From: Candidatus Yanofskybacteria bacterium RIFCSPHIGHO2_01_FULL_41_21
Lineage (GTDB): Bacteria; Patescibacteriota; Minisyncoccia; 2-02-FULL-40-12; GWA2-44-9
Assembly: GCA_001794025.1 (NCBI GenBank)
Contig: MGJA01000008.1
Span: 358 to 64,357 of the forward strand
Length of the DNA stretch: 64,000 bases
Direction: 5' to 3'
Shown: positions 1 through 64,000 of the stretch, piece after piece
How positions within the stretch are numbered: the stretch's first letter is position 1
Layout of the letters: every line of letters starts with the position of its first letter
The notes under the pieces: generated by a model
Told to the model about the DNA's origin: nothing
The model's database searches: none
Seen by the model: only the letters and a program-made list of their open reading frames with translations
Position numbers and translations under genes: made by a program

Positions 1-98
1 CAGGATCTCGCCGAGTTTGCCATCGAAGTATTCGCCGATCTTAAGAGTCGGAAAGACGAAAAGAAAGGGGACGGAGCAACCGTCGGCACCCAGTAGCC

Positions 99-152
99 CG
101 CGAAGAGCCCGCGTCTTGCGACGCCATGCTCCTCGCGGGCTCTTTCTTTTAT
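99..152 (+). terminator. terminator-like hairpin (GC stem, long loop, T-tract) after a partial upstream ORF
   Basis: gaagagcccgcg...cgcgggctctttc followed by ttttat. Confidence 0.4.
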
Positions 153-335
153 ACTTGTAAGGAATGATTTTTTCTGTTAGTATATTTAAACCAATATGCC
201 AGGTAGTGAAACTTCGACTGGTTTTGCAAGCGCTTACCATAAGACACTACTTAGTGTATATTAGCTAATATAGCTTCAATCTAGCTCTTATCTGGAAAAA
301 CTAGAAAGCGCAAGTCGAAGTTCTACTATCCTGGT

Positions 336-1040
336 ATGACTACTAAACATGACAAAATTGAATTAAGTGCTCAATTACGGACGGTGATGGGGAGCAAGGT
401 CAGGCAGATTCGCGATTCCGGATTTATTCCGGCGGTTTTGTATGGCAAAGACCAAGAACCGATTGCTCTCCAGGTACCTAATAAGGATTTCAATAAAACA
501 TTCAAAATGGCGGGGGAATCCACTCTTGTCTATATTAGTGTGGATGGACAGACCTACCCCACGATTATTCATGATATTGCCCGTCATCCGGCGTCGGACG
601 CCATTATTCATGCTGATTTCTATAAAGTTAACCTTTCTCAAAAAATTAAGACAATGATTCCCGTGGCGTTTATTGGTGAGTCCCAAGCGGTTAAGGATGG
701 CGGTATTTTTATACGTAATGTTAACGAACTTGAAGTTGAAGCATTGCCCCAGGACTTGCCTCATGAAATTAACTTTGATATGTCCACCCTTGTCGCTTTT
801 GGTGACCAGATTTTATTGAAAGACGCTAAAGTAGATAATAAAGTTGAGGTTCTTGGTAATGCTGATGAAATTGTAGCGACTGTTCAAGAGCCAATTTCTG
901 AAGAAGCATTGGCGGCGTCTCTTGAAACCCCAAGTGAGACAATTGATGACGTTAAGATTGTTGAAAAAGAAAAAGATGCCGATGCTGTCCTTGATGAGAC
1001 AGAAGTACCAGCTACAGCTCCAGAACCAAAGAAAGAATAA
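336..1040 (+). CDS. rplY: 50S ribosomal protein L25 / general stress protein Ctc
   Basis: N-terminal L25 fold signature (DSGFIPAVLYGK...) with acidic C-terminal extension typical of Ctc-type L25. Confidence 0.85.
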   Translation: MTTKHDKIELSAQLRTVMGSKVRQIRDSGFIPAVLYGKDQEPIALQVPNKDFNKTFKMAGESTLVYISVDGQTYPTIIHDIARHPASDAIIHADFYKVNLSQKIKTMIPVAFIGESQAVKDGGIFIRNVNELEVEALPQDLPHEINFDMSTLVAFGDQILLKDAKVDNKVEVLGNADEIVATVQEPISEEALAASLETPSETIDDVKIVEKEKDADAVLDETEVPATAPEPKKE

Positions 1041-1042
1041 CC

Positions 1043-1267
1043 ATGAAAACCGAAATCCATCCACAATATTATCCCAAGACCAAAGTGACCTGCGCCTGCG
1101 GCCATACTTGGCATGTCGGTTCAACTGCTGAAGATATCAGAATTAACGTTTGTTCCAAATGTCATCCGTTCTATACAGGTAACGAAAAAATCATTGATAC
1201 TCGTGGTCGTGTTGAAAAATATCAAAAGCGCGTTGCCGCCGCCAAGAAACCAAAAGCTAAGAAGTAG
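1043..1267 (+). CDS. rpmE: 50S ribosomal protein L31 (Zn-ribbon type)
   Basis: MKTEIHPQYY...CACGHTW...CSKCHPFYTG classic L31 sequence. Confidence 0.9.
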   Translation: MKTEIHPQYYPKTKVTCACGHTWHVGSTAEDIRINVCSKCHPFYTGNEKIIDTRGRVEKYQKRVAAAKKPKAKK

Positions 1268-1276
1268 ATTTCTCTC

Positions 1277-2080
1277 ATGTCAGAATACGATTGGAAGCAG
1301 TGGCAGAATCAATCTAAGCCCAAACCAGCCGGCGTGAAGCATGGTCATGAGGCAATTATTGAAATTAGGGCTGGGGTCGGTGGTGATGAATCCGCTCTTT
1401 TTGCCGCTGAAATAGCCGGCATGTACAAAAAATACTCGGCTCTTAAAGGGTGGGGATTTGAGGTTATTGATTCTAATATGAACTCCTTGGGCGGATATAA
1501 ATCCGTCGTTTTTGAATTACATGGCTCGGATGCGTTTGAAAAAATGAAATATGAGTCCGGCGCTCATCGGGTTCAACGAGTGCCGGCGACCGAAAAATCA
1601 GGACGGGTTCATACCTCAACCATTACCGTCGCTGTTTTGGCGAAAGCCACTGAAAGTGAGCTGGTGATTAGGCCTGATGAAATTGAAGTCAGTTTTTCTC
1701 GCGCCGGCGGGCCGGGCGGACAGAATGTTAATAAAGTTGAGACGGCCGTTAGAATTTTACATAAACCATCGGGGATTGTTATTTCTTCCCGTTCCGAACG
1801 AAGCCAGCAGGCCAATCGGGAAAAGGGGATGGAAGTTCTTCGTTCAAAGCTTTTGGAGATTAAGCGTCTGGAAGAGACCGGAAATGTTTCCGATGAGCGT
1901 CGCAAACAAGTTGGTACCGGTGACCGCTCGGAAAAGATTCGGACTTATAATTTTCCTCAAGACCGCATCACCGACCACCGTATCAAAAAAAGCTGGGGGA
2001 ATATTGAAAAAATTATGCTCGGCAACCTTGACCCCATCTTTGATGCCCTGTCTGAAGGTATGACTATCGAAGTTAAGTAA
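1277..2080 (+). CDS. prfA: peptide chain release factor 1, short form lacking N-terminal domain 1
   Basis: PAT tripeptide motif ([17 protein letters not shown]), GGQ motif ([10 protein letters not shown]), [10 protein letters not shown]; only 267 aa. Confidence 0.85.
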
Positions 2081-2104
2081 AGCTTTGCCTCGCCTCCACC
2101 CTCT

Positions 2105-2142
2105 GTGATTATTTGGTGTGCATATGCACACCAAATAATCAC
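2105..2142. repeat. perfect 38-bp palindrome with gtgcatatgcac core (family F)
   Basis: gtgattatttggtgtgcatatgcacaccaaataatcac; related copies at 17656 and 18243. Confidence 0.7.
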
Positions 2143-2201
2143 ACTCTTTACTTTGGAGTGCTCTTATTATATAATCGGCGGAGGTTAAGGAGGTCTTTGA
2201 A

Positions 2202-2783
2202 ATGATGAGAACGAAGAAGGAAAGTGAGAGGAAGCGGAAGAAAGTGCTTCGGACGGGTTCCAAAAGGTTCATCGCATGTCTGGGTAAAGGTGAAACCGTG
2301 CGTGTTACCTGGAAAGATTGGATTACATACTGGGCAAGTGTTCAGGATCCAAATCGAGAGAGATATCGGGAAGCTCTTGAAACAAACCACCAATATATCA
2401 AACGTCTCCAAGAACAACTGGCCGTAAGTCAGGGACTGTTTGATGAGACGGTCCGTGTGCTTGGATCTGAAAAAGATCGGCGAACATCGTTGGAAACAAA
2501 ATATTCTGAATCTATTGAGAAAAACGAAGGAATCAAAGAATTGTTGACAGCGCTCTTGGTTCCGTGGGCCGATTCACTCGGACGACGCGAACTCACAACT
2601 TTCGTTGAAGCCCAGACGGAAGCTCTCGAAGTTCAAGTATCTCCTGAAGTCATCAATGAGGTCATCATTGACGTCTTTACTTCAATAACCTGTTTTTTGC
2701 GTCTAAACGAATCAAATGATAATTCCTGCATCGCGCTTGAGAAAGCACATGAAGTTTTGAAGGATAGGGCCACGAGGTTGTAG
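2202..2783 (+). CDS. hypothetical protein (basic N-terminus)
   Basis: 193-aa ORF with GGAGG-like RBS upstream; no recognisable family. Confidence 0.5.
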   Translation: MMRTKKESERKRKKVLRTGSKRFIACLGKGETVRVTWKDWITYWASVQDPNRERYREALETNHQYIKRLQEQLAVSQGLFDETVRVLGSEKDRRTSLETKYSESIEKNEGIKELLTALLVPWADSLGRRELTTFVEAQTEALEVQVSPEVINEVIIDVFTSITCFLRLNESNDNSCIALEKAHEVLKDRATRL

Positions 2784-2808
2784 GATAAAAAGATACGCTC
2801 CGACAATC

Positions 2809-2920
2809 GGCCCCGCACTTCGTGCGGGCCCCACGATGTCGGGGCCTGCCCAGTAGTGAACCTCCGAAAGTAATTTGTGCCGTAAGGCAATCGGAGGCTC
2901 TACTACTGGGCCTTTTGTTT
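2809..2920 (+). terminator. compound structured element: three consecutive hairpins ending in a T-tract (terminator or small RNA 3' end)
   Basis: cccgcac-ttc-gtgcggg; gcccc..ggggc; long stem gcccagtagtg...ctactactgggc then ttttgtttt. Confidence 0.35.
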
Positions 2921-2970
2921 TGGACCTTGATTTGTCTAAATAAATCGTGTATTATGGTAAAGCTTATGGA

Positions 2971-3080
2971 TCCCGTTAGAAGTAACCCTAACGGGTCTAT
3001 AAATATGATAAATTTAACCAGCTATTAGTGCAGTATCCACTGTAACAGAACTGTGGATGGCTGTTACTACTTCTAACGGG
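2971..3080 (+). repeat. family A ~110-nt structured cassette (TIR cccgttagaa/ttctaacggg) abutting rpsB start codon
   Basis: homologous copies at 34572..34681, 50566..50675, 53939..54049, all ending ...ttctaacgggATG. Confidence 0.7.
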
Positions 3081-3779
3081 ATGGAAACTATACAAGACAA
3101 CCTTATTTCGTATGAAGATATGCTCAAGGCGGGTACGCATTTTGGTCGCAAAAAGACCGTTTATAACCCCCAAATGGCGCCTTATGTTTATATCGTTAGA
3201 GACGGTATTTGCATCATTGATCTTCTAAAGACCCAAACCGAATTAACTAATACAATCAAATTTTTAAAAAAGACAGCCGAGAACGGTGGCTTGATGCTTT
3301 TTGTTGGTCTAACCAAACAATCATCGGGTGGTATTAAAGAACTCGCCCAGGCCCTAAATATGCCCTATGTTATTGATCGCTGGATTGGTGGAACCTTGAC
3401 GAACTTTAAGATTATAAATGATCGTGTTAAGAAACTTGAAGAAATGGAAAAAGGTCTGAAAACGGGCGCTTACGATAAATACACTAAAAAAGAACGATTG
3501 ATGTTGACCCGTGAGATGAACAAGATGTCTACTCATTTTGAAGGACTGAAGAAGCTTACTAGAATGCCTGATGTTGTCTTTGTGTCATCTTTAAAAGAAA
3601 GTGCCCTTCCGCTTCATGAATCAAAGAAGATGGGTGTGGCCTGTGTTGCTATCACAAACACCGACTCAAACCCCAAGTCCGTGGACTATATCGTTCCGGC
3701 TAATGATCGTTCCAAGAAATCAGTTGACCTCATTTTGGATGCTCTCAAGCGAGAATTGACAGCTGTAACATCACAGTAA
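3081..3779 (+). CDS. rpsB: 30S ribosomal protein S2
   Basis: GTHFGRKKTVYNP...; start moved from 3057 to 3081 because first 24 nt belong to repeat family A. Confidence 0.9.
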   Translation: METIQDNLISYEDMLKAGTHFGRKKTVYNPQMAPYVYIVRDGICIIDLLKTQTELTNTIKFLKKTAENGGLMLFVGLTKQSSGGIKELAQALNMPYVIDRWIGGTLTNFKIINDRVKKLEEMEKGLKTGAYDKYTKKERLMLTREMNKMSTHFEGLKKLTRMPDVVFVSSLKESALPLHESKKMGVACVAITNTDSNPKSVDYIVPANDRSKKSVDLILDALKRELTAVTSQ

Positions 3780-3848
3780 TTAGGACCTAGTAATTAGTTC
3801 TTAGTTCAATTTGTTCTAAGTTCTAAAAACTAAGTTCTAAGTCCTAAC
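3780..3848. repeat. AT-rich inverted repeat built from ttagga/ctaag units
   Basis: ttaggacctag...ctaagtcctaa inverted ends between rpsB and tsf. Confidence 0.5.
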
Positions 3849-3849
3849 T

Positions 3850-4299
3850 ATGGCAGATATTGATCAGATTAAATCGTTGCGGGATGAGACCGGATTATCG
3901 GTTGCGGATATTAAGAAGGCCTTGATTGAAGCGGGTGGCGACATTGATAAGACCCGTGAACTATTAATATCTCGAGGTGGGGATATTGCTGCGAAAAAAG
4001 CCGGGCGTGACCTTAAGGCCGGTATCGTGGATTCCTATATTCACAATAATAAACTTTCCGGTTGTATACTGGAGTTGCTGTGTGAAACCGATTTTGTAAG
4101 TCGAGGCGAAATTTTTCAGACATTAGCCCATGACCTCACTCTTCATATTACGGCCATGAATCCTCAGAATGTAGAAGAATTAATGGAACAGGCGTTTATT
4201 AAAAATCCGGAACAGACCATTCGCGATCTCATTACATCGCATATTGCCAAGTTGGGTGAGAACATCCAAATTGGACGTTTCCAGGTATTTCAGATATGA
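3850..4299 (+). CDS. tsf: elongation factor Ts (short form)
   Basis: MADIDQIKSLRDETGLSVADIKKALIEAGGDIDK UBA-like N-terminus of EF-Ts; 149 aa. Confidence 0.85.
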   Translation: MADIDQIKSLRDETGLSVADIKKALIEAGGDIDKTRELLISRGGDIAAKKAGRDLKAGIVDSYIHNNKLSGCILELLCETDFVSRGEIFQTLAHDLTLHITAMNPQNVEELMEQAFIKNPEQTIRDLITSHIAKLGENIQIGRFQVFQI

Positions 4300-4315
4300 A
4301 ATTTTATTTAAAATT

Positions 4316-4366
4316 TCACCCGCCTCTGGCGGGTTGCCATAGAGCTATCCGCCAGAGGCGGATGCT
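4316..4366. terminator. pair of opposed GC hairpins cccgcctctggcggg / ccgccagaggcgg (family G)
   Basis: same hairpin recurs at 5283, 5586, 5770 flanking tRNAs. Confidence 0.5.
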
Positions 4367-4386
4367 GATAATTATGGCCACTCGCT

Positions 4387-5022
4387 TTGCTCGTGGGTAA
4401 TTATCGCATGTTTATTATCACTCCTCTGATTTTTATTGGTATCTCAGTCATTGGTATGGCTGTTATTGTAAGTCGGAAGATGTCGTATCTTAGAAAATTA
4501 TCTCCGGAGTCCAATGAAGTCAGTGATAATATTTTTAAAGATTTTTTCCCCGAATTAATTGCGTGGTTTAATCAAATTCCATGGCATCAGTATCGCCAAG
4601 TAACCCTCCAAGAAATTGAAAAAGGACTTCGCTGGATGCGGTTAGTGTTTTTAAAAATAGACCACGCATCAGCTCGTTTGATTCAGAAAGTACGCCATTC
4701 TCATCTATCTACTCAACTAGAGCACACCGCCTCAATTCAGTCAGACATCTCTACTGAAGTAATTGTGCCAGAACACATGGAGATAGTGGCTGAACCGACA
4801 CCCGAGGATTTGAAGGCCCAAGAACAACAGCTCATTATTGAGATTGCTCAAGATCCAAAGAATGTAAATTTGTATGAAAAACTCGGAGACCTTTATTTAA
4901 AGATGGATATTATTCCAGACGCAAAAGAGGCCTATGAAGCCGGGCTGGGATTTAATCCCGATAACCAAACTCTTGCCCGCAAGTATTCAGTGTTATTAAA
5001 AAAGACAGATACAATCAAATAG
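4387..5022 (+). CDS. hypothetical membrane-anchored protein with C-terminal TPR-like repeat
   Basis: N-terminal TM helix; C-terminal LGDLYLKMDIIPDAKEAYEAG TPR-like. Confidence 0.5.
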   Translation: MLVGNYRMFIITPLIFIGISVIGMAVIVSRKMSYLRKLSPESNEVSDNIFKDFFPELIAWFNQIPWHQYRQVTLQEIEKGLRWMRLVFLKIDHASARLIQKVRHSHLSTQLEHTASIQSDISTEVIVPEHMEIVAEPTPEDLKAQEQQLIIEIAQDPKNVNLYEKLGDLYLKMDIIPDAKEAYEAGLGFNPDNQTLARKYSVLLKKTDTIK

Positions 5023-5027
5023 TCACT

Positions 5028-5102
5028 GCCGCCTTAGCTCAACGGTAGAGCAGCACTTTTGTAAAGTGAAGGTTCCCAGTTCAAATCTGGGAGGCGGCTC
5101 CA
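5028..5102 (+). tRNA. tRNA-Thr (anticodon TGT), CCA encoded
   Basis: cloverleaf folded by hand: acceptor gccgcct/aggcggc, D-arm gctc..gagc, anticodon loop tttgtaa, T-arm cccag/ctggg. Confidence 0.7.
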
Positions 5103-5152
5103 ATAGTTGCCGAAATGGCGATTTTTGTTTACAATATGATGAATAGAGTAAG

Positions 5153-5235
5153 GGGGTGTGGTGGAGTGGTCAATCACAACAGACTGTAAATCTGTCGGCC
5201 GTGTGCCTTCGTAGGTTCGAATCCTACCGCCCCCA
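5153..5235 (+). tRNA. tRNA-Tyr (anticodon GTA), type II long variable arm
   Basis: acceptor gggggtg/cgccccc, anticodon loop ctgtaaa, variable arm cggccgtgtgccttcg, T-loop ttcgaat. Confidence 0.8.
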
Positions 5236-5308
5236 CACGAGTTTTGCCCAAGAGCGAAAAGCGATTGGATACAAAACTCAGTGCCCGCCTCCGGCGGGCC
5301 GAAAAACA

Positions 5309-5581
5309 ATGAGTTACTTTGTTTATGTTTTAAGAAGTAAAAAAGACGGTAAATTGTATACTGGATATTCAGAAGATCCAGAACGTCGTCTCAAGGAACA
5401 TAATGCAGGCAAGACAGTATCTCTATTGAAGCGTAGACCATTGATTATTGTGTATCAAGAGATATACAATAAAGAAATTCAAGCCAAAAGAAGGGAAAGA
5501 TTTTTGAAAACAGGGCAAGGAAGAAAATTTTTGCAGACCGCGTTGAAACTTGCGGTTGTTCAAGATTTTCGCAAGAATTAG
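5309..5581 (+). CDS. GIY-YIG nuclease family protein (YhbQ/UPF0213-like)
   Basis: YFVYVLRSKKDGKLYTGYSEDPERRLKEHN GIY-YIG motif; upstream part of the 5156 ORF overlaps tRNA-Tyr and is discarded. Confidence 0.8.
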   Translation: MSYFVYVLRSKKDGKLYTGYSEDPERRLKEHNAGKTVSLLKRRPLIIVYQEIYNKEIQAKRRERFLKTGQGRKFLQTALKLAVVQDFRKN

Positions 5582-5651
5582 TAGGTGGCCCGCCAGAGGC
5601 GGGCATAGAAATTGTGCCTACTCATAAAAATAATTCGTAGACAATTTCTAT

Positions 5652-5723
5652 GCCGTTGTAGCTCAGTGGTAGAGCACCTCCATGGTAAGGAGGGGGTCGT
5701 CAGTTCAATCCTGACCAACGGCT
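5652..5723 (+). tRNA. tRNA-Thr (anticodon GGT)
   Basis: acceptor gccgttg/caacggc, D-arm gctcagtggtagagc, anticodon stem cctcc/ggagg loop atggtaa. Confidence 0.8.
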
Positions 5724-5873
5724 CTAAGTTTTTGTCCAAGAGCTATAGCGATTGGTTACAAAAAGTTACCCGCCTCTGGCGGGAAGTAGTAGATAATTAA
5801 CCAGTAATTACGTCATATTTAGTAGTATTTAAATAGTTAAGTACTAAACATATTACGTGGTTCAATAGAAATT

Positions 5874-6038
5874 ATGCCACAAGATAATTTATTGAGGATG
5901 AAGTGTACGGTTTGTAAAAGTGCAAACTACTACACCAGTAAGAATAAAAAGAAGGTTGAAAGAAAGATTGAGTTAAAGAAATTTTGCAAAAAGTGCAAAA
6001 AGCGAACTCCTCACAAGGAGGCGCGTATGACCGGGTAG
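5874..6038 (+). CDS. rpmG: 50S ribosomal protein L33 (Zn-ribbon form), 54 aa, absent from ORF track (<60 aa)
   Basis: MPQDNLLRMKCTVCKSANYYTSKNKKKVERKIELKKFCKKCKKRTPHKEAR C4 L33 pattern. Confidence 0.8.
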   Translation: MPQDNLLRMKCTVCKSANYYTSKNKKKVERKIELKKFCKKCKKRTPHKEARMTG

Positions 6039-6112
6039 TAGAAGCCCGAAATGCTTTCAGCAAAAATATGTTCAGGCTTCACTACCCGGCAGGCCGGATA
6101 GAAGTCCGAGAA

Positions 6113-6183
6113 GGGGATGTCGTTCAATGGTAGGACTCTGGTCTCCAAAACCAGGTATCCAGGTCCGAATCCTGGCGTCCCCG
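6113..6183 (+). tRNA. tRNA-Trp (anticodon CCA)
   Basis: acceptor ggggatg/cgtcccc, anticodon stem ctggt/accag loop ctccaaa, T-arm ccagg tccgaat cctgg. Confidence 0.8.
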
Positions 6184-6233
6184 CCTTCGTTAACCTGCCG
6201 GCAGGCAGGAGCTACGGCGGATAAACCCGCCAA

Positions 6234-6272
6234 ACAAAAAACTGTTCCGCCTAAGCGGGACAGTTTTTTGTT
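6234..6272. terminator. bidirectional rho-independent terminator
   Basis: aaaaaactgttccgcctaagcgggacagttttttg: GC stem flanked by A-tract and T-tract. Confidence 0.65.
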
Positions 6273-6276
6273 TCTA

Positions 6277-6498
6277 TCATTCTGACTCTATCTTTATTTT
6301 AACTGGCGAGTAACCATCCTTACTATGTTCTATTTGTTTAAGGATAGCTTCTACTTCTTCTATCTTATACATCCGATAGTTATTCACAGGGTTGCGATAA
6401 GCCCGTAGCTTTCCTTTTTGATCCCAGTTGCGAACCGTCAAGGGGCTAACACCCAACAATCTAGCGACATCATTCACAGTCAAGAATTTTTTAGGCAT
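6277..6498 (-). CDS. excisionase/MerR-superfamily helix-turn-helix DNA-binding protein
   Basis: LTVNDVARLLGVSPLTVRNWDQKGKL HTH pattern; 73 aa. Confidence 0.7.
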   Translation of the reverse strand: MPKKFLTVNDVARLLGVSPLTVRNWDQKGKLRAYRNPVNNYRMYKIEEVEAILKQIEHSKDGYSPVKIKIESE

Positions 6499-6695
6499 AA
6501 ATTTAGTGGTTTTATTTTTAGGGTTCTTGGTTGATATACATTACTACTTTTAATAGATAATATCTTTAAATTTTTATAGAAGATATTTATTTTAAATCTA
6601 TCAACCTTTTATAAAGATAGCATACCTTTATACCCTGTAAATACGTAATGTTGATAAGTAAATCAAAAATCCAGATTTTTAAAGTAAAATCTGGA

Positions 6696-6735
6696 TTTTT
6701 AGGAATTAGGAATTAGGAATTAGGAATTAGGACCC
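6696..6735. repeat. tandem heptamer (ttaggaa)x5
   Basis: taggaattaggaattaggaattaggaattagga; a related tandem sits inside the giant CDS at 7340..7375. Confidence 0.8.
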
Positions 6736-7031
6736 GAAGTTATCCACTTTTTTTGGATACCCGATGGTACAATTTAACTAGATTTAAAGCCAAGATTTAT
6801 ATCTATCCGATATCATATCGGATAAGTGGAAAAAAGTTTAAAAAAGGAATGAACGTCTGAACGTCAGTTGAGTGAAAAAACATCCCGCCCTTCTTGGCGA
6901 AGGGCGGGAAGGAATGCACGCCTTGGCCCCGTCGGAAAACGAAGCCCATGGCCCATTAATTGTACAACGAAATAAAAGTGCAAGCAATTGAAAATTGCTT
7001 ATAAAATCTCAATCCTAATTCCTGTTTTTTT

Positions 7032-10000
7032 ATGTCCGATTATCAGCCCAAAAAATTACCTTCTCAATGGATCTCAATTCAAGAGGCGACGCGTCACGCA
7101 CCGTACTCGCAAGAGTATTTAAGTTTATTGGCGCGACGGGGAAAAATATTTGCTAAAAAAATTGGGCGGAATTGGTATACAACTCATGAAGCGTTAGAAC
7201 GTTATATTTCAGAGCAGACCCTTCTTTCACCGATAGCCAAACAATTCAGTCCTACCGTGGAACTTGCTTCGTCTTCCTCAAATTTAGTGGAAGAATTTAA
7301 ACGTCTTAATCCTCAAGTATTTGGGCAAGAAAAAAAGCAGGAATTAGGAATTAGGAATCAGGAATTAGGAAATACAAAACAAGGGATTGAATCGGTGCCA
7401 TCAGTACTTCCTAATGTTGCGCCAGCTCCGGTTACAATACCAACACCTACTATCCCTGTAATTCCGCAAAATAATTCAGAGAATAAAGTTCTTGAAAAAC
7501 TGGATCGATTATCTGATTCGTTGGAAACGTTTACTTCAAGTGTGACCGCATCAATTCCGGCTATAACCCAAGCGAATCAATCAGCGCCATTAAACCCCGA
7601 GGTTGAAGAATTTGTTCAGGAACGAATAAATTCTTCCATTCATAGATTCCGACATTTTGATCGTTTTGCAAAATCAACAACCCGATCTCCTGTCCGTTTA
7701 ATGGCCGTTATGATTACGGCTGTAGTGTTAATCTTTGTTCTTATCGGCGGGTTCAGTTTTGGAAAAGTAGATGCCGTTGCTCAAAAAATTAAAAAGGCCT
7801 TCAACGATGCCACCACGATTGATGGCCATTTTGCCGGGACGCATGCCAATGAGGTCTTAATTCTGGATAAGGCCGGCAATATTTCAATTTACGGCCATAT
7901 TGAAACCGAAGGTCAGTTTCGGAGCCATGCGCCGGAGGGCGTGGCGCCGATTGTGGTGGATTCGTTGACTAAAGTTGAAAATCTTAATGCTGATTACATT
8001 GATAATCTTAGTTCCCAGGACTTTACCCTCGCCTTCGTTACTAAAAATGGGAACCTAACCTATGAAGATGTCCATCTGATGGGTGATGTTGAAGTGGGAA
8101 AACTTCTTAAAGTCGGCGGGGATGCGATTATTGGGAAGACCCTAACCGTGTCCGGCGCCACCAAGCTAATGGACTCGTTAACTGTTTATGGCAAACTCGG
8201 AGTTCTTTCGGATGCGGTTTTCGGAAAAGATGTCACTCTCACCAATGGTGATCTCGTCATAAGCAAAGGCACCATTAAGATTTCTAATATGACTTTGATT
8301 AAAAATCTTAATGCCGAATATTTGGACGGTGTTAAAAAAGGAGACATCAATCTCAACTTTGTCACTTCAAACGGAAATACGACTTCAAACTCAATTACAG
8401 TTGGGGGTCTCACCTCAACCGGAACCATAACTTCTTACGGTCCGGGATTTTTTAATTCAAGTATCTGGAGTCCTTTCGGTTCTTTTGGTGATTTAGGTGT
8501 CGGAAAGAGCGCCAGTTTTGGCGACTCAAAAAATCCGAGTAATTCAAAATTTGAGGTCTATTCCAGTAAGTTTTCTCTTGATGCGAACGGTAATGCTCGA
8601 TTGGCCGGCACGACCACTACTAATAATTTATTAGTCAGTGGCAGTGTTTTATCGGGACTTATTCCTTCGGGATCATTTGATTTGGGCTCACTAGCACAAC
8701 CGTGGGTAAATCTTTATGCAATTGACGGAAATTTCTCCGGTGATATTACGGTCTCCGGCAGTTTAAATTTTGCCGGCACGACATCAAGTTCTTTTGTTAT
8801 CAATACCGATAATACCGCTTCTGATTCTGAAGATGCTTACTTAGCGTTTAGTCGCGGTTCAATAACTCCGGATGCGAAACTGACATGGAATTCCACTTTT
8901 AAACAATTTGAATTTAATGAACCAGTTAATATTGCCAGTAGTTCTTTCACGGTTGAAGGGAATACTTTTTTGAATAACGCTTCAGTTTCTAATAATTTTG
9001 AAGTTGTTGGCACCGCCTCTATCTCCGGTACCACCACCCTCGCCGGTCAAACCTACACCTGGCCTTCTTCCCAAACAACTAACGGTTTCCTTAAAACAAA
9101 CGGTACCGGCACTTTATCCTGGTCAACCGCTTTCTCCGGTACCATCGCTTCCTTATCTCAAAACTTTGACCCTGCCACCGACAATCAATACGACCTTGGC
9201 GACCCAAGCTACCGCTGGCGAACCGGTTACTTTGGGACCAGTATCATCTCTCCCTTTGCTTCTTTCACCAATGCCAGTGTTTCCAATAACTTTGAGATAG
9301 GTAACATTGCCAGTATCGGAGGAAATGCCACCATCGGCGGTACCCTTGGTGTAACCGGAAACACCACCCTCACAGGTACCCTAACTGGTAATTCAATTGG
9401 TTCCAACTCTTTTCAAGGTAGTTTAGATGTTGCCCTTGGTCTCCACGCTGTTGGTAACGTTACCACCCTTGCCCAATTCCTTTCTTCCGGAACAGGCAGT
9501 AACTCTTTTGCGGGCAGTTTAGATATCACCAAAGGTCTTCGGGCTGCCCAAATCACCGGTACCGGCCTTACCCTAAACGGAAATACCAATATCTCCGGTA
9601 CTCTCAATGTTATTGGTCAATCAAACTTCTCTAACGCTTCCGCTTCATCCGGATTTGAATCAACCTACCTGAAAACGGATACAATCTCTAATTCCACGGG
9701 CACCCTAACCATCAACGCTTTTACCCTTGGCGGATTAGTCACCGGCAACAATCAATCCATTACAGGATTAAATCAACTCACTTCATCTATCGCCAGTATC
9801 TCTACTAACTTTGAAGTCGGTGGTTATGCTTCAATCGGAGGAAACACCACCCTTGCGGGTCAAACATACACCTGGCCTTCCTCTCAAACAACCAACGGTT
9901 TTCTAAAAACAAACGGTTCTGGCACTTTATCCTGGTCAACCGCTTTTGCCGGTACCATAGCTTCCTTATCCCAAAACTTTGACCCCGCCACCGACAATCA

Positions 10001-13000
10001 ATACGACCTTGGCGACCCAAGCTACCGCTGGCGAACCGGTTATTTCGGGACCTCGCTAGGCATCAACAACGGCGGAACATTAAACACCGCCTTTGAAGTC
10101 GGAGGAACTGCTTCTATATCTAATACCTTAACTCTTGGCGGTATTATTACTTCCACAAATACCGGTTCCAACTCTTTCGCTGGAAGCATTGAACTTACTA
10201 AGGGCTTCCGATTCGGTAATCTTACTCAAACCGGAACAGGGATTAATTACTTTGCCGGCAACGTCGGTATTGGGACGAATTCACCGACCTCTCTCTTTAC
10301 TGTCCAAGGTCGGGGAGAATTCCAAGGCACGGCAAGCGCTTCCTATTTCCTAACCGGCAATACGATTCAAGTCGGTGGTTTCTCATCGGCCAGTTATAAC
10401 CGATTCGGGACCGGTACCACCAACCATGCTAATTATATTTCCACTTCTAATGATGTTCTCGTTTCCGGGGATTTGGAAATTTTGGGGACAGCTTCATTTG
10501 AAGGTAATGTCGTTATCGGCGCTACGAGTACAACCACTTTAGCCGTCGGTTCTACAGTCAAAAGCGACCTTATTCCGTTCACCAATGCCTACAATCTTGG
10601 TTCCACTACCAATCATTGGGGGACGCTATATGTTGATACCGCCAATATTACGACTCTAGAAGCATCAACAGCATCTATTTCCGGCACTACCGCTCGGGAT
10701 TTCCTAATTAATTCTGACAATGCTTCGGCGGATGCTGAAGATATGTCCGTCACATTTAAACGAGGTCTGCCTACGGTTAATGCCGCGCTTGAGTGGGATT
10801 CAACCAACAAGCGTTTTAATTTGAATTTTCCGATTTTCGTTCAGACCGTAGATAATCCGGAACCAAGCTATAATTTTACCCAGCTTGTCCTTAAAGGTGC
10901 CGCGGACCAGAGTTCAAATGATTATTTCCAAATTAAAGATTCTTCCGATGTTTCTAAGTTTCGGATAAGCGACAATGGCGCTTCATTTTCGGTTCCGTTT
11001 GAGCTTTCAAATACCGCTTCCATTTCCAACACTCTTACTCTCGGCGGTATCATTACTTCCACAAATACCGGTTCCAACAGTTTCTCGGGCGGTCTGGAAG
11101 TAACCAAAGGCATCCATGCCACGGGTTCAATCACTTCCGGCGGTGATTTAAGAATCAACGGCAACGCTAATCTTAACGGGGTCTTTGTTTTTGGTGACAA
11201 CGGCGATGTCGGGTCAATTAATACTAATGATTGGGACATTGCCATCGACGGCGCCTTAACCGGAATATCTTTTAACGCTAATGGGACCGGTAACTCAATA
11301 TCCAATATTGATAATGGTGACTTAACCGCCGATACTTTGGACTTCACCGCTATTTCCGACAGTCCCACCCTTGACGCTGACCTCTATATTCAAAGAGCCG
11401 GTTTCAAGATTGGTATCGGTAAGACCCCTTCTACCGTCTTTGAAGTCCAAGGCACGGCTTCCGCTTCCTACGGTCTCTTTGGTACCCTCCAAATCGGTGC
11501 CTTCTCATCAACAAGTTACAACAGATTCGGCACCACCACCACCGGTCACTCACTCTCCGCAAGTAATGACCTCTTAATATCCGGAGACCTGGAAGTAGAT
11601 GGTTCTGCATACTTTGATGGAAGCACAATCTTCGGTGCCGGTGCCTCCATTTCCGGTAACTTTGACCCCGCCACCGATAATACATATGACTTAGGGGATG
11701 CAAGTTATCGCTGGCAGACAGGTTATTTCGGAACATCATTGGGTATCAACAATGGAGGTACCCTTGACACCGCCTTTGAAGTCGGTGGCACGGCCTCTAT
11801 CTCTAACACCTTAACCCTCGGCGGTATTATTACTTCCACAAATACCGGTTCTAATTCTTTCTCGGGAAGTATCAATTTAGATAAAGGCCTCCATACTACC
11901 GGTAACGTTACCACCTTAGCCCAATTCCTTTCTTCCGGTACAGGCAGTAACAGTTTTGCTGGCAGTTTAAACATCTCCAAATCATTAACGGCGACCAATA
12001 GTGTTACAGCTGGCAGTTTTGTTACCGCCGGTAATCTCACTGTGGGTGGCAATGAGGTCTTAACGGGGACTTTCACTGGCAACTCTACCGGTTCCAACTC
12101 TTTCGCCGGTTCACTGGATATCATCAAAGGTCTTCGTTCCGCCAACTTCACTCAAGTCGGTTCCGCCCCAAACTACTTTAATGGCAACGTCGGCATCGGG
12201 ACGACGGCGCCAAATATCACGGCTTATGCCGGTCGTGTCTTGACCGTTGGTTCAGGCACGAGTGCGGAACCCGCCATCGAGATTTACGGAGGCAGAACTG
12301 GCTCGGATGGTATAGCAGCGGACATGGCTTTTTTAAACAGTTATGCTACTGGTGCCGATAAACGTATTGCATTGATTCGAGCAAACCGTATTACAGACGA
12401 CAATTCTGGGGGTCTTCAATTTTATTCAAGAAATGCGGGAACATTGGTAGAAGCGTTGCGAATAGATAAAACTGGCAACGTCGGCATCGGGACGACGGGG
12501 CCGGGGAATAAGCTCTCATTTGGCGCGAATAACTCGGCTCAGATTATCTCGTTGTATGAAAGTGGAAATACTAAGGTCACTATTGGTACGAATGACGGAT
12601 TTACATTTGCTGTTCCAAACACAAGTAACAATAATTTTAAATTTGGTACACTTTCCACAGCAGATGGAACAACTTTTTCGGAAAAAGTGAGAATTGATAA
12701 TAGCGGCAACGTCGGCATCGGGACGACGGGGCCTAGTGAATTATTGGAAGTGTCAAAAAGTACGGCAAGTGGAAATACTTTTATTCGTATTACAAATACT
12801 GACACCAGTGCTGATGGTGGTGAAGGGGCCGCTTTGGCATTGTATGAGGCAGGAACTCTTCGAACTCAATTCACTTCGAATTTTCAGGATCAGAAGATGT
12901 ATTTATATCATCGTGGGGACAACAGGGTCACGATAGATAATGTCGGCAACGTCGGCATCGGGACGACGGTACCAGGGCAAGCTTTAGAAGTTGGAGGCAC

Positions 13001-13712
13001 GGGCAAGGTAAAAATCGCCGCTTTGACCACCCAGGGCTATGTCTGCGTGGGTGGCAACCCCGGAGCCGGAGTCCTTTCCGATGGGGGAGCATCGTGTTCC
13101 ACTTCCGATGCCAGATTAAAAATAGACATTACCCCCATCTCGGATTCTCTGAATGTGCTTTCATCCCTGAATCAACTTCACGGAGTTTATTATCGTTGGG
13201 ATTTAAATAATCCAAGAAATGAAGGTATGCCTTCCAGCCGTCAAATCGGTATGATCGCCCAGGATGTGGAACAGGTGTTGCCGGAACTGGTATCTGTCGG
13301 CTCTGACGGCTATCGTTCTTTAGATTACCCCAAATTCACCGGTTTCCTGTTGGAAGCGGTCAAAGAGCTTGATAACAAAACAAACGCTTTGACAGGGCAA
13401 TTTGAGGCATTTACAAGCAAATTAGAGGCCCAATGCGTGACCGGAGATACGAGATTGCGCCGTAGGCGCAAGCGAGCCCGTCCCGATGCCGACGTTGAAG
13501 GCGAATTTGATTTTGATGAAGTTGAAATAAAAGATATTGTTGCAGGCGACGAAATCCAGTCGCTGAATGAGGCCACCGGCCGGGTGGAATTCGCTCGCGT
13601 GAACGCGCTTATGGACATGGGCGTCCAAGAGGTGTATGAATTGGTTACCAAGTCGGGGAGGAAGATTCGGACCACCAAAAATCATCCATATCTGGTAAAA
13701 CTGGGGTCATAA
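7032..13712 (+). CDS. giant tail-fibre-like surface protein: N-terminal HTH, TM helix, GNVGIGTT-type beta-repeats, C-terminal peptidase S74 intramolecular-chaperone domain, then N-terminal half of a split mini-intein
   Basis: HTH (WISIQEATRH...GRNWYT); TM LMAVMITAVVLIFVLIGGF; SDARLK...YYRWD...GMIAQDVEQVLPELV ICA motif; CVTGDT...TKNHPYLV Hint blocks A and B. Confidence 0.85.
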   Translation: MSDYQPKKLPSQWISIQEATRHAPYSQEYLSLLARRGKIFAKKIGRNWYTTHEALERYISEQTLLSPIAKQFSPTVELASSSSNLVEEFKRLNPQVFGQEKKQELGIRNQELGNTKQGIESVPSVLPNVAPAPVTIPTPTIPVIPQNNSENKVLEKLDRLSDSLETFTSSVTASIPAITQANQSAPLNPEVEEFVQERINSSIHRFRHFDRFAKSTTRSPVRLMAVMITAVVLIFVLIGGFSFGKVDAVAQKIKKAFNDATTIDGHFAGTHANEVLILDKAGNISIYGHIETEGQFRSHAPEGVAPIVVDSLTKVENLNADYIDNLSSQDFTLAFVTKNGNLTYEDVHLMGDVEVGKLLKVGGDAIIGKTLTVSGATKLMDSLTVYGKLGVLSDAVFGKDVTLTNGDLVISKGTIKISNMTLIKNLNAEYLDGVKKGDINLNFVTSNGNTTSNSITVGGLTSTGTITSYGPGFFNSSIWSPFGSFGDLGVGKSASFGDSKNPSNSKFEVYSSKFSLDANGNARLAGTTTTNNLLVSGSVLSGLIPSGSFDLGSLAQPWVNLYAIDGNFSGDITVSGSLNFAGTTSSSFVINTDNTASDSEDAYLAFSRGSITPDAKLTWNSTFKQFEFNEPVNIASSSFTVEGNTFLNNASVSNNFEVVGTASISGTTTLAGQTYTWPSSQTTNGFLKTNGTGTLSWSTAFSGTIASLSQNFDPATDNQYDLGDPSYRWRTGYFGTSIISPFASFTNASVSNNFEIGNIASIGGNATIGGTLGVTGNTTLTGTLTGNSIGSNSFQGSLDVALGLHAVGNVTTLAQFLSSGTGSNSFAGSLDITKGLRAAQITGTGLTLNGNTNISGTLNVIGQSNFSNASASSGFESTYLKTDTISNSTGTLTINAFTLGGLVTGNNQSITGLNQLTSSIASISTNFEVGGYASIGGNTTLAGQTYTWPSSQTTNGFLKTNGSGTLSWSTAFAGTIASLSQNFDPATDNQYDLGDPSYRWRTGYFGTSLGINNGGTLNTAFEVGGTASISNTLTLGGIITSTNTGSNSFAGSIELTKGFRFGNLTQTGTGINYFAGNVGIGTNSPTSLFTVQGRGEFQGTASASYFLTGNTIQVGGFSSASYNRFGTGTTNHANYISTSNDVLVSGDLEILGTASFEGNVVIGATSTTTLAVGSTVKSDLIPFTNAYNLGSTTNHWGTLYVDTANITTLEASTASISGTTARDFLINSDNASADAEDMSVTFKRGLPTVNAALEWDSTNKRFNLNFPIFVQTVDNPEPSYNFTQLVLKGAADQSSNDYFQIKDSSDVSKFRISDNGASFSVPFELSNTASISNTLTLGGIITSTNTGSNSFSGGLEVTKGIHATGSITSGGDLRINGNANLNGVFVFGDNGDVGSINTNDWDIAIDGALTGISFNANGTGNSISNIDNGDLTADTLDFTAISDSPTLDADLYIQRAGFKIGIGKTPSTVFEVQGTASASYGLFGTLQIGAFSSTSYNRFGTTTTGHSLSASNDLLISGDLEVDGSAYFDGSTIFGAGASISGNFDPATDNTYDLGDASYRWQTGYFGTSLGINNGGTLDTAFEVGGTASISNTLTLGGIITSTNTGSNSFSGSINLDKGLHTTGNVTTLAQFLSSGTGSNSFAGSLNISKSLTATNSVTAGSFVTAGNLTVGGNEVLTGTFTGNSTGSNSFAGSLDIIKGLRSANFTQVGSAPNYFNGNVGIGTTAPNITAYAGRVLTVGSGTSAEPAIEIYGGRTGSDGIAADMAFLNSYATGADKRIALIRANRITDDNSGGLQFYSRNAGTLVEALRIDKTGNVGIGTTGPGNKLSFGANNSAQIISLYESGNTKVTIGTNDGFTFAVPNTSNNNFKFGTLSTADGTTFSEKVRIDNSGNVGIGTTGPSELLEVSKSTASGNTFIRITNTDTSADGGEGAALALYEAGTLRTQFTSNFQDQKMYLYHRGDNRVTIDNVGNVGIGTTVPGQALEVGGTGKVKIAALTTQGYVCVGGNPGAGVLSDGGASCSTSDARLKIDITPISDSLNVLSSLNQLHGVYYRWDLNNPRNEGMPSSRQIGMIAQDVEQVLPELVSVGSDGYRSLDYPKFTGFLLEAVKELDNKTNALTGQFEAFTSKLEAQCVTGDTRLRRRRKRARPDADVEGEFDFDEVEIKDIVAGDEIQSLNEATGRVEFARVNALMDMGVQEVYELVTKSGRKIRTTKNHPYLVKLGS

Positions 13713-13840
13713 TTTTCAGTTTTCAATTATCAATTTTCAATGAATTTACAATGAATCAATTCATCAAAAAAATACAAAAAATAAGGGGAAGCTATATCAC
13801 GGATAGCGGGGTAAGTGTCGTTTTTTACGAAACTCGTGAG

Positions 13841-14221
13841 ATGGCGACCCTCCAAAGTCGTGATATAGAAAAGGTCTCTGCGACTCAACGAAGAGGCAAT
13901 GTCGGCACTGGGGAGGCAAGTCGTGATATGAAAATCATAGAAAATCAAAAAGCCCCGAACAATTGGGACTCTTTGAAGTGGACCCGAGGGGGTTTGCACC
14001 CCTTTCATCAGGTGCTAACGCTGATATGTTACTTCATACACCACGGGCCCGGATCCACACATTTATTATACAGAAAGATGACCGAAACATCAAAACAAAA
14101 AGAACCCCTTTTGAAAGAGGCCCTTTTTGTAGCACCTGATAATGTCCGCAATGTACGAACTATCAGCGTATACAGTAATTATACTCCTATCCATGAAGGT
14201 GTCAAGTGGATATGTGGATAA
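13841..14221 (+). CDS. hypothetical protein (first gene of intein-inserted module); start uncertain (track start 13751)
   Basis: ORF with RRGNVGTGE segment encoded by the shared GC-rich repeat; overlapping minus-strand ORF makes it uncertain. Confidence 0.35.
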   Translation: MATLQSRDIEKVSATQRRGNVGTGEASRDMKIIENQKAPNNWDSLKWTRGGLHPFHQVLTLICYFIHHGPGSTHLLYRKMTETSKQKEPLLKEALFVAPDNVRNVRTISVYSNYTPIHEGVKWICG

Positions 14222-14237
14222 TCAAAGATAATCAAAC

Positions 14238-15443
14238 ATGAATATATTCAATAAAATTAAGAAAATGATACGTCCCGCTGTCTCTGCTTCTCAACAAAAA
14301 GGCAATGTCGGCAGCGGGGCGGTCAATATTGGCGAAAGCAAAATCGCCGATTTTTGCCCCTACTGCAATTCCAAGGACTTCATGAAGCGAGGAATGCGAA
14401 AAAAGAAATTGGAACTGGTCCAGTTGTATTTGTGCCGAAATTGCAAACGGACATTTACTGCCCAGTTTATCAAAGGCAAGCATTATCCGACCAAGCTGAT
14501 TATTGACGCTATCAGTATTTACAATTTGGGGTATGGGTTGGAAGAGACATGTCGACTTATAAACCAGCGTTATGGCGTTAATCCCGGCGCAGCCACTTTA
14601 AATGGATGGTATGTGGAATATGCGCCCTTGTGCCGATATTCGCGGTTGCGTCAATTCGGGATGAAAATGTTTAAACCGGAAAATGTTGTGGAAGAAGTAA
14701 CTATGGCGCATCGGCAGTTGTACCGATATAGATTTCATCGGGCGAAAATGGAACTGGTCTTGCAGGATTTTAAGCACCACCGCTTTGAATCACTGAAGCA
14801 TTATCTGGAAGCGGTGGCGAGCGAGACACCGCACCAGTATTTTCAGGAAGGCGGGCGGATGTCGGAAGTCAAGACAAAATTTAATAAAGCCCAGATGATT
14901 GTCCGTTCAAAAAAGAATTACGCCAACCGGCTGGCGGAGTTTGTTTTGCAAGCCGTCAAGGATAATAAACAGCGCCACGAGGCCTTGCAAAAATTTATGC
15001 TCGCCAACGATTCGGTGACCGTGGCGACCGAGGTGCCGGTCTATATAAGAAGAGAAGATATCGGTCACATGGAAAATGATTTGGGATTTGAAGTGCTCAA
15101 TGAGGGCGAGGAAATACCAAGGTTGCTGACTGGACATATTGATTTAATCCAGGTGCGCAATGGGCAGGTTCATATACTTGATTTTAAGCCAAATGCAGCT
15201 AAAGAGAAACCAATTGAACAACTAACCTGGTACGCGCTGGCTTTGTCCCGCCTGACCGGTTTGCGATTATATGAATTTAAATGCGCCTGGTTTGACGGCA
15301 AAGATTATTTTGAATTTTATCCCTTGCACGTCGTCAAAAAAATTACCCACCGCTTGAAGAATAAAAAGGTATTTTTGAAGAGTCGCGGAACGTCAATTGA
15401 AATTCCAAATGAGGACTTAGGCAGAAAAGTAAAAGTGGTCTAG
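14238..15443 (+). CDS. Zn-ribbon + HTH (InsA-like) N-terminus fused to PD-(D/E)xK-like nuclease domain
   Basis: CPYCNSK...CRNCKRTF zinc ribbon; C-terminal GHIDLIQVRNGQVHILDFKP resembles D..(D/E)xK nuclease core. Confidence 0.65.
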   Translation: MNIFNKIKKMIRPAVSASQQKGNVGSGAVNIGESKIADFCPYCNSKDFMKRGMRKKKLELVQLYLCRNCKRTFTAQFIKGKHYPTKLIIDAISIYNLGYGLEETCRLINQRYGVNPGAATLNGWYVEYAPLCRYSRLRQFGMKMFKPENVVEEVTMAHRQLYRYRFHRAKMELVLQDFKHHRFESLKHYLEAVASETPHQYFQEGGRMSEVKTKFNKAQMIVRSKKNYANRLAEFVLQAVKDNKQRHEALQKFMLANDSVTVATEVPVYIRREDIGHMENDLGFEVLNEGEEIPRLLTGHIDLIQVRNGQVHILDFKPNAAKEKPIEQLTWYALALSRLTGLRLYEFKCAWFDGKDYFEFYPLHVVKKITHRLKNKKVFLKSRGTSIEIPNEDLGRKVKVV

Positions 15444-15476
15444 ATAAATTTTCAATAAAAATTGTAAATTATTATA

Positions 15477-16049
15477 ATGACCTATACTACATTTAAAAAA
15501 TATGCGCCAAAAAAGCCCGTGCATAAGTTCACGGATTTAGAAGTTTATCAGCAGACACTGGCCTTGTCGGTGATTATTATGAAGGACTTAAAACCTAAAC
15601 TGATAATACTTGAGTACCCGTTTTTGGAGAATTTAACAAATGGCGCGATTTCATTGCCACTATGGATTGCCGAAGCTCATTCAGTAAGGTTCGGAGACCA
15701 TGCCGTCGGCTTGGGTTTATTGGAAAAAGTCATGTCTGGCTGTAATAAAATGGTGGTATACTTAGAGCAAGCCAAAGGAATTTATCGCCCCGCTGCCGAG
15801 GTTGCCTCTTCGTTGAGAAGCAGAGACCTGTCCCAAGTGGGACAAAGTGACGACCAAAGGTCGGCAACAAACAAAATCGGCACCGGGGCCCTCGACCCGG
15901 ACCTGATAGACGATTTAATTAAACGTTATCATGACGTTCGGACCAAAGTTTTTCGTCTAAGCAAATCGTGGCAAAAGTGGTACGATGTCCCGCTGCCGAA
16001 ATTGCCTTCTATTGAAAAGCGGGAACAGCGGGACAAAATAAATATATGA
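15477..16049 (+). CDS. four-helix-bundle protein (23S rRNA intervening-sequence protein / DGR Avd family)
   Basis: KFTDLEVYQQTLAL...LPLWIAEAHSVRFGDHAVGLGLLEKVMSGCNKMVVYLEQAK matches 4HB family pattern; ATGA overlap with next gene. Confidence 0.7.
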   Translation: MTYTTFKKYAPKKPVHKFTDLEVYQQTLALSVIIMKDLKPKLIILEYPFLENLTNGAISLPLWIAEAHSVRFGDHAVGLGLLEKVMSGCNKMVVYLEQAKGIYRPAAEVASSLRSRDLSQVGQSDDQRSATNKIGTGALDPDLIDDLIKRYHDVRTKVFRLSKSWQKWYDVPLPKLPSIEKREQRDKINI

Positions 16050-17638
16050 AAAAGATAAATAATAATAAAATATCGGCATCGGGACGCTCAAAGAGCGGCA
16101 TGAGCAATCTCGGCACCGGGACGTGGACAAAAGTATCGGAATTAAGACCGGGTATGAAAATTGCCGTGCCGAAAAATGAAATCGGCATCGGGACAGACGA
16201 TGTATTGTGGGACGAAATTGTCGCAGTTAATCATATCGGCCGGGAACGGGTCTATGATATTGAAGTGGAAGGCACTCATAATTTTATTGGTAATGATATT
16301 TTCGCTCATAATACTTACATCAATAACGATTTAATAAATATTTCGGCGATTAATCTTGAAGTCGGAGATATTGTTCGGCCCGCCTCGGGTTCCCAAAGGT
16401 TCGTCGTTGCCACTCCGGCTGATGAAAATCAAGTTGCAGGCATTGTTACCGCTACGCCGGCCACTTCAGATAGCGTCTCAACTTCAATCGCTTTTTCGGG
16501 ACAGGCCATAGTAAAGGTCTCGGCGGAAAATGGCGCGATTAAAGTCGGTGATCGGCTGGCCTTAAGCGATAACCAGCCTGGTGTGGCCATAAAAGCCACC
16601 ACGGCCGGCATGACTATCGGTATCGCAATGGAAGACGCAATAGTAGATAGGGTTTTAACTCTTGTTAATGTCGGATATTGGGTGCCGAGTGTGGCGACTG
16701 TTACTGGAACAACTGCCAGTGGTTCGGGAACGGTTACGGTCTCTTCAAGCGGTTCACCGACTGATGTGTTGGCGACATTGGCGAATGCGGTCATGACTCG
16801 TGTTCAGTCAATTTGGGCATCGGGAGATATCATCAAAGAAGGCATAAGCAAAACGTATTTTGCAATTTCCAATTTACAATTATCAATTTCCAATTTTGGA
16901 ACCTCAATCTCTGAAGCAATTAGTAATTGGGGGACCAGAGATATTACTATTGCCAATACGGCGGATGATGCGACCAAGGCATTATTTACGGGCAATTCGG
17001 CGCAAGCGTCTGACCAGTCCAAAGTTGATTTAGCCGAGAATAATGAATATCTGACGACTTATGGCGTGGATTCAACAAGAGGGGAGATTCAACTTTCCGG
17101 TTCGTCGCAAATCGTCGCTGGCGAAGCCAGGGTTTATTTTGACTATTCTTTCTCCTCAATTATTTCCGACAAAGCGCCGATTAGAGTAATCGTAACCCCA
17201 ACCTCAATGATGCAAGGGCAGCTTTACACTGATTCCAAGTCACAATACGGTTTCGTAATTAAAGAATTGAATGCCCAAGATAACGGAACATTTGACTGGC
17301 TGGTGATTGCAAGACGAAAAGGTTTTGATACAGACATAATTTCCACCCCGACCCCGGATTCGACAAGCTCACCACAAGCAACACCGGCCACTGCTCCATC
17401 AACTGACCCTACCCCCACCCCGACTCCTGACGTAGCACCAACATCGGATGTTACTCCTACCCCAACCCCAACCCCTGATGCAGCACCAGTTACTGATGCA
17501 ACACCTGCGCCTACCCCAGAACCAACCCCAGATATAACTCCAGTTCCTGATACTACTCCGACACCTGTCCCAGACGCTACACCAGAACCGACACCATCAT
17601 CAATAACACCCGAAAGTACACCTACCCCAACCCCATAA
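16046..17638 (+). CDS. protein starting with C-terminal half of split mini-intein (16046..16312) followed by C-extein with beta-rich domain and Pro/Thr-rich tail
   Basis: WTKVSELRPGMKIAV...VYDIEVEGTHNFIGNDIFAHN then +1 Thr; PT-rich low-complexity C-terminus. Confidence 0.8.
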   Translation: MKKINNNKISASGRSKSGMSNLGTGTWTKVSELRPGMKIAVPKNEIGIGTDDVLWDEIVAVNHIGRERVYDIEVEGTHNFIGNDIFAHNTYINNDLINISAINLEVGDIVRPASGSQRFVVATPADENQVAGIVTATPATSDSVSTSIAFSGQAIVKVSAENGAIKVGDRLALSDNQPGVAIKATTAGMTIGIAMEDAIVDRVLTLVNVGYWVPSVATVTGTTASGSGTVTVSSSGSPTDVLATLANAVMTRVQSIWASGDIIKEGISKTYFAISNLQLSISNFGTSISEAISNWGTRDITIANTADDATKALFTGNSAQASDQSKVDLAENNEYLTTYGVDSTRGEIQLSGSSQIVAGEARVYFDYSFSSIISDKAPIRVIVTPTSMMQGQLYTDSKSQYGFVIKELNAQDNGTFDWLVIARRKGFDTDIISTPTPDSTSSPQATPATAPSTDPTPTPTPDVAPTSDVTPTPTPTPDAAPVTDATPAPTPEPTPDITPVPDTTPTPVPDATPEPTPSSITPESTPTPTP

Positions 17639-17655
17639 TTCAAAAACCACTTAAC

Positions 17656-17689
17656 AGATTATTTCTTGTGCATATGCACAGTAAATAAT
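17656..17689. repeat. palindrome family F copy (gtgcatatgcac core) 20 nt upstream of PaaX-like gene
   Basis: gattatttcttgtgcatatgcacagtaaataatc. Confidence 0.65.
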
Positions 17690-17708
17690 CCGTGTTATAA
17701 TTTGTCAT

Positions 17709-18242
17709 ATGAAAAAACGCCAAGTTTTAGTAGCTATAATATCCGCGTTGGGAAAAACTTTTGAATCTATAGACGAAATGACTCCGAATCTTTTTAGAAG
17801 AGAATCAATGCATTACAAAGATCTTCGTCTTGCCGGTTATGATCCCAAAAAAATTTATAGATCTTTTAGAAATCTACATAGTCGCGGACTAGTTCATTTA
17901 GAAAAAGATAAATTTAAAATTACTAAAAAGGGTCAAAAATGGCTGACGAATTCTTATCAAAGGTATTTTCATTTCAATAAAATCGCCAAAGATAATAAAT
18001 GGCGAATTATTATTTTTGACATTCCTCAGGAACACAATAAAAGTCGCAACAAGTTGAGGAACAAATTAAAGTTATGGGGGTTTTATATGTTACAGCGTAG
18101 TGTTTTTGTTTGTCCCTATGAGTGTGAAGATGAATTGGCTAAATTATGCGAAAAATTAAACATTTCCGATTATATCGATATAATATTAGCTGATTCACCA
18201 GGATTTAGAACAAAAGAAATAAAGAAATACTTTGAATTATAA
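17709..18242 (+). CDS. PaaX-like putative regulator: N-terminal wHTH-like region + C-terminal Cas2-fold domain
   Basis: WRIIIFDIPQEHNKSRNKLRNKLKLWGFYMLQRSVFVC matches Cas2/PaaX_C-type motif (FDI...R..L...G....QxSVFxC). Confidence 0.6.
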   Translation: MKKRQVLVAIISALGKTFESIDEMTPNLFRRESMHYKDLRLAGYDPKKIYRSFRNLHSRGLVHLEKDKFKITKKGQKWLTNSYQRYFHFNKIAKDNKWRIIIFDIPQEHNKSRNKLRNKLKLWGFYMLQRSVFVCPYECEDELAKLCEKLNISDYIDIILADSPGFRTKEIKKYFEL

Positions 18243-18282
18243 AGTGATTATTCCTTGTGCATATGCACAAGGAATAATCACT
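18243..18282. repeat. perfect 40-bp palindrome family F copy immediately after PaaX-like stop
   Basis: agtgattattccttgtgcatatgcacaaggaataatcact. Confidence 0.7.
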
Positions 18283-18410
18283 TTTGATCAGTGTGAGCTG
18301 TGTATAATTGTACTTTCAATAATATTATAAAGGTAATATAATTAAGCCAATAATCAATGCTTGAGGGACCGCCCATCCGGAGATGAATGCACGGATAGGC
18401 GACTCTTTAA

Positions 18411-20861
18411 GTGTCTTTAGTGATGGACATTAATCTCATGGATTCCGCATTTGAGGAATCGGTAGCAGGCGGATTCGACGAGCTCACCACAGGCGAGCAG
18501 GAAGCAGTATTAGCTATGGCGGGGACGAGTCACGAACAGGCAGTTAAAGGGGTTAAGGTCTATCAGACAATTGTCCGGTGGGCGTTGATGGTGGGCGTCT
18601 TTTTGATGCCTTTATTATTTTTGCCATGGACGACGAATGTTTTGGAAATGAACAAGGGCTTGCTGGTGTTGGCGGTGGCAGGGACGGGTTTGATTGCTTG
18701 GTTGTTGGCACTCGTCTCCAGTGGGCGGTTTGCGTGGCGTCCGAACGTGTTTGATAAAGGTGTTTTGGCTATTCTTGGCGCGACGGTGGTGGCGACGGTC
18801 TTTTCAATGTCACGATTTAACAGTTTGTTTGGCACCGCCAGTAATTTGGCGGGGTCATTGATGATAATTGCCGCTTTTTCTGTCATCTATTTCTTGATTG
18901 TAAATTCGGTTGAAGATGAAGGCCGAACATTGACGAACCTCATTACCGCTTCTTTGTCGCTGGTGTTTTTATTCGGTTTTCTGCAAATTGTCGGATTTCA
19001 TATATTTAAATATTTAAATATATCAGTATTAAAATTTGCCGACTCATCCGCATTCAATTCGGTCGGCTCCGTTAACGGGCTAGGGGTTCTGGCGGCTATC
19101 TGCCTGCCTTTATTGGGGGGAAGCAAACAAAAAGTTTCAATATTTAAATATTTAAATATTATTGGAACAGTTGTGGCAATTGCCATTCTTGTGGTTATCA
19201 ATTGGTGGGTTCTCTGGACGATTGCCATCGTTGGTATGGCTGGCTGGATTACCTTTGAAAGTTTAGTCAATCAAAAATTCTCTATTTCCAGATTTATCGT
19301 CCCAATGACAGTGATTGTTATTGGGGTCTTTTTGATGGTGGTTAATTTTAATCTTAGTGTAATTAAATCCGGTCTTCCGACGGAAATAGCGCCATCATTT
19401 GGATTGTCCAGTGAGGTAACTAAATCGGCTTTGAAAGAAAGTATGGCAACCGGCTATGGTCCGACCATGTTTTCTATGGCCTTTGATAAGTACGGCGCTT
19501 CTAAACTTATTGATTCCACACTTTCCAATGCTAAGTTTTTTGCGGGGACATCCGAGGTCTTTAATGCTGTCGTTGGCGGAGGATTAGTGATGGTTTTAGC
19601 GTTGTTAGTGATGGTTTGGGCGATGATTCAAGGCGTTATTCGTTTTATTCGTGACAAACAAGCGGTTCGTAGAACAAATGCTCAATATATTTGGACTACT
19701 TTGGTCGCGGTGGTGGCGGCTTTCTTGCTCTATCCGTTTAACATGACCTTGATGTTTATGGCCTATCTCGTTCTTGCTCTGGCCGTGTTGTCATTATGGG
19801 GAAACGTCTCTAAAGAATATGACGCCGAACATAACATTGCGGTTTCTTTGGCGTCTTCCCTCGGATTTATCGGCGGGTTGATTCTGGTTCTTGTCGGCGC
19901 CTTTTTCGGTATCTCGGCCTATATCGCCGATGCCCAATACGCCAAGGCCTTGACCGAACAGGATATTGATAAGGCCTCAGCGAATTTAGTTAGTGCCGTG
20001 AATTGGAACAACCAGAGCGATGCCTATTACCGTACCGCCTCCCAAGCGGCGTTGGGTCTTTTGAGTCAAGAATTAAACAAGAAAGCCGATCCGGCCGATA
20101 CCCAACAGACGGCGCGTATCCAGAACTATATGGGTTCGGCCATTAATCTCGCTAAGAAAGCCACAGAACTAGGCCCTCGCGAATCATTAAACTGGAATAA
20201 TCTCGGTAATATTTATCAAAACCTTCTTGGTCTGGTTGGGGGCGTGGATGCTCTTTCTGCCAGTGCTTATGAAAAAGCGTCAGAATTACGTCCCGGCGAT
20301 CCGACATTCTTTAATTCAATCGGCAATCTTTATCTCACCCAGTCCCAAATGTTGCGTCAAGCGGCATCCGGCAATAAGGACTCAGCCCAATTAATTCAAC
20401 AAGCCAACGAGTCACTTGTTTTAGCAGAAACAAATTTCAAGAAAGCCGTAGATATGTCGCCTAATTTTGGCTTGGCCATTTATAATTTAGGGATTGTCTA
20501 TGACCAGCAAAATAAACTTCCAGAAGCCATTAAACAATTGGAAAAAATAGCGCCGTTCAATAATGATCAACCCAATCTGTTATTCCAGTTAGGTTTGCTC
20601 TATTATCGTAATGATGAAAAAGACAAGGCCTTCAATACTTTACAACAAGTGTTGGTCTTGCAACCGAACTACTCTAATGCTCTTTGGTATCTGGCTTTGA
20701 TTTACGAAGAACGCAAAGATATTCCGAATGCCATTGTTCAAGTTAAAAAGATTCTCGCGATTGAAGCCAATAAAGATAATCAGACCGTCTTAGATAAACT
20801 TAGCCAACTTGAAGCGGGCCAAGTTCCACCAAACAAGGGTATCAATCAGGAACCAATCTAA
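18411..20861 (+). CDS. polytopic membrane protein with C-terminal TPR repeats (O-antigen-ligase/TPR-type architecture)
   Basis: >10 predicted TM segments in first 500 aa; C-terminal TPR units (AIYNLGIVYDQQNKLPEA..., LLFQLGLLYYRNDEKDKA...). Confidence 0.65.
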   Translation: MSLVMDINLMDSAFEESVAGGFDELTTGEQEAVLAMAGTSHEQAVKGVKVYQTIVRWALMVGVFLMPLLFLPWTTNVLEMNKGLLVLAVAGTGLIAWLLALVSSGRFAWRPNVFDKGVLAILGATVVATVFSMSRFNSLFGTASNLAGSLMIIAAFSVIYFLIVNSVEDEGRTLTNLITASLSLVFLFGFLQIVGFHIFKYLNISVLKFADSSAFNSVGSVNGLGVLAAICLPLLGGSKQKVSIFKYLNIIGTVVAIAILVVINWWVLWTIAIVGMAGWITFESLVNQKFSISRFIVPMTVIVIGVFLMVVNFNLSVIKSGLPTEIAPSFGLSSEVTKSALKESMATGYGPTMFSMAFDKYGASKLIDSTLSNAKFFAGTSEVFNAVVGGGLVMVLALLVMVWAMIQGVIRFIRDKQAVRRTNAQYIWTTLVAVVAAFLLYPFNMTLMFMAYLVLALAVLSLWGNVSKEYDAEHNIAVSLASSLGFIGGLILVLVGAFFGISAYIADAQYAKALTEQDIDKASANLVSAVNWNNQSDAYYRTASQAALGLLSQELNKKADPADTQQTARIQNYMGSAINLAKKATELGPRESLNWNNLGNIYQNLLGLVGGVDALSASAYEKASELRPGDPTFFNSIGNLYLTQSQMLRQAASGNKDSAQLIQQANESLVLAETNFKKAVDMSPNFGLAIYNLGIVYDQQNKLPEAIKQLEKIAPFNNDQPNLLFQLGLLYYRNDEKDKAFNTLQQVLVLQPNYSNALWYLALIYEERKDIPNAIVQVKKILAIEANKDNQTVLDKLSQLEAGQVPPNKGINQEPI

Positions 20862-20940
20862 AATCAGGATATTAGGGATTAGGATTCTAGGAAGCTAGTA
20901 TAAAACTAAGCACCCTAGATTCCTATACACCTAGATTCCT
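20861..20940. repeat. 80-nt structured repeat family D (copy 1)
   Basis: near-identical to 23019..23099; internal inverted repeat ggattctagg/cctagattcc. Confidence 0.75.
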
Positions 20941-20946
20941 GCTCTG

Positions 20947-21969
20947 GTGTTGAAGTATCAAATTGATAGACAAAAGATCAATATCACAGTCACCGTTTTG
21001 GTGGCTGTGATGGTTTTATGGTTTGTTTGGGTTGTTTTTGTTCCGACGTCGGTAATGGGTACGGCCCAACAGATTCATATCGGTTCCGGTCAAGGGTTGA
21101 CTGATATTGCCAAGATACTCAAAGAGCGTGATTTAGTTCGTAGTGCGATAGTGTTTAAATTCTATGTGATTGGTTTGGGTTGGGAACGGAATCTTAAAGC
21201 GGGGGATTATACTATTTCAGCCGGTGCTACTCTTAATGACATTGCTGTTCAAATTGCGGGAGGCAATGGAGTGTCAACCGATATAGAGGTCTTTATCCCC
21301 GAGGGCTCAAATATTTGGGAAATTGATAAACGGCTCACGGACGTAGGGCTTATTAAAGAAGGCGAATTTGCGTCGGCGTATGGTTCGCGAGAAGGATATC
21401 TGTTTCCCGATACTTATAGATTTCGGCCGGATAGTTTACTTGGAGAAATTGAGCAAAAAATGGAGTTAAACGGTCAAGAAAAAACCAAGGAATTAATCGG
21501 GGGATTGACTGCGCCGGCCCGTGATAGAATTATAACCATTGCATCTATTATTGAAAAAGAAGCCCGCACCAAATCCGATATGTATTTGGTATCAGGGGTT
21601 ATTGCAAACCGCACTGAATTGGGAATGCCACTGGAAATTGACGCCACGGTTGCTTACGGAGCATGCCTTAACAATTTTCAATTATCAATTTCCAATTTTC
21701 AAAAATCTGAAAAAGAGATAAAAGATTGTGATGTTACTCAAATCGGGGTTGGTAAGGAGATTAAAATTGATTCACCCTATAATACTTACACCCGGTCCGG
21801 TTTACCGATCCGACCAATCTCTAATCCCGGGCTTAATTCTATTGAAACCGCCCTTAATCCTAAAGGGGACTACTTTTATTATCTCTCCACTCGTGACGGC
21901 AGTCAGATTATTTTTTCTAAAACAGGGGTTGAACATACTCAAAATAGGCGTAAGTACTTAGGGTTGTAA
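20947..21969 (+). CDS. mltG: endolytic murein transglycosylase MltG (YceG-like)
   Basis: GDYTISAGATLNDIAVQIAGG, EGYLFPDTYRF, ASIIEKEAR YceG signatures. Confidence 0.8.
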   Translation: MLKYQIDRQKINITVTVLVAVMVLWFVWVVFVPTSVMGTAQQIHIGSGQGLTDIAKILKERDLVRSAIVFKFYVIGLGWERNLKAGDYTISAGATLNDIAVQIAGGNGVSTDIEVFIPEGSNIWEIDKRLTDVGLIKEGEFASAYGSREGYLFPDTYRFRPDSLLGEIEQKMELNGQEKTKELIGGLTAPARDRIITIASIIEKEARTKSDMYLVSGVIANRTELGMPLEIDATVAYGACLNNFQLSISNFQKSEKEIKDCDVTQIGVGKEIKIDSPYNTYTRSGLPIRPISNPGLNSIETALNPKGDYFYYLSTRDGSQIIFSKTGVEHTQNRRKYLGL

Positions 21970-22012
21970 TATCCACTTGCCTTGAGCAGAATTAATTACT
22001 AAGATTACCAAT

Positions 22013-22333
22013 ATGACAAAAACAAAAAGACCAATGAGTATAGAGGATCTTTCGCTTAATATTAATAAGCGCTTTGATTTTGTTGATAAACGTTTTGATT
22101 CAGTAGATAAGTGTCTTGGCTCAGTTGATAAACGTCTTAATAGTATTCAAAAAGAGATCAATTTTTTAGCCAGTTCTTCGGCTAGAGAATTTAAAGACAT
22201 ATCTCACAGGTTTGATTTGCTTGAAATAAGCGTAGCTGGAATCAAGAAGGTTATAATCAACGGCAGATTTGATAAAAGAATGGAACAATTAGAAAGGGAT
22301 ATGGATAAAGTTAAACAAGCCCTTGCTTTGTAG
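22013..22333 (+). CDS. hypothetical coiled-coil protein with VDKRFD repeats
   Basis: FDFVDKRFDSVDKCLGSVDKRLNS internal repeats. Confidence 0.45.
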   Translation: MTKTKRPMSIEDLSLNINKRFDFVDKRFDSVDKCLGSVDKRLNSIQKEINFLASSSAREFKDISHRFDLLEISVAGIKKVIINGRFDKRMEQLERDMDKVKQALAL

Positions 22334-22480
22334 GACTTAGTTTGTTACTATACTAAGATAACCGTAGAGACAGCGTCCAGCCCGACAGAGGGCAGTAAGT
22401 GGCGCCGAATGGGAATAAAACTCTCGTTTTGTTTGGTCGAACTACTACGGATAATGGTAGTTTTTTGTTAAATATACACA

Positions 22481-23020
22481 ATGAAAAGCAGAACACAAAA
22501 AAAGGAAGAACTGAAATCGTTGCAGAGTAAACTCCCGAATTCGCAAATTACGGTTTTTACGTCATTTGCTCGCACTGGCGAAAAAGGTTTGTCGGTGGCT
22601 CAAATGACTCAGTTAAAACGTCTTTTACGGGAAATTAAATCAGAGTATGTTGTCACTAAGAAGACATTGGTGGAAATGGCGACCAAGGATATGTCGGGGG
22701 ATGCCGTGGTTGATGTCTATAGTATGGTTGGCTCACTTGGACTCGTTGTCGGTCCGGTTAAAGATAAGAACGGAGTAAACAGTGAGGAATCATATGGTAT
22801 CGCCAAGAAGGTCTATGACTTTGCCAAGAAAAATCCGGCATTGCAGTTTTTTGGGGCATTCGTGGACGGTATGTTTATTTCCAAAGAACAATTTCTTGAA
22901 ATGGCCAAGATGCCTTCCAGAGAAGTTCTTATTGGTCGTTTATTGGGAATGATGCGTTACCCGTTATCAGGTCTAGCGATAGTTCTTAATCAAGTTAGTA
23001 AACAAAAGGAAACGGTATAA
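22481..23020 (+). CDS. rplJ: 50S ribosomal protein L10
   Basis: L10 sequence, followed by rplL. Confidence 0.9.
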   Translation: MKSRTQKKEELKSLQSKLPNSQITVFTSFARTGEKGLSVAQMTQLKRLLREIKSEYVVTKKTLVEMATKDMSGDAVVDVYSMVGSLGLVVGPVKDKNGVNSEESYGIAKKVYDFAKKNPALQFFGAFVDGMFISKEQFLEMAKMPSREVLIGRLLGMMRYPLSGLAIVLNQVSKQKETV

Positions 23021-23099
23021 TCAGGATGTTAGGGATTAGGATTCTAGGAAGCTAGCATGAAACTAAGCACCCTAGATTCCTAGATACCTAAATTCCTAG
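23019..23099. repeat. 80-nt structured repeat family D (copy 2)
   Basis: aatcaggatgttagggattaggattctaggaagctag...cctagattcctag. Confidence 0.75.
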
Positions 23100-23103
23100 A
23101 AAT

Positions 23104-23478
23104 ATGGATAAAAATCAATTTATTGAGTCAATAGAAAAGATGTCTGTGGCCGAGTTGAATGACTTGGTGAAGGCATTAGAAGAGAAGTTTGGTGTATCGG
23201 CTGCTTCGTTTGCTGCATCTGCTGGCCCAGCCCTTGCCGGGGAAGGCGCCGAAGCTGGTGAGGAGAAAGATAGTTTCACGGTCGTCTTGAAAGACGCCGG
23301 ATCCGCAAAGATCCAAGTTATCAAAGCCCTTCGTGAAATTACTGGTCTAGGCCTCAAAGAAGCCAAGGAAATGACTGATAAGCCCGGTTCAACAGTTAAA
23401 GAGGGCGTCAAGAAATCCGAAGCCGACGAAATGAAGAAAAAGATTGAAGAGGCGGGTGGAACTGTAGAACTCAAGTAA
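23104..23478 (+). CDS. rplL: 50S ribosomal protein L7/L12
   Basis: [24 protein letters not shown]...[13 protein letters not shown]. Confidence 0.9.
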
Positions 23479-23490
23479 GTTTTATACAAA

Positions 23491-23528
23491 AACCGGTCCC
23501 GTTTAGTGGGACCGGTTTTTGGTTTGTT
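23491..23528. terminator. bidirectional rho-independent terminator between rplL and convergent gene
   Basis: aaaaaccggtcccgtttagtgggaccggtttttggttt. Confidence 0.7.
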
Positions 23529-23538
23529 AATTTAAGAA

Positions 23539-25611
23539 TTAGTTTACTTTCCAGATTTTGTTGCCGGAGAGGATATAGATAGTGCCGTCGGAGGAAAGGG
23601 TGGCACTGGAGATTGGTTGAGCAGAATTAATTTTTAATGTTTTTGAGACGACGCCGGAATCTTTGGCAAAAATGTATATTCTACCGGTAGAAGCATTTAC
23701 AAGATACAAATTCGGCGAATCAGTGGTAGTAAGAAGCATACTGCCCGAATCAGGCGAGATTACGGTTTTGACGTCGGTTACTTTTTTGCCCTTGTAGTAT
23801 TTAGTTAAAACGCCGTCTGAAGAAAGAATATAAATATCACCATCAACCGCAATGAGCGAAGCATTGTTGACTAAAGTCGTGCCAGAGGCGAGCCAAGGTT
23901 GAACATCGGTCTTGCCGAGGGCGACATCAGTTATTTTAATAATACTCGTGGACGTTAAGCCGTAAAGATTATCCTGATAGACCTCAAGATTGACAAGCGT
24001 ATCACTTGAGAATTCCTTGGTGGTTAAAGCGGACTTGCTTATTGAAAAAGAAGTGACTTTTTTAGCATTGGCATCAATCAAAGCAATGTAAGCATCGCTA
24101 CTGAATATGGCTGAAGGGGAGATATCTTTGATTTGAGTAGTGCCGGCAACAGTCCCATCGGCAGAAATTTTTAACAAAGAATTAGAGTCCCCGCTCGACT
24201 GAACGCCATCAGTCGTTTGGGCGGGCTTTCCTTCCAGATAGGCATAAAAATTGGTTCCGGAAGAAGTAATAAGTTTAGCCGTACCGGAGTCCGCAGGAAT
24301 ATCAATCGGGGAAGTTAATGTCGCATCAATGGCATTGTCCATACTATCAAGAGCGAGCATCAATTGATTTTTGGTCTCATCGGCCTTCTTAGAGGAGCCG
24401 TTAGTTGATTCACTTTGACTGATACTGGCCAAGGAGCTGATTAATAATCCACGGGCACCTATAAAATCACTTTGACTTAATTTATCTTGGGCGAGTTTAA
24501 GATTGGTTTGAGCTTCAGTGATAACAGCATTGAGTTGACGAGTCGTTGCATCTACAAATACAAATGACTTGAGTGAGAAAACAGTTATTAAAATAATAAC
24601 AGCGACACCTCCCATTGCATATGCTTTTCTTTTGGGTGAAGTATTCATGTTTTTAAATCGGCGAAAATGTTTAGAAAAAATGAGTTCTCTTTTTCCACGC
24701 GCAAATTCGCTGGGGATAATTTTCGGTATAGCCGGTTCAGGAGAGAGCTTAACGACGGTTCTGGCTACGGGGGCAGGATCTTTTTCCTGTGTCGTATCTT
24801 CTTTCTTGGACTCAGTATTAGCAAGTTGAACTGCCGGCGTCAAGTCGTCAGTGGTCTCTTCTTCAACCGGTTCCTGCTGAAGTTCTTTGGGTTGGGGTTG
24901 GGCCTGACGACCGACAAGCAGGGGTTCAGTGAATTTTTGAATGTCTATATGAAGAGCAGCGCAAGCAAATTCGGGCTTGGTCTCTTTAATAGCCATCAAT
25001 TGAGCGGTAAATTCGTCTTGAGTTGTCTTAAGAAAGTTATCCTTTATGTATTTTTCTCGGGCAGTGGTACTGCGACTTGGGTAAAAAGCAAGAATGTGGT
25101 CACCCTCAATAATTTTCCCGGAGATGATATTAGAAAATTCTTTTTCTTCAATTGTTTCTTTATTGAATAATTGAATATTATTGAGGATGTCTATATTTTT
25201 ACCTTCACGAGCGAGAATTATTTTGAACTTGCCGAGTTTAGAAATATGGATTTGGTCATTGGCAATCGCGAAAATACCGATGTTGATTTTGGTCTCCTTG
25301 TTTTTGAAAAATTCTTCAACGACTCCGTTGATTTTTTTAAGGGCGCCGGAGAAAGCATCCTTGGGACTTGCGTCAGGATTGGAATAATATTCACGTTTGG
25401 CGAGGGAAGCGACGAGATTTAAAACATAACCAACATCAATATCATCCGAATTTTCAATGGTTCGGCCTTGAATATTTCCGATAACAAAAAGATTTCCGAG
25501 GGCTTGGCTATTAGTGTTGTTGTCATAGGAGAACAAATCAACCGGACCTTCTTTGGCGTTACCCTTAATGAGGATCTCTTTTGCGACCGGATTGATGAAT
25601 ACTTTTTCCAT
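23539..25611 (-). CDS. hypothetical membrane-anchored protein with C-terminal beta-propeller-like repeats
   Basis: 690-aa ORF; central TM helix (AMGGVAVIILITVFSL); C-terminal repeated beta-strand units. Confidence 0.6.
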   Translation of the reverse strand: MEKVFINPVAKEILIKGNAKEGPVDLFSYDNNTNSQALGNLFVIGNIQGRTIENSDDIDVGYVLNLVASLAKREYYSNPDASPKDAFSGALKKINGVVEEFFKNKETKINIGIFAIANDQIHISKLGKFKIILAREGKNIDILNNIQLFNKETIEEKEFSNIISGKIIEGDHILAFYPSRSTTAREKYIKDNFLKTTQDEFTAQLMAIKETKPEFACAALHIDIQKFTEPLLVGRQAQPQPKELQQEPVEEETTDDLTPAVQLANTESKKEDTTQEKDPAPVARTVVKLSPEPAIPKIIPSEFARGKRELIFSKHFRRFKNMNTSPKRKAYAMGGVAVIILITVFSLKSFVFVDATTRQLNAVITEAQTNLKLAQDKLSQSDFIGARGLLISSLASISQSESTNGSSKKADETKNQLMLALDSMDNAIDATLTSPIDIPADSGTAKLITSSGTNFYAYLEGKPAQTTDGVQSSGDSNSLLKISADGTVAGTTQIKDISPSAIFSSDAYIALIDANAKKVTSFSISKSALTTKEFSSDTLVNLEVYQDNLYGLTSTSIIKITDVALGKTDVQPWLASGTTLVNNASLIAVDGDIYILSSDGVLTKYYKGKKVTDVKTVISPDSGSMLLTTTDSPNLYLVNASTGRIYIFAKDSGVVSKTLKINSAQPISSATLSSDGTIYILSGNKIWKVN

Positions 25612-25673
25612 TGAGTTGCTATTTAAACCGAATTCAAGTATCTTATTGTCATTCTAAGTTAATTCAACCCTAA

Positions 25674-25868
25674 ATGTCAAAGCCAATACTTGATAACCTT
25701 TTCGGGTCAAAAGTCAGGGTTAAGATTCTTAAGTTTCTTTACCGTAATTATCCCGCCGATTTTAGTGTTCGGGAGATTGCGCAACGTATCCAAGAGAAAC
25801 CTCAAATAATAAAAGAGGAGTTAGTATTATTGAAACAAATTACAATTGTTAGACAAAACAGAAAATAG
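25674..25868 (+). CDS. small wHTH-like hypothetical protein
   Basis: 64-aa ORF, FSVREIAQRIQEKPQIIKEELVLL. Confidence 0.4.
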   Translation: MSKPILDNLFGSKVRVKILKFLYRNYPADFSVREIAQRIQEKPQIIKEELVLLKQITIVRQNRK

Positions 25869-25870
25869 AT

Positions 25871-26335
25871 ATGGCTTCTAAAACAAAAACAAAAAATAAA
25901 TCAGTAAAATCAAAAAAGAGACCAAAGGTTCGCCCTAAGGTTGAACGGTTTACTTTGAATCAGGATTTTGAATTTTTCTCCGAATTGAGAAGTTTAGTTT
26001 TGAAATCATCGGCGGGGGAGAAAGAAAGAATGATTCAAAAAGTTTCCAACCTTGGCCGGATTCGGTTAGCGGTTATTTCCGGAATTTTTTTGAGCGATCC
26101 GGATTCTATTAATCAATATGACGCACCGGCCGATTTGTTTATCGTCGGCGATGAAATAAACCGCGCCAAGCTCCGTAATTTTTTGGGTTCTCTTGAAGCC
26201 GAAATCGGCACAGAAATTAAGTTCACTTTAATGGATAAAGAAGAATTTGATTACCGCTTCAATATGTTTGACCGATTTGTAAGGGTGTTGTTAGAAGGAC
26301 CGCACGAAAAGATAGTTAATAAAATCGGTCTCTAA
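25871..26335 (+). CDS. hypothetical protein
   Basis: 154-aa ORF immediately after previous one. Confidence 0.45.
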   Translation: MASKTKTKNKSVKSKKRPKVRPKVERFTLNQDFEFFSELRSLVLKSSAGEKERMIQKVSNLGRIRLAVISGIFLSDPDSINQYDAPADLFIVGDEINRAKLRNFLGSLEAEIGTEIKFTLMDKEEFDYRFNMFDRFVRVLLEGPHEKIVNKIGL

Positions 26336-26340
26336 TTTTG

Positions 26341-26436
26341 GCCGATTTCTGCGTTGCTGGCTCCGATGCTCGACGCCATACCATATTAGTATGGCTTACT
26401 CCGCTTCTCGCCAGCGCCTTGAACTCACCTCAAAAT
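26341..26436 (+). repeat. ~95-nt GC-rich structured element family E (copy 1), short TIR ctctaatttt/aaaattagag
   Basis: reverse complement recurs at 28036..28130; internal palindrome gccatac-catattag-tatggc. Confidence 0.8.
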
Positions 26437-26467
26437 TAGAGGCCTATTATGTTAATATGATTCTATT

Positions 26468-26539
26468 GCGCCCTTAGCTCAGTGGTAGAGCACAGCATTC
26501 ACATTGCTGGGGTCGTAGGTTCAATCCCTACAGGGCGCA
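26468..26539 (+). tRNA. tRNA-Val (anticodon CAC)
   Basis: acceptor gcgccct/agggcgc, D-arm gctcagtggtagagc, anticodon loop ttcacat, T-arm gtagg ttcaatc cctac. Confidence 0.8.
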
Positions 26540-26653
26540 CAAAACGTATTAAAAAGTTATGTACCCAGATAGTAGATTTTCGGATGCAGTACTGGGTTAT
26601 CAACATTGCATTCATTTTCAGAGTGGGATATTATACCTAATAGATGGTATTAA

Positions 26654-27100
26654 GTGGGTGAAAGTGGAATGTTAATAGGCGAATACAAACACAACTTGGA
26701 TGCGAAGAAACGACTCTCTATTCCTTCTAAATTTCGTAAGGAATTAGGGGAAGGGGCAGTTATTACTCGCGGATTAGACAATTGTCTGTTTGTATTCCCT
26801 TCAGCGCACTGGGCGAAGTTAGCCGAACGACTTGGCAATATGCCCATTGTTCAACAGGACTCACGTTCATTTGCCCGTTTATTGTTATCCGGCGCCGTAG
26901 AAGTGGAATTTGACGGTCTGGGACGCATTCTAGTGCCCGAGTATTTAAAAACATATGCAGGTTTAAAAAAAGTAGCCGTGGTTGCCGGTTTATATAGTCG
27001 CCTTGAGATATGGGATGACGAGAAATGGGAGAACTATAAGGCAAATTTAGAAAAAAATTCCGATAGTATTGCAGAAAAATTGAGAGAGTTAGGAATTTGA
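26654..27100 (+). CDS. mraZ: transcriptional regulator MraZ (start may be 26669)
   Basis: MLIGEYKHNLDAKKRLSIPSKFRKELGE...duplicated MraZ halves. Confidence 0.85.
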   Translation: MGESGMLIGEYKHNLDAKKRLSIPSKFRKELGEGAVITRGLDNCLFVFPSAHWAKLAERLGNMPIVQQDSRSFARLLLSGAVEVEFDGLGRILVPEYLKTYAGLKKVAVVAGLYSRLEIWDDEKWENYKANLEKNSDSIAEKLRELGI

Positions 27101-27101
27101 T

Positions 27102-28013
27102 ATGCATACGCCAGTTCTTTTAAATGAAGTTCTTGAATATCTTTTATCGGCCCGCGCTACGCCGGAGGCTTCGGCGAGGCGAGGCGGACGATACATTGAT
27201 GCCACGATGAACGGTGGTGGGCACACTTTAGCGATAGCCGAACGGGTTCAACCCGATGGTGTTGTCTTGGGGATTGAATGGGATACAACTCTTTTTCAAG
27301 ATACTGAATCGCAACTGGCAAATCATGAATTAAGAAAAAACTTGATTCTAGTCAACGATTCGTATGTCAATTTAAAAAAGATTGCCAAAGACCATGATTT
27401 CCAGCCCGATGGTATCTTGTTTGATCTGGGATTGTCCTCATGGCATTACGAAATGAGTGGGCGGGGATTCACATTTAAAAAAGATGAGCCATTGGATATG
27501 AGGTTTAACCCTTCAGGTGGGGTACCTGTTAGCGAGATTGTAAATCTTTATGATGTCCCAGAGCTTGAACAGATTATCCGGGACTATGGTGAAGAGCAAT
27601 TTGCCAGAAGTATTTCGGAAAGCATTGGTCTTAATCGTAAGAAAAGACCAATTATGACGACCGAGGACTTAGTGGCCGTGATTAATGTGGCGGTCCCGGA
27701 CTGGTATAAGCATCGTAAGATTCATTTCGCGACTAAGACATTTCAGGCCCTACGGGTCGTGGCCAATGATGAGTTAGGGAATGTTGTTAAAGGAGTTAGA
27801 ACGGCCATTGATATTTTAAAGCCCGGTGGACGGATTGTAGTGATATCGTTCCAGGGTCATGAAGATAAGATTGTTCGGGAGATATTCAAAGAACAAGTGA
27901 AGGCCGGGCGAATTATTCAGCCCGTCAAAGGTACGATTCGACCGACGTGGCCGGAACAACAGCAGAACCCTAGATCAAGAAGTGCGAAGATGAAGGTTGC
28001 AGAGAAGGTTTAA
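27102..28013 (+). CDS. rsmH: 16S rRNA (cytosine1402-N4)-methyltransferase RsmH
   Basis: PVLLNEVLEYL...DATMNGGGHT SAM-binding motif. Confidence 0.9.
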   Translation: MHTPVLLNEVLEYLLSARATPEASARRGGRYIDATMNGGGHTLAIAERVQPDGVVLGIEWDTTLFQDTESQLANHELRKNLILVNDSYVNLKKIAKDHDFQPDGILFDLGLSSWHYEMSGRGFTFKKDEPLDMRFNPSGGVPVSEIVNLYDVPELEQIIRDYGEEQFARSISESIGLNRKKRPIMTTEDLVAVINVAVPDWYKHRKIHFATKTFQALRVVANDELGNVVKGVRTAIDILKPGGRIVVISFQGHEDKIVREIFKEQVKAGRIIQPVKGTIRPTWPEQQQNPRSRSAKMKVAEKV

Positions 28014-28035
28014 CAATAAAAAATAAAAACTTCTG

Positions 28036-28130
28036 ATTTTAGGTGAGTTCAAGGCGCTGGCAAGAAGCGGAGTAAGCCATACTAATATTGTATGGCGTCG
28101 AGCATCGGAGCCAGCAACACAGAAATCGGC
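28036..28130 (-). repeat. family E element copy 2 (inverted relative to 26341 copy), flanked by aacttctgattttag TIR
   Basis: reverse complement of 26341..26436 at ~93% identity. Confidence 0.8.
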
Positions 28131-28182
28131 TAAAATCAGAAGTTTGTTAATACATGGAGCAGGAATGCCTTCGTGATATACC

Positions 28183-28527
28183 GTGACTGCAGTTTCTTCA
28201 CCAAGTCATGTTCAACGCTATTTGTTTGATTGGTCAGTATTCTCAAATCCTGTCGTCGTTTTAAATATAGTTTTAATCTGCCTTGCGGTAGTTACTTTTT
28301 CATATTACATTGCCGGGGTTAATGCGGTTACATCAGGGAAGTATCGTGTTTCTACTGAACGGAATAAGATAATTCAACTCACCGAAACCCAGAGTATGCT
28401 TACTTTAGAGAAGTCAACCACCGAGGATCCGGTGGCCGCAATGGCTTTTGCCAAGGATAAGCATTTAGTTGAGGCCAAAGATATTGTTTATGTATTTGAA
28501 AACAATAATGTCGCCTTGCAGAGATAA
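28183..28527 (+). CDS. ftsL: FtsL-like cell division protein (single TM, coiled coil)
   Basis: position between rsmH and ftsI; single N-proximal TM helix. Confidence 0.5.
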   Translation: MTAVSSPSHVQRYLFDWSVFSNPVVVLNIVLICLAVVTFSYYIAGVNAVTSGKYRVSTERNKIIQLTETQSMLTLEKSTTEDPVAAMAFAKDKHLVEAKDIVYVFENNNVALQR

Positions 28528-28652
28528 ATTCTAAGCACGAAATTCTAAATCCTAAACAAATTCCAAATATCAAATTTTAAACCCCGACAGTTTTTATTTA
28601 GAATTTAGGATTTAAAATTTGTTTAGAGTTTAGATATTAGGATTTAGAAATT

Positions 28653-30308
28653 ATGAGGAATGATACTCTTCGGATAAAAATTATCTTTGGATGTGTTATT
28701 ATCGTTGCTGGCATTATTGGCTGGCGACTTTTTGTTCTTTCCTACATTCGTCATACGCTCTACACTCAAACAGCTCAGGCCCAAAATCAGAACATAAGCA
28801 ATATTTTGATTAGAGGAAACATTTTTGTTCAAGATCCGAAAGTCACCGGCACAATGGATAATCAGTGGTATCTTGTGGCTACAAATAAAAAATTTCCTCT
28901 GGTCTATGTTATCCCCGCTAATTTAACCGATTCAGTGACAACAGCGAGTCAGCTCGCTGGAATTCTAAATCTTAACCAAGACGACCTAAAAATATTGCTT
29001 GGAAGCGGTTCAAAAGCGACAAAAATTATTGCTCGCAAAATTACAACTGAACAGGCCGATGCAATAAATAAACTTGATATAGAAGGTATTGGAATTAGGC
29101 ATGAAACAGATCGGTTTTATCCAGCCAATTCTTTTTTGTCAAAAGTTATAGGATTTCTGGGATTTGGCGAAAATGGCCGGCTCGGCCAATATGGAATTGA
29201 AAGTTATTTTAATGATGAACTAAGCGGTCAGGCAACTGATGAGAAAGCCCCACGTCCAGATGATGTTGTTCTTACTATTGATAGAAATGTCCAGATATTT
29301 GCCGAGACCGAACTTCATAATGTTTTGACGAAATGGCATGCTTCAGGTGGAACTATTATTATTCAAGACCCTCAAACCGGTAAAATTATTGCCATGGCGG
29401 ATGAACCGACGTTTGATCCTAATAACTACAGTTCGTCACCAACAAGTACGTATATTAATCGCAACATTCAGGAAATATTTGAGCCCGGTTCATCTTTTAA
29501 ACCAATTACGATGGCGATGGGTATTGATTTGGGAAAAGTCGTACCCAATACGACTTATACCGATCCCGGAATAATTGATATTGCTGGTCGCCAGATTCAT
29601 AATTTTGATAATTTGGCTCATGGTACGGTCACGATGACTCAAATTTTGGAAAAATCATTAAATACCGGCGCCGCTTTTGTGGAAAATCTGGTTGGTCAAG
29701 ATAATTTCTTGGATTACGTTATAAATTTCGGATTCGGACAAAAAACAGCCATGGATTTGCCGGGTGAAGTAAGTGGAGACGTCGCTAATTTATATAGTGG
29801 TCGGAAGGTTAATTTTGTGACGGCCTCATTCGGTCAGGGTATTGCCGTGACGCCGATTCAACTTATTACTGCCTATTCTGCTCTTGCCAATGGCGGAAAA
29901 TTGATGAGACCATATGTTGTTGAAAAGGTTATTCACGAAGGGGGAACGGAAGATGTTACCCAACCCGAAGTCGCCAGTATCCCAATTTCAGAAAAAACAT
30001 CAGCCAAAATCAGAACTATGCTTGTAAGCGTCGTTGACAAGGGCTTTGATAAAGCCCGCATAAAGGGCTATGATGTGGCCGGTAAGACAGGCACGGCTCA
30101 AATTGCCGATGGTCGTGGCGGATATCAGGAAGGCGTGTTTATTCACAATTTTGTTGGTTTCGCCCCGGCTTCAAATCCCAAGTTCGTAATCCTAATCAAA
30201 ATGGATAAACCCCAAGACATTACTTTCGCCGCTGACAGTTTGTCGCCAACTTTTCGTAATGTCGTCGCCTATTTATTAAATTATTACAATGTACCGCCTA
30301 CTAGATAG
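28653..30308 (+). CDS. ftsI: peptidoglycan D,D-transpeptidase FtsI (class B PBP)
   Basis: SSFKP (SxxK), KSLNTG (SxN), KTGTA (KTG) motifs. Confidence 0.85.
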   Translation: MRNDTLRIKIIFGCVIIVAGIIGWRLFVLSYIRHTLYTQTAQAQNQNISNILIRGNIFVQDPKVTGTMDNQWYLVATNKKFPLVYVIPANLTDSVTTASQLAGILNLNQDDLKILLGSGSKATKIIARKITTEQADAINKLDIEGIGIRHETDRFYPANSFLSKVIGFLGFGENGRLGQYGIESYFNDELSGQATDEKAPRPDDVVLTIDRNVQIFAETELHNVLTKWHASGGTIIIQDPQTGKIIAMADEPTFDPNNYSSSPTSTYINRNIQEIFEPGSSFKPITMAMGIDLGKVVPNTTYTDPGIIDIAGRQIHNFDNLAHGTVTMTQILEKSLNTGAAFVENLVGQDNFLDYVINFGFGQKTAMDLPGEVSGDVANLYSGRKVNFVTASFGQGIAVTPIQLITAYSALANGGKLMRPYVVEKVIHEGGTEDVTQPEVASIPISEKTSAKIRTMLVSVVDKGFDKARIKGYDVAGKTGTAQIADGRGGYQEGVFIHNFVGFAPASNPKFVILIKMDKPQDITFAADSLSPTFRNVVAYLLNYYNVPPTR

Positions 30309-30321
30309 TAATTAGCGATTA

Positions 30322-30368
30322 GGACTCCCGCCCGACTGAATGACTTCAGTCATTCAGGCAGGTAGCCA
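30322..30368. terminator. hairpin family J (cccgactgaatgact..agtcattcaggcggg)
   Basis: related copy at 49262..49300. Confidence 0.45.
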
Positions 30369-30380
30369 TTAGCAAAAAAC

Positions 30381-31673
30381 GTGTATATATTATCTAAAAT
30401 TATTGCTGGTACTTTGGCTAGAATATATTTGTGGCGTTTCCGCCCGATTATAATCGGCGTAACGGGTAATGCCGGGAAAACATCGACAAAAGAAATGGTT
30501 GGCGCGGTAGTGAGAAGAATTAAAAAAATTCGTGTTGCGAAAGGGAATTTGAATAACGAAGTTGGTCTCCCGTTTAATATTATAAATAATTCGGCCGATG
30601 AATATTATGAAAAAGGTGGGAGTTTTATATTTGGCGTCAAAACATTTTTTAAAGCAATTTTCGGACTTTTCAGTTCTGATTATCCGGAAGTGTTGATTCT
30701 TGAATATGGTGCGGATCAGCCCGGAGATATTAAGAAACTGGCCCGTAAATATAGGCCACATATTTCTGTGGTTACGACAGTAGGGGATGTACCTGTCCAT
30801 GTAGAATTTTTTAAGGAAGCAGATTCCGTTGCTAATGAAAAGTCCAATTTAGTGAAAGTTTTATCAACCAGTGATTTTGCTATCTTAAATCATGATGACC
30901 ATCGGGTATTGGAGATGAAATCAAAAACAAAGGCCAGAGTTATCACTTATGGTTTTAGTGAAGGGGCAGAAATTCGTCCATCAGATGTTGAATATATAAG
31001 CAATGAAGAGGGTCAACCGATTGGAGTAAATTTCAAATTAAACCAAGGCGGTCATTTTATTCCCATAATGATTGAAGGTTCTCTTGGTAAGTCCCAGGCG
31101 TGGTCAGCCGCCGCCGCTTCGGCAGTTGGTTTGGTCCTAGAAATGAATCTTGTTCAAATTTCTGAGGCCCTTCGGGGATATCATGGTCCCAAAGGTCGTC
31201 TAAAGATTCTGCAAGGCATTAAGAATTCAAATATTATTGATGACACCTATAATGCTTCACCGGCATCTACTCATTTAGCGCTAGAAACACTTCGCGATGT
31301 ACCTGCTCTCCGTAAAGTTGCTGTTTTGGGGGACATGCTTGAATTGGGCAAATATTCCGAAAAAGCTCATTTTGCTATTGGCACGTTCGCCGGTGAAATT
31401 GCAGATGTTCTCATATGTGTTGGTTCTCGGGCTAAAAACATCGCTTCGGCTTTTAGTAAAACCGTCGTCGGATCAAAAAAAGAGGTCTTTGTATTTGATA
31501 ATTCAAATGACGCCAAATCAAAAGTTCGGGAACTAATTTCCGAACACGATCTCATTTTGGTTAAAGGTTCTCAAGGAATGCGGATGGAGAAAATTGTGGA
31601 AGAAATTATGGCTCATCCCGAAAATAAAAAAGATCTCCTTGTTCGGCAATCTCGTCGTTGGCTTTCAAAATAG
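30381..31673 (+). CDS. murF: Mur ligase, most like UDP-MurNAc-tripeptide--D-Ala-D-Ala ligase MurF
   Basis: IIGVTGNAGKTSTKEM P-loop; VLGDMLELGKYSEKAHFAIG C-terminal MurF-like motif. Confidence 0.7.
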   Translation: MYILSKIIAGTLARIYLWRFRPIIIGVTGNAGKTSTKEMVGAVVRRIKKIRVAKGNLNNEVGLPFNIINNSADEYYEKGGSFIFGVKTFFKAIFGLFSSDYPEVLILEYGADQPGDIKKLARKYRPHISVVTTVGDVPVHVEFFKEADSVANEKSNLVKVLSTSDFAILNHDDHRVLEMKSKTKARVITYGFSEGAEIRPSDVEYISNEEGQPIGVNFKLNQGGHFIPIMIEGSLGKSQAWSAAAASAVGLVLEMNLVQISEALRGYHGPKGRLKILQGIKNSNIIDDTYNASPASTHLALETLRDVPALRKVAVLGDMLELGKYSEKAHFAIGTFAGEIADVLICVGSRAKNIASAFSKTVVGSKKEVFVFDNSNDAKSKVRELISEHDLILVKGSQGMRMEKIVEEIMAHPENKKDLLVRQSRRWLSK

Positions 31674-31755
31674 TTTCAGTTATCTTCATAATATGAGAGG
31701 ATAGGGTTAATGAGTTCTTTTGGTTTTTTGACATGAACATGAAGAGGAGGGGACA

Positions 31756-32643
31756 ATGTCTCAGATAGAAACGACATCCGTAGAATCGGGAGACCTCACG
31801 CTAAATGAGCGTTTCAGAATTTTCGGGATATTAGGGTTAATATTGGCAAGTTTTGTCTTTTTTGCCCTTTGGCCACCGAGATGGTTGCAGTCAATTGAAA
31901 TGTGGGTCAATACTAGAGCAGTATGGTCAAATTTGCCTATTTGGTACTACATTCTCATCACTCTTGTCGATGTACATATTACAACGGCTTGTGTGTCACT
32001 GTTTCTCCATCGTTGTCAGACCCACGGGAGCATAACTTTCAATCGGTTTGTTGGTTATGCCATGGAGTTCTGGCTGTGGATTTTTACGGCGATGGCAACT
32101 ATCAGATGGGTTGCCGTTCATCGTAAGCATCACGCAAAGGTAGAGACCGACGAAGATCCTCATAGTCCGGTCATGTATGGTGTTTGGCGAGTGTTTTTCT
32201 ATGGGACCAAACTCTACCACCATGCGGCCTATGATGAATTTGTTCTGCGCAAATACGGAAAAGGAATAGCAAGGCGTTGGTTCTATCTCAAGTTTAGTTT
32301 GTTGGGACCAGTCATTGCTTTTGTCCTAAACCTCTGGCTCTTTGGAATCGTCGGATTTCCAATGTGGCTGGTGGAAATGGTCTGGATTCCCGGTTTTGCT
32401 GCCGGAGTCATCAATGGGCTTGGTCACTGGTGGGGGTATCGCAACTTTGATACCCCTGATAACTCCAGGAACTTGCCCTCAAAAATCCTGGCAATCCTTA
32501 CCTGTGGTGAGAGTTCGCACAACAATCACCACTACAACCAGAATTCGCCGAAGTTTTCAGTGAAAAAGGGCGAGATTGATTTAGGTTGGTACTACTCACG
32601 CGCATTAGAGTTCGTTGGCCTGGCCCACAACAGAAATACCTAG
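31756..32643 (+). CDS. acyl-CoA (delta-9-type) fatty acid desaturase
   Basis: histidine boxes HRCQTHG, HRKHHAKVETDEDPHSP, HNNHHYNQ; strong GGAGGGGA RBS. Confidence 0.8.
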   Translation: MSQIETTSVESGDLTLNERFRIFGILGLILASFVFFALWPPRWLQSIEMWVNTRAVWSNLPIWYYILITLVDVHITTACVSLFLHRCQTHGSITFNRFVGYAMEFWLWIFTAMATIRWVAVHRKHHAKVETDEDPHSPVMYGVWRVFFYGTKLYHHAAYDEFVLRKYGKGIARRWFYLKFSLLGPVIAFVLNLWLFGIVGFPMWLVEMVWIPGFAAGVINGLGHWWGYRNFDTPDNSRNLPSKILAILTCGESSHNNHHYNQNSPKFSVKKGEIDLGWYYSRALEFVGLAHNRNT

Positions 32644-33140
32644 CCGCTTGGATAGAAGTTTCAGTCAGTGAAATTTTTCATCCCCGCCATGTAATCCTCT
32701 GGATTCATGGCGGGTTTTCAAATAATAAAAATGTGTTAAAATATAATATAAATAAAATAAATTTCGGCGCCATCGTCTATCGGTTAGGACACATGCTTCT
32801 CAAGCATGGAAGCGGAGTTCGATTCTCCGTGGCGCTACTACTTGATAATATCCAACAGAAAGGGTATTATTTTTTTAAGATATGGCATGGTTGGCCATCT
32901 CTTTTTGTAGGGGGGTGTTCTTTGTGGTTGACTTTCGTTGGGTTATTTTTCGCCTCTCTGTGGTTGACTGGCATCTGGACCGGCTATACGTTTTACGGCA
33001 CAATTCACATTTTGCTCATTCCAACCGTACCAATTCTAGCAATGCAGATCCATAGCTTCTGGATGGGGAAAAACCCGCCGAAGGTTCAATTACCGTTAAC
33101 AAAAGACAGTGGGCACGGAACCTTTGGCCGTCTAACCTAA
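32586..33140 (+). CDS. possible hydrophobic membrane protein (uncertain; overlaps desaturase 3' end)
   Basis: TM-rich ORF; no convincing start signal. Confidence 0.25.
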   Translation: MVLLTRIRVRWPGPQQKYLAAWIEVSVSEIFHPRHVILWIHGGFSNNKNVLKYNINKINFGAIVYRLGHMLLKHGSGVRFSVALLLDNIQQKGYYFFKIWHGWPSLFVGGCSLWLTFVGLFFASLWLTGIWTGYTFYGTIHILLIPTVPILAMQIHSFWMGKNPPKVQLPLTKDSGHGTFGRLT

Positions 33141-33161
33141 GAGACAGAAAGGAGGGGAGAC

Positions 33162-33473
33162 ATGAGTGCAAAGCCCTTGAGTATTGTTGAACCTGACATC
33201 AAGTGGATGCAGGACCTTTCTAATGAAAACGTTGGAAAGGTAACAACGGGTAGTGACGAGAATTGTCCTTGTCCCAGGTGCGGACATTTGATTTGGGAAC
33301 CATTCAGAGATGTCATGATTAGGAAAAACGACCAGACATCTTTCACGAGGCGGTGTGGGCACTGTCGGGGGATGGTCCAATTCGTGGCTTTTCATGAAAT
33401 TGTTGATGAAATTGGGGAGAGGGTGTTCCTTTACGCTGCTCCTTACAAGGCAATACGTCGACACAAGAAATAG
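33162..33473 (+). CDS. hypothetical Zn-ribbon protein
   Basis: CPCPRCGH...CGHCRG; AGGAGG RBS 8 nt upstream. Confidence 0.45.
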   Translation: MSAKPLSIVEPDIKWMQDLSNENVGKVTTGSDENCPCPRCGHLIWEPFRDVMIRKNDQTSFTRRCGHCRGMVQFVAFHEIVDEIGERVFLYAAPYKAIRRHKK

Positions 33474-33491
33474 ACAGATTAGAGCAGGGGA

Positions 33492-33577
33492 AGGGCGCGC
33501 CATCGGTGCGCCCTCTTTACCCCGCACATAACAAGGGCCATTTCTGATGGCATCGCCAGCCCTTGTTATGTGCGGGG
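33492..33577. repeat. terminator hairpin followed by 19-bp perfect inverted repeat ccccgcacataacaagggc (family I)
   Basis: gggcgcgccatcggtgcgccc; ccccgcacataacaagggc...gcccttgttatgtgcgggg. Confidence 0.65.
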
Positions 33578-33647
33578 CTTTACTATTTATCTAAAATACG
33601 CTAATATACCGTTATCTAATTAACGCAGGTCGTTTCAATTCAATTCA

Positions 33648-33959
33648 ATGTTTGCCGTAATAAAAACTGGTGGTAAACAATACAAAGTCGCAGAAGGCGA
33701 CGTTTTAATGATTGAAAAATTAAACGTTAATGGGGAGACCGTTACTTTCAATGAAGTTTTACTTATTACTGATGGGGATAAAGTTACTCTTGGTAAACCG
33801 ATGATTGAAGGCGCTACTGTTGGAGCCAAAGTTCTTATTGCCGAAGGCAAGGACAAGAAAAAGATGGTTTTCAAATATAAATCAAAGACCCGTCAAAGAA
33901 AGAAAAAGGGTCACCGTCAGCCATTTACCAAAGTGCAGATTTCTAAAATATCGCTCTAG
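33648..33959 (+). CDS. rplU: 50S ribosomal protein L21
   Basis: MFAVIKTGGKQYKVAEGDVL. Confidence 0.9.
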   Translation: MFAVIKTGGKQYKVAEGDVLMIEKLNVNGETVTFNEVLLITDGDKVTLGKPMIEGATVGAKVLIAEGKDKKKMVFKYKSKTRQRKKKGHRQPFTKVQISKISL

Positions 33960-33971
33960 TGGGGCGATATT

Positions 33972-34571
33972 TTACTTCCTAAACTCTAAGGCATGTTTAA
34001 GGGTGCTTTCATCGGCGTACTCTAAATGAGAACCGGAAGCCAATCCACGGCCGAGACGGGTGATTAAGACATTGGGCTTGTCGGTAAACTGGCTTTTTAG
34101 ATATAAGGCGGTTGTCTCACCGGGAGTATTGGGGTTCATGGCGAGGATTAACTCTACTTCTTTGACTGATTCAGTTAAGACATTAATTCTTGATTCAAGG
34201 TGTTTGATTCTAAGGTTGTCAGGTAAGACGTTGTCTAGGGGATTAATCGCTCCACCAAGGACATGATAAAGGCCTTTGTAGAGCCCTGTCTTTTCAATTG
34301 AATCCAGGTCGGTAACTTTTTCAACTACGAGCATTTTTGTCCTATCGCGGGATGGGTTAGAACAGACCGAGCAAACAGCACTGTCGCTTATATTAAAACA
34401 CTGGTTACAGAAAGATATATCTTGTTTTAGATGACTAATCGCATATCCCAATTCTTCTATTTCCGAATCGGGTTTATCCAATAAAGCCAAAACAAACCGC
34501 ACCGCCTGTCGCGGACCGACCCCCGGCAATCTTTGGAATAATTTAGCTATTTGTTTAAATCGTTCATCCAT
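33972..34571 (-). CDS. recR: recombination protein RecR
   Basis: C4 zinc finger CNQC...CSVC plus Toprim; start moved to MDERFKQIAKLFQRLPGVG because upstream 36 nt belong to repeat family A. Confidence 0.85.
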   Translation of the reverse strand: MDERFKQIAKLFQRLPGVGPRQAVRFVLALLDKPDSEIEELGYAISHLKQDISFCNQCFNISDSAVCSVCSNPSRDRTKMLVVEKVTDLDSIEKTGLYKGLYHVLGGAINPLDNVLPDNLRIKHLESRINVLTESVKEVELILAMNPNTPGETTALYLKSQFTDKPNVLITRLGRGLASGSHLEYADESTLKHALEFRK

Positions 34572-34681
34572 CCCGTTAGAAGTGCTACAAACCGTCCACC
34601 ATATCAAGGTGGTGGCAAGCTGTAGTTACATTATTAATGATTAACATTATTTATATCCGTTAGGATTCACTTCTAACGGGA
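34572..34681 (-). repeat. family A cassette copy abutting recR start codon
   Basis: TIR cccgttagaagtg/cacttctaacggg; internal hairpin ccacc-atatcaa-ggtgg. Confidence 0.7.
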
Positions 34682-36076
34682 CTAGAATTCTATTTCTTCT
34701 ATATTTTGACCGCCGGTTAGATATTCGTCGGTATAACCGCCTTGGTTATCAAGGTGGAAACGTAAACTGGATGGGTCAATACGAAATTTAATTTCCCCTG
34801 TTGGACCATTGCGGTGTTTGGCGATAATCAGTTCGGCAAGATTTTGTTTGCTGGGGTCAACTTGGTCTTTGCTTTTCATTTTATCTTCACGATGAATAAA
34901 CATTACCAAGTCGGCATCTTGTTCGATAGAACCGGAATCGCGTAAATCAGAAAGTTTTGGTCGATGGCCGTCTCGCTGTTCAATGGCACGAGAAAGTTGG
35001 GATAAGGCGATAATAGGGACATTTAATTCTTTGGCTAAGCCCTTCAGTCCGCGTGAAATTTCGGTAACCATTTGAACGGGACTGTCATAATTTCGTCTTC
35101 CGCTCATAAGTTGGAGGTAATCAACAATAATAAGTCCGAGGCCATGTTCGGCTTGAAGTCGACGAGCCATGGCTCGCATTTGCAAAATATTCGGAGAAGG
35201 GGAATCGTCAATATATAAAGGAAAATTCTTTAATTCGTCACAGGCCATGGTGACCCGAAGAAGCTCGTCTTGTTCTTGTGAAAGTTTGCCCGTGCGCATT
35301 TCCCACAAACTTACACCGGAAGCTAGGGCGATAAAGCGGTCAACAACTTGGTCAATGGACATTTCCATACTAAAGACACCGACAGGGATTTTTTGTTTGG
35401 CGATATTATAGGCCAGGTTGATGGCGAGAGCGGTTTTACCGACTGATGGTCGCGCAGCGAGAACAATCAAATCGGATTTTTGGAAACCGCCAAGCATATT
35501 GTCCAAGTCCAGATAACCGGTCTTGTGACCCCGCAAACTGCCGTCGTGTTGAGTAGTGATGCGTTCAATGGCTCCGTCAAGAGTACTGCCGACATCAAGG
35601 AAGTTTTTTGTGAGTGATTTTGATGAGACCGCGAAAAGCTTCTTTTCGGCTTCATCCAATAAATCTTCAACTTCTTCTTCCTCACGATAGCCCAAACCAA
35701 TCATATGGTGGGCGGCGTCAATAAGGTCACGAAGCATTTTTTTACGTTGAACAATCTTGGCGTAGGTGGCGATATGGGCTGAGGTCGGTACAGAATTTAC
35801 TAATGAAGTGAGATAGGCCAGTCCGCCGATATTTTCCAGCGCATTCATCTCGCTTAATTTATTAGACAAACTCAAAAGGTCAATGGGTTCATGATGTTCA
35901 AACAAAGTAAACGCCGCTTGGGCGATCAATTGATGCCCATGCTGATAAAAATCTTCAGGGCGTATAATATCGGCAATCTTGTTAATTGCCTCTCTATCTA
36001 GGATCAGCGCACCAAGGATTGATTTTTCGGCATCTATGCTCTGGGGGGGTAATTTGTCGGGTGGAATAGATGACAT
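34682..36076 (-). CDS. dnaB: replicative DNA helicase DnaB
   Basis: Walker A ARPSVGKTALAIN, IIVDYLQLM, N-terminal DnaB domain. Confidence 0.9.
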   Translation of the reverse strand: MSSIPPDKLPPQSIDAEKSILGALILDREAINKIADIIRPEDFYQHGHQLIAQAAFTLFEHHEPIDLLSLSNKLSEMNALENIGGLAYLTSLVNSVPTSAHIATYAKIVQRKKMLRDLIDAAHHMIGLGYREEEEVEDLLDEAEKKLFAVSSKSLTKNFLDVGSTLDGAIERITTQHDGSLRGHKTGYLDLDNMLGGFQKSDLIVLAARPSVGKTALAINLAYNIAKQKIPVGVFSMEMSIDQVVDRFIALASGVSLWEMRTGKLSQEQDELLRVTMACDELKNFPLYIDDSPSPNILQMRAMARRLQAEHGLGLIIVDYLQLMSGRRNYDSPVQMVTEISRGLKGLAKELNVPIIALSQLSRAIEQRDGHRPKLSDLRDSGSIEQDADLVMFIHREDKMKSKDQVDPSKQNLAELIIAKHRNGPTGEIKFRIDPSSLRFHLDNQGGYTDEYLTGGQNIEEIEF

Positions 36077-36170
36077 AGTGATATCTCATTATTACAAGAT
36101 AAAAAAACAACGCAAGTTAAAAATAAACCGACTGGGGACAAAACTGTTGATAGCTGGACAGAGGGAAATT

Positions 36171-36425
36171 TTCTCAGCTTCCTCTTGGACTATTTCTAGC
36201 AACTCTTCCTAATTTCTCTGACCAGCCGAAGCAACTCCTGTCGGGCCATGCGGCTTCGCTTTGCTCACCCGTTCCCGACATCCTCGGGCTGGTACCCAGA
36301 GAAATACGTTGTATATTTAATTCGTTCGGACAAAATGATTTTCAATCACTTTGCTCCTCACTCATAAATATAGCGTCAGAGTTGCTGAAATAGAGCCAAT
36401 CGTGCAGATTGAGAAAATTTCCCTC
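36171..36425. mobile_element. MITE-like element, family C variant (TIR gagggaaattttctcag)
   Basis: core ...tgtcgggccatgcgg...ggtacccagagaaata... shared with 42955, 46468, 62592, 63349 copies. Confidence 0.55.
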
Positions 36426-36458
36426 TGCCACGCTATCTTGGTGTGTGGTTTTAGTGAT

Positions 36459-36567
36459 AAAGAATTGAAAACTCGCCCTTTGACCCAGTAGCGGAGGGGG
36501 ACCCTTTGGGGGAACCGCCGGGACTGGTTCCCCGGGTCTGGGGCAAAGGGCGAGTTTTCAATTCTTT
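36459..36567. repeat. GC-rich structured repeat family B with 24-bp perfect TIR aaagaattgaaaactcgccctttg
   Basis: core acccagtagcggagggggaccc...ggggaaccgccgggactggttccccgggtctgggg; copies at 39364, 46246, 53382. Confidence 0.65.
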
Positions 36568-38044
36568 ATTTAGTAGAAATCAGAGGTCCGAAAGGGGTGT
36601 CGGCGATGGTGAAGCCGGAAGATTCAATGCGGGCGCGGAGAGAATCGGCTTTGGACCAGTCCTGATCAAGACGGTGTTGTTCGCGTTGTTCAGCGAGTTC
36701 AAGTATTTCGGGTGGGATGGATTGTTCTTTTGGTTCAGGGACAATACCAAGAACCCGTTCAACAGTGGTCTGGAAAAATGTTTTAACGGATTCTGCTTGG
36801 CCTGCGGAAAGAGTATTTTTGGCAAGCAGGGGATTGAGGGCGCGAATAAGTTCAAAGACCGAGGCAATTGCTGATGGAGCGTTAAAATCGTCATCCATAC
36901 TAGTGGTGAATTTGTCAGCGCAGGATTTTAATGTTTCATCAAGTAAAGGATTTTCTTCACCTGACGCTTTAGTGAGGCGGGCAAGGAAGTCGGCAATGCG
37001 GTCAACGGCGACGGAGGATTGATTAATCAGGGTATCGTCATAGGCGAGGGGAGAACGGTAATGAGCGGAAAGAAAGTAAAGACGGAGTGTTTCAGCTGGG
37101 TGACGGGGTAAACTATTAGTTGTATCTCGGAGAGTTCTGAAATTATTAAGTGATTTTGACATTTTGTCTGCTTTGGTAATAAGAAATCCCGAATGCATCC
37201 AATATTTTACAAACGGAATCTTCCCAGAAGATGCTTGTTGTTGGGCAATTTCAGCTTCGTGATGAGGGAACATTAAATCCTGGCCTCCGCCATGAATATC
37301 ATATTGCTGACCCAGATATTTTTCCGAAATGGCTGTGTCTTCAATGTGCCAGCCCGGACGACCGAGACCCCACGGTGATTCGTTAGTTGGTTCGTAGGAA
37401 TAATTTTGGGCTTTCCAAAGGACAAAATCGCGGGGACTAAGTTTATTGGCCTCCATTTCCACGCGAGTGCTTTCTTTTAATTCTTCTAGATTCTGACCCG
37501 AAAGCACGCCATACTGGTTAGGGAAGTCCTTATTATATCTGGCAAGTTCAAAATAAACATCACTTGCCCCGAGCGAAGTCGAGGGGTTGTCTCCTACTTC
37601 AACAGCATCCGGTCCGGTGGCTTTGATAGCCGGTGCGGTATAAGCATAACCCTTTTCAACTAAGGTCTTAACTTGAGTAATAATTTCAGGAATATGTTCG
37701 GAGGCCAAAGCATAATTATTTACCGAAGCAATTTTGAGTCCACCCATATCGTCAATAAAAGCCGTTTTGTATTTGAGGGATATTTCTTCAGGTTTTTTGC
37801 CCTCATTGTGGGCGCGGGTAATAATCTTATCGTCAATGTCGGTAATATTTTGAACGTAGTTCAATTCAAATCCTTTAAATTCCAAATAACGGCCGACGAC
37901 ATCAAAGAAAACAAATGTCCGAGCGTTCCCGATATGAATGTAATCATAAACTGTCGGCCCACAGACAAACATTCCAACACTTTTTTGATCAAGCGGAATA
38001 AACTCTTCTTTGGTTTTATTTAGGGTGTTGTAGATTTTTAACAT
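36566..38044 (-). CDS. cysS: cysteine--tRNA ligase
   Basis: HIGNARTF (HIGH), KMSKS motif. Confidence 0.9.
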   Translation of the reverse strand: MLKIYNTLNKTKEEFIPLDQKSVGMFVCGPTVYDYIHIGNARTFVFFDVVGRYLEFKGFELNYVQNITDIDDKIITRAHNEGKKPEEISLKYKTAFIDDMGGLKIASVNNYALASEHIPEIITQVKTLVEKGYAYTAPAIKATGPDAVEVGDNPSTSLGASDVYFELARYNKDFPNQYGVLSGQNLEELKESTRVEMEANKLSPRDFVLWKAQNYSYEPTNESPWGLGRPGWHIEDTAISEKYLGQQYDIHGGGQDLMFPHHEAEIAQQQASSGKIPFVKYWMHSGFLITKADKMSKSLNNFRTLRDTTNSLPRHPAETLRLYFLSAHYRSPLAYDDTLINQSSVAVDRIADFLARLTKASGEENPLLDETLKSCADKFTTSMDDDFNAPSAIASVFELIRALNPLLAKNTLSAGQAESVKTFFQTTVERVLGIVPEPKEQSIPPEILELAEQREQHRLDQDWSKADSLRARIESSGFTIADTPFGPLISTK

Positions 38045-38055
38045 AGTAGTAAATT

Positions 38056-39339
38056 CTATAGCACAATCATGGCAATAATACAGGCCGTCATGATTATAAG
38101 CAGTATATAGGCAATAATATTAGATAACAAACGGCTGGTGTATTGACCCATGATTTTTGGATTATTAGCCATATGAATAACCAAAGCGATAATAAACGGC
38201 GAAACAACGCCGAAAATTATACCTGTATAATAAAGAATATTGATAGGTTGTAAACCAAAGACAGGAATAGCTATGCCCAGTAGAGTCGCTAAAACCAAAA
38301 TCAGATAAAATTGCCTGGCTTTTCCGAAGGTATAATCCAAGCCCACTTTCCAGCCGATTGTCTCCGCAATAGCATAAGCGGCGGAACCGGCCAAGACCGG
38401 AATAGCTAGGATACCGGAAGCAATAATACCAATTAAAAATAGAAGATTAGTGTAGTGTCCCGCCAATGGTTGGAGGATTGTGGCCATTTCTTCAATACTG
38501 CTCACTTCACTAAAACCATGAGAAAAAAGGGTTGAAGCGGCTAGAATCATAATAAAAAATGTAATTAAATTAGAAAATATCATACCCATCCGAACATCTG
38601 TGTACATGGTACCAATCTCGTTTTTCATTCTGACTGAAGACCGGCTGGCAGTATGAGGTTTAATATCCGGAATCATGCCATGAATATGGTCATGATAATG
38701 AAGCCGTTCTTCTTCCACCGCTTCCGATGCTTGCCAAAAGAATAAATACGGCGAAATAGTGGTTCCGAATATGGCGACAATCATGGCCAAGTATTCTTTG
38801 CTAAATGTTATATGAGGAATGAGAACATTTAACATAACATTTCTCCAATCAGGCGATATAAAAAAGACAGCCAAGACATATGAAAACAAAACGATGGCAA
38901 TCCATTTTAAATATTTAGCGATAACACGATAAGGAAGTATAATTATAAGTCCGATAACAATAAGTGATAGTAAAATAGATATAATAACAGACGGAAGGGG
39001 AACAAGGAGTTTGACCGCCGCGGACATGGCAGAAATATCAGCGCCGATATTAATGACAGTAGCAACCGAAATAAGGACAGTAATAAAAAGAAGCATCCAT
39101 ACGGGATAATGCTTTTTCATATTCCCTGCCAGTCCTTTTCCTGACACTAAACCAATCCGACCAGCCATGCGCTGGATAATTATCATGAAAGGCAGAGTTG
39201 CAAGAACAGTCCAGAGAATTGAGAGGCCAAACTTAGCTCCAGCGATGGCGTAGATAGCAATACCGGCCGGATCATCATCGGCTGCGCCGACAACTAAACC
39301 TGGCCCAAGAGACCGCCAAAAGGATTTGAGTTTGTCCAT
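38056..39339 (-). CDS. mntH: NRAMP-family divalent metal (Mn2+/Fe2+) transporter
   Basis: GPGLVVGAADDDPAGIAIY Nramp signature; ~11 TM. Confidence 0.85.
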   Translation of the reverse strand: MDKLKSFWRSLGPGLVVGAADDDPAGIAIYAIAGAKFGLSILWTVLATLPFMIIIQRMAGRIGLVSGKGLAGNMKKHYPVWMLLFITVLISVATVINIGADISAMSAAVKLLVPLPSVIISILLSLIVIGLIIILPYRVIAKYLKWIAIVLFSYVLAVFFISPDWRNVMLNVLIPHITFSKEYLAMIVAIFGTTISPYLFFWQASEAVEEERLHYHDHIHGMIPDIKPHTASRSSVRMKNEIGTMYTDVRMGMIFSNLITFFIMILAASTLFSHGFSEVSSIEEMATILQPLAGHYTNLLFLIGIIASGILAIPVLAGSAAYAIAETIGWKVGLDYTFGKARQFYLILVLATLLGIAIPVFGLQPINILYYTGIIFGVVSPFIIALVIHMANNPKIMGQYTSRLLSNIIAYILLIIMTACIIAMIVL

Positions 39340-39363
39340 TTCTTAAATTGTAACATATCGTTC

Positions 39364-39550
39364 CATCCACCCCAACTACCAACTCAATCATCACTTGGGA
39401 CCACTCTTATCCCCAGACCCAGGGAACCAGTCCCGTCGGTTCCCCCACAGAGTGGGACCCCCTCCGCTACTGGGTCTAAGAGTGGCCCCCAAGCGACTCA
39501 ATGTGAAATGATTTTAGGATTTCTTGCTGGGAGTTAGGGTGTCGGTTGCC
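39364..39550. repeat. GC-rich long-hairpin repeat family B (extended copy)
   Basis: ccactcttatccccagacccagggaaccagtcccgtcggttccccc...gggtctaagagtgg; near-identical to 46246..46440. Confidence 0.65.
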
Positions 39551-39600
39551 TCGAATTGGCAATGGTTTTCGCTCGACTCGGGGGTATATGCCGGAGTGAG

Positions 39601-39627
39601 CTGGCACTCTTGACATGAGAGTGCCAG
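39601..39627 (+). promoter_or_regulatory. CIRCE-like HrcA operator (TGGCACTC-N9-GAGTGCCA) overlapping putative -35/-10
   Basis: ctggcactcttgacatgagagtgccag then tataat; immediately upstream of hrcA. Confidence 0.6.
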
Positions 39628-39645
39628 TTATAATATACTGTCTGC

Positions 39646-40404
39646 ATGAATGTGACAAAGCGACAAAACACATTGCTGGACTTCATTATTCGGGAATATG
39701 TGAAGACGGCAAAACCAATTCCCTCGGCTTTGGTTTGTAAGAAATCAAAGTTGAAAGTTAGTCCGGCTACCATCCGAAATGAGATGAATTATTTGGAGGA
39801 AAATGGTTACTTAGAACAACGGCACACTTCCGGCGGGCGGGTGCCAACCGATAAGGCCTACCGGTATTACGTAAACAAATTATTAAACCATCCAAGTCAG
39901 CTGGAAGTAAATCAAGAAAATAAAAAAGATATAACAAGAGCACTTTTCAAAGCCGGTCCCGATAGTCGAGCCATTAATAAAGCCATTGCCAGAGTTCTTT
40001 CTGAGCAATCCGGGAACCTTGTCATTACCGGAATAGCTGAAGAAGCAGAATTCTTCAAACAAGGATTAGTCAGTTTATCTCGCCATCCTGAATTTCAAAA
40101 AGTAGACAGTTTATTTCAGTTGACGAGTTTCTTTGAGGGATTTGATTTGATGTTTCAATTAATTGAGCGTGAATTTATGAGAATTCTTGGCGTGCCAGAT
40201 GGAATACAAATTCAAATTTTGATTGGTCACGAAAATCCGTTCTGCCAGATTAAAGGAGAGACCATCATGTGCACGAAATATCTTCTGCCGGGTGATGTTG
40301 TCGGTTCCCTTACCCTGATTGGTCCCAAACGGATGGATTATGAAAAAAATATCGCCCTAATAAAATATACAACTGATCAATTACGAAAAATAAATAACCA
40401 CTAA
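39646..40404 (+). CDS. hrcA: heat-inducible transcription repressor HrcA (short form)
   Basis: N-terminal wHTH SPATIRNEMNYLEENGYLEQRHTSGGRVPTDKAYRYYV. Confidence 0.85.
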   Translation: MNVTKRQNTLLDFIIREYVKTAKPIPSALVCKKSKLKVSPATIRNEMNYLEENGYLEQRHTSGGRVPTDKAYRYYVNKLLNHPSQLEVNQENKKDITRALFKAGPDSRAINKAIARVLSEQSGNLVITGIAEEAEFFKQGLVSLSRHPEFQKVDSLFQLTSFFEGFDLMFQLIEREFMRILGVPDGIQIQILIGHENPFCQIKGETIMCTKYLLPGDVVGSLTLIGPKRMDYEKNIALIKYTTDQLRKINNH

Positions 40405-40410
40405 ATAATA

Positions 40411-40496
40411 ATTTTCAATTATCAATTTACAATAAATTATCAATAGCTCAATTCTCAAACACTGAAAATTGAAAACTGAAAATTGTAAATTAAACC
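40411..40496 (+). repeat. AT-rich ~85-nt element upstream of grpE (family H), tandem tgaaaattg units, terminal aatttacaat/attgtaaatt
   Basis: direct repeat of 40948..41042. Confidence 0.7.
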
Positions 40497-40499
40497 AAT

Positions 40500-40949
40500 A
40501 TGGACGAAGAAATAAAACAAACCGAAGGAGAAGAAACAGTACAAACAGTATCAAACAATAAAGTAAGCAAAGAGGAGGAGTACTTAAACAATTGGAAACG
40601 GGAACGAGCTGACTTCCTAAATTATAAAAAGGACGAGTCACGGAGGGTTGAAGAATTTGTCAGATTTGCGAATGAAGACGTGATTTTAGAAACGATGGAG
40701 ATTGTAGATGATTTAGATCTTGCGGTTCAGGAGTACAAAGATATTGGCCTGGAGCAAATTATAAAGAAGTTTAAAGATTTATTTAAAAAGTATGGTTTAG
40801 AAGAGATTGAAACAAAAGGCAAGTTTGATCCAGGATTACATGAAGCAATAGAGACAGAAACAGGAGGCGAGAAAATAATTCAAGTCAGGGCGGGATACAC
40901 AATGCACGGAAAAGTAATCAGACCGGCAAGAGTCAGAATCACGAAGTAA
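40500..40949 (+). CDS. grpE: nucleotide exchange factor GrpE
   Basis: GrpE C-terminal FDPGLHEAI...; operon position. Confidence 0.85.
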   Translation: MDEEIKQTEGEETVQTVSNNKVSKEEEYLNNWKRERADFLNYKKDESRRVEEFVRFANEDVILETMEIVDDLDLAVQEYKDIGLEQIIKKFKDLFKKYGLEEIETKGKFDPGLHEAIETETGGEKIIQVRAGYTMHGKVIRPARVRITK

Positions 40950-41042
40950 TTTACAGTTATCAATTAACAATTTACAATAAATTATCAATAGCTCAGTTTT
41001 CAAACATTGAAAATTGGAAACTGAAAATTGAAAATTGATTTT
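40948..41042 (+). repeat. second copy of family H element upstream of dnaK
   Basis: caatttacaataaattatcaatagctcagttttcaaacattgaaaattggaaactgaaaattg. Confidence 0.7.
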
Positions 41043-41050
41043 ACGAATCC

Positions 41051-42940
41051 ATGAGTAAAATTCTAGGGATTGATTTAGGGACAACTAATTCAGCGATGGC
41101 AGTAGTAGAGGCGGGACAGCCACGTATCTTGGAAAACAAAGAGGGAGTGCGTACCACACCTTCGATTGTGGCAGTCGGTAAAAATAATGAACGTTATGTT
41201 GGTGTTACTGCAAAGCGTCAGGCCGTCACTAATCCAAAGAATACTATTTATTCAGTGAAGCGATTAATCGGTCGTCGTTTTAGCGATGCCGAAGTACAAA
41301 AGGATAAAAAACTTTTACCTTACGAAATTCGTGAAGGTAAACAAGGCGACGTTGAAGTAAATATTGGCGGTGAGTGGAAAAAACCGGCTGAAATTTCGGC
41401 AATGATTCTCCAAAAAATGAAAGCCGACGCTGAAGATAAACTAGGAGAAAAAATTACAGAAGCGATTATTACTGTTCCAGCTTACTTTGACGATGCTCAA
41501 CGTAAGGCGACAAAAGATGCGGGTGAAATTGCTGGTTTAACCGTGAAACGAGTTATTAACGAACCGACTGCTGCCGCACTGGCTTATGGTTTTAACAAGA
41601 AGAAAGATGAGAAGATTGTTGTCTATGACTTTGGGGGCGGAACCTTTGATGTTTCTGTGCTTGAAGTTTCGGAAGATACAATTGAAGTTAAAAGTACGGG
41701 CGGGGATACTCATCTGGGCGGTGATGATATTGACCAAAAAATCATCCATTTCTTTATCGATGAATTTAAAAAGGAAAGCGGAATGGATGTATCAAAGGAT
41801 CAACTTGTCGTTCAACGCTTAAAGGATGCCGCGGAAAAAGCAAAACACGAATTGTCCAGTACATTGCAGACCGAAGTGAATATTCCGTTCTTAACGGCGG
41901 ATTCATCCGGTCCAAAACATTTCACCATTTCGTTTACCCGAGCCAAGCTTGAAGAATTAACACATGAATTTATAGAACGTTCCATTAGAATTACTAAACA
42001 GGTGGTTGAAGATGCCGGTCTTAAAATTTCCGACATTCACGAAGTAGTTATGGTCGGGGGACAGACACGAATGCCGCTGATCGTTGAAGAAGTGAAAAAA
42101 CTATTCGGCAGAGAACCGCATAAGGACATTAACCCGGACGAAGTTGTGGCTCTTGGTGCCGCTGTTCAAGGCGGAATTATGCAAGGAGACATCCGCGACG
42201 TTCTTTTACTTGATGTGACTCCGTTATCTTTGGGTATTGAGACAATGGGCGGTGTATTTACAAAGATGATAGAAAAAAATACAACCGTTCCGGTAGCCAA
42301 GACCCAGGTCTATTCAACCGCAGCTGATAGCCAGCCGTCGGTGGAAATTCATATCTTGCAGGGTGAACGGGCGATGGCAAGCGACAACAAAACTCTGGGT
42401 CGGTTTATTCTTGATGGTATCCCGCCGGCTCCACGTGGTGTGCCTCAAATTGAAGTTACTTTTGACATTGACGCTAACGGTATCTTGAATGTCAAAGCCA
42501 AAGATAAAGCCACTAACAAAGAACAATCAATTCGTATTGAAGGTTCATCTGGTCTTTCTGAAGATGAAAAGAAACGGATGACCGCCGATGCTGAAAAATT
42601 CGCTTCAGAAGATGCTAAGAAAAAAGAACTGGCCGAGACCCGCAATATGGGTGAAACGTTGGCTTATTCAACCGAAAAGATGATTAAAGACAACGATACA
42701 AAAATTAAAGAAGATGACAAAAAAGAATTGAATGATAAGATAAAGAAGGTTCGTTCATCTTTGAAATTGGATAACGTTGATGAAATTAAGTCAGCGACCG
42801 AAGTTCTTTCCAAGTCGGCTCAACGGGTTGGGGGAGAATTATATAAATCCTCCTCCACTGAAGCTTCGGCGGACAAGGCAAGCGAAGAACCGAAGACCGA
42901 AGAAAAACCAAAAGAAGAGCCACCAGTCAAAGAATCCTAA
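41051..42940 (+). CDS. dnaK: molecular chaperone DnaK (Hsp70)
   Basis: [16 protein letters not shown], full Hsp70 domains. Confidence 0.95.
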
Positions 42941-42954
42941 TCGCTCGGCTGTAA

Positions 42955-43144
42955 TCACTTTTCTCACGGCTTCCTCTTGGAGCATTTCTAGAAATTATCT
43001 CTCATTTCTCTGACCGACTGGGGTCACCCCTGTCAGGCCATGCGGATTTCTGTCCGTTCCTGACATCCCCAGATCGGTACCCAGAGAAATATCAAGATAA
43101 TTTCTGAAATGCTTACCAATCGTGCAGATTGTGAGAAAAAGTGA
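42955..43144. mobile_element. MITE family C copy (TIR tcacttttctcac / gtgagaaaaagtga)
   Basis: ~96% identical to 62596..62780. Confidence 0.65.
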
Positions 43145-43728
43145 TTTCAACCTCGCTTATTGTTTTGGAAAAACCCGGGAGTCGAGAAATTATTGAAAAA
43201 AATAATTTTGAAATAAAAACATCTGATTTGTGTTTGGAAGAACAGGAAGATCAGAAAGAATGGTTGTCTTCAGACGAAGATGTCCCCAATATTCTTTGGG
43301 AAAAAATAAAAGATTTGCCACTCAATATTTCGTTTGGAGATTTTTTGAAAAAAATCAGGAAATCACTTTATGATCTATATGGCGAAAAGAGAGACAAAGC
43401 TTCTTCTTTCGCCGACTCTCGTTTTACACCACTTTCTGAAACGGTAGAACGCGGAATGATTTCTTGTGGGGCTTTTTCTAGTATCTTTGGTGCAGTACTT
43501 AGAAAATTTGGAATTCCAGTTAAACTTATACACGGAATATTAGAAAGTCAGGATGAGAAGAAATCTAATAGACATGCTTGGCTAGAAATTTTTAATCCAG
43601 TAAGTAATTCGTGGTTTGAAATGGATCCAACAAATGATAATTTTGAAGCACGAAATGATGCAATGCGTAGAAAAGTTTATCATAATTGGTTAGAATTAAA
43701 GCCAGATTATGAGAAATGGGAATATTAA
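43141..43728 (+). CDS. transglutaminase-like cysteine protease domain protein (GTG start overlapping MITE end; start uncertain)
   Basis: CGAFSSIFGAVLRK...HAWLEIF...WFEMDPTND Cys-His-Asp arrangement. Confidence 0.55.
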   Translation: MISTSLIVLEKPGSREIIEKNNFEIKTSDLCLEEQEDQKEWLSSDEDVPNILWEKIKDLPLNISFGDFLKKIRKSLYDLYGEKRDKASSFADSRFTPLSETVERGMISCGAFSSIFGAVLRKFGIPVKLIHGILESQDEKKSNRHAWLEIFNPVSNSWFEMDPTNDNFEARNDAMRRKVYHNWLELKPDYEKWEY

Positions 43729-44064
43729 ATGAAAAGCCTTAAATTTAAACCGGAATTGATTGAGTTGATTCTTGATGGAAGTAAAAGAACTACTTGGCGA
43801 CTTTTTGACGACAAAAATCTAGAAGTCGGAGATGAGTTTGAAATTATTAATTCAGAGACAAAAGAAAATTGCGGTATTGGCGTTATTCAAGATATCAAGA
43901 TTAAAAAGTTGAAAGATATGGATGATACAGATTTTGAAGGTCATGAAAAATATCCTAACCCAGAAATTAAACTTATTCGTTTAAAAGAGCTTTATGGTGA
44001 TAAAGTAAACTTAGATACAATAGTAAAAATAATTAAATTCGGGTTACTAAGTTCTAAATTCTAA
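43729..44064 (+). CDS. ASCH (PUA-like) domain protein
   Basis: ILDGSKRTTWRLFD ASCH-like N-terminal motif. Confidence 0.55.
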   Translation: MKSLKFKPELIELILDGSKRTTWRLFDDKNLEVGDEFEIINSETKENCGIGVIQDIKIKKLKDMDDTDFEGHEKYPNPEIKLIRLKELYGDKVNLDTIVKIIKFGLLSSKF

Positions 44065-44852
44065 TGGCTAAATCCTATAAACTGATTGTGTGGCATTTAC
44101 TTGTGGCGGTTTTGGTGTGGTGGATGTGGAAAGCGGGGAAGAGTGTTGGGTTTAATACTGTAACGGGGGTGGATATTCAACTTCCTTCTTTTGTGGCATT
44201 TCTTTTATTGATAGCGGTTATTGTGCTGGGATACATCTTGTTTCGGCAAAGACGTTGGTCGGCGAGTATCGCGGGGATTCTTGGGATTTCGTTTTTAATG
44301 GCGTTTGGCTGGAACTGGTTGAATTTACTCTCGGTTGGTGTTGTTCTGGGATTTAATTTTTGGTCGGCGACAAGAGTAAGGCGGGAGATTAATGAAAGAA
44401 GGGTTCTTAATATTAAAGATGCGTTTTATCATGGATTGATGCCGGTCGTGTTGGGATTGTTTGTGATGATATCTTTTGCCGCTTATCAGGGCCCGTTGTT
44501 AAATGAAATTAAAGATGCTCAACAGTTACCGAGTCAGGCCCAGATATTTTTCAAACAAATAGTTGAAGGAACAGTCGGTCAAAAAATTAAAGCTCCGGCC
44601 GAACAACGCAACTGGATTATTAATGAAATTGCTTCCCAGACCCTTCAACAAATCAACGGAGTTATGAAACCGTATTTCCAATATGCTCCGCCGATTCTGG
44701 CCTTTGGTTTATTCTTAATTCTCTGGGGGTTATCATTTATTTTTATCTGGTTAGGCATATTGGTGGGCATGATTCTGTATTGGATATTAAAAAAGACCCA
44801 CGTGGTGCGGGTTGAAGAACGGGAGGTGAAAGCGGAAGTGCTGGTTGTTTGA
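44064..44852 (+). CDS. hypothetical membrane protein
   Basis: several TM helices; terminator hairpin ccaccgttgaaaagaaa...tttcttttcaacggtgg follows. Confidence 0.55.
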   Translation: MAKSYKLIVWHLLVAVLVWWMWKAGKSVGFNTVTGVDIQLPSFVAFLLLIAVIVLGYILFRQRRWSASIAGILGISFLMAFGWNWLNLLSVGVVLGFNFWSATRVRREINERRVLNIKDAFYHGLMPVVLGLFVMISFAAYQGPLLNEIKDAQQLPSQAQIFFKQIVEGTVGQKIKAPAEQRNWIINEIASQTLQQINGVMKPYFQYAPPILAFGLFLILWGLSFIFIWLGILVGMILYWILKKTHVVRVEEREVKAEVLVV

Positions 44853-44919
44853 ACTCCACCGTTGAAAAGAAACTGCCTTTAGCATTATTAAAAATTATTT
44901 CTTTTCAACGGTGGGGAAA

Positions 44920-45235
44920 AAGAAAATCGGCTCGGGAGTGGCACCTCCAAGAGCCGATGGTTGCATTATACACCTTCCGTATTAGACAAGTGTGCCACCT
45001 TGTCACCAGGACCAGACGAACGGTCAGCGTATTTGGCGAGGGCTTACCCGTTTACCCCGCCTGCTTATTCAGGTTGGCGCCCCAGCACAACCTGATCGGG
45101 TGCCGAGTTCCGGCCCACTTCATTGGAGCCTTTCCTCAGGTTTCGCCCGGTCGTCGTGGGTTTCGATGTGAGGATGAACCTCACAAGCCACTGGGGGATC
45201 GGGGAATTACTAAACGAAGGATCAATACCTTAAGT
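44920..45235. ncRNA. GC-rich ~300-nt noncoding stretch; candidate structured RNA gene (weak RNase P-RNA-like boxes on minus strand)
   Basis: no credible ORF; GC much higher than flanks; minus strand has GAGGAAAGGCUCCA and GGGUAAACGGGUAAGCCC..CGCCAAAUACG reminiscent of RNase P CR-I/CR-II. Confidence 0.3.
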
Positions 45236-45262
45236 ATAGCACATATTGAATAAAGTTGTCAA

Positions 45263-45383
45263 TCCCGCACATAAAAACCAACAATTACCCATATTTTACC
45301 TTAGTTTTACAATCTTTCATTATCAACAGTTTTGTGATAAAATAAGGCAATATATCCGTAGCATTGGTTTTTATGTGCGGGAT
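45263..45383. repeat. 18-bp inverted repeats tcccgcacataaaaacca flanking 85-nt AT-rich spacer (family I) just upstream of dnaJ
   Basis: tcccgcacataaaaaccaa...ttggtttttatgtgcggga. Confidence 0.7.
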
Positions 45384-45400
45384 TAAAATGACATTATAAA

Positions 45401-46243
45401 ATGGCTAACCGTGACTATTATACAATCTTAGGAGTACCTAGGACCGCCTCGGCGGATGATATTAAAAAGGCCTATCGCAAGTTGGCTCATGAACATCATC
45501 CTGATAAAAAGACGGGCGACGAAGCCAAATTCAAAGAAGTGAATGAGGCCTATCAGGTTCTTTCCGATCCGCAGAAGCGTTCTAATTACGATACGCTTGG
45601 TTATGCCTATAATGATGGCGGTTTTGGTGGCAACAATACGCCAGGTGGCGGAGGATATAATTTTAATCAAGAAGATATTTGGAATATGTTTGGCGGTTCC
45701 GCTGGACGACGAACGGGAGAGCGTCGGGGAAATTCAGAAGATATTTTTGAAATGTTTTCGGAAATGTTCGGCGGTTATCGGGATCAATCCGCCGGCTGGA
45801 GAAATGAACAGGAACACAAAGGTGAAGATTTATTTATTGAGGTTACCGTCAGTAAAAAAGATTTAGGAACGACCAGAATACTTGAATATGAAATTCAGGA
45901 TGCTTGCTTGGAGTGTAAAGGGGAGGGAGTAGCCAAGGGTTACAAAATTATTACTTGTCAGACATGCAAAGGCGCGGGTCAAGTTCGTCAACAAGCCCGA
46001 AGCGGGTTTGGTGTTTTTTCAACTATCACTGCCTGCCCAACTTGTCGGGGTCGGGGACGGATACCAGAAAAAGAATGTTCAACCTGCAGAGGTACCGGTC
46101 GGGGCAAGACCCGCCAAACACTTGAAGTTCGTCTACCTGCCAATCTCCCTCATTCTTACAATGTCGTCGTTCCTCAAGCCGGCAACGCTGGCAAAGGCGG
46201 TCAACCCCCCGGCGATTTAGTCGTCAATATTCGTGTGAAATAA
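45401..46243 (+). CDS. dnaJ: chaperone DnaJ, C-terminally truncated (J-domain, G/F, Zn-finger, partial CTD I only)
   Basis: HPD motif; four CxxCxGxG repeats; ends [10 protein letters not shown]; 280 aa versus ~375 typical. Confidence 0.8.
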
Positions 46244-46245
46244 TT

Positions 46246-46440
46246 CGTTCCCTCCACCCCAACCTCTGACTCAATCGTCACTTGGGGTCCACTCTTACCC
46301 CCAGACCCAGGGAACCAGTCCCGTCGGTTCCCCCAGCTTCGCTGGGACCCCTTCCGCTACTGGGTCTAAGAGTATACCCCAAGTGACTCAGAGTAAAATG
46401 ATTTTAGGATTTCTCGCTGGGGATTAGGGTATCGGTCGCT
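46246..46440. repeat. family B GC-rich long-hairpin element directly after dnaJ stop
   Basis: ccactcttacccccagacccagggaaccagtcccgtcggttccccc...gggtctaagagta. Confidence 0.65.
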
Positions 46441-46467
46441 AATTTTTTTAAATAAAATTGAGCGAAG

Positions 46468-46675
46468 TCATCACTATTTTTCTCAATCTGCACAAACGGT
46501 TGTTATTTCAGATTTTCTGACGCTTCTTTTCCTGGGTACCAGCCCGAGGATGTCGGGAACGGGTTTTCTGAAAGAAAAGCCGCATGGCCCGACAGGAGTT
46601 GCTTCGGCTGGTCAGGAAAAGGAGGAAGAAAACCTAGAAATAGCCCGGGAGGAAGCTGAGAAAAATGGTGATGAC
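46468..46675. mobile_element. MITE family C variant (19-bp TIR gtcatcactatttttctca)
   Basis: core ggtaccagcccgaggatgtcgggaacggg...gccgcatggcccgacagg shared with 36171 and 63349 copies. Confidence 0.6.
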
Positions 46676-46693
46676 TTCACTCAATGATTTGTT

Positions 46694-47353
46694 GTGGTAC
46701 AATTTAAAGACATGGACACTATCTCTAATTTTTTGAAGACGCTTCATATTCCTACTTTTGGAGAGGTGACTTCGTCGGCGTCGCAGGCGGCCGGTGAGGC
46801 GGCAACTAAGGCCGTGGTGGAGAAGGCGAGTCAGATTACAGTGCCGGGGTTAGGAGCACTATCTATGCCATCACTAGGTTCAGGCGAGCTCTTTGGAATT
46901 TTGGTCGTGGTTGGTATTTTACTTATGGCTTTAACGCTTGGGCGAACACGAACGCTTATTTCTGTACTTTCAATTTATGTCGCTTTTGCCCTTCAAACAA
47001 TATTTCCATTTTTTGGTTGGATTTTAAAAAATCAATCTTTGACGAATGATTTACCGACCCTGCGGGTCTTTGTTTTTTTGATACTATATTCAATTGTTTT
47101 CGGATTATTAAATCGGTCAATTCTTAAAACTAGATTTAATTTAGGTGAAGCATCTTTTGTTTCAGTAGTAACGATGGGACTGGTTCAGATCGGGCTTATC
47201 ATTTCCATAATTCTTAATCTTGCTCCAAGTTTTTATGATATCGCAAATAAATTACCAGCGGGTCTTTCACCATTCTTCGGCAATCAACTTGCCCTTTTTT
47301 ATTGGGCGCTCGTTCCTGTGTTTCTACTTATTTTTCAAAAGCGATCCGACTAG
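46694..47353 (+). CDS. hypothetical membrane protein
   Basis: 219-aa ORF with 5-6 TM helices. Confidence 0.55.
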   Translation: MVQFKDMDTISNFLKTLHIPTFGEVTSSASQAAGEAATKAVVEKASQITVPGLGALSMPSLGSGELFGILVVVGILLMALTLGRTRTLISVLSIYVAFALQTIFPFFGWILKNQSLTNDLPTLRVFVFLILYSIVFGLLNRSILKTRFNLGEASFVSVVTMGLVQIGLIISIILNLAPSFYDIANKLPAGLSPFFGNQLALFYWALVPVFLLIFQKRSD

Positions 47354-47421
47354 TTGTATTTTGTTGATTTTTATTGCATAATATTGCGGGTTCTTCGGTT
47401 CTTTAAAAGAGGTAACTAACA

Positions 47422-48348
47422 ATGGAATGTCCAATCAAAGTGTCCGTTTGCAGTGGTTGTGGCGCCGGAGGAAAAATTCTAAAGGTCAGATACCCTGACC
47501 GATACCTTTGCTCTAAGTGCCGGAAAATAGATCAGGATCAAAAAAGGAAACAAACACCAATTCAGGATCCACAAGAAGCACGAAGGAACTATGAACTTTA
47601 CAGATCCCATAGTCGCTTTGCGGACATATTGCCTGACTACGATACTTTAAGAGATAAATTCAAATCCGATCTATCTCTTAAAGAGATTGGCAGACAATAC
47701 GGAATCTCAAAACAGAGAATTGATCAGATTTACAAGCGGTTTTTCAGTTTGCATATTCCTCATCAACCAGACGGAAATGCTAGGCGAAAAATACACTATC
47801 GCAGGAAAAGAGAGTCAAAAAATTTGGCAAAGCTGGCAAGGTTAGAAATGGTTTTTTCAGGTGATCCAGGAATGTCTGCCTTGAAAGAGAAAGCGGAATC
47901 ATTGGGACTCAAAGTTCAAGCTATTTCAGTCAAAGGGCTGGGTGGCAGGATTATTCTGATCGGTGGAAAGCATTGCGTCGTCTATCTGACCAGATATTCT
48001 CACCATCCCAGAACTTCAGCGAAGAACATATATTGGGGATTTTCCCTGAATCCCGTTGCTCTGAAACTGTCGGAGTTTGTTATTCTGGTTGTAGTAGAAA
48101 GTGATAGGTACAGATTTTTTATTGTCCCAACCCACAAGTTTCCAAGCAAGTTTTTTGGTATCAAATCGGTGGCTCTTTATGTACCGCAAAAGAGAATTGA
48201 CCACGATTGTCGAACAGGAAGAAAAAGCGCTATTGATATCCATCAATACGAAAATCAATGGGGTTTTCTGGTTGGTCAGAATTTTCAGTACAAAAAAACG
48301 GCTTCCACTTTTCGTGTGCCGTCAGTCCCTCCTTCAGGCCTCACTTAG
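47422..48348 (+). CDS. hypothetical protein with N-terminal Zn-ribbon and HTH
   Basis: CSGCGAG...CSKCRK; LKEIGRQYGISKQRIDQIYKRF HTH. Confidence 0.55.
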   Translation: MECPIKVSVCSGCGAGGKILKVRYPDRYLCSKCRKIDQDQKRKQTPIQDPQEARRNYELYRSHSRFADILPDYDTLRDKFKSDLSLKEIGRQYGISKQRIDQIYKRFFSLHIPHQPDGNARRKIHYRRKRESKNLAKLARLEMVFSGDPGMSALKEKAESLGLKVQAISVKGLGGRIILIGGKHCVVYLTRYSHHPRTSAKNIYWGFSLNPVALKLSEFVILVVVESDRYRFFIVPTHKFPSKFFGIKSVALYVPQKRIDHDCRTGRKSAIDIHQYENQWGFLVGQNFQYKKTASTFRVPSVPPSGLT

Positions 48349-48413
48349 TGGGGCCTCTTCTTTTTAGTTGACCACGGGTCAGGGTCTTGTTGTATCCCTG
48401 ACCCGTGGCGGAT

Positions 48414-48602
48414 TCATTTCAGTATTGCAAAAAAATAAGCGAAACCGCCGATAATCACTATGAAAGAAAAAACTAGAATGATGAAATTACGCAGGTTCTT
48501 TCTTTCTTCTCTTGCCTTTTCTCCCACCTCCTCTTCGGTGGTGATGATTGGTATTTGTCTTTGTTGACCCTGATTCTTTGCAAAGAACTGCTGTTTTGAC
48601 AT
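48414..48602 (-). CDS. small hypothetical membrane protein
   Basis: 62 aa, C-terminal TM; preceded by bidirectional hairpin at 48362..48408. Confidence 0.3.
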   Translation of the reverse strand: MSKQQFFAKNQGQQRQIPIITTEEEVGEKAREERKNLRNFIILVFSFIVIIGGFAYFFAILK

Positions 48603-48669
48603 GGGTCCTCCTTAAAGGATATATACTCTTTTTATTTACTTATTTCAACACGAGGCAGGCATACTGTCC

Positions 48670-49239
48670 TCATCCTTTATTAATACGCTCAACATAGTCA
48701 CCTGTCTGAGTATTCACTAAAATTATGTCGCCTTGGTTGATAAAGAGGGGGACGTTAACTGAAGCACCGGTTTCAATGGTGGCTTGTTTAACTCCACCTT
48801 GAGCAGTGTCGCCGCGGATGGCCGGTGGTGCTTCGGTAACTTTGTATTCCATTTTAATTGGCAGTTCAATACTGATGATGGTGTCCTCAAAGGCGATAGC
48901 ATCAATGATCGTGTTGGCTTTTAGAAACTTGGCTACATCACCGATAATGTCGGCTTTTAATTCAAATCGTTTCGGATCATTTTCATAAGAGAACCAGTAC
49001 TGGTCGCGATGGGCATAGAGATATTTTACTTTTTGGCGTTCTACATCAGCCGATTCAAAGACATCTGATTGGGCAAAATTACGTTCTAAATTTTTACCAT
49101 TGATTAGATTGCGCATACTAACCTGCACCGTTGGTCGGCGCTGTTGCATTTTTAAATGATGGGTCTCAAGAACCACATAGGGTTGACCCTCGTAGATAAA
49201 ATATGTTTTCGGTTTTAAGTCGTTGACGGGAATAGCCAT
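48670..49239 (-). CDS. efp: elongation factor P
   Basis: full EF-P domains I-III. Confidence 0.9.
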   Translation of the reverse strand: MAIPVNDLKPKTYFIYEGQPYVVLETHHLKMQQRRPTVQVSMRNLINGKNLERNFAQSDVFESADVERQKVKYLYAHRDQYWFSYENDPKRFELKADIIGDVAKFLKANTIIDAIAFEDTIISIELPIKMEYKVTEAPPAIRGDTAQGGVKQATIETGASVNVPLFINQGDIILVNTQTGDYVERINKG

Positions 49240-49261
49240 GAGAATAGAAATTAGTAATTAG

Positions 49262-49300
49262 ACACCTGCCCGACTGAATGACTTAAGTCGTTCGGGCGGG
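49262..49300. terminator. hairpin family J copy
   Basis: cctgcccgactgaatgacttaagtcgttcgggcggg. Confidence 0.45.
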
Positions 49301-49395
49301 TTAGAACTTAGATATATTACTACAGTTTGTGCCTAAAGACAACTTATGATACATTTCTCTTCAGTACCAACTTAGTATCAACGAAAGGATAAACA

Positions 49396-49749
49396 ATGCC
49401 GACAATTGAGGATCTTCTCAATATCCTGAAGTTTAAACGGATGATTGGTCGCGATGGATATGAGGGCTCATGTTTTGGAGTTACGGACGCAAGTCGTCTC
49501 AGACCGGCGTTTCAGGATCCTATTTCTGAAAAGCATGAACATCGGTGTATTAGTTGTGAAGATAATGAACACAACTGTACCGGTATCGCCAAGGTCTATT
49601 CAATCATAATGCGAGAAAATCGGGATTACATAACTCCGCAAATGGTTCCCGAGACAACGTATCGAGAGGTGCCTTGTGGGTGCCGAAGGTGTCATCCTCC
49701 AGTAGTTCAGCCATCCGAAGTAGACGACGAATCTAACCCTCCGTTCTAA
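49396..49749 (+). CDS. hypothetical Cys-rich protein
   Basis: 117-aa ORF; terminator-like hairpin aggccgacacatggtcggcct follows. Confidence 0.45.
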   Translation: MPTIEDLLNILKFKRMIGRDGYEGSCFGVTDASRLRPAFQDPISEKHEHRCISCEDNEHNCTGIAKVYSIIMRENRDYITPQMVPETTYREVPCGCRRCHPPVVQPSEVDDESNPPF

Positions 49750-49797
49750 GAAGATAATGGAGTTCTCTTTCTGAGGCCGACCATGTGTCGGCCTTTG

Positions 49798-50565
49798 TTA
49801 TTGTTGTTTAAATAAAAGGGAGACCAAAAAGAGGGTACCACCGGAGAGGACGACAAGAGGGCCAGGAGTAAAACCATACTGATGAGCGATAATGATACCA
49901 CTGATAGCGGCGACGCCACCCAGAACGGCGGACATGAATGTGTAGTGGGAAAAAGTACGGGAAATATTACGACCGGCGGCGGCGGGAATAATAACTAGGG
50001 CCCCCATTAAAAGTGTGCCCGTTACTTTAATTCCAAGAGCGACAATAATAGCGACCATTAATAAAAATAGAAAATTAATGGTGTTGACGGGTATTTTCAT
50101 TGAGCGAGTCAGGTCTTTGGAAATCGTACTTAAAGCCAATGGTTTAGAAATAAGTTTTAAGGCAATCATAACCAGAGCAATGATCGGAAGGGTGATATAT
50201 AAATCCATACGGGCAACATTACCGATATCACCGAAGAGAGCTTCCAATAATTCCGGTTGAGGTGTCAAAAGAATACCAAGTGCAAGGGCGGTAGTGAAAA
50301 AAATACCCACTAATGTCTCGGAAGGAATACTTGTTTTTCGTTCTAATATCCAAATACCGACAATAGCGACAAATAAAGCCGTGAATGCCCCAACAAATGG
50401 ATTGAAATTAAATAATAGTGCTAACGCTAAGCCGGGCAGAGCTACGTGCGAAAGGGCATCTCCAACAAGAGCCATCCGTCGGAGAATCATAAATGCGCCG
50501 ATATAACCGGCACCGATACCAATCGCTCCACCGATAATTAGTTGAAGAAAAAATATGTCACTCAT
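49798..50565 (-). CDS. metal (Zn/Mn) ABC transporter permease
   Basis: ABC-3 family TM protein; start moved to MSDIFFLQ because upstream 24 nt are repeat family A. Confidence 0.8.
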   Translation of the reverse strand: MSDIFFLQLIIGGAIGIGAGYIGAFMILRRMALVGDALSHVALPGLALALLFNFNPFVGAFTALFVAIVGIWILERKTSIPSETLVGIFFTTALALGILLTPQPELLEALFGDIGNVARMDLYITLPIIALVMIALKLISKPLALSTISKDLTRSMKIPVNTINFLFLLMVAIIVALGIKVTGTLLMGALVIIPAAAGRNISRTFSHYTFMSAVLGGVAAISGIIIAHQYGFTPGPLVVLSGGTLFLVSLLFKQQ

Positions 50566-50675
50566 CCCGTTAGAAATGTAACAGACCATCCACCGTCTTG
50601 AGGTGGTGGCTGGTTACAATCATTTTTATATTATTGATTTTCATATATATACCCGTAGGGTTCATTTCTAACGGG
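50566..50675 (-). repeat. family A cassette copy abutting permease start
   Basis: TIR cccgttagaaatg/catttctaacggg; internal hairpin ccaccgtcttgaggtgg; tatatata box. Confidence 0.75.
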
Positions 50676-50677
50676 AC

Positions 50678-51394
50678 TCATTTGTGTTGGTGGTCGTGAG
50701 TTAAAAAGGTTGCTTCTCCGTATAAGGCCTTAAGAGCCGATGGATCCAGAGCATCAGTCGGTGCGCCATAACAAACCATGTCTTTATTTAGACACAAGAC
50801 CGTGGTGGCGTATTTATATACAACATTTAGATCGTGAGAAATAATAAGAATGGTTAAGTCCTTTTCATCTTTAAGTTTTTTGATAAGGTGATAGATTGTT
50901 TCTTCGCCACCGACGTCAATGCCAGCTGTAGGTTCGTCAAATAAAATAACATCCGGTTGGTCAATGATAGCCCAAGCAATTAAAACGCGTTGAATTTGAC
51001 CACCCGAAAGCCAACCCAGACGTTGATTAAGAAGGTGGTGATTAATATGATGCTCGTCGGTAATACCAACGGAACGGAGAGCGGAAAGAATAGTGTGATG
51101 ATTTTTAGTTTTGAAATTAAGGAACTCCCTAACCGTTAACGGGAAATCACTATCAATAGTAAAACGTTGAGGGATGTAATTTATTTTGATATTTTTTTCC
51201 CAGACGATTGTTCCGGTGTAGGGGATGAGACCAAGCAAGGCACGGAATAAAACTGATTTACCGGCGCCATTGGGACCGACGACGGCAACAGTGTCATCTC
51301 TATTTAAATCAAACGAAATATCATGAAGAATTTTTTGACCATCCAAGGTGACATTGAGATGACTAACTTTTAATATTGATGAGGTTAATTCCAT
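50678..51394 (-). CDS. metal ABC transporter ATP-binding protein
   Basis: Walker A GPNGAGKS, LSGGQ signature, Walker B ILFDEPT. Confidence 0.85.
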   Translation of the reverse strand: MELTSSILKVSHLNVTLDGQKILHDISFDLNRDDTVAVVGPNGAGKSVLFRALLGLIPYTGTIVWEKNIKINYIPQRFTIDSDFPLTVREFLNFKTKNHHTILSALRSVGITDEHHINHHLLNQRLGWLSGGQIQRVLIAWAIIDQPDVILFDEPTAGIDVGGEETIYHLIKKLKDEKDLTILIISHDLNVVYKYATTVLCLNKDMVCYGAPTDALDPSALKALYGEATFLTHDHQHK

Positions 51395-51469
51395 AAAATC
51401 ATTGTATCATAATCAGGTATATTTACAGATAAGGTTGACAAACTCTATTAAATATGATAGTATACAAGC

Positions 51470-52279
51470 ATGACTAAAACTCTTAAATTATCCCTTATAT
51501 TACCTATTATTTTGGCCTTAACGGTCATGCCTTTGTATCCTATTTTAGCCAGCCAGGACGGTTTTGTTGCTCAAGATCCTCAAGCGGTTGTTTGCCAAGC
51601 CCTTGATTTAGTGGGAATCGGTTGTGATTCTCAATCAGGAAATACTGCCTCTCCATCCGGCACTTATCAGCCAACACCGGTTCGTCTTAATTTTGATATT
51701 TTTAATCCCGTTTCAGATAGCTCCGGTAATAATTCCACTATCAAAAATGCTACCGCGCCAAAAGATTTATCCGGTCAGAAGATAAATTTGGTCTCAGTTG
51801 ATAGTTCCGAAGATATTTACTCATTGGTAAATGGTCAAAAACATATCTTCCCTTCACGCGCAATCTTTTATGATTACGGTTATAAGCTTGAGATGGTTCA
51901 ATCAATTTCTCAATATCAACTGGATAAATATCCTCGAGCCCACTTGGTTAAAGTTAAAGGTGATTCAAAGGTTTATTATTTAACTGAAGGTGGTTTAGTT
52001 CGTCCCGTCATTAACACAAAAAAGATATTTGAATTTTATGGTGATCGGGCCGAAGACGTTATTACTATCAGTCGTAAAGAATTTAACTTCTATCCGACAA
52101 ATCAATACGTCTATCAATTCTCACCATTGAATCGCGACGTCTTCCAGATTAGTGGTTCCGGTAAACGCTACTTAACTCCGATGGCCGTTGCTCGTTTGGG
52201 AATTCGTTCTGATCAAGTTGCCCCGGTCAGTAAGGCCGAGTTGGACTATTACAAGACCCTCGCTCCGTTGATTGACTAA
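51470..52279 (+). CDS. hypothetical secreted protein
   Basis: signal-peptide-like N-terminus MTKTLKLSLILPIILALTVMPLYPILA. Confidence 0.55.
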   Translation: MTKTLKLSLILPIILALTVMPLYPILASQDGFVAQDPQAVVCQALDLVGIGCDSQSGNTASPSGTYQPTPVRLNFDIFNPVSDSSGNNSTIKNATAPKDLSGQKINLVSVDSSEDIYSLVNGQKHIFPSRAIFYDYGYKLEMVQSISQYQLDKYPRAHLVKVKGDSKVYYLTEGGLVRPVINTKKIFEFYGDRAEDVITISRKEFNFYPTNQYVYQFSPLNRDVFQISGSGKRYLTPMAVARLGIRSDQVAPVSKAELDYYKTLAPLID

Positions 52280-52280
52280 A

Positions 52281-52494
52281 CTCTCACCTTCAGCGATCTG
52301 CTTCGTTGCAGGTTCCAGCATTGCCGGCCGTAAGGCCGGCTTTTGCGGAGGCGATTCTCGCTTCGCGTGAACCTTCGCCTTGCCGGCCAGTCCAGCAATG
52401 CCTGCGGTACTCATTCGCCGTACCCTTAGTACGGCTCACTCCGTTCCTCGCCTGCGTCTCGCATCTCATCTGAAGGATGAGAGTTTGTTTTATT
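52281..52494. repeat. GC-rich MITE-like element related to family E, 15-bp TIR aactctcaccttcag
   Basis: gccgtacccttagtacggctcactccgttcctcgcc is homologous to the family E core; spurious ORF 52172..52414 lies inside. Confidence 0.6.
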
Positions 52495-52505
52495 AAAGGA
52501 AGTAA

Positions 52506-53363
52506 CTATTTTAATTGAGAGATATCGAAATTGGGATGACCGGAGAGGAAATCAGACATTGAAGTTTCTTTCTTGCCTTCAAGTTGGATTGTGACCAGAG
52601 AAAGTTTACCGTCAATTAGGACGGCTTTTTTAATATTTAAAATCTTGTCTTGCCAAGTGGTCCAGGTGCCCGGTTCGGGGTTGAGGGCGCGGATTTGATT
52701 ATATATTTCTTGCCGGGAACGGGACCAGTCAATATGGCTGTCGTCGCGAGTGAGGAGTTTAGTAAATGTAGCTTGGTTATGATTTTGTGGTTGAGGTGTT
52801 ATTTCTTTTGCTATATATTTTGGCAAGGTTTCAATCAATAATTTTGCGCCAAGATTCCAAATTTCTTTTTCAGCATCTTCTTTAAATATGTCTGGTTTCA
52901 ATGTATATTTTTCTTCAGATAATATTGGACCATGGTCCACCTCGCTGTCAATAATTATAATAGTGATTCCAGTTTCTGATTCTCCATTTAGAATTGCTCC
53001 TTGGATAGGCGATGGTCCTCTATATTTTGGAAGGAGAGAAGGATGGATACAGATAAAACCAAATTTGGGCACATCTAAGTATTTTTTAGGAATAATTTTA
53101 CCATAGCCCCCGATGATACAAATATCCGGGTTTAAGTTTTTAAATATTTCAAAAAAGCCATCATCTTTTAGTGTTTCTGGTTGGAAAATTGGTATATTAT
53201 GTTTTTGGCCAGTAATTTTTACTGGCGGGGAAACTAACATTTTTTTTCTTCCCACCTCACCATCTGGTTGAGTGATGATTGCTATAGGAGAATAATTATT
53301 AGTAATCAAAGCATCAAGCGGACGAGTGGCAAAATCTGGAGTTCCAAAAAAAATTATTTTCAT
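52506..53363 (-). CDS. fmt: methionyl-tRNA formyltransferase
   Basis: MKIIFFGTPDFA...; def-fmt operon. Confidence 0.9.
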   Translation of the reverse strand: MKIIFFGTPDFATRPLDALITNNYSPIAIITQPDGEVGRKKMLVSPPVKITGQKHNIPIFQPETLKDDGFFEIFKNLNPDICIIGGYGKIIPKKYLDVPKFGFICIHPSLLPKYRGPSPIQGAILNGESETGITIIIIDSEVDHGPILSEEKYTLKPDIFKEDAEKEIWNLGAKLLIETLPKYIAKEITPQPQNHNQATFTKLLTRDDSHIDWSRSRQEIYNQIRALNPEPGTWTTWQDKILNIKKAVLIDGKLSLVTIQLEGKKETSMSDFLSGHPNFDISQLK

Positions 53364-53381
53364 AAGTATATGTGATAAATT

Positions 53382-53479
53382 GAGAACCTACTCTTTAACC
53401 CAGTAGTGGAAGGGGACCCGCGAAGCGGGGGAACCGACGGGACTGGTTCCCTGGGTCTGGGGTAAAGAGTAAGTTCTCA
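53382..53479. repeat. family B GC-rich repeat between def and fmt (TIR gagaacttactcttta)
   Basis: acccagtagtggaaggggacccgcgaagcgggggaaccgacgggactggttccctgggtctgggg. Confidence 0.65.
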
Positions 53480-53482
53480 ATT

Positions 53483-53938
53483 TTAAGCACGACGATCTTT
53501 AATTACTAAGCCGTTGAGGTGGTCGGTTTCGTGTTGAAGGACACGGGCAAGGAAACCTTTGGCTTTGAATTTGATTTTTTTTCCGGATTCATCTAGGGCT
53601 TTGAACATGATTTTTTTGGAGCGGGGGATTTCAACATAAAAACCCGGGATAGAGAGACAACCTTCTTCAATGTTATCTGTGTCTTTTGAGTATTCGGTAA
53701 TTTCAGGATTAAAGTAGGCCTCCGGTACCTTATTTTCAAGAGCAACTTTTGTGTCAATTACAAAAATACTTAAGTCCAGCCCGATCTGATTTGCAGCCAG
53801 ACCCACGCCCATATTATCCACCATGGCCTTTTTCATATCCAAAATCAGCTGGGTGTATTTGCCCGCTTTTATTTCGTCGGCTGGGATTGTCTTGGTTTTA
53901 TTCGCCAAGACATTATGGGGAATTTTTGTTATTTCCAT
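53483..53938 (-). CDS. def: peptide deformylase
   Basis: GVGLAANQIG, EGCLS, HExxH-type QHETDHLNG; start moved to MEITKIP. Confidence 0.9.
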   Translation of the reverse strand: MEITKIPHNVLANKTKTIPADEIKAGKYTQLILDMKKAMVDNMGVGLAANQIGLDLSIFVIDTKVALENKVPEAYFNPEITEYSKDTDNIEEGCLSIPGFYVEIPRSKKIMFKALDESGKKIKFKAKGFLARVLQHETDHLNGLVIKDRRA

Positions 53939-54049
53939 CCCGTTAGAAATGTAACAGACCATCCACCGTCTTAGGGTGGTGGCTAGTTACAATCATTTTT
54001 ATATTATTGATTTTCATATATATACCCGTAGGGTTCATTTCTAACGGGA
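53939..54049 (-). repeat. family A cassette copy abutting def start
   Basis: near-identical to 50566..50675. Confidence 0.75.
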
Positions 54050-54555
54050 TCCATCTCGTTAGAATATCGCAGATTATTGATTTCGTCTATTGTTTTGTTA
54101 TATTAACAGACAGGAGGACGAATGAAATCACTTATCCTTGCTTTAGTTGTTATATCACCATTTCTTGCTACTGAATTGTTTTCAATTTTGCGAGAGGAGT
54201 ATAAAAGAAGGAAAAACAAGAAGTAAATCCGACACAAACGGTGGTATTCCACCAAGGCGAGCCACGTGCTCGCCTTTCTATAATCTCCTAGTTATTAAAC
54301 TTGTCAAATATTATAATGTGTGGTATTATTAAAAAATGATTATGAAATATCATAAACGCCAAATGAATAGCCAGTTTATTACCTCCGTCTGTGTCGGGGG
54401 TATTGCTGATTTACTCAGCTATTCAGGTTTATTTAACCAAGGCGATGTTGATATAAGATAACTCTCAATTTTCAACTCTCAAGAGCGCCTCGGTTAGACA
54501 GACCGGGGCGTTTTCGTTCTGTCTAAGTAAGCTCGTTAACAATGAGGAGGGTGAG

Positions 54556-55137
54556 ATGACCAGTGACTCAAGAGTCGTATTCTTATCGGGTAGAATTGTC
54601 AATCTGCGTCCATTTTCTAGGACAGATATTCCCACACTTACGAGATGGATTAATGACCCCGAGGTCAGACAGTTTATCGCAAGTGTATTACCACAGACCG
54701 AACAGCAAGAAGAAAAGTGGGTTGAAAAACTGGGATCTGATGATAAGGATATCGTTCTCGCTATCGAAACCAAGGAAGGTCTCCTAATTGGCTCTATGGG
54801 CGTCCATGGAATCAATTGGAAAGATCGGGTGTGTACAACCGGTGCCGTCATTGGCGAAAAGGAATATTGGGGAAGGGGATTTGGCACTGACGCGAAGATG
54901 GTGTTACTTGATTACATCTTTAATACACTGAACTTACATAAGGTCTGTTCAGCGGTGTACATGTTCAATAAACGGAGCTTACAGTACAGTTTGCATTGTG
55001 GATACCAGATTGAGGGCGAACGGCGAGAACACGTTTTTCGCGACGGGCAATACTGGACTCTCATTGAGCTCGGATTATTCAAAGAGGAGTGGTTGCCGAT
55101 TTGGGAGCGATATCAAAAGACTGGCAGTGTTCGATAG
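54556..55137 (+). CDS. GNAT family N-acetyltransferase (RimJ/RimL-like)
   Basis: GNAT fold motifs; strong GAGGAGGG RBS; GC-richer than surroundings. Confidence 0.7.
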   Translation: MTSDSRVVFLSGRIVNLRPFSRTDIPTLTRWINDPEVRQFIASVLPQTEQQEEKWVEKLGSDDKDIVLAIETKEGLLIGSMGVHGINWKDRVCTTGAVIGEKEYWGRGFGTDAKMVLLDYIFNTLNLHKVCSAVYMFNKRSLQYSLHCGYQIEGERREHVFRDGQYWTLIELGLFKEEWLPIWERYQKTGSVR

Positions 55138-55178
55138 TCATTCAAAGCGGGGGAGATAATATCAAACCCGCTTTTCTT

Positions 55179-57167
55179 TTAGGTTGTTATTCTTGGGTCT
55201 AAGTCAATTAGCCATTGGGTGGGGACGTAACGGAGGAGATCGCGAGGGGTGAAGTCGTTGGCTATTTTTATGATGATGGTATAAGTGAAACGACCGCGTT
55301 CTTTTTTTAGAAAGAGTCGGGAGGTGTCGGTGATTTTAACCCTATCAAATTGCTTCGCACCGGCTTCGCCGGATTTGATAGGGTGAATTTTATCTCGGGC
55401 TTGGATATGAATTACCGCCATTTTTAATTTTTCTACGGTGGCGCGGGCGGAAGCAATGACTTTGCGATGGTCGGTATGGGTGTAGGTCAGCTTAACGATA
55501 CGACAGAAGGGTGGATACCAAAATGCTTTACGGGCAGAGAGTTCCAGTTCATATAGCGGTTTGTGATTATGACTAGCAAGGTTAGGAAGAAGGTCTATCT
55601 GATTGAATGTTTGGGCAACAATCTGCTGTGGTTCAAAATCCGACAATTTTTCCAAGTGATACCATAAGCGTTCGGTGGTTTGAAAATCCGAACCGACAAT
55701 GAGAGCATCAAGTTGAGGAATAATAATAGCATCAAATTTTAAATCATAGCCGTAACTAAATATTTTTTGGGTGGCGATGAGAATGTGCGGGCCTTGCTTC
55801 TTGGTTTCATTTATAATTTCATCTTCTTCAGTTTGGTTTTGAGTTGTATCGGTATCCAAGAGAAGAATTTGGGTCTTGTTTAATTGGCCGAATGCAATCA
55901 TCTTTTGGAGTTCCTCGTATATTTTTTGTCCACCGGCCGGACCGGTGGCTTTTATTTGAGAACTATGACAATTAGGACAGGAATAAGGATAAGGTTGGGT
56001 GTGGTCACAATGATGACAGAGTAATGAAAGTGTGAGCTCCTGGTGAACCCGCATGGGCAAATCGCAAAGGGGACATTTAAATGAAAATCCACAATGCTGA
56101 CAAAGTAAAATTCCACTGTATCCGCGTCGGGCAGAGACAATTAAGACCTTACCGCCCTGGGCGAGTGTTTTACGCATAACATCTCGGGCGTCCGGAGTTA
56201 ATGCGCCGACGATGTAGCCCTGTTTGAATTCGGCAGTGAGATCAATGACAGTTATTTTAGCAGGCCAAGGTTTCATGGTGTCGTTGATTTTTATTTTTGA
56301 TTCTAATGATTTCTGATAAGCCGAAACACCCAGCAAGGGTGATAAAACAATAAATTGAGCACCGTGATTTTCGGCAATCATTTCGGCCAATTCCGGAGTC
56401 CAATATTTCGGACTCATGTCAGATTTATAAAATTCATGGAGCGGGTCAATAACGATAATATGTTTTAAGTTTGTGAATGGTAAAAAGAGGGCTTGGCGGG
56501 TACCGATAACCATTTTTATTTCTTGAGAGATGATTCCTCCCCAAATTTTATGGTAGTCCTTATTGTTGGTGGCGGAAGTTAGGATAGATGGTTTTTTGTC
56601 CGCAAATTCGGATAGAAAATAGGGGATATATGAACTATCAGGGACAATAATAAGTATTTGGTCTGCCAATGCAGTCAGACCTGATTTTTTATTTTTTAGA
56701 ATAGATTTAATTTGTTGGGCGGAATCTTGGGCACGTGTGATAATCCAAGAAGGTGATGAGGGAAGTTGCGGATTAATAAATAAGTTGACGGGTTCAGTTG
56801 GGTAGCGCGCTTTCAAAAAAAACGGCGGGAGAACTGCTTTCATACAAAGACCCAGTGGAGCAACATAATGATTAGCCAACCAAAGTGCAATCTTAAATTG
56901 CCATTCGGCAATAACCGGTTCCCCACTCAAGACACGGGATATTTTTTTGAGTTGAAATAATGATTTTTTGACCAGGATTTTTTGTTCGTCAAGATTGTAG
57001 GAATCAATAACTGTTGCCTGTACAGATCGGTTATTGAGAGAAACTTCAATTACAGCGCCTTTAGGAAGGTTTGAATCATGGTAGTAACTTAAAATCTGGG
57101 GTATTTGAGGGGGGAGTGTGGAAAGGGGTAGGACTTCAAGGATATACATAGAATAGTAATTAGCCAC
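55179..57167 (-). CDS. priA: primosomal protein N' (PriA) homolog with degenerate Walker A and DExH motifs
   Basis: C4C4 zinc-binding region; IVIGTRQALFLPFTNLKHIIVIDPLHEF aligns to PriA helicase core but GSGKT->KSGLT and DEEH->DPLH. Confidence 0.8.
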   Translation of the reverse strand: MANYYSMYILEVLPLSTLPPQIPQILSYYHDSNLPKGAVIEVSLNNRSVQATVIDSYNLDEQKILVKKSLFQLKKISRVLSGEPVIAEWQFKIALWLANHYVAPLGLCMKAVLPPFFLKARYPTEPVNLFINPQLPSSPSWIITRAQDSAQQIKSILKNKKSGLTALADQILIIVPDSSYIPYFLSEFADKKPSILTSATNNKDYHKIWGGIISQEIKMVIGTRQALFLPFTNLKHIIVIDPLHEFYKSDMSPKYWTPELAEMIAENHGAQFIVLSPLLGVSAYQKSLESKIKINDTMKPWPAKITVIDLTAEFKQGYIVGALTPDARDVMRKTLAQGGKVLIVSARRGYSGILLCQHCGFSFKCPLCDLPMRVHQELTLSLLCHHCDHTQPYPYSCPNCHSSQIKATGPAGGQKIYEELQKMIAFGQLNKTQILLLDTDTTQNQTEEDEIINETKKQGPHILIATQKIFSYGYDLKFDAIIIPQLDALIVGSDFQTTERLWYHLEKLSDFEPQQIVAQTFNQIDLLPNLASHNHKPLYELELSARKAFWYPPFCRIVKLTYTHTDHRKVIASARATVEKLKMAVIHIQARDKIHPIKSGEAGAKQFDRVKITDTSRLFLKKERGRFTYTIIIKIANDFTPRDLLRYVPTQWLIDLDPRITT

Positions 57168-57217
57168 TAGCGATTAGCTATTAGTACAAATTTGATAATC
57201 TAAGCAATACTAGCATT

Positions 57218-58642
57218 TTGGGCTTTGCTGACAACTTGTTTAAAGGGTATAATAGTTTAATGGATAATAAAGATATTAGGGTTAGGATAGCGCCGTCGCC
57301 GACAGGGTTTCTTCACATAGGAACGGGACAATCGGCGCTTTATAATTGGTTATTTGCCAAGAAAATGGGCGGTAAGTTTTATTTAAGAATTGAAGACACC
57401 GATAGGGAACGCTCCACTAAGGAATACGAAGAAAGTATTTTGGGGGCTTTATGTTGGCTTGGTTTGGATTGGTGTGGCGAAGTTATTCACCAGAGTGAAC
57501 GGATACAATTATATAGAACGGCGTTAGAAAAGTTATTAAGTGAAGGTAAGGCCTTTTATTGTCATCATTCTCAAGAGGAGCTTGAAGCCGAGCGTCAACG
57601 TCAGGAATTTGAAAAACAACCACCTCGACACGAGTGTAACCACAAAGACCTTCCGCTTGGCAAAGAGGGTGGGGGAATCATCCGATTAAACGTCGGTGAC
57701 TCAACACAAGTTATTTCTTTTGAAGATCAAATTAAGGGTCATATTGAATTTAAGGCCGGACTCTTAGGCGATTTTAGTATTGCTCGCTCGGTCAGCGACC
57801 CGCTCTATAATTTTGCGGCGGTTATAGATGATGCCGAGATGGAAATTTCCCATGTCATTAGAGGTGAAGACCATATTTCTAATACACCTAAACAGATTCT
57901 CGTATACGAAGCGCTTGGTTTGCCTGTTCCATTATTTGCGCACTTGCCGTTAATTTTGGCGCCTGACAAATCAAAACTTTCAAAGCGTCATGGGGCGATG
58001 GCGGTGGTTGACTACAAGAAGGACTACTTACCTGATGCGATTGTTAATTTTTTGGGTGGTTTGGGTTATACATTCAGTAAAGATCTTCTTTCTCGCGAAG
58101 AAATGATCCAAGAATTTGAACTATCAAAAGTCCATAAATCCGGAGCAATATTTGATACGAAAAAATTAAATTGGATTAATAGTCAGTATATTCGCCGATT
58201 GACACCGTCGGAGTTCAAAAATTTAACGGGTTTAAATGTTTCGGACTTGGCGGTGCCATTGATTACTGAACGTCTGGAAAAATTAAGCGACGCTCAAGAA
58301 TTTTCGTATTTATGGGAAGCACCTGTCTACGAAAAAGAATTATTAAAATGGAAGGACTCATCGCTTGAAGATGTTAAAGATTCATTGACTAAGACGCTGG
58401 TTGTCGTTGAGGAATTAGAAACAATAACTGATGAATCATTACGAAACAAGTTAGAGTTATTGAGCGTAGATACAGGTAAAGCCAGCCCGAACAACCGTTC
58501 GGTCGGGCGGGGAGTAGTATTCTGGCCACTTCGCGTGGTTTTATCTGGAAGAGAAAAATCACCTGACCCGGTTCAATTAGCTGTTGTGCTTGGTAAAGAT
58601 GAAGTCATAAAGCGAGTCAAAGAAGCAATCGGGAAAATATAA
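57218..58642 (+). CDS. gltX: glutamate--tRNA ligase
   Basis: RIAPSPTGFLHIG (HIGH), KLSKRHG (KMSKS). Confidence 0.9.
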   Translation: MGFADNLFKGYNSLMDNKDIRVRIAPSPTGFLHIGTGQSALYNWLFAKKMGGKFYLRIEDTDRERSTKEYEESILGALCWLGLDWCGEVIHQSERIQLYRTALEKLLSEGKAFYCHHSQEELEAERQRQEFEKQPPRHECNHKDLPLGKEGGGIIRLNVGDSTQVISFEDQIKGHIEFKAGLLGDFSIARSVSDPLYNFAAVIDDAEMEISHVIRGEDHISNTPKQILVYEALGLPVPLFAHLPLILAPDKSKLSKRHGAMAVVDYKKDYLPDAIVNFLGGLGYTFSKDLLSREEMIQEFELSKVHKSGAIFDTKKLNWINSQYIRRLTPSEFKNLTGLNVSDLAVPLITERLEKLSDAQEFSYLWEAPVYEKELLKWKDSSLEDVKDSLTKTLVVVEELETITDESLRNKLELLSVDTGKASPNNRSVGRGVVFWPLRVVLSGREKSPDPVQLAVVLGKDEVIKRVKEAIGKI

Positions 58643-58730
58643 TTCCCGCCCAAACGACTGAATCGTTCCCCGCCAGAATGACCTTGTCGGGCTGGAGTCG
58701 GGCAGGTAGGATTTTAAAAAACATCTACTA

Positions 58731-59993
58731 ATGTCAATAAAATTTAAAATAATAGGGTTTGCGCTTCTTGTTTCTTGTTTCTGGATTATTGTTCCAGTAG
58801 TTCACGCTGATGTGAATCAAGACAAGATTGAACAGTTGAGAAAAGAGATTGAAGAACTTGAAAAACGAGATGCTCAATTAAAAAAGGAGGCCGAGCAATA
58901 TCGGGGGAATATCGCCGAGACCCAAGCTCAAGCCAACACCCTCAAAAATCAAATTCAGAATTTAAAGAATCAGATTGGTGTATTGGAAACGAATATAAAA
59001 TTAACGGGCAAAAAGATAGATAAGACCCAAGTTGAAATTGTTGGAGTTCAAGAAAATATTCTGACCACGCAAGAAAAAATGGACTACCAGCGGTTGACGA
59101 TTGGACAGTTACTTTTATATCTCGCTAAACGTGATAATGAAAGTTTGGTTGGTATTTTAATGAAGAGCGAAAATCTTTCTGATTATTTTAATGATGCGCA
59201 ATACGCATTAACGGTGAACTCTACCTTATTAGATGTAGTAAATAATCTTCAAAAAGCCGAAGCCCAGCTTTCAACCCAAAAAGAGGATCTTGAGGGCAAG
59301 AAAAAGAGTTTAGAAACACTTCGGCAACAAGCAAATGCTCAAAAAGCATCATTAGCCGACACAACATCCAGTAAAAACAAAATTCTTGCGACGACAAAAG
59401 GTCAAGAGGATGCTTATCAGAAATTATTGGCGGAAACCGAAGAACTTCAACGGCAGGCAAATCTTGAAATATTTCGTCTAGAAGATCAATTACGTCAAGC
59501 TATTAACCCTAACAGTTTGCCTATCGCTCGGTCCGGAATATTGATGAAACCGGCAGAGGGAACCAAAAGTCAGTCATATGGGTGTATTGAGACGGCTTTT
59601 GCCCGTAGAAATTATCCCAGTTGTAATAATAAAAAAGGCGGTTTTCATAATGGTTTAGATATTGCCGCAAAATATGGTACACCTCTTCACTCTGCCGAAG
59701 ACGGTAGAGTTATTGCGGTTGGAAATGCTCCCTATGCTTATGGTGTTTGGGCGGCTATTGAACATAGTAATGGACTGGTAACAGCTTATACTCATATGTC
59801 ACTTCGATCGGTTAGTGTCGGACAAGAGGTGAAAAGAGGGGATATAGTTGGGAATATGGGCAGTACCGGGCTTTCTACGGGATCCCATATTCATTTTATG
59901 GTCTATGCTCCAAAGACCTTCACAACCAAACAAAGTACTATTTCAGGACTGCTTCCGATTGGCGCAACTCTTAATCCTTTGGATTATATTTAG
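58731..59993 (+). CDS. M23 family metallopeptidase with N-terminal coiled-coil (EnvC-like)
   Basis: HNGLDIAAKYGTPLHSAEDGRV...GSHIHFMVY LytM motifs. Confidence 0.8.
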   Translation: MSIKFKIIGFALLVSCFWIIVPVVHADVNQDKIEQLRKEIEELEKRDAQLKKEAEQYRGNIAETQAQANTLKNQIQNLKNQIGVLETNIKLTGKKIDKTQVEIVGVQENILTTQEKMDYQRLTIGQLLLYLAKRDNESLVGILMKSENLSDYFNDAQYALTVNSTLLDVVNNLQKAEAQLSTQKEDLEGKKKSLETLRQQANAQKASLADTTSSKNKILATTKGQEDAYQKLLAETEELQRQANLEIFRLEDQLRQAINPNSLPIARSGILMKPAEGTKSQSYGCIETAFARRNYPSCNNKKGGFHNGLDIAAKYGTPLHSAEDGRVIAVGNAPYAYGVWAAIEHSNGLVTAYTHMSLRSVSVGQEVKRGDIVGNMGSTGLSTGSHIHFMVYAPKTFTTKQSTISGLLPIGATLNPLDYI

Positions 59994-59996
59994 TAA

Positions 59997-61241
59997 ATGA
60001 AAAAAATCCTTATTCTTGGCGGGGGATTTGGTGGTGTCCGATGTGCTCTTGATTGTGCTAGAAAATTTAAAGATAAGGCGACGGTAACACTTATAGATCA
60101 AAATTCATATCACACTTTTACGTCAGCTTTATACGAGGTTGCTTCGGCCTATCAACCAACTGAAGATCCCTTTGCTTTGGAATTGCGACGTGCCGTAGCT
60201 ATTCCCTACAAAGACATACTTGAAAACAAAAAAGTAGATTTCATTCAGGCCCAAATAACCTCAGTTGATCTTGTTAATTCTAAGGTATTTCTTGATGGTG
60301 GCACTCAACTTGATTTTGATTACATCATATTTGCATTAGGCAGTCAGACCGCTGATTTTGGTATTCTAGGTGTTCGTGAATATGCCTATCAATTTAAAAC
60401 GACTGATGATGCTGTGACTCTTCATAATAAACTTGAGACATCATTTCGAGCCATGGCTCAGGGTAAATTATCATCACCTGTAAAATTTTTAATTATTGGC
60501 GCCGGTTTTACTGGTATTGAACTCGCGGGAGAATTAATGACTTGTGCCAAAAGATTAGCCCGTCGTTATGGTCTTAATCAGCGTTCGTTTTCAACAATTC
60601 TTTTTGAAGCTGGATCAGTTATTTTACCGATAATCAAAGAAACAGAAAGGAAAAAAATAATAAATCGTCTGACCGATTTAGGGGTAGTGATAATGACAAA
60701 TTCAGTCGTTGAAAGTGTTTTGAGTGATTCGGTTAAATTAAAAACTGGCCAAACAGTTACTGGTACTGCAGTTGTCTGGACGGCCGGTGTCCAAGCAAAT
60801 CAATTACTGAAAACAATTTATGGTTTACCCATAACCGATAAGGCAAAAATTATGGTTGATAAAAATCTTCAGGTTCAAGATTCGGATAAATTATTTGCGT
60901 TAGGGGATTGTGTTGAATTTGTTGATTCTAAAACACAAAAATCGATTCCTGGTTTAGCTTATACTGCCCAAGCACAAGGACGTCTTGTTGCCGAAAATTT
61001 ATATAGTATTGTTTTCCAAAAAAGGTTACATCCATATATTCCAAGTTATGGTCATTGGGTAGCCCCTGTAGGCGGTAAATTTGCTGTGGCTCATCTGGAT
61101 GGATTTGGTTCTTATTTCGGTTTTTACGGATGGGTGATTAGAACTCTTGTGGATCTTCGTTATTTTTTATCTATACTGCCACTGCCTAAGGCCATAAAAT
61201 TATTTGGAAAAGATCTTTTGCTTTTTTCTAAAAACGATTAG
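59997..61241 (+). CDS. type II NADH dehydrogenase-like FAD/NAD(P)-binding oxidoreductase
   Basis: two Rossmann GxGxxG motifs (ILGGGFGG, IIGAGFTG). Confidence 0.75.
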   Translation: MKKILILGGGFGGVRCALDCARKFKDKATVTLIDQNSYHTFTSALYEVASAYQPTEDPFALELRRAVAIPYKDILENKKVDFIQAQITSVDLVNSKVFLDGGTQLDFDYIIFALGSQTADFGILGVREYAYQFKTTDDAVTLHNKLETSFRAMAQGKLSSPVKFLIIGAGFTGIELAGELMTCAKRLARRYGLNQRSFSTILFEAGSVILPIIKETERKKIINRLTDLGVVIMTNSVVESVLSDSVKLKTGQTVTGTAVVWTAGVQANQLLKTIYGLPITDKAKIMVDKNLQVQDSDKLFALGDCVEFVDSKTQKSIPGLAYTAQAQGRLVAENLYSIVFQKRLHPYIPSYGHWVAPVGGKFAVAHLDGFGSYFGFYGWVIRTLVDLRYFLSILPLPKAIKLFGKDLLLFSKND

Positions 61242-61918
61242 ATTATAGAGACATAGACAAAGATGGGGGACTCCCCTACGGGGATTTAAAAATTAGGGCT
61301 TCTATTGTAACTACCTCCATAATTTAGAGATGGTTACTTTCTGGACACTATAAGACAGGCGAGCGAGAAAATATTTTTTATTTAATTAAATACGTAGAAT
61401 AAAATTAATTTCAAAATTTAAAAAATTTTTTTAAATTTTGAAATTAACCTTGATAGTTGAACGTTGGGCCACTGGGTCAAGTTGAGACACGTAAGACCTC
61501 TTTATAATAGAGACCTTAAAGAGGGGTATAGGCCATTATATTGAGGCCCCAGGATGCTCTAGGATGAATGGAAGGGTACTGGGAGTCACGTAGAGTCGGA
61601 CAAGAATACTATATCTAATAGATGTTCCGTGGATACCAGTTATGGTATCGTTAATACGTCGCATAATCTACAATGTGCGACGTACCGTAAAGATAAAAAC
61701 GGCACTCCCCTTTAATAAATTAGAGTTTTGAATTATTTTTATTTAATTAAATTTGTTAAATATTTCACCTTACCCCTCTTCATTAGTCAAGGTCCCCCGT
61801 TTGTTGTTATGGGATTGTAATAAATACTCATTAAGTTAAAATCAATTAAATCTGTCAGTTTTCAGATTTGTCCCGTTAAGTGTCAGGATTTATTAAGATT
61901 TATTAATTAAAATATAAT

Positions 61919-62596
61919 ATGCCTAAACTCGTATTTGATATAGAAACCGTTGGTGTGGATTTTGAGGCCTTAGACCCAACTGCTCAAGAGTTATTGTTAG
62001 CAAGTGCTAAAGATGATGCCGAACGCCAAGTCATCCGCGAGATGCTGGGTGTCTCACCTCTTACCGGTCGGGTAGTAGCGGTTGCCTTTTTAAATCCCGA
62101 AACAAATAAAGGCGGGGTTTATTATCAAAAACAAAATGATAACGAGAAGGAGGAAGAGGTAGACGATTATCTTATGGTCCCCTGCGCCGACGAAAAAGAA
62201 ATTTTAAAAAGATTTTGGGATTTAGCGAATCATTACGATCAGTTCATTACCTTTAACGGCTATGGGTTTGATTGTCCGTTCATGATGATTCGTTCGGCAA
62301 TTTTTAAAATTAAACCATCAGTCAATCTGATGCATAACCGATATTACGATAAGCCCCATTTAGACGTCTACGACAAGTTGACCAACTATGGCGCGGTTCG
62401 GTTCAAACGCTCTCTTCACTTATGGTGCCAGGCCTTCGGTATTGAAAGCCCCAAAGACAAGGGCATCACGGGTCATGATGTCGGGCAATATTTCAAAGAC
62501 AAACGTTGTCGTGAGATTGCTCTTTATTGTGTCGGCGACATTAAGTCCACCGCCCTTCTCTATGAATATTGGGAGAAATATATGTCAGGCAGGTGA
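61919..62596 (+). CDS. DEDDy 3'-5' exonuclease / RNase H-like domain protein
   Basis: FDIET (Exo I), ITFNGYGFDCPF (Exo II), YCVGDIKST (Exo III Y..D). Confidence 0.7.
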   Translation: MPKLVFDIETVGVDFEALDPTAQELLLASAKDDAERQVIREMLGVSPLTGRVVAVAFLNPETNKGGVYYQKQNDNEKEEEVDDYLMVPCADEKEILKRFWDLANHYDQFITFNGYGFDCPFMMIRSAIFKIKPSVNLMHNRYYDKPHLDVYDKLTNYGAVRFKRSLHLWCQAFGIESPKDKGITGHDVGQYFKDKRCREIALYCVGDIKSTALLYEYWEKYMSGR

Positions 62597-62812
62597 TAAA
62601 AAAATTATCACTTTTCTCACGGCTTCCTCTTGGAGCATTTCTAGAAATTATCTCTCATTTCTCTGACCGACTGGGGTCACCCCTGTCAGGCCATGCGGAC
62701 TTCTGTCCGTTCCTGACATCCCCAGATCGGTACCCAGAGAAATATCAAGATAATTTCTGAAATGCTTGCCAATCGTGCAGATTGTGAGAAAAGTGATAAT
62801 TTTTTTATCACC
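62592..62812. mobile_element. complete MITE family C copy with ~29-bp TIR ggtgataaaaaaattatcacttttctcac; TIR supplies the TGA stop of upstream gene
   Basis: perfect terminal inverted repeats; ~96% identical to 42955..43144 internal region. Confidence 0.7.
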
Positions 62813-62930
62813 TATTTTTAGGTGGTTTAGGAAAATTTGCTATTTTTTAGAATTAATGTTATTATATATCCCACGAGCACGTGGTGTGCTTGTCGGAGAT
62901 GTTCTTTATCTATAAGCAGGAGGTTAGATT

Positions 62931-63263
62931 GTGATGGTGATGAATAAGCAAGAGTTCATTCGAATCGTAGGTTGTATAAAGGAACTAGATTCCCTTCTCT
63001 TTAGCAGGCAACTACTACAATCAGATCAAGTTAGAACCGCGATGAAGAAGTTGCGGGATGAACTGGATACCGCTTTGAGAAACACCGAAACCATGAGGTA
63101 TGAGGAGTTGTCGGTTGGCGACTTCTACCTTGACCCCAAGGGTGTTCGTAAACGGAAGATCAAGTTTGATCTTGATATTGGGTCTGTACCAGTTGATCCC
63201 GGTCACAGTGGACTGGTGTCATGTCCCGCGCCATCAAAGCTGGTCAGAAGGATACTTGAGTAG
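62931..63263 (+). CDS. hypothetical protein
   Basis: 110-aa ORF, AGGAGG RBS. Confidence 0.4.
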   Translation: MMVMNKQEFIRIVGCIKELDSLLFSRQLLQSDQVRTAMKKLRDELDTALRNTETMRYEELSVGDFYLDPKGVRKRKIKFDLDIGSVPVDPGHSGLVSCPAPSKLVRRILE

Positions 63264-63348
63264 AGTCCGCGAAGGCCTGCGTCATCTGACGCCCGCCGAC
63301 GCGGGCCTTTTTCTTTTCCCTAATAAAAATAAGAAACGAGGTAGGTTA

Positions 63349-63547
63349 GACAAATTTTTCTCAATCTGCACGATTGGTAACTATTTCAGTAACTCTGACG
63401 CTATTTCTCTGGGTACCAGCCCGAGGATGTCGGGAACGGGTGAGCAAAGCGAAGCCGCATGGCCCGACAGGAGTTGCTTCGGCTGGTCAGAGAAATTAGG
63501 AAGAGTTGCTAGAAATAGTCCAAGAGGAAGCTGAGAAAAATTTGTCT
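63349..63547. mobile_element. MITE family C variant (TIR agacaaatttttctca)
   Basis: reverse complement of the 36171 copy core. Confidence 0.6.
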
Positions 63548-64000
63548 AACCTGCCGAGCGATTGGCTTTGATTCTATCTTTTTCGGTTAAAAATCTCTTT
63601 CGGAGGCGGACGCTGGCAGGTGTAATTTCCAAAAAGTCGTCTTCAACCATAACTTCCAAACCGCGTTCAAGGGTTAAAGTGTAGGGTGGAGCCAGCATAA
63701 CATTGTCATCCGAGCCGGCAGCACGCATATTAGTGAGTTTTTTGCCTTTGATTGGATTGACGGTCATATCATCTCCTTTTGAAGTATCGCCAATAACCAT
63801 ACCAGCATAGACCTCGGTATTAGCGGAAATATAGAGCCGACCGCGCGCTTGGAGATTATCTAGAGCGTAAGCGAGTGTTTTGCCCGTCTCACCGGAGACC
63901 ATAGAGCCAACAGCCCGTTTTCTGATATCGCCGGCGTGTGGCTCAAAATCAATAAATCGGCTAGAGAGAATCCCCTCGCCTTTGGTATCAATTACGAATT
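63546..64000 (-). CDS. typA: translational GTPase TypA/BipA, C-terminal part (partial, runs off window)
   Basis: GMVIGDTSKGDDMTVNPIKGKKLTNMRAAGSDDNVMLAPP...RLRKRFLTEKDRIKANRS BipA C-terminal domain; frame open to window edge. Confidence 0.85.
   Translation of the reverse strand, partial: FVIDTKGEGILSSRFIDFEPHAGDIRKRAVGSMVSGETGKTLAYALDNLQARGRLYISANTEVYAGMVIGDTSKGDDMTVNPIKGKKLTNMRAAGSDDNVMLAPPYTLTLERGLEVMVEDDFLEITPASVRLRKRFLTEKDRIKANRSAG

Follow-up and report, generated by a model that had tools for sequence, protein, structure and literature searches.

The Correia/NEMIS elements of Neisseria and the ERIC/IRU elements of enterobacteria are noncoding MITEs of 100 to 150 bp that have terminal inverted repeats (TIRs) and a short target duplication, occur in many copies, and lie in or next to transcription units, being transcribed as hairpin RNA together with the adjacent gene. 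Elements of the IS200/IS605 type have sub-terminal hairpins and a Y1 HUH transposase and insert 3' of a tetra- or pentanucleotide, without a target duplication, and Rickettsia palindromic elements (RPEs) insert in frame and are translated within the host protein. Free-standing homing genes of the T4 Seg and I-TevI types are kept at a low level of expression by RNA structure; the homing enzymes carry a C-terminal DNA-binding domain, are longer than 200 aa, have neither inverted repeats nor duplications, and spread by repair from the occupied allele. In the 2006 survey of the GIY-YIG superfamily, the bacterial standalone Slx1-like proteins are minimal, vertically inherited, and of unknown role; this family (UPF0213) has been viewed as one of housekeeping or repair nucleases passed on by vertical descent (PMC1564403).

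Here we describe a short element present in four copies in the window, i.e., the whole 64-kb stretch of DNA that was analyzed. It resembles Correia/NEMIS and ERIC/IRU in size, TIRs, short duplication, and the lack of coding capacity of the short copies. However, its termini are different, its target is TGRR rather than TA, it sits exactly on the start codon in a fixed polarity with its last base rebuilding that codon, its coding relative encodes an 85-aa GIY-YIG nuclease instead of a DDE transposase, and it is spread across dozens of candidate phyla, not confined to one genus. As with the free-standing GIY-YIG homing genes, a selfish nuclease gene is found between or before host genes and relies on host expression signals, but TIRs, duplications, and ORF-less derivatives set the element apart, and its protein is a bare domain of ~85 aa from the Slx1/UPF0213 branch and not from the UvrC/I-TevI branch (PMC1564403). 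UPF0213 proteins (BH0048, EF2693, and the Escherichia coli YhbQ type) provide the best sequence and fold matches and are likewise minimal, with no accessory domain, whereas the nucleases of the element are bounded by inverted repeats, have termini encoded by these repeats, and are found at many unrelated gene starts. With IS200/IS605, PATE, and REP/RAYT, the element shares its very small size, the importance of hairpin-forming ends, the abundance of ORF-less derivatives, and a short specific target; in contrast to the IS200/IS605 type, it has true TIRs, a 4-bp duplication, and a GIY-YIG protein. Like the RPEs, it is palindromic, ~100 to 150 bp long, found in reduced genomes, and tolerated in expressed genes because host reading is preserved.

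Taken as a whole, the evidence presented below makes it, in our estimate, about 80% probable that these cassettes are non-autonomous MITE-like derivatives of a ~275-bp start-codon element that encodes a GIY-YIG nuclease. The MITE-like kind of element is itself known; the start-codon niche and the GIY-YIG coding partner are the new features here and are apparently undescribed. A search of the full-text literature, covering few of the subscription journals, turned up neither these termini nor a GIY-YIG element bounded by TIRs.

Four copies of a short element at start codons

Copy 1, which contains no ORF, occupies positions 2971..3081 of the forward strand, including the terminal T…A pair (core CCCG…CGGG, 2972 to 3080), and its right end is the A of the rpsB ATG (3081 to 3083). 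It is flanked by a target duplication, ATGGA, at 2966..2970 on the left and 3081 to 3085 on the right; the left ATGGA is the original start codon of rpsB and is now the first codon of a 20-codon upstream ORF (uORF). Copy 2 lies on the reverse strand (34571..34681; core, 34572 to 34680) and adjoins the recR ATG (34569 to 34571). Its upstream flank is the TAG stop codon (34682 to 34684) of the preceding gene, which codes for 464 aa, and no target duplication is visible in the flanks of this copy, one possible reason being recombination between two copies. Copy 3, also on the reverse strand (50565..50676; core, 50566 to 50675), is found at the junction between the stop codon of an ABC ATPase gene and the ATG of a metal-ABC permease gene. 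It is flanked by a duplicated TGAG, of which the left one (50677..50680) contains the TGA stop codon of the ATPase gene (50678 to 50680) and the right one (50561 to 50564) is inside the ATGAGT of the permease gene. Copy 4, again on the reverse strand (53938..54049; core, 53939 to 54048), adjoins the def ATG (53936 to 53938), is 96% identical to copy 3, and has TGGA duplicated at 54050 to 54053 and 53934 to 53937. Directly upstream of its left ATGGAT is the degenerate right terminus of an older copy, TTCTAACGAG (54055..54064, reverse strand), which points to repeated insertion at the same start codon of def. The left and right flanks thus read ATGGAT and ATGGAA at rpsB, ATGAGT and ATGAGT at the permease gene, and ATGGAT and ATGGAA at def, so that in three of the four copies the far flank repeats the start codon as a target-site duplication.

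The four copies are 110 to 112 nt long, with a longest ORF of 31 codons, and are dispersed over the 64 kb at distances of 3 to 31 kb, at the 5' ends of housekeeping genes; two of them occupy intra-operon gene junctions. An nhmmer profile built from the four copies and run against the window retrieved the same four (E = 4e-27 to 3e-33) and, apart from them, only weak self-antisense matches. The copies share the termini CCCGTTAGAA…TTCTAACGGG, and all four have perfect 13-bp TIRs (CCCGTTAGAARTN and NAYTTCTAACGGG), which continue outward for another base pair (left T, right A), the right A being the first base of the host ATG. A complement of the left terminus, CTAACGGG, is located ~18 nt inside the left arm. 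Single-strand folding of the individual copies gave z scores of -5.2 to -6.9 relative to shuffled sequences, with none of 200 shuffles scoring as well. In the predicted fold, the two termini form a closing helix that takes in the A and the U of the AUG, a small hairpin is found near the 5' end, an AT-rich stretch remains open, and a GC hairpin adjoins the 3' terminus. Polarity with respect to the adjoining gene is identical in all four cases: rpsB (3081, forward strand), recR (34571, reverse), the ABC permease gene (50565, reverse), and def (53938, reverse).

These data agree with most of the first-pass annotation, in which four homologous cassettes had been recognized at these places, with coordinates that prove correct to within one base. 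The TIRs, for which 13 to 14 bp had been given, are 13 bp long, the internal GC hairpin and the AT-rich stretch are all there, and the suggested pairing of the terminus with the start region is borne out by the predicted helix, which includes the first bases of the AUG. Additional to that annotation are the start codon repeated in the far flank, the complement of the left terminus within the left arm, and the degenerate older terminus next to copy 4.

Empty sites in related genomes

The rpsB region was compared with those of related Parcubacteria whose S2 orthologues show 83 to 91% identity, the DNA of three loci being read. All three relatives have TTGATT-17 nt-TATTAT (or TAGGAT)-10 nt-ATG(A/G)ATACC…, without the element. 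In the window, this promoter-like site (TTGATT-17-TATTAT, 2927..2955, forward strand) and the 10-nt spacer recur, followed by ATGGA, the element, ATGGA again, and the homologous coding sequence. The promoter-like site is therefore located upstream of copy 1, 10 nt before its left ATG, and is conserved in relatives that have no element; rpsB is near-leaderless. At the ABC junction, two relatives, with ATPases that are 84 to 86% identical, have a plain ATGA overlap of the two genes (…cataaATGAgc and …cacaaATGAcc), whereas the window has …CACAAATGAG T-element-ATGAG TGAC. The empty rpsB and ABC sites in the relatives identify these copies as clean insertions in which (A)TGRR was duplicated, and this comparison of orthologous loci upholds the earlier proposal that the cassette is mobile DNA.

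Near-identical strains represented by public assemblies, from Rifle groundwater and elsewhere, were looked up through exact matches of the extended S2 protein, the extended deformylase, and the upstream 193-aa protein. The element is present in all of them at rpsB, at def, and at the neighboring permease junction, which indicates that it is fixed there, with no sign of current activity. Exact look-ups with the un-extended proteins returned no match, since gene callers use the internal ATG.

Distribution and target preference of the family

A scan for short elements, with one genome per species and two terminal 10-mers spaced 75 to 105 nt apart, identified at least 119 loci. Among the matches listed for genomes and metagenomes, there are ~250 further elements with the same termini, mostly in Patescibacteria. 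The listed hosts of the short elements include Saccharibacteria, many lineages of Parcubacteria, Kazan, Berkelbacteria, Doudnabacteria, and Levyibacteria, and ~25 of the listed short-element loci come from Omnitrophota, Planctomycetota, Desulfobacterota, and others. Hairpin-only versions of 27 to 46 nt are also present. Viral contigs yielded 3 matches in 2.9 million, and phage carriage is no major feature of the family.

Among the short elements listed, interiors are unrelated between genomes, and the ends alone are common to all; perfect repeats have a median length of 12 nt and reach at least 12 nt in 111 of 130 relatives, with complementary changes at repeat positions 11 and 12 across genomes. 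The 4 nt immediately outside the terminal pair are equal on both sides in 63% of 129 short elements and in 37.5% of 120 long ones (see below) among the matches listed, compared to 8% for shuffled partners in either set. The terminal pair itself is T…A in 76 of the short elements listed and C…G in 49. Pairs such as ATGAAC before the element and GTGAAG after it assign this Y…R pair to the element and set the length of the duplication at 4 bp; accordingly, it is the element's own last base that completes the new ATG or GTG of the host.

Exact duplications, 126 in number among the matches listed, are dominated by TGAA (60), followed by TTTA/TAAA (18), TGGA (16), and TGAG (11). At the same loci, AA, GA, or AG follows only 37% of ordinary gene starts, so the bias of the duplications means that TGRR is genuinely preferred as a sequence. 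Among the matches listed, 79 of 130 short elements and 57 of 122 long ones adjoin the first codon of an ORF with 60 aa or more, while only ~9% of the ATGRR sites in the same DNA are starts of such ORFs; this supports the original claim that the cassettes are placed non-randomly. In the CPR, 57 of the 87 elements listed adjoin a real gene start, versus 7 of 25 in non-CPR bacteria, and about one-quarter of the elements listed from elsewhere are away from any start codon, particularly in non-CPR bacteria. The enrichment at start codons probably results from the TGRR preference combined with the loss of insertions at other places. One might also speculate that melted DNA is targeted at leaderless promoters, where the duplicated TGRR would correspond to positions +2 to +5 of the transcript.

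A full-length form encoding a GIY-YIG nuclease

No longer relative with these termini is found in the 64-kb window, but coding relatives with the same ends are seen in other genomes. The first long elements, from two loci, are ~277 nt in length and contain a small GIY-YIG ORF between the same ends. A scan of metagenomes for termini spaced 245 to 275 nt apart produced at least 120 loci, with 122 elements of 265 to 295 nt. Among these listed matches, 96 of 122 contain a GIY-YIG ORF, as detected by phmmer with two queries only. PF01541 (GIY-YIG) is the only domain found in ORFs between the ends of the long elements listed, and the ~255 nt there leave no room for another one; no transposase of a known catalytic class (DDE, Y1-HUH, or serine) was found between these ends.

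The nuclease consists of ~85 aa and is a bare domain, recognized by the Pfam GIY-YIG model with E = 2e-15. In 33 sequences, Y5, Y15, G17, R25, H29, E49, R60, and E61 are invariant, and the catalytic residues are intact. Its AlphaFold2 model (pLDDT, 91.6) has as its closest solved folds the UPF0213 proteins BH0048 and EF2693 (1zg2 and 1ywl) and the nuclease domain of Slx1-Slx4 (TM score of ~0.63 and rmsd of ~2.1 Å for the latter); I-TevI and UvrC are not among the closest. Databases contain more than 6,100 clusters of this nuclease at 90% identity, all named just “GIY-YIG nuclease family protein” or “putative endonuclease.”

The nuclease ORF begins 13 to 21 nt inside the left repeat and crosses the right repeat, so that the conserved C terminus, …RLKRFLSLTG, is partly encoded by that repeat (…SLTG). 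Among the matches listed, the stop codon is at +1, formed with the ATGA of the host, in 52 of 95 cases (TGA in 46 and TAA in 6); in 23 of 95, it is a TAA that lies within the right repeat and precedes the host ATG by 4 nt (position -7). The ORF is codirectional with the abutting gene, the right flank being ATG in 45 and GTG in 18 of the 96 elements listed; the upstream flank has an ATG at -6 in 34 of 96, and divergent arrangements are almost absent. Where the old host start codon has been kept, reading from it leads without interruption into the nuclease ORF, in the same frame, in 22 of the 37 cases listed (P = 0.001 against one-third). Public databases also contain 94-aa forms with the N terminus MNPVRD, which corresponds to ATG AAT followed by the translated left repeat.

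These observations bear on whether the cassettes could be ordinary MITEs of a conventional insertion sequence, with a DDE transposase encoded elsewhere, the GIY-YIG gene as cargo, and the start-codon position as survivorship. TIRs with a 4-bp duplication are what DDE transposition classically leaves behind, the preference for ATGRR together with purifying selection could alone enrich start codons, and a GIY-YIG domain by itself has no known integration chemistry; to our knowledge, an 85-aa GIY-YIG domain includes no DNA-binding domain and offers no known strand-transfer chemistry. In principle, the nuclease might be no more than a passenger. Nevertheless, we give this explanation little credence. 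Among the matches listed, 96 of 122 elements of 265 to 295 nt hold exactly one GIY-YIG ORF, without space for more, and both the repeat-encoded termini of that ORF and the stop codon supplied by the target indicate a long coevolution of ORF, repeats, and target. In addition, 0.9 Mb of flanking DNA, inspected for solo termini separated by 0.6 to 3 kb, provided no convincing case of a transposase.

The window contains a single gene for a GIY-YIG nuclease (5309..5581, forward strand; 90 aa), which belongs to a sister subfamily, with 36% identity, and is flanked by GC palindromes rather than by the repeats of the element. It could be a source of nuclease acting in trans on the four copies.

Polarity and origin of the short copies

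Two markers allow the orientation of ORF-less elements to be compared with that of the coding form. The sub-terminal motif that makes up the 3' end of the nuclease ORF in coding elements (…TCC-TAY plus the repeat) is in the gene-proximal arm in 40 and in the gene-distal arm in 6 of the matches listed (P = 3e-7). The complement of the left terminus, 13 to 45 nt inside the element, is in the gene-distal arm in all 20 of the matches listed (20:0; P = 2e-6), and the window copies belong to the subfamily that has this second marker. GC-content asymmetry, used as a further marker of polarity, gave no signal. According to both markers, copies without the ORF have retained the orientation of the coding element, and the constant orientation toward the downstream gene reported for the four cassettes extends in this way to other genomes (40:6 and 20:0 among the matches listed). 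Given the same ends and the preserved polarity, the window copies are best read as MITE-like derivatives that arose by internal deletion.

The first-pass annotation had set the cassette apart from a MITE, a contrast that does not hold: the cassette is MITE-like in that it has TIRs and a duplication, lacks a nuclease gene, and shares its ends with a longer relative that does code for one. Judged by sequence features, namely, TIRs, target duplication, empty sites, small size, several copies, and no nuclease gene, the cassettes qualify as MITEs.

Host gene expression across the element

Among the matches listed, a Shine-Dalgarno-like motif precedes only 10 of 98 occupied starts, and TAnnnT is found 6 to 7 nt before the old ATG in 34 of 98, compared to 13.4% of 1,520 ordinary ORF starts (P = 7e-8). 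The rarity of the former and the frequency of this -10-like box indicate that the usual target is a leaderless gene. In the ORF-less copies listed, none of 13 has an in-frame read-through from the old start into the host protein, which speaks against the element as an N-terminal extension translated from the old start codon; in-frame read-through, on which the RPEs rely, is thus avoided here, and the host start codon is duplicated instead. A Shine-Dalgarno sequence bridged across the hairpin is likewise not supported, given that the motif is present in only 10 of the 98 targets listed. Instead, a bridge ORF that runs from the old start to the TAA at -7 or the TGA at +1, and hence remains open for ~100 nt, is found in 19 of 60 cases among the matches listed, versus 6 of 120 control frames (P = 3e-6).

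In the window, copies 3 and 4 contain a 31-codon ORF whose ATG is placed just within the left repeat and whose TAA precedes the host ATG by 4 nt, and copy 2, which retains this geometry only in part, contains a 20-codon ORF that ends 16 nt before the host ATG. From these sequences, a ribosome relay appears plausible at copies 2, 3, and 4. Copy 1 has no bridge ORF, only the 20-codon uORF, which ends 52 nt upstream of the rpsB start, so coupling cannot fully account for rpsB.

The cassette had initially been interpreted as a promoter plus structured 5' leader. A domesticated regulatory module of this type, a portable promoter with a leader that controls rpsB, recR, the permease gene, and def, would fit the same polarity at four unrelated genes, the stable fold, in which the A and the U of the AUG are part of the closing helix, the AT-rich segment, and the fixation of the element in all near-identical strains; pairing of the left terminus with either the internal CTAACGGG or the right terminus could even act as a switch. 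We nevertheless consider such a module improbable. A scan of the four copies for canonical promoters, of the sigma-70 type, detected none that reads toward the gene; the rpsB promoter is outside the element, is older than the insertion, and is kept in relatives without the element; and two copies are at intra-operon junctions. Furthermore, only the termini, and not the interior, are conserved between genomes, the four genes have no regulatory logic in common, and the same termini elsewhere carry a nuclease gene. What survives of the initial interpretation is a mobile module placed non-randomly and oriented to the gene, but not a mobile promoter.

A structured RNA gene or cis-regulatory RNA (riboswitch, small RNA, or ribozyme) with a merely fortuitous position before genes would account for the strong predicted fold, the complementary changes at repeat positions 11 and 12, and the perfect repeats of at least 12 nt in 111 of the 130 relatives listed, but it is very unlikely in view of the unconserved interior, the target duplications and empty sites, the protein-coding longer members, and the results of Rfam 15, which has no family at the copies at the gathering score in a search of the whole window and none at an E value of ≤1 at four related loci.

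Three further identities were rejected. Integron attC sites have R''-L''…L'-R' boxes (RYYYAAC…GTTRRRY) and are found at the 3' ends of promoterless cassettes in arrays next to an integrase; the GTTAGAA and TTCTAAC boxes of the element are in the opposite order, and its copies are dispersed before housekeeping genes. IS200/IS605 and PATE are ruled out by the target duplication and by the terminal position of the repeats. As for a GIY-YIG homing endonuclease gene, the catalytic domain matches, but there is no DNA-binding domain, and TIRs and duplications are present.

Proposed life cycle and implications

Our preferred reading, that the cassettes are offspring of a start-codon element encoding a GIY-YIG nuclease, can be formulated as follows. 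The full-length form is a ~275-bp unit with TIRs of 11 to 13 bp around a single ORF for a standalone Slx1/UPF0213-type GIY-YIG nuclease of ~85 aa. As sequence comparison shows, it inserts after the A of 5'-ATGRR (mostly ATGAA, ATGGA, or ATGAG), with a 4-bp duplication of TGRR, such that its last base (A, or G in the C…G variant) and the duplicated TG produce a new host ATG or GTG, the original start codon being left at the upstream end of the element and the polarity being fixed. Ribosomes may then begin at the old start codon, read the nuclease ORF or the bridge ORF and thereby open the terminal helix, stop no more than 4 nt from the rebuilt AUG, and reinitiate there. Through such a relay, expression of the host gene would survive, and the element could do without its own promoter and ribosome-binding site. 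The nuclease, which the short copies would receive in trans, may cut at the base of a hairpin or cruciform made by the repeats, as Slx1 does on branched DNA. A role for the nuclease in mobility and the translational coupling are both inferences.

A bolder form of this proposal, which we put forward tentatively and at somewhat less than even odds, is that the full-length relatives constitute an unrecognized class of prokaryotic transposable elements, among the smallest autonomous ones (~275 bp), whose sole protein would be an Slx1-like nuclease that acts on the hairpin or cruciform of its own ends and which would live on start codons, above all those of leaderless genes, by using the transcription and translation start of the host and returning ribosomes to its gene through termination-reinitiation at a rebuilt start codon; the window cassettes would then be non-autonomous offspring that use the same relay. 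If the nuclease does mobilize the element, this would be a new catalytic class of bacterial transposons and would set a new lower size limit for autonomous elements. If true, it would also provide a role for thousands of small proteins listed as “GIY-YIG nuclease family protein” in genomes of the candidate phyla radiation.

There are also consequences for genome annotation and possible uses. Gene callers add 8 codons of the element to the host proteins, resulting in 240 instead of 232 aa for S2 and 159 instead of 151 aa for deformylase, and MNPVRD-extended forms of the nuclease are called as well. The elements may serve as markers of leaderless gene starts in uncultivated bacteria, and the geometry of termination and reinitiation could be used as a compact translational coupler. 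For the organisms themselves, a duplicated start codon combined with a ribosome relay would allow a selfish element to occupy a place before essential genes, rpsB and def among them, in small and tightly packed genomes and yet leave the host alive.

Repeated insertion at one start codon and extended gene calls

The start codon of def was already occupied by an older family A element before copy 4, the element now found at this gene, came; a degenerate right terminus, TTCTAACGAG (54055-54064), is located directly upstream of the duplicated ATGGAT of copy 4. Tandem copies of the element, with only ATTCAT/GTGAAC between them, are also found in two loci from other genomes or metagenomes (L017 and L113).

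Because an in-frame ATG is found 24 nt within the element, at 3057-3080 for the rpsB product (S2), 50566-50589 for the permease, and 53939-53962 for the deformylase, gene callers have added 8 residues (M..…SNG) to these three proteins. The extended forms of S2 (240 aa) and the deformylase (159 aa) are present in public protein sets; the true, unextended forms are absent from these sets.

Variants of the terminal repeats in other genomes

In a Bdellovibrionales MAG (L105, 5058-5165), a complete tRNA-Ala (CGC) gene lies between two family A terminal repeats, in place of the nuclease ORF. Hairpin-only versions of 27 to 46 nt (L049, 6508-6553; L059, 1263-1290; L088, 3953-3979; and L054, ~6014-6041) are scarcely more than two termini, some of them with duplicated flanks (ATAAAT|…|ATAAAT). 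A C…G-ended subfamily (e.g., at L003, L023, L035, L042, L072, and L096), found in genome loci of Desulfobacterota, Planctomycetota, and Omnitrophota, duplicates TAAA/TTTA (GTAAAC|…|GTAAA, GTTTAC|…|GTTTAC), usually does not adjoin a start codon, and carries internal GGGGCATTAAACCCC-type hairpins.

Other repeats and genes of the window

The window encodes a 90-aa GIY-YIG protein of a sister subfamily (5309-5581, plus strand) between tRNA-Tyr and tRNA-Thr. This gene is bracketed by GC palindromes, GCCCGCCNNNGGCGGGC, at 4318-4334, 5283-5299, 5588-5604, and 5768-5784 (4 occurrences in the window versus 0.02 expected). It varies among strains, since an unrelated 85-aa ORF occupies the same place in the related strain L242.

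A second MITE-like family, ~186 nt long with TCACTTTTCTCAC…GTGAGAAAAGTGA terminal inverted repeats, is represented by two copies with 99% identity (42954-43139 and 62607-62792) and by related sequences at 36166-36306, 63402-63542, and 46571-46666; every copy is intergenic. The third family, also intergenic, has a core hairpin GGGGGAACCGACGGGACTGGTTCCC (39403-39549, 46291-46439, 53390-53470, and 36501-36548), and one of its copies is found in the def-fmt spacer. Many intergenic spacers are filled by 7-nt tandem repeats (AGGAATT, AATTTTC, and relatives), with runs at 6687-6732, 7325-7384, 13711-13741, 16864-16908, 40402-40491, 40947-41036, 20859-20940, and 23016-23097. Near-identical perfect palindromes of 34 to 38 nt, GTGATTATTTGGTGTGCATATGCACACCAAATAATCAC, are located just after genes (2105-2142, 17657-17690, and 18244-18281) and could be operator or terminator-like sites. 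A 2,226-aa ORF (7032-13712, plus strand) contains several internal repeat families of 50 to 260 nt, and its GGCAACGTCGGCATCGGGACGA motif recurs at a spacing of ~240 to 290 nt.

Start signals of ordinary genes

At ordinary ORF starts across loci L001 to L239, which come mostly from CPR, a -10-like TAnnnT motif peaks 6 nt upstream of the first ATG of long ORFs, and Shine-Dalgarno-like motifs are no commoner. These patterns suggest that leaderless mRNAs are frequent in these mostly CPR bacteria.

Follow-up and report, generated by a model that had tools for sequence, protein, structure and literature searches.

A tail-fibre-like surface protein of a Candidatus Yanofskybacteria bacterium, probably joined from two pieces by a split intein

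ORF A (Table 1) is probably (probability about 0.8) the first of two pieces of one membrane-anchored, tail-fibre-like surface protein of ~2575 residues. To judge by sequence, its last 92 residues are the N-terminal half of a class-1 intein (IntN), and a downstream frame, ORF B, carries the matching C-terminal half (IntC). The whole reading, in which a nuclease cassette split the intein and the halves trans-splice to give one giant fibre, has the same probability. Fractured genes, described by Dassa et al. (2009, NAR; PMC2677866), are split-intein genes with a free-standing nuclease between the halves. The locus would be a gene of this kind, here in a chromosomal exported structural protein of a CPR bacterium. 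The window is the whole 64,000-nucleotide stretch of DNA that was analysed.

Table 1. Features of the fibre locus, in window coordinates
Feature	Position	Strand	Remark
MerR/HTH_17-type small protein, 73 aa	6277..6498	-	divergent to fibre gene
ORF A, 2226 aa	7032..13712	+	ATG start; N-extein (aa 1-2134) + IntN (aa 2135-2226)
Winged-helix HTH, HTH_17/excisionase type	7068..7226	+	aa 13-65; cytoplasmic
TM segment, single	7698..7754	+	aa 223-241; hydropathy scan
Extracellular fibre	7767..13103	+	aa 246-2024; G/T/S/N-rich beta repeats
Peptidase_S74 chaperone domain and helical extension to Q2134	13104..13433	+	domain aa 2025-2087
IntN, 92 aa	13434..13709	+	C2135..S2226; stop codon next
ORF W156	13751..14221	+	dN/dS 0.67, low dS
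Antisense small-RNA module	13945..14205	-	promoters, hairpins, tRNA-like gene
Consensus sigma-70-like promoter	14205..14178	-	in antisense module
First hairpin + T-run	14130..14095	-	in antisense module
tRNA-like gene	14050..13979	-	RF00005 38.6 bits, gathering score 29
Second hairpin + T-run	13976..13945	-	in antisense module
Free-standing nuclease, 401 aa	14238..15443	+	Zn ribbon + PD-(D/E)XK
Four-helix-bundle protein, 190 aa	15477..16049	+	divergent 23S_rRNA_IVP member
ORF B, 530 aa	16046..17638	+	leader, IntC (aa 25-89), C-extein (aa 90-530)
IntC, 65 aa	16118..16312	+	ORF B aa 25-89; ends VYDIEVEGTHNFIGNDIFAHN, then +1 Thr
C-extein, 441 aa	16313..17635	+	AF2 model, fold matches

Anchor, shaft and S74 domain of ORF A

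The product of ORF A is identical to the deposited protein OGM97760.1 and is present on several assemblies. Its host is a tiny groundwater bacterium, Candidatus Yanofskybacteria (CPR/Patescibacteria). The original prediction described a 2226-residue tail-fibre-like surface protein with an excisionase-type HTH, a single TM helix, Gly/Thr/Ser/Asn repeats bearing GNVGIGT motifs and an S74 domain. The frame, strand and ATG start are borne out, the fibre assignment is upheld by profiles, structure prediction and homologues, and each of these elements was recovered. The S74 domain was placed at the C-terminal end, which is incorrect, as IntN comes after it.

HTH_17 scores 19.1 bits on the whole protein and 25.9 bits (E=1.2e-5; cut-off 27) on the isolated N-terminal domain, and 43 of 50 homologous N-termini match the same profile. 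An AF2 model of the domain (pLDDT 84) has the order beta-alpha-alpha-beta-beta-alpha. Its top fold matches, TraN (4p0z), the RdfS excisionase (8dgl) and Pukovnik Xis (4j2n), share both fold and element order (rmsd 1.6-2.5 A, probability 0.97-1.0). Unlike these excisionase winged helices, the domain here is part of a chain that also includes a TM anchor and a giant extracellular fibre. The nearest relatives in sequence are the C-terminal HTH domains of Fic proteins (~310 aa), which are 55-70% identical. The domain presumably binds DNA. A likeness had also been proposed to the xis-like product of the adjacent gene, which matches Pfam MerR (2e-10) and HTH_17 (6.7e-10) and has counterparts in L003 and L035, there too upstream of the fibre gene. 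The two are related only at the broad level of the HTH_17/MerR superfamily, and BLASTP yields no alignment between them at E<=100. A DNA-binding-type domain on a fibre, noted in the prediction as unusual, is so in general but standard in this family, where 74 homologues carry an N-terminal HTH with a TM segment after it. The HTH-linker-TM-fibre architecture is that of a conserved CPR family, in other members of which an integrase SAM-like domain replaces the HTH at the same position.

The TM segment of ORF A is preceded by a basic stretch, RFRHFDRFAKSTTRSPVR, implying an N-in, C-out topology. Membrane-bound one-component regulators of the ToxR/CadC type are built alike, with an N-terminal DNA-binding domain in the cytoplasm and one TM helix leading to an extracytoplasmic domain. 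The likeness is one of architecture only. Their DNA-binding fold is of the OmpR type, not the excisionase type, and in ORF A a fibre of ~2300 aa makes up the outer part.

The encoded shaft consists of 13.4% G, 12.9% T, 11.9% S and 9.0% N, carries five GNVGIGT motifs (aa 1076, 1718, 1815, 1892 and 1972) and matches PHROG tail-spike and tail-fibre families and End_tail_spike (27.3 bits). Duplications of 114-260 nt lie within its coding DNA. Peptidase_S74 is found at 54 bits against a cut-off of 22 (E=2.1e-14). The dyad residues of the SDARLK motif, S2025 and K2030, are invariant across 10 aligned relatives, and matches in the PDB include 6f45 (7.4e-6), 8jov and MYRF (7dc3). As in the phage tail-fibre and endosialidase domains 6f45 and 8jov, the S-D-x-x-x-K dyad follows a shaft of GNVGIGTT-type beta repeats. 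The domain probably cuts itself at Ser2025. In contrast to phage S74, it is not terminal, with ~440 aa of fibre-tip-like domains after it, either spliced on or, in relatives, contiguous. MYRF, a membrane-tethered transcription factor and a weak direct match (E=0.034), likewise unites a DNA-binding domain with an S74-type auto-processing domain and a TM helix. In MYRF the DNA-binding domain precedes S74 and the TM helix comes last, so that cleavage frees the DNA-binding domain. The order in ORF A is HTH-TM-fibre-S74, and the HTH is therefore not releasable by S74 cleavage.

The intein halves and their conservation

IntN follows directly on Q2134, its -1 residue, at the end of the helical extension of S74. 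It has Cys1 in CVTGDT (block A), a polybasic run RRRRKR and TKNHPY (block B). TIGR01445 matches aa 2135-2221 at 24.5 bits, exactly at its cut-off, and Pfam Intein_splicing matches aa 2163-2222 at 26.9, under the gathering score, as half a domain would be expected to score. On ORF B both TIGR01443 (34.3 bits, cut-off 15.6) and Intein_splicing (42.8 bits) cover aa 44-89. When fused, IntN and IntC align end to end with DnaB mini-inteins (4o1r from Npu, 5.7e-24; 1mi8 from Ssp, 4e-17), the closest solved sequences, with residues of blocks A, B, F and G in common. The sole gap in the alignment is the break itself, at the endonuclease-insertion point. The fibre intein differs in being naturally split, in its Thr at +1, in the RRRRKR loop after block A and in its host protein. 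In an alignment of intein halves from 8 loci, those that share this insertion site all retain Cys1, the block B T..H, the terminal HN and the +1 Thr; three second-site loci have an insertion ahead of the terminal HN.

In the AF2 model of the C-extein, a helical linker of low confidence connects a beta domain (C-extein aa 10-123) to a beta-sandwich (aa 250-340), and a Pro/Thr-rich tail of 98 aa follows. Its folds match a tailspike RBD (7eea), an R-pyocin fibre and phi29 proteins, and in BFVD preneck appendage and tail-fibre proteins. In relatives without an intein the same domain is contiguous with S74. P0289 (5746 aa) holds HTH, TM, fibre, S74, coil, C-domain and PT tail in a single chain, and the part from S74 to the C-domain is also one chain in P0009, P0012, P0014, P0018-22 and P0033. 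The domain order in contiguous relatives, with the fibre-tip part after S74, is that of the proposed spliced product. ORF B has neither TM segment nor signal peptide, so that splicing would be its only route outside.

The split arrangement recurs in the same order in L001, L002 and L003-5, which share the flanking genes (a MerR-like gene, a TPR protein and YceG) where the contig reaches; further split loci are L016, L023, L024, L027 and L029-31. The C-exteins of split-bearing lineages are only 42-86% identical. With dN/dS of 0.09 for IntN, 0.19 for IntC and 0.10 for the C-extein, the fracture is conserved under purifying selection (dN/dS about 0.1). IntC stands at the start of 21 of the 150 best representatives, each in a separate 50%-identity cluster, and another 12 include between one and five contiguous inteins of this type. 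Eight of those 12 contain 14 contiguous inteins, of which 11 have Q at -1 and 13 have TY at +1/+2. The usual site of this intein type lies between GNVGIGTT.P..KLHVEGQ and TY; in the window it is a look-alike, between SKLEAQ and TY.

Proposed assembly and alternatives

The first piece would bring the HTH, a linker of ~150 aa, the TM helix, a shaft of ~1780 aa, S74 with its extension, and IntN. The second would bring IntC (65 aa) and the 441-aa C-extein, whose two beta domains resemble those of fibre tips and which ends in a Pro/Thr tail. The halves, with their conserved catalytic residues, are expected to meet in the cytoplasm and trans-splice, joining Gln2134 to Thr90 of ORF B in a protein of ~2575 aa with the junction peptide LEAQ-TYINNDLINISAINLEVGDIVR. 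The shaft would trimerise with the aid of S74, and the HTH would remain inside the cell, held by the TM helix. Two points tell against this assembly: a Sec-exported chain of 2134 aa would have to wait for a separately made 441-aa piece and take it along, and a cut by S74 at Ser2025 would part the spliced tip from the shaft. As to origin, a two-gene selfish cassette, made up of a Zn-ribbon/Cas4-like PD-(D/E)XK nuclease and a four-helix-bundle protein, may have entered an intein of a type widespread in these fibre genes, at the canonical point of endonuclease insertion. The antisense tRNA-like module would have inserted into this cassette later.

It is unlikely that the cassette destroyed the gene on landing in the intein, leaving halves that decay without splicing. 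Nested selfish insertions (the nuclease cassette, the tRNA-like module and short motif insertions) and a decayed remnant, W156, speak for such a dead or dying gene, but both halves and all catalytic residues are intact, and the fracture has been kept despite the divergence of the C-exteins, at low dN/dS and with IntC starts in 21 independent clusters. Rather improbable, too, is that the Hint halves behave like BIL domains and only cleave, or dock the tip non-covalently onto the shaft, without ligation. Hint domains of secreted bacterial proteins, the BIL domains, reportedly (Amitai et al. 2003) often cleave rather than splice, and an exported host protein is unusual for true inteins. Yet the residues of class-1 splicing are all conserved, the terminal Asn and +1 Thr among them, true DnaB inteins are the nearest relatives with a solved structure, and contiguous copies sit in frame within relatives' fibres, where only splicing would restore the repeat.

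S74 is normally the last domain in phage endosialidases and tail fibres, and with its Ser-Lys dyad present ORF A could be taken for a complete fibre that is cut at SDARLK and unrelated to the ORFs downstream. This is very doubtful, since the 92 residues past the S74 extension are IntN, the complement heads ORF B, and the ORF B domain is fused directly after S74 in relatives. Least credible of all is a prophage tail-fibre gene with phage homing endonucleases like the original fractured genes, which were judged viral (PMC2677866); the PHROG and phage fibre fold matches agree with it, but the protein has an N-terminal HTH and TM anchor, tRNA genes surround the locus in the window, ribosomal L10/L12, YceG and MraZ/RsmH genes lie close by in relatives, and synteny holds across species. 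In addition, the nuclease has no relative in IMG/VR, and profile searches found no other phage structural genes beside the locus.

The cassette and its insertions

The 2.3 kb between the intein halves hold the nuclease gene, the four-helix-bundle gene and the antisense tRNA-like module. The nuclease, a candidate homing endonuclease, has an IS1/IS1595-type Zn ribbon (aa 40-75) and a Cas4/RecB-like PD-(D/E)XK domain with invariant D302, D315-x-K317 and Q328xxxY332. Its 27 relatives are in CPR genomes (GTDB), dN/dS is 0.06-0.09, and intein flanks are absent at about half of the nuclease loci. PF05635 is matched by 13 of 24 members of the four-helix-bundle family (best 8.9e-10; dN/dS 0.06 for the gene), which accompanies the nuclease in almost all 27 nuclease-bearing GTDB genomes, whether intein-flanked or not.

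As in the fractured genes (PMC2677866), one strand carries N-extein-IntN, a free-standing nuclease and IntC-C-extein, the intein is broken where an endonuclease would be inserted, and the last ORF of the element overlaps the start of the downstream half, here the four-helix-bundle stop and the ORF B start (ATGA). The host protein there is a phage DNA-metabolism enzyme, whereas here it is an exported structural fibre on a CPR chromosome. The nuclease there is GIY-YIG or Vsr-like rather than Zn-ribbon plus PD-(D/E)XK, the four-helix-bundle gene is an additional second cassette gene, and the spacer, 27-51 nt there (PMC2677866), is 525 nt here and contains the antisense tRNA-like module.

W156 is probably not a gene, and it has no family match in profile searches. 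The ancestral 5' end of the nuclease gene makes up its first 39 codons, with 55% identity to aa 1-40 of the L002 nuclease, and the remainder reads through the inserted antisense module. In this module a second promoter-like site lies between the first hairpin and T-run and the tRNA-like gene. The DNA of the module is 89.6% identical to that of L001, above the coding flanks.

A DNA core, TCGGCANCGGG (fuller motif about CAAYGTCGGCAKCGGGACG), has 12 copies within 12190..16192 against 0.05 expected, and none elsewhere in the 64 kb. Four of the 12 encode GNVGIGT in the fibre. The other eight, in both orientations and various frames, lie in IntN, the nuclease 5' end, the four-helix-bundle gene and the IntC leader. 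The copies at 15789 and 15877, in the four-helix-bundle gene, are inside a lineage-specific insertion, and motif-bearing insertions are present in the L001 and L002 nucleases too.

Anatomy of the fibre gene

ORF A is uninterrupted, and an identical protein, OGM97760.1, is present on several assemblies. It is named 'hypothetical protein A2735_01215' at NCBI (Candidatus Yanofskybacteria bacterium RIFCSPHIGHO2_01_FULL) and 'Peptidase S74 domain-containing protein' in UniRef. The reading frame, the single TM helix, the Gly/Thr/Ser/Asn-rich repeats with their GNVGIGT motif and the S74 chaperone domain of the original prediction are all present. By hydropathy there is a single TM-like segment (aa 223-241), and the basic stretch before it indicates an N-in, C-out topology. 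Gly, Thr, Ser and Asn make up 47% of aa 246-2024, where the fibre contains internal duplications of 114-260 nt; GNVGIGT motifs number five in ORF A. The Pfam profile Peptidase_S74 matches aa 2025-2087 (E=2.1e-14; 54 bits, the cut-off being 22), and the Ser-Lys pair, five residues apart (S2025 and K2030), is invariant in the alignment of relatives, A3. The auto-processing domain of MYRF (7dc3) is a weak match to the same region (E=0.034).

The observation was therefore real and its interpretation incomplete, since the S74 domain had been placed at the C-terminus. It is followed by a helical extension ending in ...FTSKLEAQ and then by 92 residues that match inteins, the complementary end of which is carried by ORF B. 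Unlike the S74 chaperones that lie at the C-terminus and are released after folding, this one is internal, with a coil, the intein and the C-extein after it; relatives carry 300-450 aa beyond the domain.

The N-terminus had been described as an excisionase-type HTH. This holds for the modelled fold and for the homologues, whereas the protein's own score on HTH_17 stays below the Pfam cut-off of 27 bits, at 19.1 bits in the whole protein (aa 13-62) and 25.9 bits (E=1.2e-5) for the isolated N-terminus. The profile is matched by 43 of 50 homologous N-termini (best 1.8e-8), with the orthologue at locus L003 reaching 27.2 bits. An AF2 model from the alignment of homologous N-termini has a pLDDT of 84 (core >90) and a beta-alpha-alpha-beta-beta-alpha order. 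By probability and rmsd its closest folds are TraN (4p0z), the RdfS excisionase (8dgl) and mycobacteriophage Pukovnik Xis (4j2n), with probabilities of 0.97-1.0 and rmsd of 1.6-2.5 A, the Foldseek E-values for this 72-residue model all being at least 0.05. The HTH profile found no match among PDB sequences. On this model the N-terminus is predicted to be a Xis-like winged helix with putative DNA-binding activity.

A specific similarity between this domain and its MerR-like neighbour, also part of the original prediction, fails in pairwise comparison: BLASTP gives no alignment with the product of ORF 6277..6498. This conserved divergent gene matches the PADLOC model 'mad1' (4.7e-11), its product is about 75% identical by eye to the L003 counterpart, and it may regulate the fibre gene. 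The nearest relatives of the fibre HTH outside the fibre family are the C-terminal HTH domains of Fic proteins of about 310 aa, with 55-70% identity over about 50 residues. The HTH subfamily, with its motif PYSQEYLSLLARxGK, thereby makes up the C-terminal domain in many Fic proteins of Chloroflexota, Omnitrophota and others (P0201-P0240).

A DNA-binding-type domain on a fibre had been called unusual. It is not an oddity of this gene, as 74 homologues share an HTH at the N-terminus, separated from a TM segment by a linker of 100-250 aa. In the L029 fibre an integrase SAM-like domain (Phage_int_SAM_5, 1.5e-9) replaces HTH_17, so that another DNA-binding-type domain fills the same cytoplasmic position. 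Together these make a cytoplasmic DNA-binding-type domain the rule in this CPR fibre family. The SAM-like (core-binding) domain also stands ahead of the TM helix in L024 (fibre loci at L024 767-5851 and L029 2138-5848) and, by sequence inspection only, in the HTH position of P0396. MYRF has its S74 domain after the DNA-binding domain and before the TM segment. The order here is different (HTH 13-65, TM 223-241, S74 2025-2087), and S74 cleavage therefore cannot free the HTH as MYRF cleavage frees its DNA-binding domain.

Features of the fibre locus and its surroundings, in window coordinates
Feature	Coordinates	Strand	Length	Remarks
MerR-like gene	6277-6498	-		MerR/HTH_17 by Pfam
AGGAATT tandem repeat	6699-6732		4.9 copies	intergenic, upstream of the fibre gene
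ORF A (N-extein and IntN)	7032-13712	+	2226 aa	fibre
AGGAATT repeat	7339-7371		4.7 copies	within the fibre ORF, codes QELGIRNQELG of the cytoplasmic linker
GNVGIGT-coding core copies	12190, 12481, 12712, 12952, 13482, 14308, 15789, 15877, 15989, 16073, 16110, 16182
IntN	13434-13709	+	92 residues
Polybasic run RRRRKR	13452-13472	+		aa 2141-2147
Span between the halves	13713-16045
TTCAATT/ATCAATT sites	13711-13741, 16875-16893, 21677-21702, 40414-40487, 40959-41039
ORF 13751..14221	13751-14221		156 codons	probably spurious
Longer motif version	13872-13916, 14280-14327; inverted at 15780-15829		43-48 nt
Antisense module	13945-14205	-		tRNA-like gene
Nuclease gene	14238-15443	+	401 aa	Zn ribbon of IS1/IS1595 type at aa 40-75; PD-(D/E)XK domain with Cas4-like motif
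Four-helix-bundle gene	15477-16049		190 aa
ORF B	16046-17638	+	530 aa	leader, IntC (aa 25-89), C-extein (aa 90-530)
IntC and C-extein	16118-17635	+
PaaX/Cas2-like ORF	17709-18242	+	177 aa	just 3' of the C-extein gene
ORF flanked by inverted heptamer pairs	40500-40949

Split intein and the two exteins

IntN comprises CVTGDTRLRRRRKR...TKNHPYLVKLGS*, with the stop codon at its end. TIGR01445 matches it at aa 2135-2221 with 24.5 bits, exactly at the cut-off, and it covers positions 9-71 of the Pfam Intein_splicing model. IntC in ORF B supplies positions 114-155 of that model (42.8 bits) and a TIGR01443 match of 34.3 bits (cut-off 15.6); it ends in ...VYDIEVEGTHNFIGNDIFAHN followed by TYINNDL, the last intein residues being IFAHN and the next residue T. 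The block A nucleophile is C2135 in CVTGDT, kept in eight loci and 14 contiguous relatives. Block B is TKNHPY (aa 2214-2219), with its T and H conserved, and ORF B provides the His-Asn end of block G and a Thr nucleophile at +1. The loci that share this insertion site retain Cys1, the T..H of block B, the His-Asn end and the Thr at +1. When IntN and IntC are fused in silico they match 33 solved intein-related chains at E <=0.01 (best 5.7e-24) and align end to end with the DnaB mini-inteins 4o1r (5.7e-24) and 1mi8 (4e-17). The sole gap in this alignment is the IntN/IntC junction, the position where mini-inteins have no homing-endonuclease domain. IntN and IntC are thus the two halves of a class 1 intein with the Hint fold, predicted to be capable of splicing.

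The polybasic run directly after block A, which is unusual among inteins, is found in all aligned IntN halves (the window and seven loci) and in 4 of the 14 contiguous relatives.

In the intein-less relatives P0009, P0012, P0014, P0018-22 and P0033 the S74 domain, coil, conserved C-terminal domain and Pro/Thr tail form one chain. P0289, an intein-less protein of 5746 aa, has the full architecture of HTH, TM, S74 (SDQRLK), coil, C-domain and PT tail, with 41 GNVGIGT-type repeats. Judged by these homologues, the window's two exteins are predicted to be one protein. A search of ORF B for a TM segment or signal peptide found none, and splicing onto the exported N-extein would accordingly be its only evident way out of the cell. 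An AF2 model of the C-extein contains two confident beta domains, which match the R-pyocin fibre and the receptor-binding domains of phage tailspikes, as well as parts of the phi29 appendage and head fibre and many phage tail-fibre proteins; a profile search of PDB sequences with the C-extein gave no match.

IntN and IntC would pair in the cytoplasm and splice in trans, and the ligated chain of about 2575 aa would then be exported and anchored by the TM segment. S74 would aid trimer folding and probably cleave itself at Ser2025, and the HTH would stay cytoplasmic after export of the fibre. The predicted tryptic junction peptide of the spliced fibre is LEAQTYINNDLINISAINLEVGDIVR(PASGSQR).

The cassette between the intein halves

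The stop codon of the four-helix-bundle gene overlaps the ATG of ORF B (ATGA), a stop/start overlap of the invading element with the downstream half that is predicted by the Dassa model (PMC2677866). As in the fractured genes of that paper (Dassa 2009), the N-extein with IntN, a free-standing nuclease and IntC with the C-extein lie on one strand. Unlike those nucleases, which are GIY-YIG/Vsr-like, the one found here belongs to Pfam PDDEXK_1 and combines a Cas4-like motif with an IS1-type Zn ribbon. Residues D302, D315-x-K317 and Q328xxxY332 do not vary among four orthologues, and against PDB sequences the nuclease profile matched Zn-ribbon proteins only. The 190-aa partner itself gave no match to 23S_rRNA_IVP (PF05635), a four-helix-bundle family; of the 24 aligned members of the partner's own family, 13 match it (best 8.9e-10). 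The four-helix-bundle profile gave just four chance-level matches in PDB (E >=0.27).

The nuclease is present in 27 CPR genomes (GTDB species representatives), and the partner gene lies 3' of it in almost all of them; it is absent in L013, L015 and L019, the first two being cut by a contig end. Split-intein halves enclose the pair at about half of its loci. Most of the other pairs lie either within the Pro/Thr-rich tail of a gene for a large surface protein or immediately behind that tail. The pair behaves as a mobile two-gene cassette.

Other explanations of the locus can be considered together. Removal of the 2.3-kb insert at the RNA level, as a group I or II intron, is rejected: no intron family reaches Rfam gathering scores in the window, and within 13700-14260 a tRNA-like element is the only match above its gathering score. 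The fibre might instead belong to a prophage tail, a reading that is rejected on the chromosomal synteny and the TM and HTH anchor; the lack of nuclease relatives in IMG/VR also counts against it. Nor does the split gene look like a decaying pseudogene. Nei-Gojobori dN/dS is 0.10 for the C-extein (against an 86%-identical relative), 0.19 for IntC, 0.09 for IntN, 0.06-0.09 for the nuclease and 0.06 for the four-helix-bundle gene, and values of 0.06-0.19 across the parts argue against decay. The favoured interpretation remains a split intein invaded by the cassette.

ORF 13751..14221 is rejected as a protein gene, with a dN/dS of 0.67 and low dS against its L001 counterpart and no family match in profile searches. 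The first 39 codons correspond to aa 1-40 of the L002 nuclease, whose N-terminus is intact (55% identity), and the ORF is probably spurious, a remnant of the original 5' end of the nuclease plus read-through of the antisense module. DNA at 13940-14169 is 89.6% identical to L001, above the coding flanks. In the antisense module a promoter-like sequence matches TTGACA-16-TATAAT perfectly; the module also contains two hairpin/T-run sites and a tRNA-like gene, which ARAGORN calls Leu-UAG and Infernal scores at 38.6 bits (gathering score 29). The whole-window Rfam gathering run missed this tRNA-like element, and it was caught by ARAGORN and a local Infernal search.

Antisense tRNA-like elements also occur at or near the intein endonuclease site in L001 (1663-1892), L029 (6343-6416, minus strand) and L036 (4219-4289, minus strand). 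A different tRNA-like element interrupts the nuclease ORF in L029. In L036 (protein P0338) a tmRNA-type tRNA-like domain (36.4 bits, E=1e-11) lies in-frame in the insert of a contiguous intein. The tRNA-like sequences of the window, L029 and L036 are mutually unrelated.

The GNVGIGT-coding motif also recurs as DNA. As a 19-mer it reads CAACGTCGGCATCGGGACG, and its core TCGGCANCGGG has 12 matches against 0.05 expected, all inside 4 kb. Outside the fibre, copies lie in IntN and the IntC leader, at the 5' end of the nuclease gene and in the four-helix-bundle gene, in both orientations and various frames. Wherever homologues can be aligned these copies fall in lineage-specific in-frame insertions, and the motif is also found in L001 and L002. 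The repeat looks like a DNA-level element or target site.

The intein-rich fibre family

The order fibre-IntN, nuclease, four-helix-bundle gene and IntC-C-extein is repeated in L001, L002/L006 and L003-5; the C-exteins of these loci share 42-58% identity with that of the window. As far as the contigs extend, the flanking genes are shared too, a MerR-like gene upstream and, on the downstream side, those for a TPR protein and YceG. When ORF B was the query of an exhaustive HMMER search, 2959 representatives matched at E <=0.001. Among the best 150, the IntC start is present in 21 and contiguous inteins of the same type in 12. These contiguous-intein relatives surfaced only in the exhaustive search, a word-indexed search with the fused intein giving only half-length (split) relatives. 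P0301 (5631 aa) holds five contiguous inteins, P0308 and P0321 have three apiece, and P0338, P0365, P0343 and P0323 have two; P0283 and P0396 are also among the giant CPR fibres with 1-5 such inteins. Of 14 contiguous inteins from eight proteins, 11 are preceded by Gln at -1 and 13 are followed by Thr-Tyr at +1/+2. The usual insertion site is GNVGIGTT.P..KLHVEGQ, then ...HN at the end of the intein, then TY(I/L), and the window's site, SKLEAQ before and TYINNDL after the intein, resembles it. A related split intein with the same cassette stands at the canonical site in L016, L023, L024 and L029. By these sequence comparisons the window's fibre gene belongs to a family heavily colonised by inteins.

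The contiguous inteins have insert domains of 114-234 aa that are for the most part not conserved, and a comparison of these domains with the nuclease and the four-helix-bundle protein found no similarity. NYN/LabA-like nuclease domains are seen inside some inteins. PF01936 is assigned by precomputed Pfam to intein 3 of P0308 and to the free ORF 5424-5741 in the L002 fracture. By sequence inspection only, similar domains occur in intein 1 of P0365 and in the cassette-adjoining upstream ORFs of L018 and L032. They may be another endonuclease type tied to these inteins.

Inteins are known almost exclusively from DNA/nucleotide-metabolism and ATPase proteins. Here the host is a structural protein, repetitive and exported, from an ultrasmall bacterium of episymbiotic type, with a natural split intein in this genome and up to five contiguous inteins per protein in relatives. 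The classic fractured genes (Dassa 2009, PMC2677866) encode phage enzymes, DNA synthesis or repair proteins of probably viral origin, and the window's host protein differs from them in being a surface fibre in a chromosomal context. Among the papers searched, none links inteins with CPR lineages or their fibre proteins, and none describes a family with a DNA-binding domain, a TM segment and a giant fibre. A testable question is how trans-splicing in the cytoplasm would be timed with the export of a fibre longer than 2000 residues. The insertion site of the intein family follows a repeated structural motif (GNVGIGTT...KLHVEGQ before and TY after the intein). The cassette, a Cas4-like nuclease with a four-helix-bundle protein, is a new candidate selfish element widespread among CPR genomes, and the combination of cytoplasmic DNA-binding-type domain, TM helix and giant fibre defines a conserved family. 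Split inteins from earlier fractured genes became protein-engineering tools. The one found here, new, natural and with Thr at +1, may become another if it splices as predicted.

The sequence itself shows how both pieces are built, that the catalytic residues of the intein, S74 domain and nuclease are conserved, that the exteins are contiguous in relatives and that all parts are under purifying selection. A much broader reading, which we hold to be improbable, is that the giant CPR fibres are contact-sensing, membrane-tethered DNA-binding proteins with an HTH_17 or integrase SAM-like domain inside the cell and the fibre outside. Inteins would exert post-translational control over display of the receptor-binding tip; at this locus, the tip module would be made apart and trans-spliced on before export. 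By the same reading, the nuclease and Avd-like four-helix-bundle cassette, the 19-nt GNVGIGT-coding copies and the antisense tRNA-like elements would be not mere junk but one system that homes to, and reshuffles, the repeated GNVGIGTT-coding fibre DNA.

Two heptamer families are also repeated at the locus. AGGAATT occurs in tandem both upstream of and within the fibre gene. The TTCAATT/ATCAATT family has 12 matches against 0.07 expected; it stands directly after the stop codon of the fibre ORF, in-frame in the C-extein ('LQLSISNF') and within the YceG-like ORF, and inverted pairs flank a further ORF (Table). The ORF downstream of the C-extein gene encodes a PaaX-like winged helix joined to a solo Cas2-like domain (TIGR01573, 4.6e-10). 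The scanned ORFs adjoining it matched no CRISPR-associated family, and a PaaX_M ORF occupies the matching position in L001.

Follow-up and report, generated by a model that had tools for sequence, protein, structure and literature searches.

A 25-nt coding core of frozen spelling in a modular surface-fibre gene of a probable CPR bacterium, a candidate junction for module shuffling

The window analysed here (the whole stretch of 64,000 nucleotides) carries a gene for a modular surface fibre in which an exact 25-mer, GGCAACGTCGGCATCGGGACGACGG, occurs four times on the + strand (Table 1), each time in frame with the ORF at 7032-13712 and translated as GNVGIGTT. This core marks a distinct canonical class of fibre genes, occurring in CPR bacteria, DPANN archaea, other bacteria and viruses, in which its spelling is frozen at all eight wobble positions, and its conservation exceeds what selection on the protein alone gives. 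The reading that we consider probable is that the core is a frozen junction element and a crossover point at which fibre modules are duplicated, deleted and replaced. A literature search with the peptide GNVGIGTT or with the core nucleotide string gave no papers, and no earlier description was found of a nucleotide-frozen coding 24-mer extending over two cellular domains and viruses.

Table 1. Features of the fibre gene and the adjoining region (positions in the window)
Feature	Position	Strand	Remarks
MAT/tail-fibre-like surface protein gene, 2226 aa	7032..13712	+	Pfam; PDB matches
Decayed junction GNVGIGTN, GGCAACGTCGGTATTGGGACGAAT	10257..10280	+	two synonymous differences from core
Core copy 1, canonical junction	12183..12207	+	exact 25-mer; GNVGIGTT; opens 97-aa module
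Core copy 2, canonical junction	12474..12498	+	exact 25-mer
Core copy 3, canonical junction	12705..12729	+	exact 25-mer
Core copy 4, canonical junction	12945..12969	+	exact 25-mer; last one ahead of S74 domain
Intein N-fragment, CVTGDT ... TKNHPYLV	13434..13709	+	Pfam Intein_splicing profile positions 9-71; aligned with 12 related inteins
Inverted exact 19-nt core copy	13479..13497	-	encodes RPDADVE on + strand; inside the intein's variable basic/acidic loop
tRNA-Leu(tag), between intein halves	13978..14050	-	ARAGORN; Rfam 38.6 bits
IS1/IS1595-type zinc-binding domain + PD-(D/E)XK (Cas4/AddA-like) nuclease, free-standing within split intein	14238..15443	+	Pfam PDDEXK_1; NCBIfam
Half hairpin element with core-like copy GGCAATGTCGGCAGCGGGGCGG, nuclease 5' end	14280..14327	+	second half-copy 13872-13913
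Partner ORF, weak four-helix-bundle/23S-rRNA-IVP relative	15477..16049	+	homologues always follow nuclease
Hairpin element, ~105 nt, core-like arms; in-frame translation AAEVASSLRSRDLSQVGQSDDQRSATNKIGTG	15786..15890		DNA fold -24.9 kcal/mol, z=-2.95
ORF: intein C-fragment (aa 1-89), then C-extein	16046..17638	+	Pfam Intein_splicing profile positions 114-155

One spelling within the gene and across genomes

At the protein level the gene appears to encode a MAT-type, S74-terminated fibre, and it lies on a chromosome with ribosomal genes. The layout runs from an N-terminal HTH_17-like segment and a TM segment, through repeated beta-helix modules, to a Peptidase_S74 domain (PF13884, E=2.1e-14, aa 2025-2087, nt 13104-13292), beyond which the N-terminal half of a split intein follows. 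The modules match the MAT fibres of Bdellovibrio (8OND, bd2133, E=2.8e-11, the match running across the motif; 8OJN, 1e-5; 8OML, 8e-4), and the S74 region matches the tail fibres 6F45 and 8JOV; the cleavage-site sequence SDARLK, a putative site for autoproteolytic release of the chaperone, is also present. GNVGIGTT corresponds to the capping-loop motif with which each beta-helix module begins. The ORF has (G)NVGIGT(T/N)xPxxxL five times, and the fifth GNVGIGT site, at 10257, uses other wobble bases (GGT ATT).

The first-pass annotation had reported four identical 25-nt cores in otherwise diverged surroundings, and had taken this as a sign of selection or homogenisation at the level of DNA. All four cores are indeed exact, none being expected from 100 dinucleotide shuffles, although the starts it assigned (12178, 12474, 12706 and 12942) were off by 0-5 nt. 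The divergence of the surroundings is equally clear: for any pair of cores in the window, identity runs beyond the core by no more than 1 base on the left and 4 on the right, the flanks are 0.20-0.53 identical over 45-90 nt (about random in five of the six pairs), and the repeat units around them share 28-33% protein identity. An extension of identity over whole units, which the first-pass annotation had named as the mark of a very recent duplication, is thus not seen. Given the codon usage of the ORF, in which GGG and ACG are minority choices at 15% of their synonymous codons each, the chance of a single canonical spelling is 6e-6.

The wider comparison strongly supports the same claim of constraint on the DNA. 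GNVGIGTT can be spelled in 24,576 ways, one of which is the canonical core. Metagenome contigs scanned without bias, by a degenerate pattern, gave 198 GNVGIGTT sites, of which 27 (13.6%) had this one spelling, where ~0.24% is expected from per-position frequencies; it was present in 12 of 120 loci, at GC contents of 0.34-0.66, and the runner-up spelling reached 3.5%. Scans with a degenerate pattern therefore rule out an abundance artefact, in which any spelling of a common motif would be found. Mismatches to the core were bimodal (27 sites with 0, 16 with 2 and 37 with 7), and exact cores clustered by gene. A degenerate scan of viral contigs also returned the canonical spelling as the commonest, and phage fibre genes are for the most part free in their spelling, with 206 spellings over 246 sites. 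The exact core was found in at least 120 genome contigs (65 CPR, 16 archaeal and 39 from other bacteria, some MAG labels possibly being due to mis-binning) and in at least 120 viral contigs (GC 0.29-0.65); two Bdellovibrionales MAGs (L035 and L061) carry it, and core-bearing contigs as a whole range from 29% to 66% GC. Cultured phages and E. coli genomes gave no exact copy, so that those collections offer no immediately tractable model.

The limits of the frozen tract are sharp. Over 333 unique sites the wobbles flanking the core carry ~0.1 bit, and the eighth codon of the core is ACG in 86%; three codons downstream, at +27, an invariant Pro codon carries 0.17 bit at its wobble. The reading frame is always that of GNVGIGT, and consecutive copies keep phase with each other in 226 of 231 cases. 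What the conserved core delimits is variable, since its flanks are random and just 46 pairs among the 419 core-bounded modules reach 40% aa identity.

Breakpoints at the core

Core-bearing loci have almost no DNA in common at 85% identity or more, which made a between-locus BLAST breakpoint test unhelpful, and a within-locus test of HSP ends was confounded by the extension of BLAST through islands of identity. It was replaced by a direct flank comparison, which took those pairs of cores whose flanks matched on one side at 75-80% identity or more and compared the other side. All the comparison data are metagenome assemblies, mostly short-read, which could hide long block duplications or, in rare cases, make chimeric joins. 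In the first sample identity on that other side did not exceed 45-50% in any of 25 pairs, and in an independent viral sample all 20 pairs broke at the core. Combined, the samples give 45 pairs from 15 loci; in all 45 similarity ends at the core, to within 8 nt, and none is similar on both sides, which argues that the core is a recombination junction for module shuffling; the proposal of a recombination site made in the first-pass annotation gains its support from this comparison, in which the ends of the similar segments coincide with the core. Identity continues for 0-2 nt beyond the core edge in 36 of the 45 pairs, the similar tracts being 70-590 nt long, and at a control point 60 nt upstream of the core the ratio is reversed (18 continuous, 1 break). 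The same left module is joined at the core to different right modules in one locus (L012), and related modules have unrelated downstream neighbours in 16 of 18 cases.

Three observations bound this reading. Non-canonical GNVGIGT sites also break (5-6 breaks against 1-3 pass-throughs), and the effect may therefore partly reflect selection for intact modules rather than for exact DNA. Exchange of modules between genomes is barely detectable except in duplicate viral contigs, and essentially no near-identical modules common to different phyla were seen; the sameness of the spelling across domains is therefore not directly explained by it. In the window, none of the six core pairs has a recently shared flank and no recent exchange is visible, so that the junction role proposed for these copies is extrapolated from relatives.

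Perfect identity over 24-25 nt would allow general homologous recombination, whether of the cell or of a phage, to pair unrelated modules in register and in frame. The exchange may depend on RecA or else on a single-strand-annealing protein of phage origin, given a length of homology near the minimum for efficiency, and the freezing itself may represent a frequency-dependent conservation like that of transposon ends. As recombination needs identical junctions, a variant junction would be without a partner and would drop from the birth-and-death process of modules. No enzyme has so far been tied to the core, and we infer both the enzyme involved and the cause of freezing across domains.

These considerations give a handle on fibre diversification in episymbionts (CPR, DPANN), in predators (Bdellovibrionales, Omnitrophota) and in their viruses, in all of which attachment to other cells is at issue. 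They bear on the minimal homology able to sustain a long-lived recombination system and, given a linked nuclease, on whether fibre diversification is programmed. In practical terms, the 24-mer could be used as a probe or primer site for capturing fibre-module diversity in metagenomes, and as a natural seam for engineered chimeric receptor-binding proteins.

The adjoining nuclease, intein and hairpin element

A split intein appears to fracture the fibre gene, and between its halves lie a tRNA gene, a nuclease gene and a partner ORF; this arrangement is the context of the core finding and not the finding itself. The N-fragment, which closes the upstream ORF, has its Cys1 at 13434-13436 and a block B (TxxH), and the C-fragment, with which the downstream ORF starts, ends in FAHN|T (AHN at 16310-16312, +1 Thr). 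Four other loci (L040, L104, L258 and L363) have the same layout of intein halves with the nuclease between. Over 6-19 kb, Rfam returned nothing but tRNAs above threshold. The zinc domain of the nuclease scores 34.1 bits against a cutoff of 28 (NCBIfam NF050000), and its catalytic motifs look intact, GHID..LDFK..QLTWY being conserved in 10 homologues; an exact-protein look-up of the window's nuclease gave no record. The partner ORF, for whose L377 copy a PF05635 match is weak (E=7e-4), has 190 aa here against 137-141 aa in relatives and holds an in-frame insertion of the hairpin element.

A broader form of the junction reading, tentative and taken as a whole unlikely, makes the core a universal in-frame adaptor for adhesin modules, identical over CPR, DPANN, predatory and other bacteria, phages and possibly giant viruses, and thereby the basis of a pan-domain module pool; in CPR and DPANN the downstream transposase-derived nuclease, here nested in the split intein, would have been recruited to start exchanges, as a prokaryotic counterpart of HO-driven cassette switching.

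Alternatively, in line with the nuclease or recombinase target named as a candidate role in the first-pass annotation, the core could be the recognition or cleavage site of this nuclease, with the zinc finger as its DNA-binding head; its breaks would drive gene conversion of modules, as HO does in yeast mating-type switching, and would keep the spelling uniform. We think this unlikely, despite the apparently intact catalytic motifs and the above-cutoff zinc domain. Among 120 loci chosen by the exact 25-mer alone the nuclease is present in 13 and the partner in 9, against none of either in 120 viral loci from the degenerate scan with equal S74 counts, and in the unbiased metagenome sample all three nuclease matches fall in loci with cores at no more than 2 mismatches. 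The order and strand of fibre with cores, nuclease and partner recur in ~20 loci (Saccharibacteria, Gracilibacteria, Daviesbacteria, Azambacteria and DPANN MAGs among them), although several seemingly independent nuclease contexts are one syntenic orthologous locus, and the nuclease pair is also found apart from fibre genes (L361, L374). Where loci were chosen by the nuclease (L369, L377), their GNVGIGT sites are nearly all canonical. Core-like motifs, TCGGCANCGGG (~0.02 expected per 10 kb), lie in or beside the nuclease module even where there is no fibre gene (L361, L367), and seven lie within the module of the window; yet L380, the closest relative, encodes the nuclease and shows no copy of the motif over 3.1 kb. 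In strongly shuffled loci, L012 for example, the 8-kb block lacks the nuclease, and the persistence of four intact targets next to an active nuclease would call for some control. As a necessary partner of the core the nuclease is ruled out, since neither it nor the partner ORF occurs in any of 120 viral canonical loci, despite their identical spelling and the 20:0 pattern of breaks.

Quite improbable, in our judgement, is selection of the exact spelling in translation or in the mRNA, through a codon series that paces the ribosome while the capping loop of the trimeric beta-helix folds or through a small mRNA or DNA hairpin, with breakpoints that just follow domain boundaries. The core is always coding, in one frame and at one structural position, the capping loop; breaks at non-canonical sites agree with such a view, and the 25-mer can form a hairpin (-6.3 kcal/mol, z=-3.0). 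Against it, the codons are identical from the lowest to the highest GC contents despite very different codon usage and include the little-used GGG and ACG of the ORF, the adjacent invariant Pro is free at its wobble, and most phage fibre genes do without a fixed spelling. Covariation of the putative stem pairs (wobbles 6-24 and 9-21) is no higher than that of control pairs, and a hairpin constraint on the core is accordingly rejected.

It is very doubtful that the core is the footprint of a mobile intein, which would have homed beside GNVGIGTT and spread its donor's spelling by co-conversion of the flanking extein. Some 12 independent inteins do lie exactly 11 codons after GNVGIGTT (GNVGIGTTxPxxKLHVEG[QH]|C[VL]TGD), several being followed by TY[IL]xGNVGIGTT; an exact core stands on either side of the intein in L040 and L104, and in L011 three intein copies have in common the core and 33 nt, similarity ending at the 5' edge of the core. 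However, the 33 nt from core to insertion point, though closer to the intein, vary freely at their wobbles between loci, right-hand cores are mostly inexact, only ~15 of the 120 genome loci and a single one of the 120 viral canonical loci contain an intein, and the window's own intein does not adjoin a core. Very recent duplication of the four copies and chance codon bias are together next to impossible, in view of the flank and unit identities, the low probability per spelling and the empty shuffles given above.

Two kinds of core-related sequence in this region were missed by the first-pass annotation: the inverted exact 19-mer and eight degenerate copies within 13893-16195. The inverted copy, found in this window alone among ~370 sites, is an arm of a lineage-specific in-frame hairpin element. 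It is missing from the orthologous intein of L364, and its context, TTCAAC..GGGACGrGC, recurs in an insertion of the L378 nuclease. The element is confined to close relatives, and in L380 it sits in the nuclease N-terminus. Three core-like patches in the first 50 codons of the ORF that encodes the intein C-fragment (16064-16086, 16101-16123 and 16173-16195) are absent in L380.

Comparison with known systems

The region differs from the established devices for diversifying fibres. The first-pass annotation had suggested a search for a cognate recombinase; no site-specific recombinase domain was found in window ORFs of at least 120 aa, and a shufflon or invertible tail-fibre segment of the Rci or Gin/Cin type is excluded by this and by the inverted copy being unique to the window. 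No inverted repeats bracketing alternative C-terminal segments were seen, the inverted copy being a hairpin-element arm, and inversion through the 19-mer would add only 19 codons before a stop (ORF 13422-13685), truncating the protein. A diversity-generating retroelement is likewise excluded: the window has no RT and no TR/VR pair, its repeats share only the 25-mer, and the partner ORF is only a weak four-helix-bundle relative.

The hairpin element invites comparison, for the inverted 19-mer only, with the Rickettsia palindromic elements, reviewed with other in-frame MITEs in PMC10969869. By analogy, the ~105-nt element too lies in frame in ORFs, is dispersed and sits in different genes in close relatives; its arms, in contrast, are near-copies of the fibre junction core, which has no counterpart in those elements. 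The intein arrangement resembles the fractured genes described by Dassa et al. (2009, PMC2677866), where split inteins have a free-standing homing endonuclease between their halves. The layout is the same, with IntN and IntC around a nuclease gene at the canonical endonuclease-insertion point of the intein, whereas the hosts there are conserved, mainly phage, enzymes of DNA synthesis and repair and the endonuclease is Vsr-like. Here the host is a chromosomal bacterial surface fibre, the nuclease combines an IS1 zinc finger with PDDEXK_1 and has a partner ORF, and a tRNA gene lies inside as well.

At the protein level, the S74 chaperone domain is common to the window protein, the MAT fibres of Bdellovibrio and the S74 tail fibres and endosialidases, and GNVGIGTTxPxxKL agrees with the capping-loop consensus of MAT fibres, V-G-G/N-pi-x-x-P-x-x-x-L (Caulton et al. 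2024, PMC10769870). That paper covers the structure and mosaic domain content of MAT proteins and mentions neither conservation at the nucleotide level nor a recombination mechanism (the word "nucleotide" occurs 0 times). The present fibre gene differs from those described there in its host, a probable CPR bacterium, and in the split intein at its end.

That conserved motifs serve as crossover points in phage adhesin genes is already known. Botstein's "linker" idea reportedly holds that short conserved sequences flank the shuffled modules of phages. In the PeSL cassettes of T4-type phages (PMC2839356), short conserved DNA at module boundaries is a substrate for homologous exchange; such linkers are intergenic and lineage-specific, whereas the core is intragenic, coding, only 24-25 nt long and common to domains of life. 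The nearest precedent on record comes from the T4 gp38 adhesins, where exchange takes place in conserved motifs or close to them (PMC3157838), a pattern found here in all 45 informative pairs, each from loci other than the window. The logic of the gp38 glycine-rich motifs (GRMs; Tetart et al. 1996/1998; Trojet et al. 2011, PMC3157838) is the same, conserved linkers permitting in-frame shuffling of specificity segments, and the likeness is one of analogy and not of membership, as the architectures differ. The GRMs are conserved in one phage superfamily and delimit loops, whereas the core has one nucleotide spelling in bacteria, archaea and viruses across the whole GC range and bounds entire beta-helix modules of ~40-190 aa.

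The exact core in a fibre gene

The 25-mer GGCAACGTCGGCATCGGGACGACGG occurs four times on the plus strand, each copy in frame within a single ORF of 2226 aa and each encoding GNVGIGTT, where shuffled sequence would be expected to yield none. The first-pass annotation had described four identical cores in diverged repeats, and this was borne out, at positions 0-5 nt from those it gave: matching bases continue beyond the core edges for at most one position to the left and four to the right, the copies have 20-53% identity over flanks of 45-90 nt, and at protein level identity among the repeat units is 28-33%. Identity stops at the core, in contrast to what recent duplication of whole units would leave, and comparison of the flanks indicated no recent exchange among the window's own four units. 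Given the codon usage of the ORF itself, in which GGG and ACG each represent 15% of their respective synonymous codons, the probability of one canonical spelling (the exact nucleotide version) is 6e-6; a fifth GNVGIGT site is spelled with GGT ATT.

The window is bacterial chromosome, with genes for ribosomal proteins, RF, EF-Ts, dcw functions and DnaK/J, and Patescibacteria account for all of its syntenic relatives and nuclease homologues, which makes the source a probable CPR bacterium. The fibre ORF comprises an HTH_17-like N-terminus, a transmembrane segment, long repeats, a Peptidase_S74 domain (E=2e-14) and, at its extreme end, the N-part of an intein. Its repeat modules match the Bdellovibrio "mosaic adhesive trimer" (MAT) fibre structure 8OND (E=2.8e-11) in alignments that cross the motif, which in the MAT family forms "capping loops" at the edges of trimeric beta-helices, with the consensus V-G-G/N-pi-x-x-P-x-x-x-L (PMC10769870). 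On these grounds the predicted protein is of a known fibre kind, with GNVGIGTT opening every predicted beta-helix module. A cytoplasmic DNA-binding-like head of excisionase type (aa 13-62), followed by the transmembrane segment, is unusual on a surface fibre; comparison loci L072 and L377 have similar N-termini. The upstream part of the gene contains large internal duplications (71-87% identity) of a repeat type unlike the GNVGIGTT modules. Tandem arrays of the heptamer AGGAATT, encoding QELGIRNQELG inside the gene and with an inverted partial copy directly before the start codon, may represent either a regulatory repeat or a tract prone to slippage. Elsewhere in the window, tRNA-Tyr, one of four clustered tRNA genes, is overlapped by a GIY-YIG nuclease-domain ORF that is a possible free-standing homing endonuclease. 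The release-factor ORF starts at PCRF profile position 97, probably owing to programmed frameshifting of the prfB type or to truncation of the ORF call.

Features of the window and of related loci
Feature	Position	Remarks
Release-factor ORF	1277-2080	
tRNA-Tyr	5152-5236	
GIY-YIG ORF	5156-5581	
AGGAATT arrays	6687-6732, 7008-7031, 7325-7384	upstream of fibre gene and in its 5' part
Fibre ORF	7032-13712	
HTH_17-like and transmembrane segments	7032-7800	
Duplication pair	8988-9239, 9801-10052	fibre gene
Duplication pair	9950-10209, 11633-11892	fibre gene
Duplication triple	10107-10220, 11013-11126, 11790-11903	fibre gene
Fifth GNVGIGT site	10257	
Exact cores	12183, 12474, 12705, 12945	plus strand
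IntN	end of 7032-13712	Cys1 at 13434; block B TKNHPYLV
Inverted core copy	13479-13497	19 nt
tRNA-Leu(tag)	13978-14050	minus strand; between IntN and IntC
401-aa protein	14238-15443	between intein halves; IS1/IS1595 zinc-binding N-domain (34.1 bits, cutoff 28) and PD-(D/E)XK nuclease domain
IntC	start of 16046-17638	ends …FAHN|T
Hairpin element, full copy	15786-15890	
Hairpin element, other window copies	13872-13913, 14280-14327, 15985-16034	several halves
Hairpin element in relatives	L378 10836-10933; L380 610-707	

Distribution of the canonical spelling

At least 120 contigs of a one-genome-per-species collection carry the exact 25-mer; by record title, where mis-binning may explain some labels, 65 are CPR/Patescibacteria of many classes, 16 archaeal (mostly DPANN) and 39 other, including Elusimicrobia, Omnitrophota, Bdellovibrionales, Planctomycetes, Bacteroidia and Gammaproteobacteria MAGs. 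Two or more exact cores, usually spaced 234-330 nt apart, are present in at least 36 loci. IMG/VR has at least 120 viral contigs (GC 0.29-0.65) with the exact 24-mer, two of them giant-virus MAGs; the exact sequence was absent from the cultured phages and E. coli genomes scanned. As a test for artefact, metagenome and viral contigs were scanned with a fully degenerate back-translation of GNVGIGTT. The canonical spelling accounted for 27 of 198 metagenome sites (13.6%), in 12 of 120 loci of GC 0.34-0.66, whereas the second spelling reached 3.5% and per-position frequencies predicted about 0.24% canonical, an excess that disposes of the notion of a motif so common that every spelling appears. 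Among viral sites it made up 2%, yet ranked first of 206 spellings. The spectrum of mismatches is bimodal (27 sites with none, 16 with two, 37 with seven) and exactness clusters by gene, which together define a "canonical" class of fibre genes.

Over 333 unique sites the core has sharp edges, and its fixed wobbles give way to flanking wobbles of about 0.1 bit, supporting the earlier proposal of conservation at the DNA level; an invariant Pro codon three codons downstream has a free wobble (0.17 bit), which shows that selection on the protein is not by itself enough to fix wobbles at these sites. Nor are the core loci recent copies of one gene: DNA with 85% identity or more is common to just 15 pairs of loci, and the 419 modules bounded by cores include only 46 pairs with at least 40% amino acid identity.

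Breaks in module similarity at the core

Within-locus core pairs from metagenome assemblies, most of these built from short reads, were compared over 45-90 nt on each side, excluding the core itself. One flank was at least 80% identical in 25 of 1305 pairs (9 loci); in each of the 25 the identity of the opposite flank did not exceed 45%, and similarity on both sides was seen in none. A control point 60 nt upstream gave the reverse, 18 continuous pairs vs 1 break. Viral loci, an independent sample, contributed 20 breaks, and the pooled 45 breaks in 15 loci, with no pass-throughs, support the recombination site suggested by the annotation; the search it proposed for a cognate recombinase came up empty, neither a site-specific recombinase nor a reverse transcriptase being encoded in the window. 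In 36 of the 45 pairs the dissimilar side keeps identity for 0-2 nt beyond the edge of the core (maximum 8), and the similar tracts, of 70-590 nt, fall on either side of the core. Comparison locus L012 joins the same left module to different right modules at different cores; in 16 of 18 cases related modules are followed by unrelated ones; and two contigs of a Berkelbacteria MAG have more than 300 nt in common (~90%) right of a core and nothing left of it. Intein copies in L011, sharing the core and 33 nt with similarity stopping at the core's 5' edge, are a further example. Non-canonical GNVGIGT sites also tend toward breaks (5-6 vs 1-3 pass-throughs), several of the pairs sharing near-identical "private" junctions, so part of the signal is a general property of module boundaries; at canonical sites, events are about 3-4 times more numerous per pair, without a single pass-through. 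Sharing of modules between genomes is nearly absent, duplicate viral contigs excepted, and frequent inter-genome exchange is therefore not supported.

Exact, sharply bounded identity marks module starts, with breakpoints of paralogous similarity inside it, and from these comparisons we regard it as fairly probable that the core is a recombination junction for modules. General homologous recombination, through RecA or phage single-strand-annealing proteins, could act on 24-25 nt of identity, a length close to the minimal efficient processing segment of E. coli, reportedly ~23-27 bp; RecR is encoded in the window, and RecA was not found within its 64 kb. Unrelated modules would pair in register, with in-frame duplication, loss or replacement as the outcome. 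A mutated junction would lose its partners and drop out of module birth, and new modules would always arise between canonical junctions, giving a frequency-dependent conservation like that of transposon ends. Such freezing would need only descent, with whole-gene transfer, from a common gene family, and not constant traffic between genomes. Both the freezing mechanism and the enzymes are what we infer, and the freezing argument is the weakest step of the explanation.

Possible selfish elements around the core, and known systems

The nuclease encoded between the intein halves retains intact GHID/LDFK/QLTWY motifs, and its partner ORF (15477-16049), likewise between the halves, is a weak relative of four-helix-bundle/23S-rRNA-IVP proteins. 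In CPR/DPANN the pair is linked to canonical fibre genes, which would be consistent with a core targeted by this nuclease: it is present in 13 of 120 exact-core genome loci (at least 120 exist) but in none of 120 control viral loci whose S74 counts are equal, it follows the fibre gene on that gene's strand in ~20 loci spread over several CPR classes and DPANN MAGs, and L369 and L377, loci found via the nuclease, have almost wholly canonical junctions. However, several of these contexts are a single orthologous syntenic locus, L361 and L374 have the pair but no fibre gene, and it accompanies none of 120 viral canonical loci, though spelling and break pattern are identical there. Because this argues against a necessary role, we retain the nuclease target as an improbable rival; the nuclease could be an add-on of certain lineages or a selfish element favouring the fibre-gene neighbourhood.

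Inteins of one family insert exactly 11 codons past GNVGIGTT (GNVGIGTTxPxxKLHVEG[QH]|C[VL]TGD, ~12 cases), some with TY[IL]xGNVGIGTT on the far side. Intein co-conversion was rejected: few canonical loci have an intein, and the stretch of 33 nt that separates core from intein shows free variation. Inteins appear to take advantage of the boundary between modules and not to be the source of the spelling. Hairpin constraint fails for want of specific covariation in the small hairpin the core could form. Inteins lie at junctions in L010, L011, L040, L054, L057, L072, L075, L104, L258 and L316; the family has contiguous and split members, up to 3-4 copies per gene, and the contiguous ones hold an unannotated insert of ~180 aa with no Pfam match (L003:150-690).

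The fracture in the window spans 13434-16312, a layout repeated in L040, L104, L258 and L363. A split intein 3' of the self-cleaving S74 chaperone domain is an odd arrangement, and trans-splicing onto alternative C-exteins is conceivable. ORF 13751-14221 is probably not a real gene: its first 39 aa correspond to the original nuclease N-terminus (cf. L364 6280-6399 and L380), displaced by an insertion holding tRNA-Leu and a duplicated half hairpin element. Small NYN-domain (L361, L363-L366) or PemK-like toxin ORFs (L367, L369) often adjoin the nuclease pair, as do IS200/IS605 Y1 transposases (Y1_Tnp) in L369 and L378, and the region 3' of the fibre gene is suggestive of a hotspot for mobile or selfish genes.

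The inverted exact 19-nt core copy, which falls within the intein's hypervariable basic/acidic loop, is unique among ~370 sites and absent from the orthologous intein. Its context, TTCAAC·TCGGCATCGGGACG·rGC, matches an insertion in the L378 nuclease and not the fibre gene's own junctions. It is part of a hairpin element of ~105 nt, with arms that are near-copies of the core, reading in frame AAEVASSLRSRDL…QRDDQRSA…NIGTG; the element occupies different genes in close relatives and is found in this clade only. Three additional core-like patches lie at the start of the IntC ORF, and the diagnostic motifs are all missing from the closest relative, L380.

Our literature search found neither the peptide nor the nucleotide string in any paper, and no description of a pan-domain junction that is exact at the nucleotide level and has sharp bounds. 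The pattern of conservation is as surprising as it is widespread, and opens the shuffling of adhesin modules in episymbionts and predators to direct tests. Already known are the MAT/S74 fibre family and its capping-loop motif, conserved-motif-mediated shuffling in phage adhesins (gp38 GRMs; PMC3157838), short conserved linkers beside shuffled modules (PMC2839356) and fractured genes (PMC2677866). The hairpin element resembles the in-frame palindromic elements of Rickettsia (RPE/MITE-like). The split intein and nuclease are laid out as in the "fractured genes" of Dassa et al. (PMC2677866), but the host gene and the type of nuclease are different.
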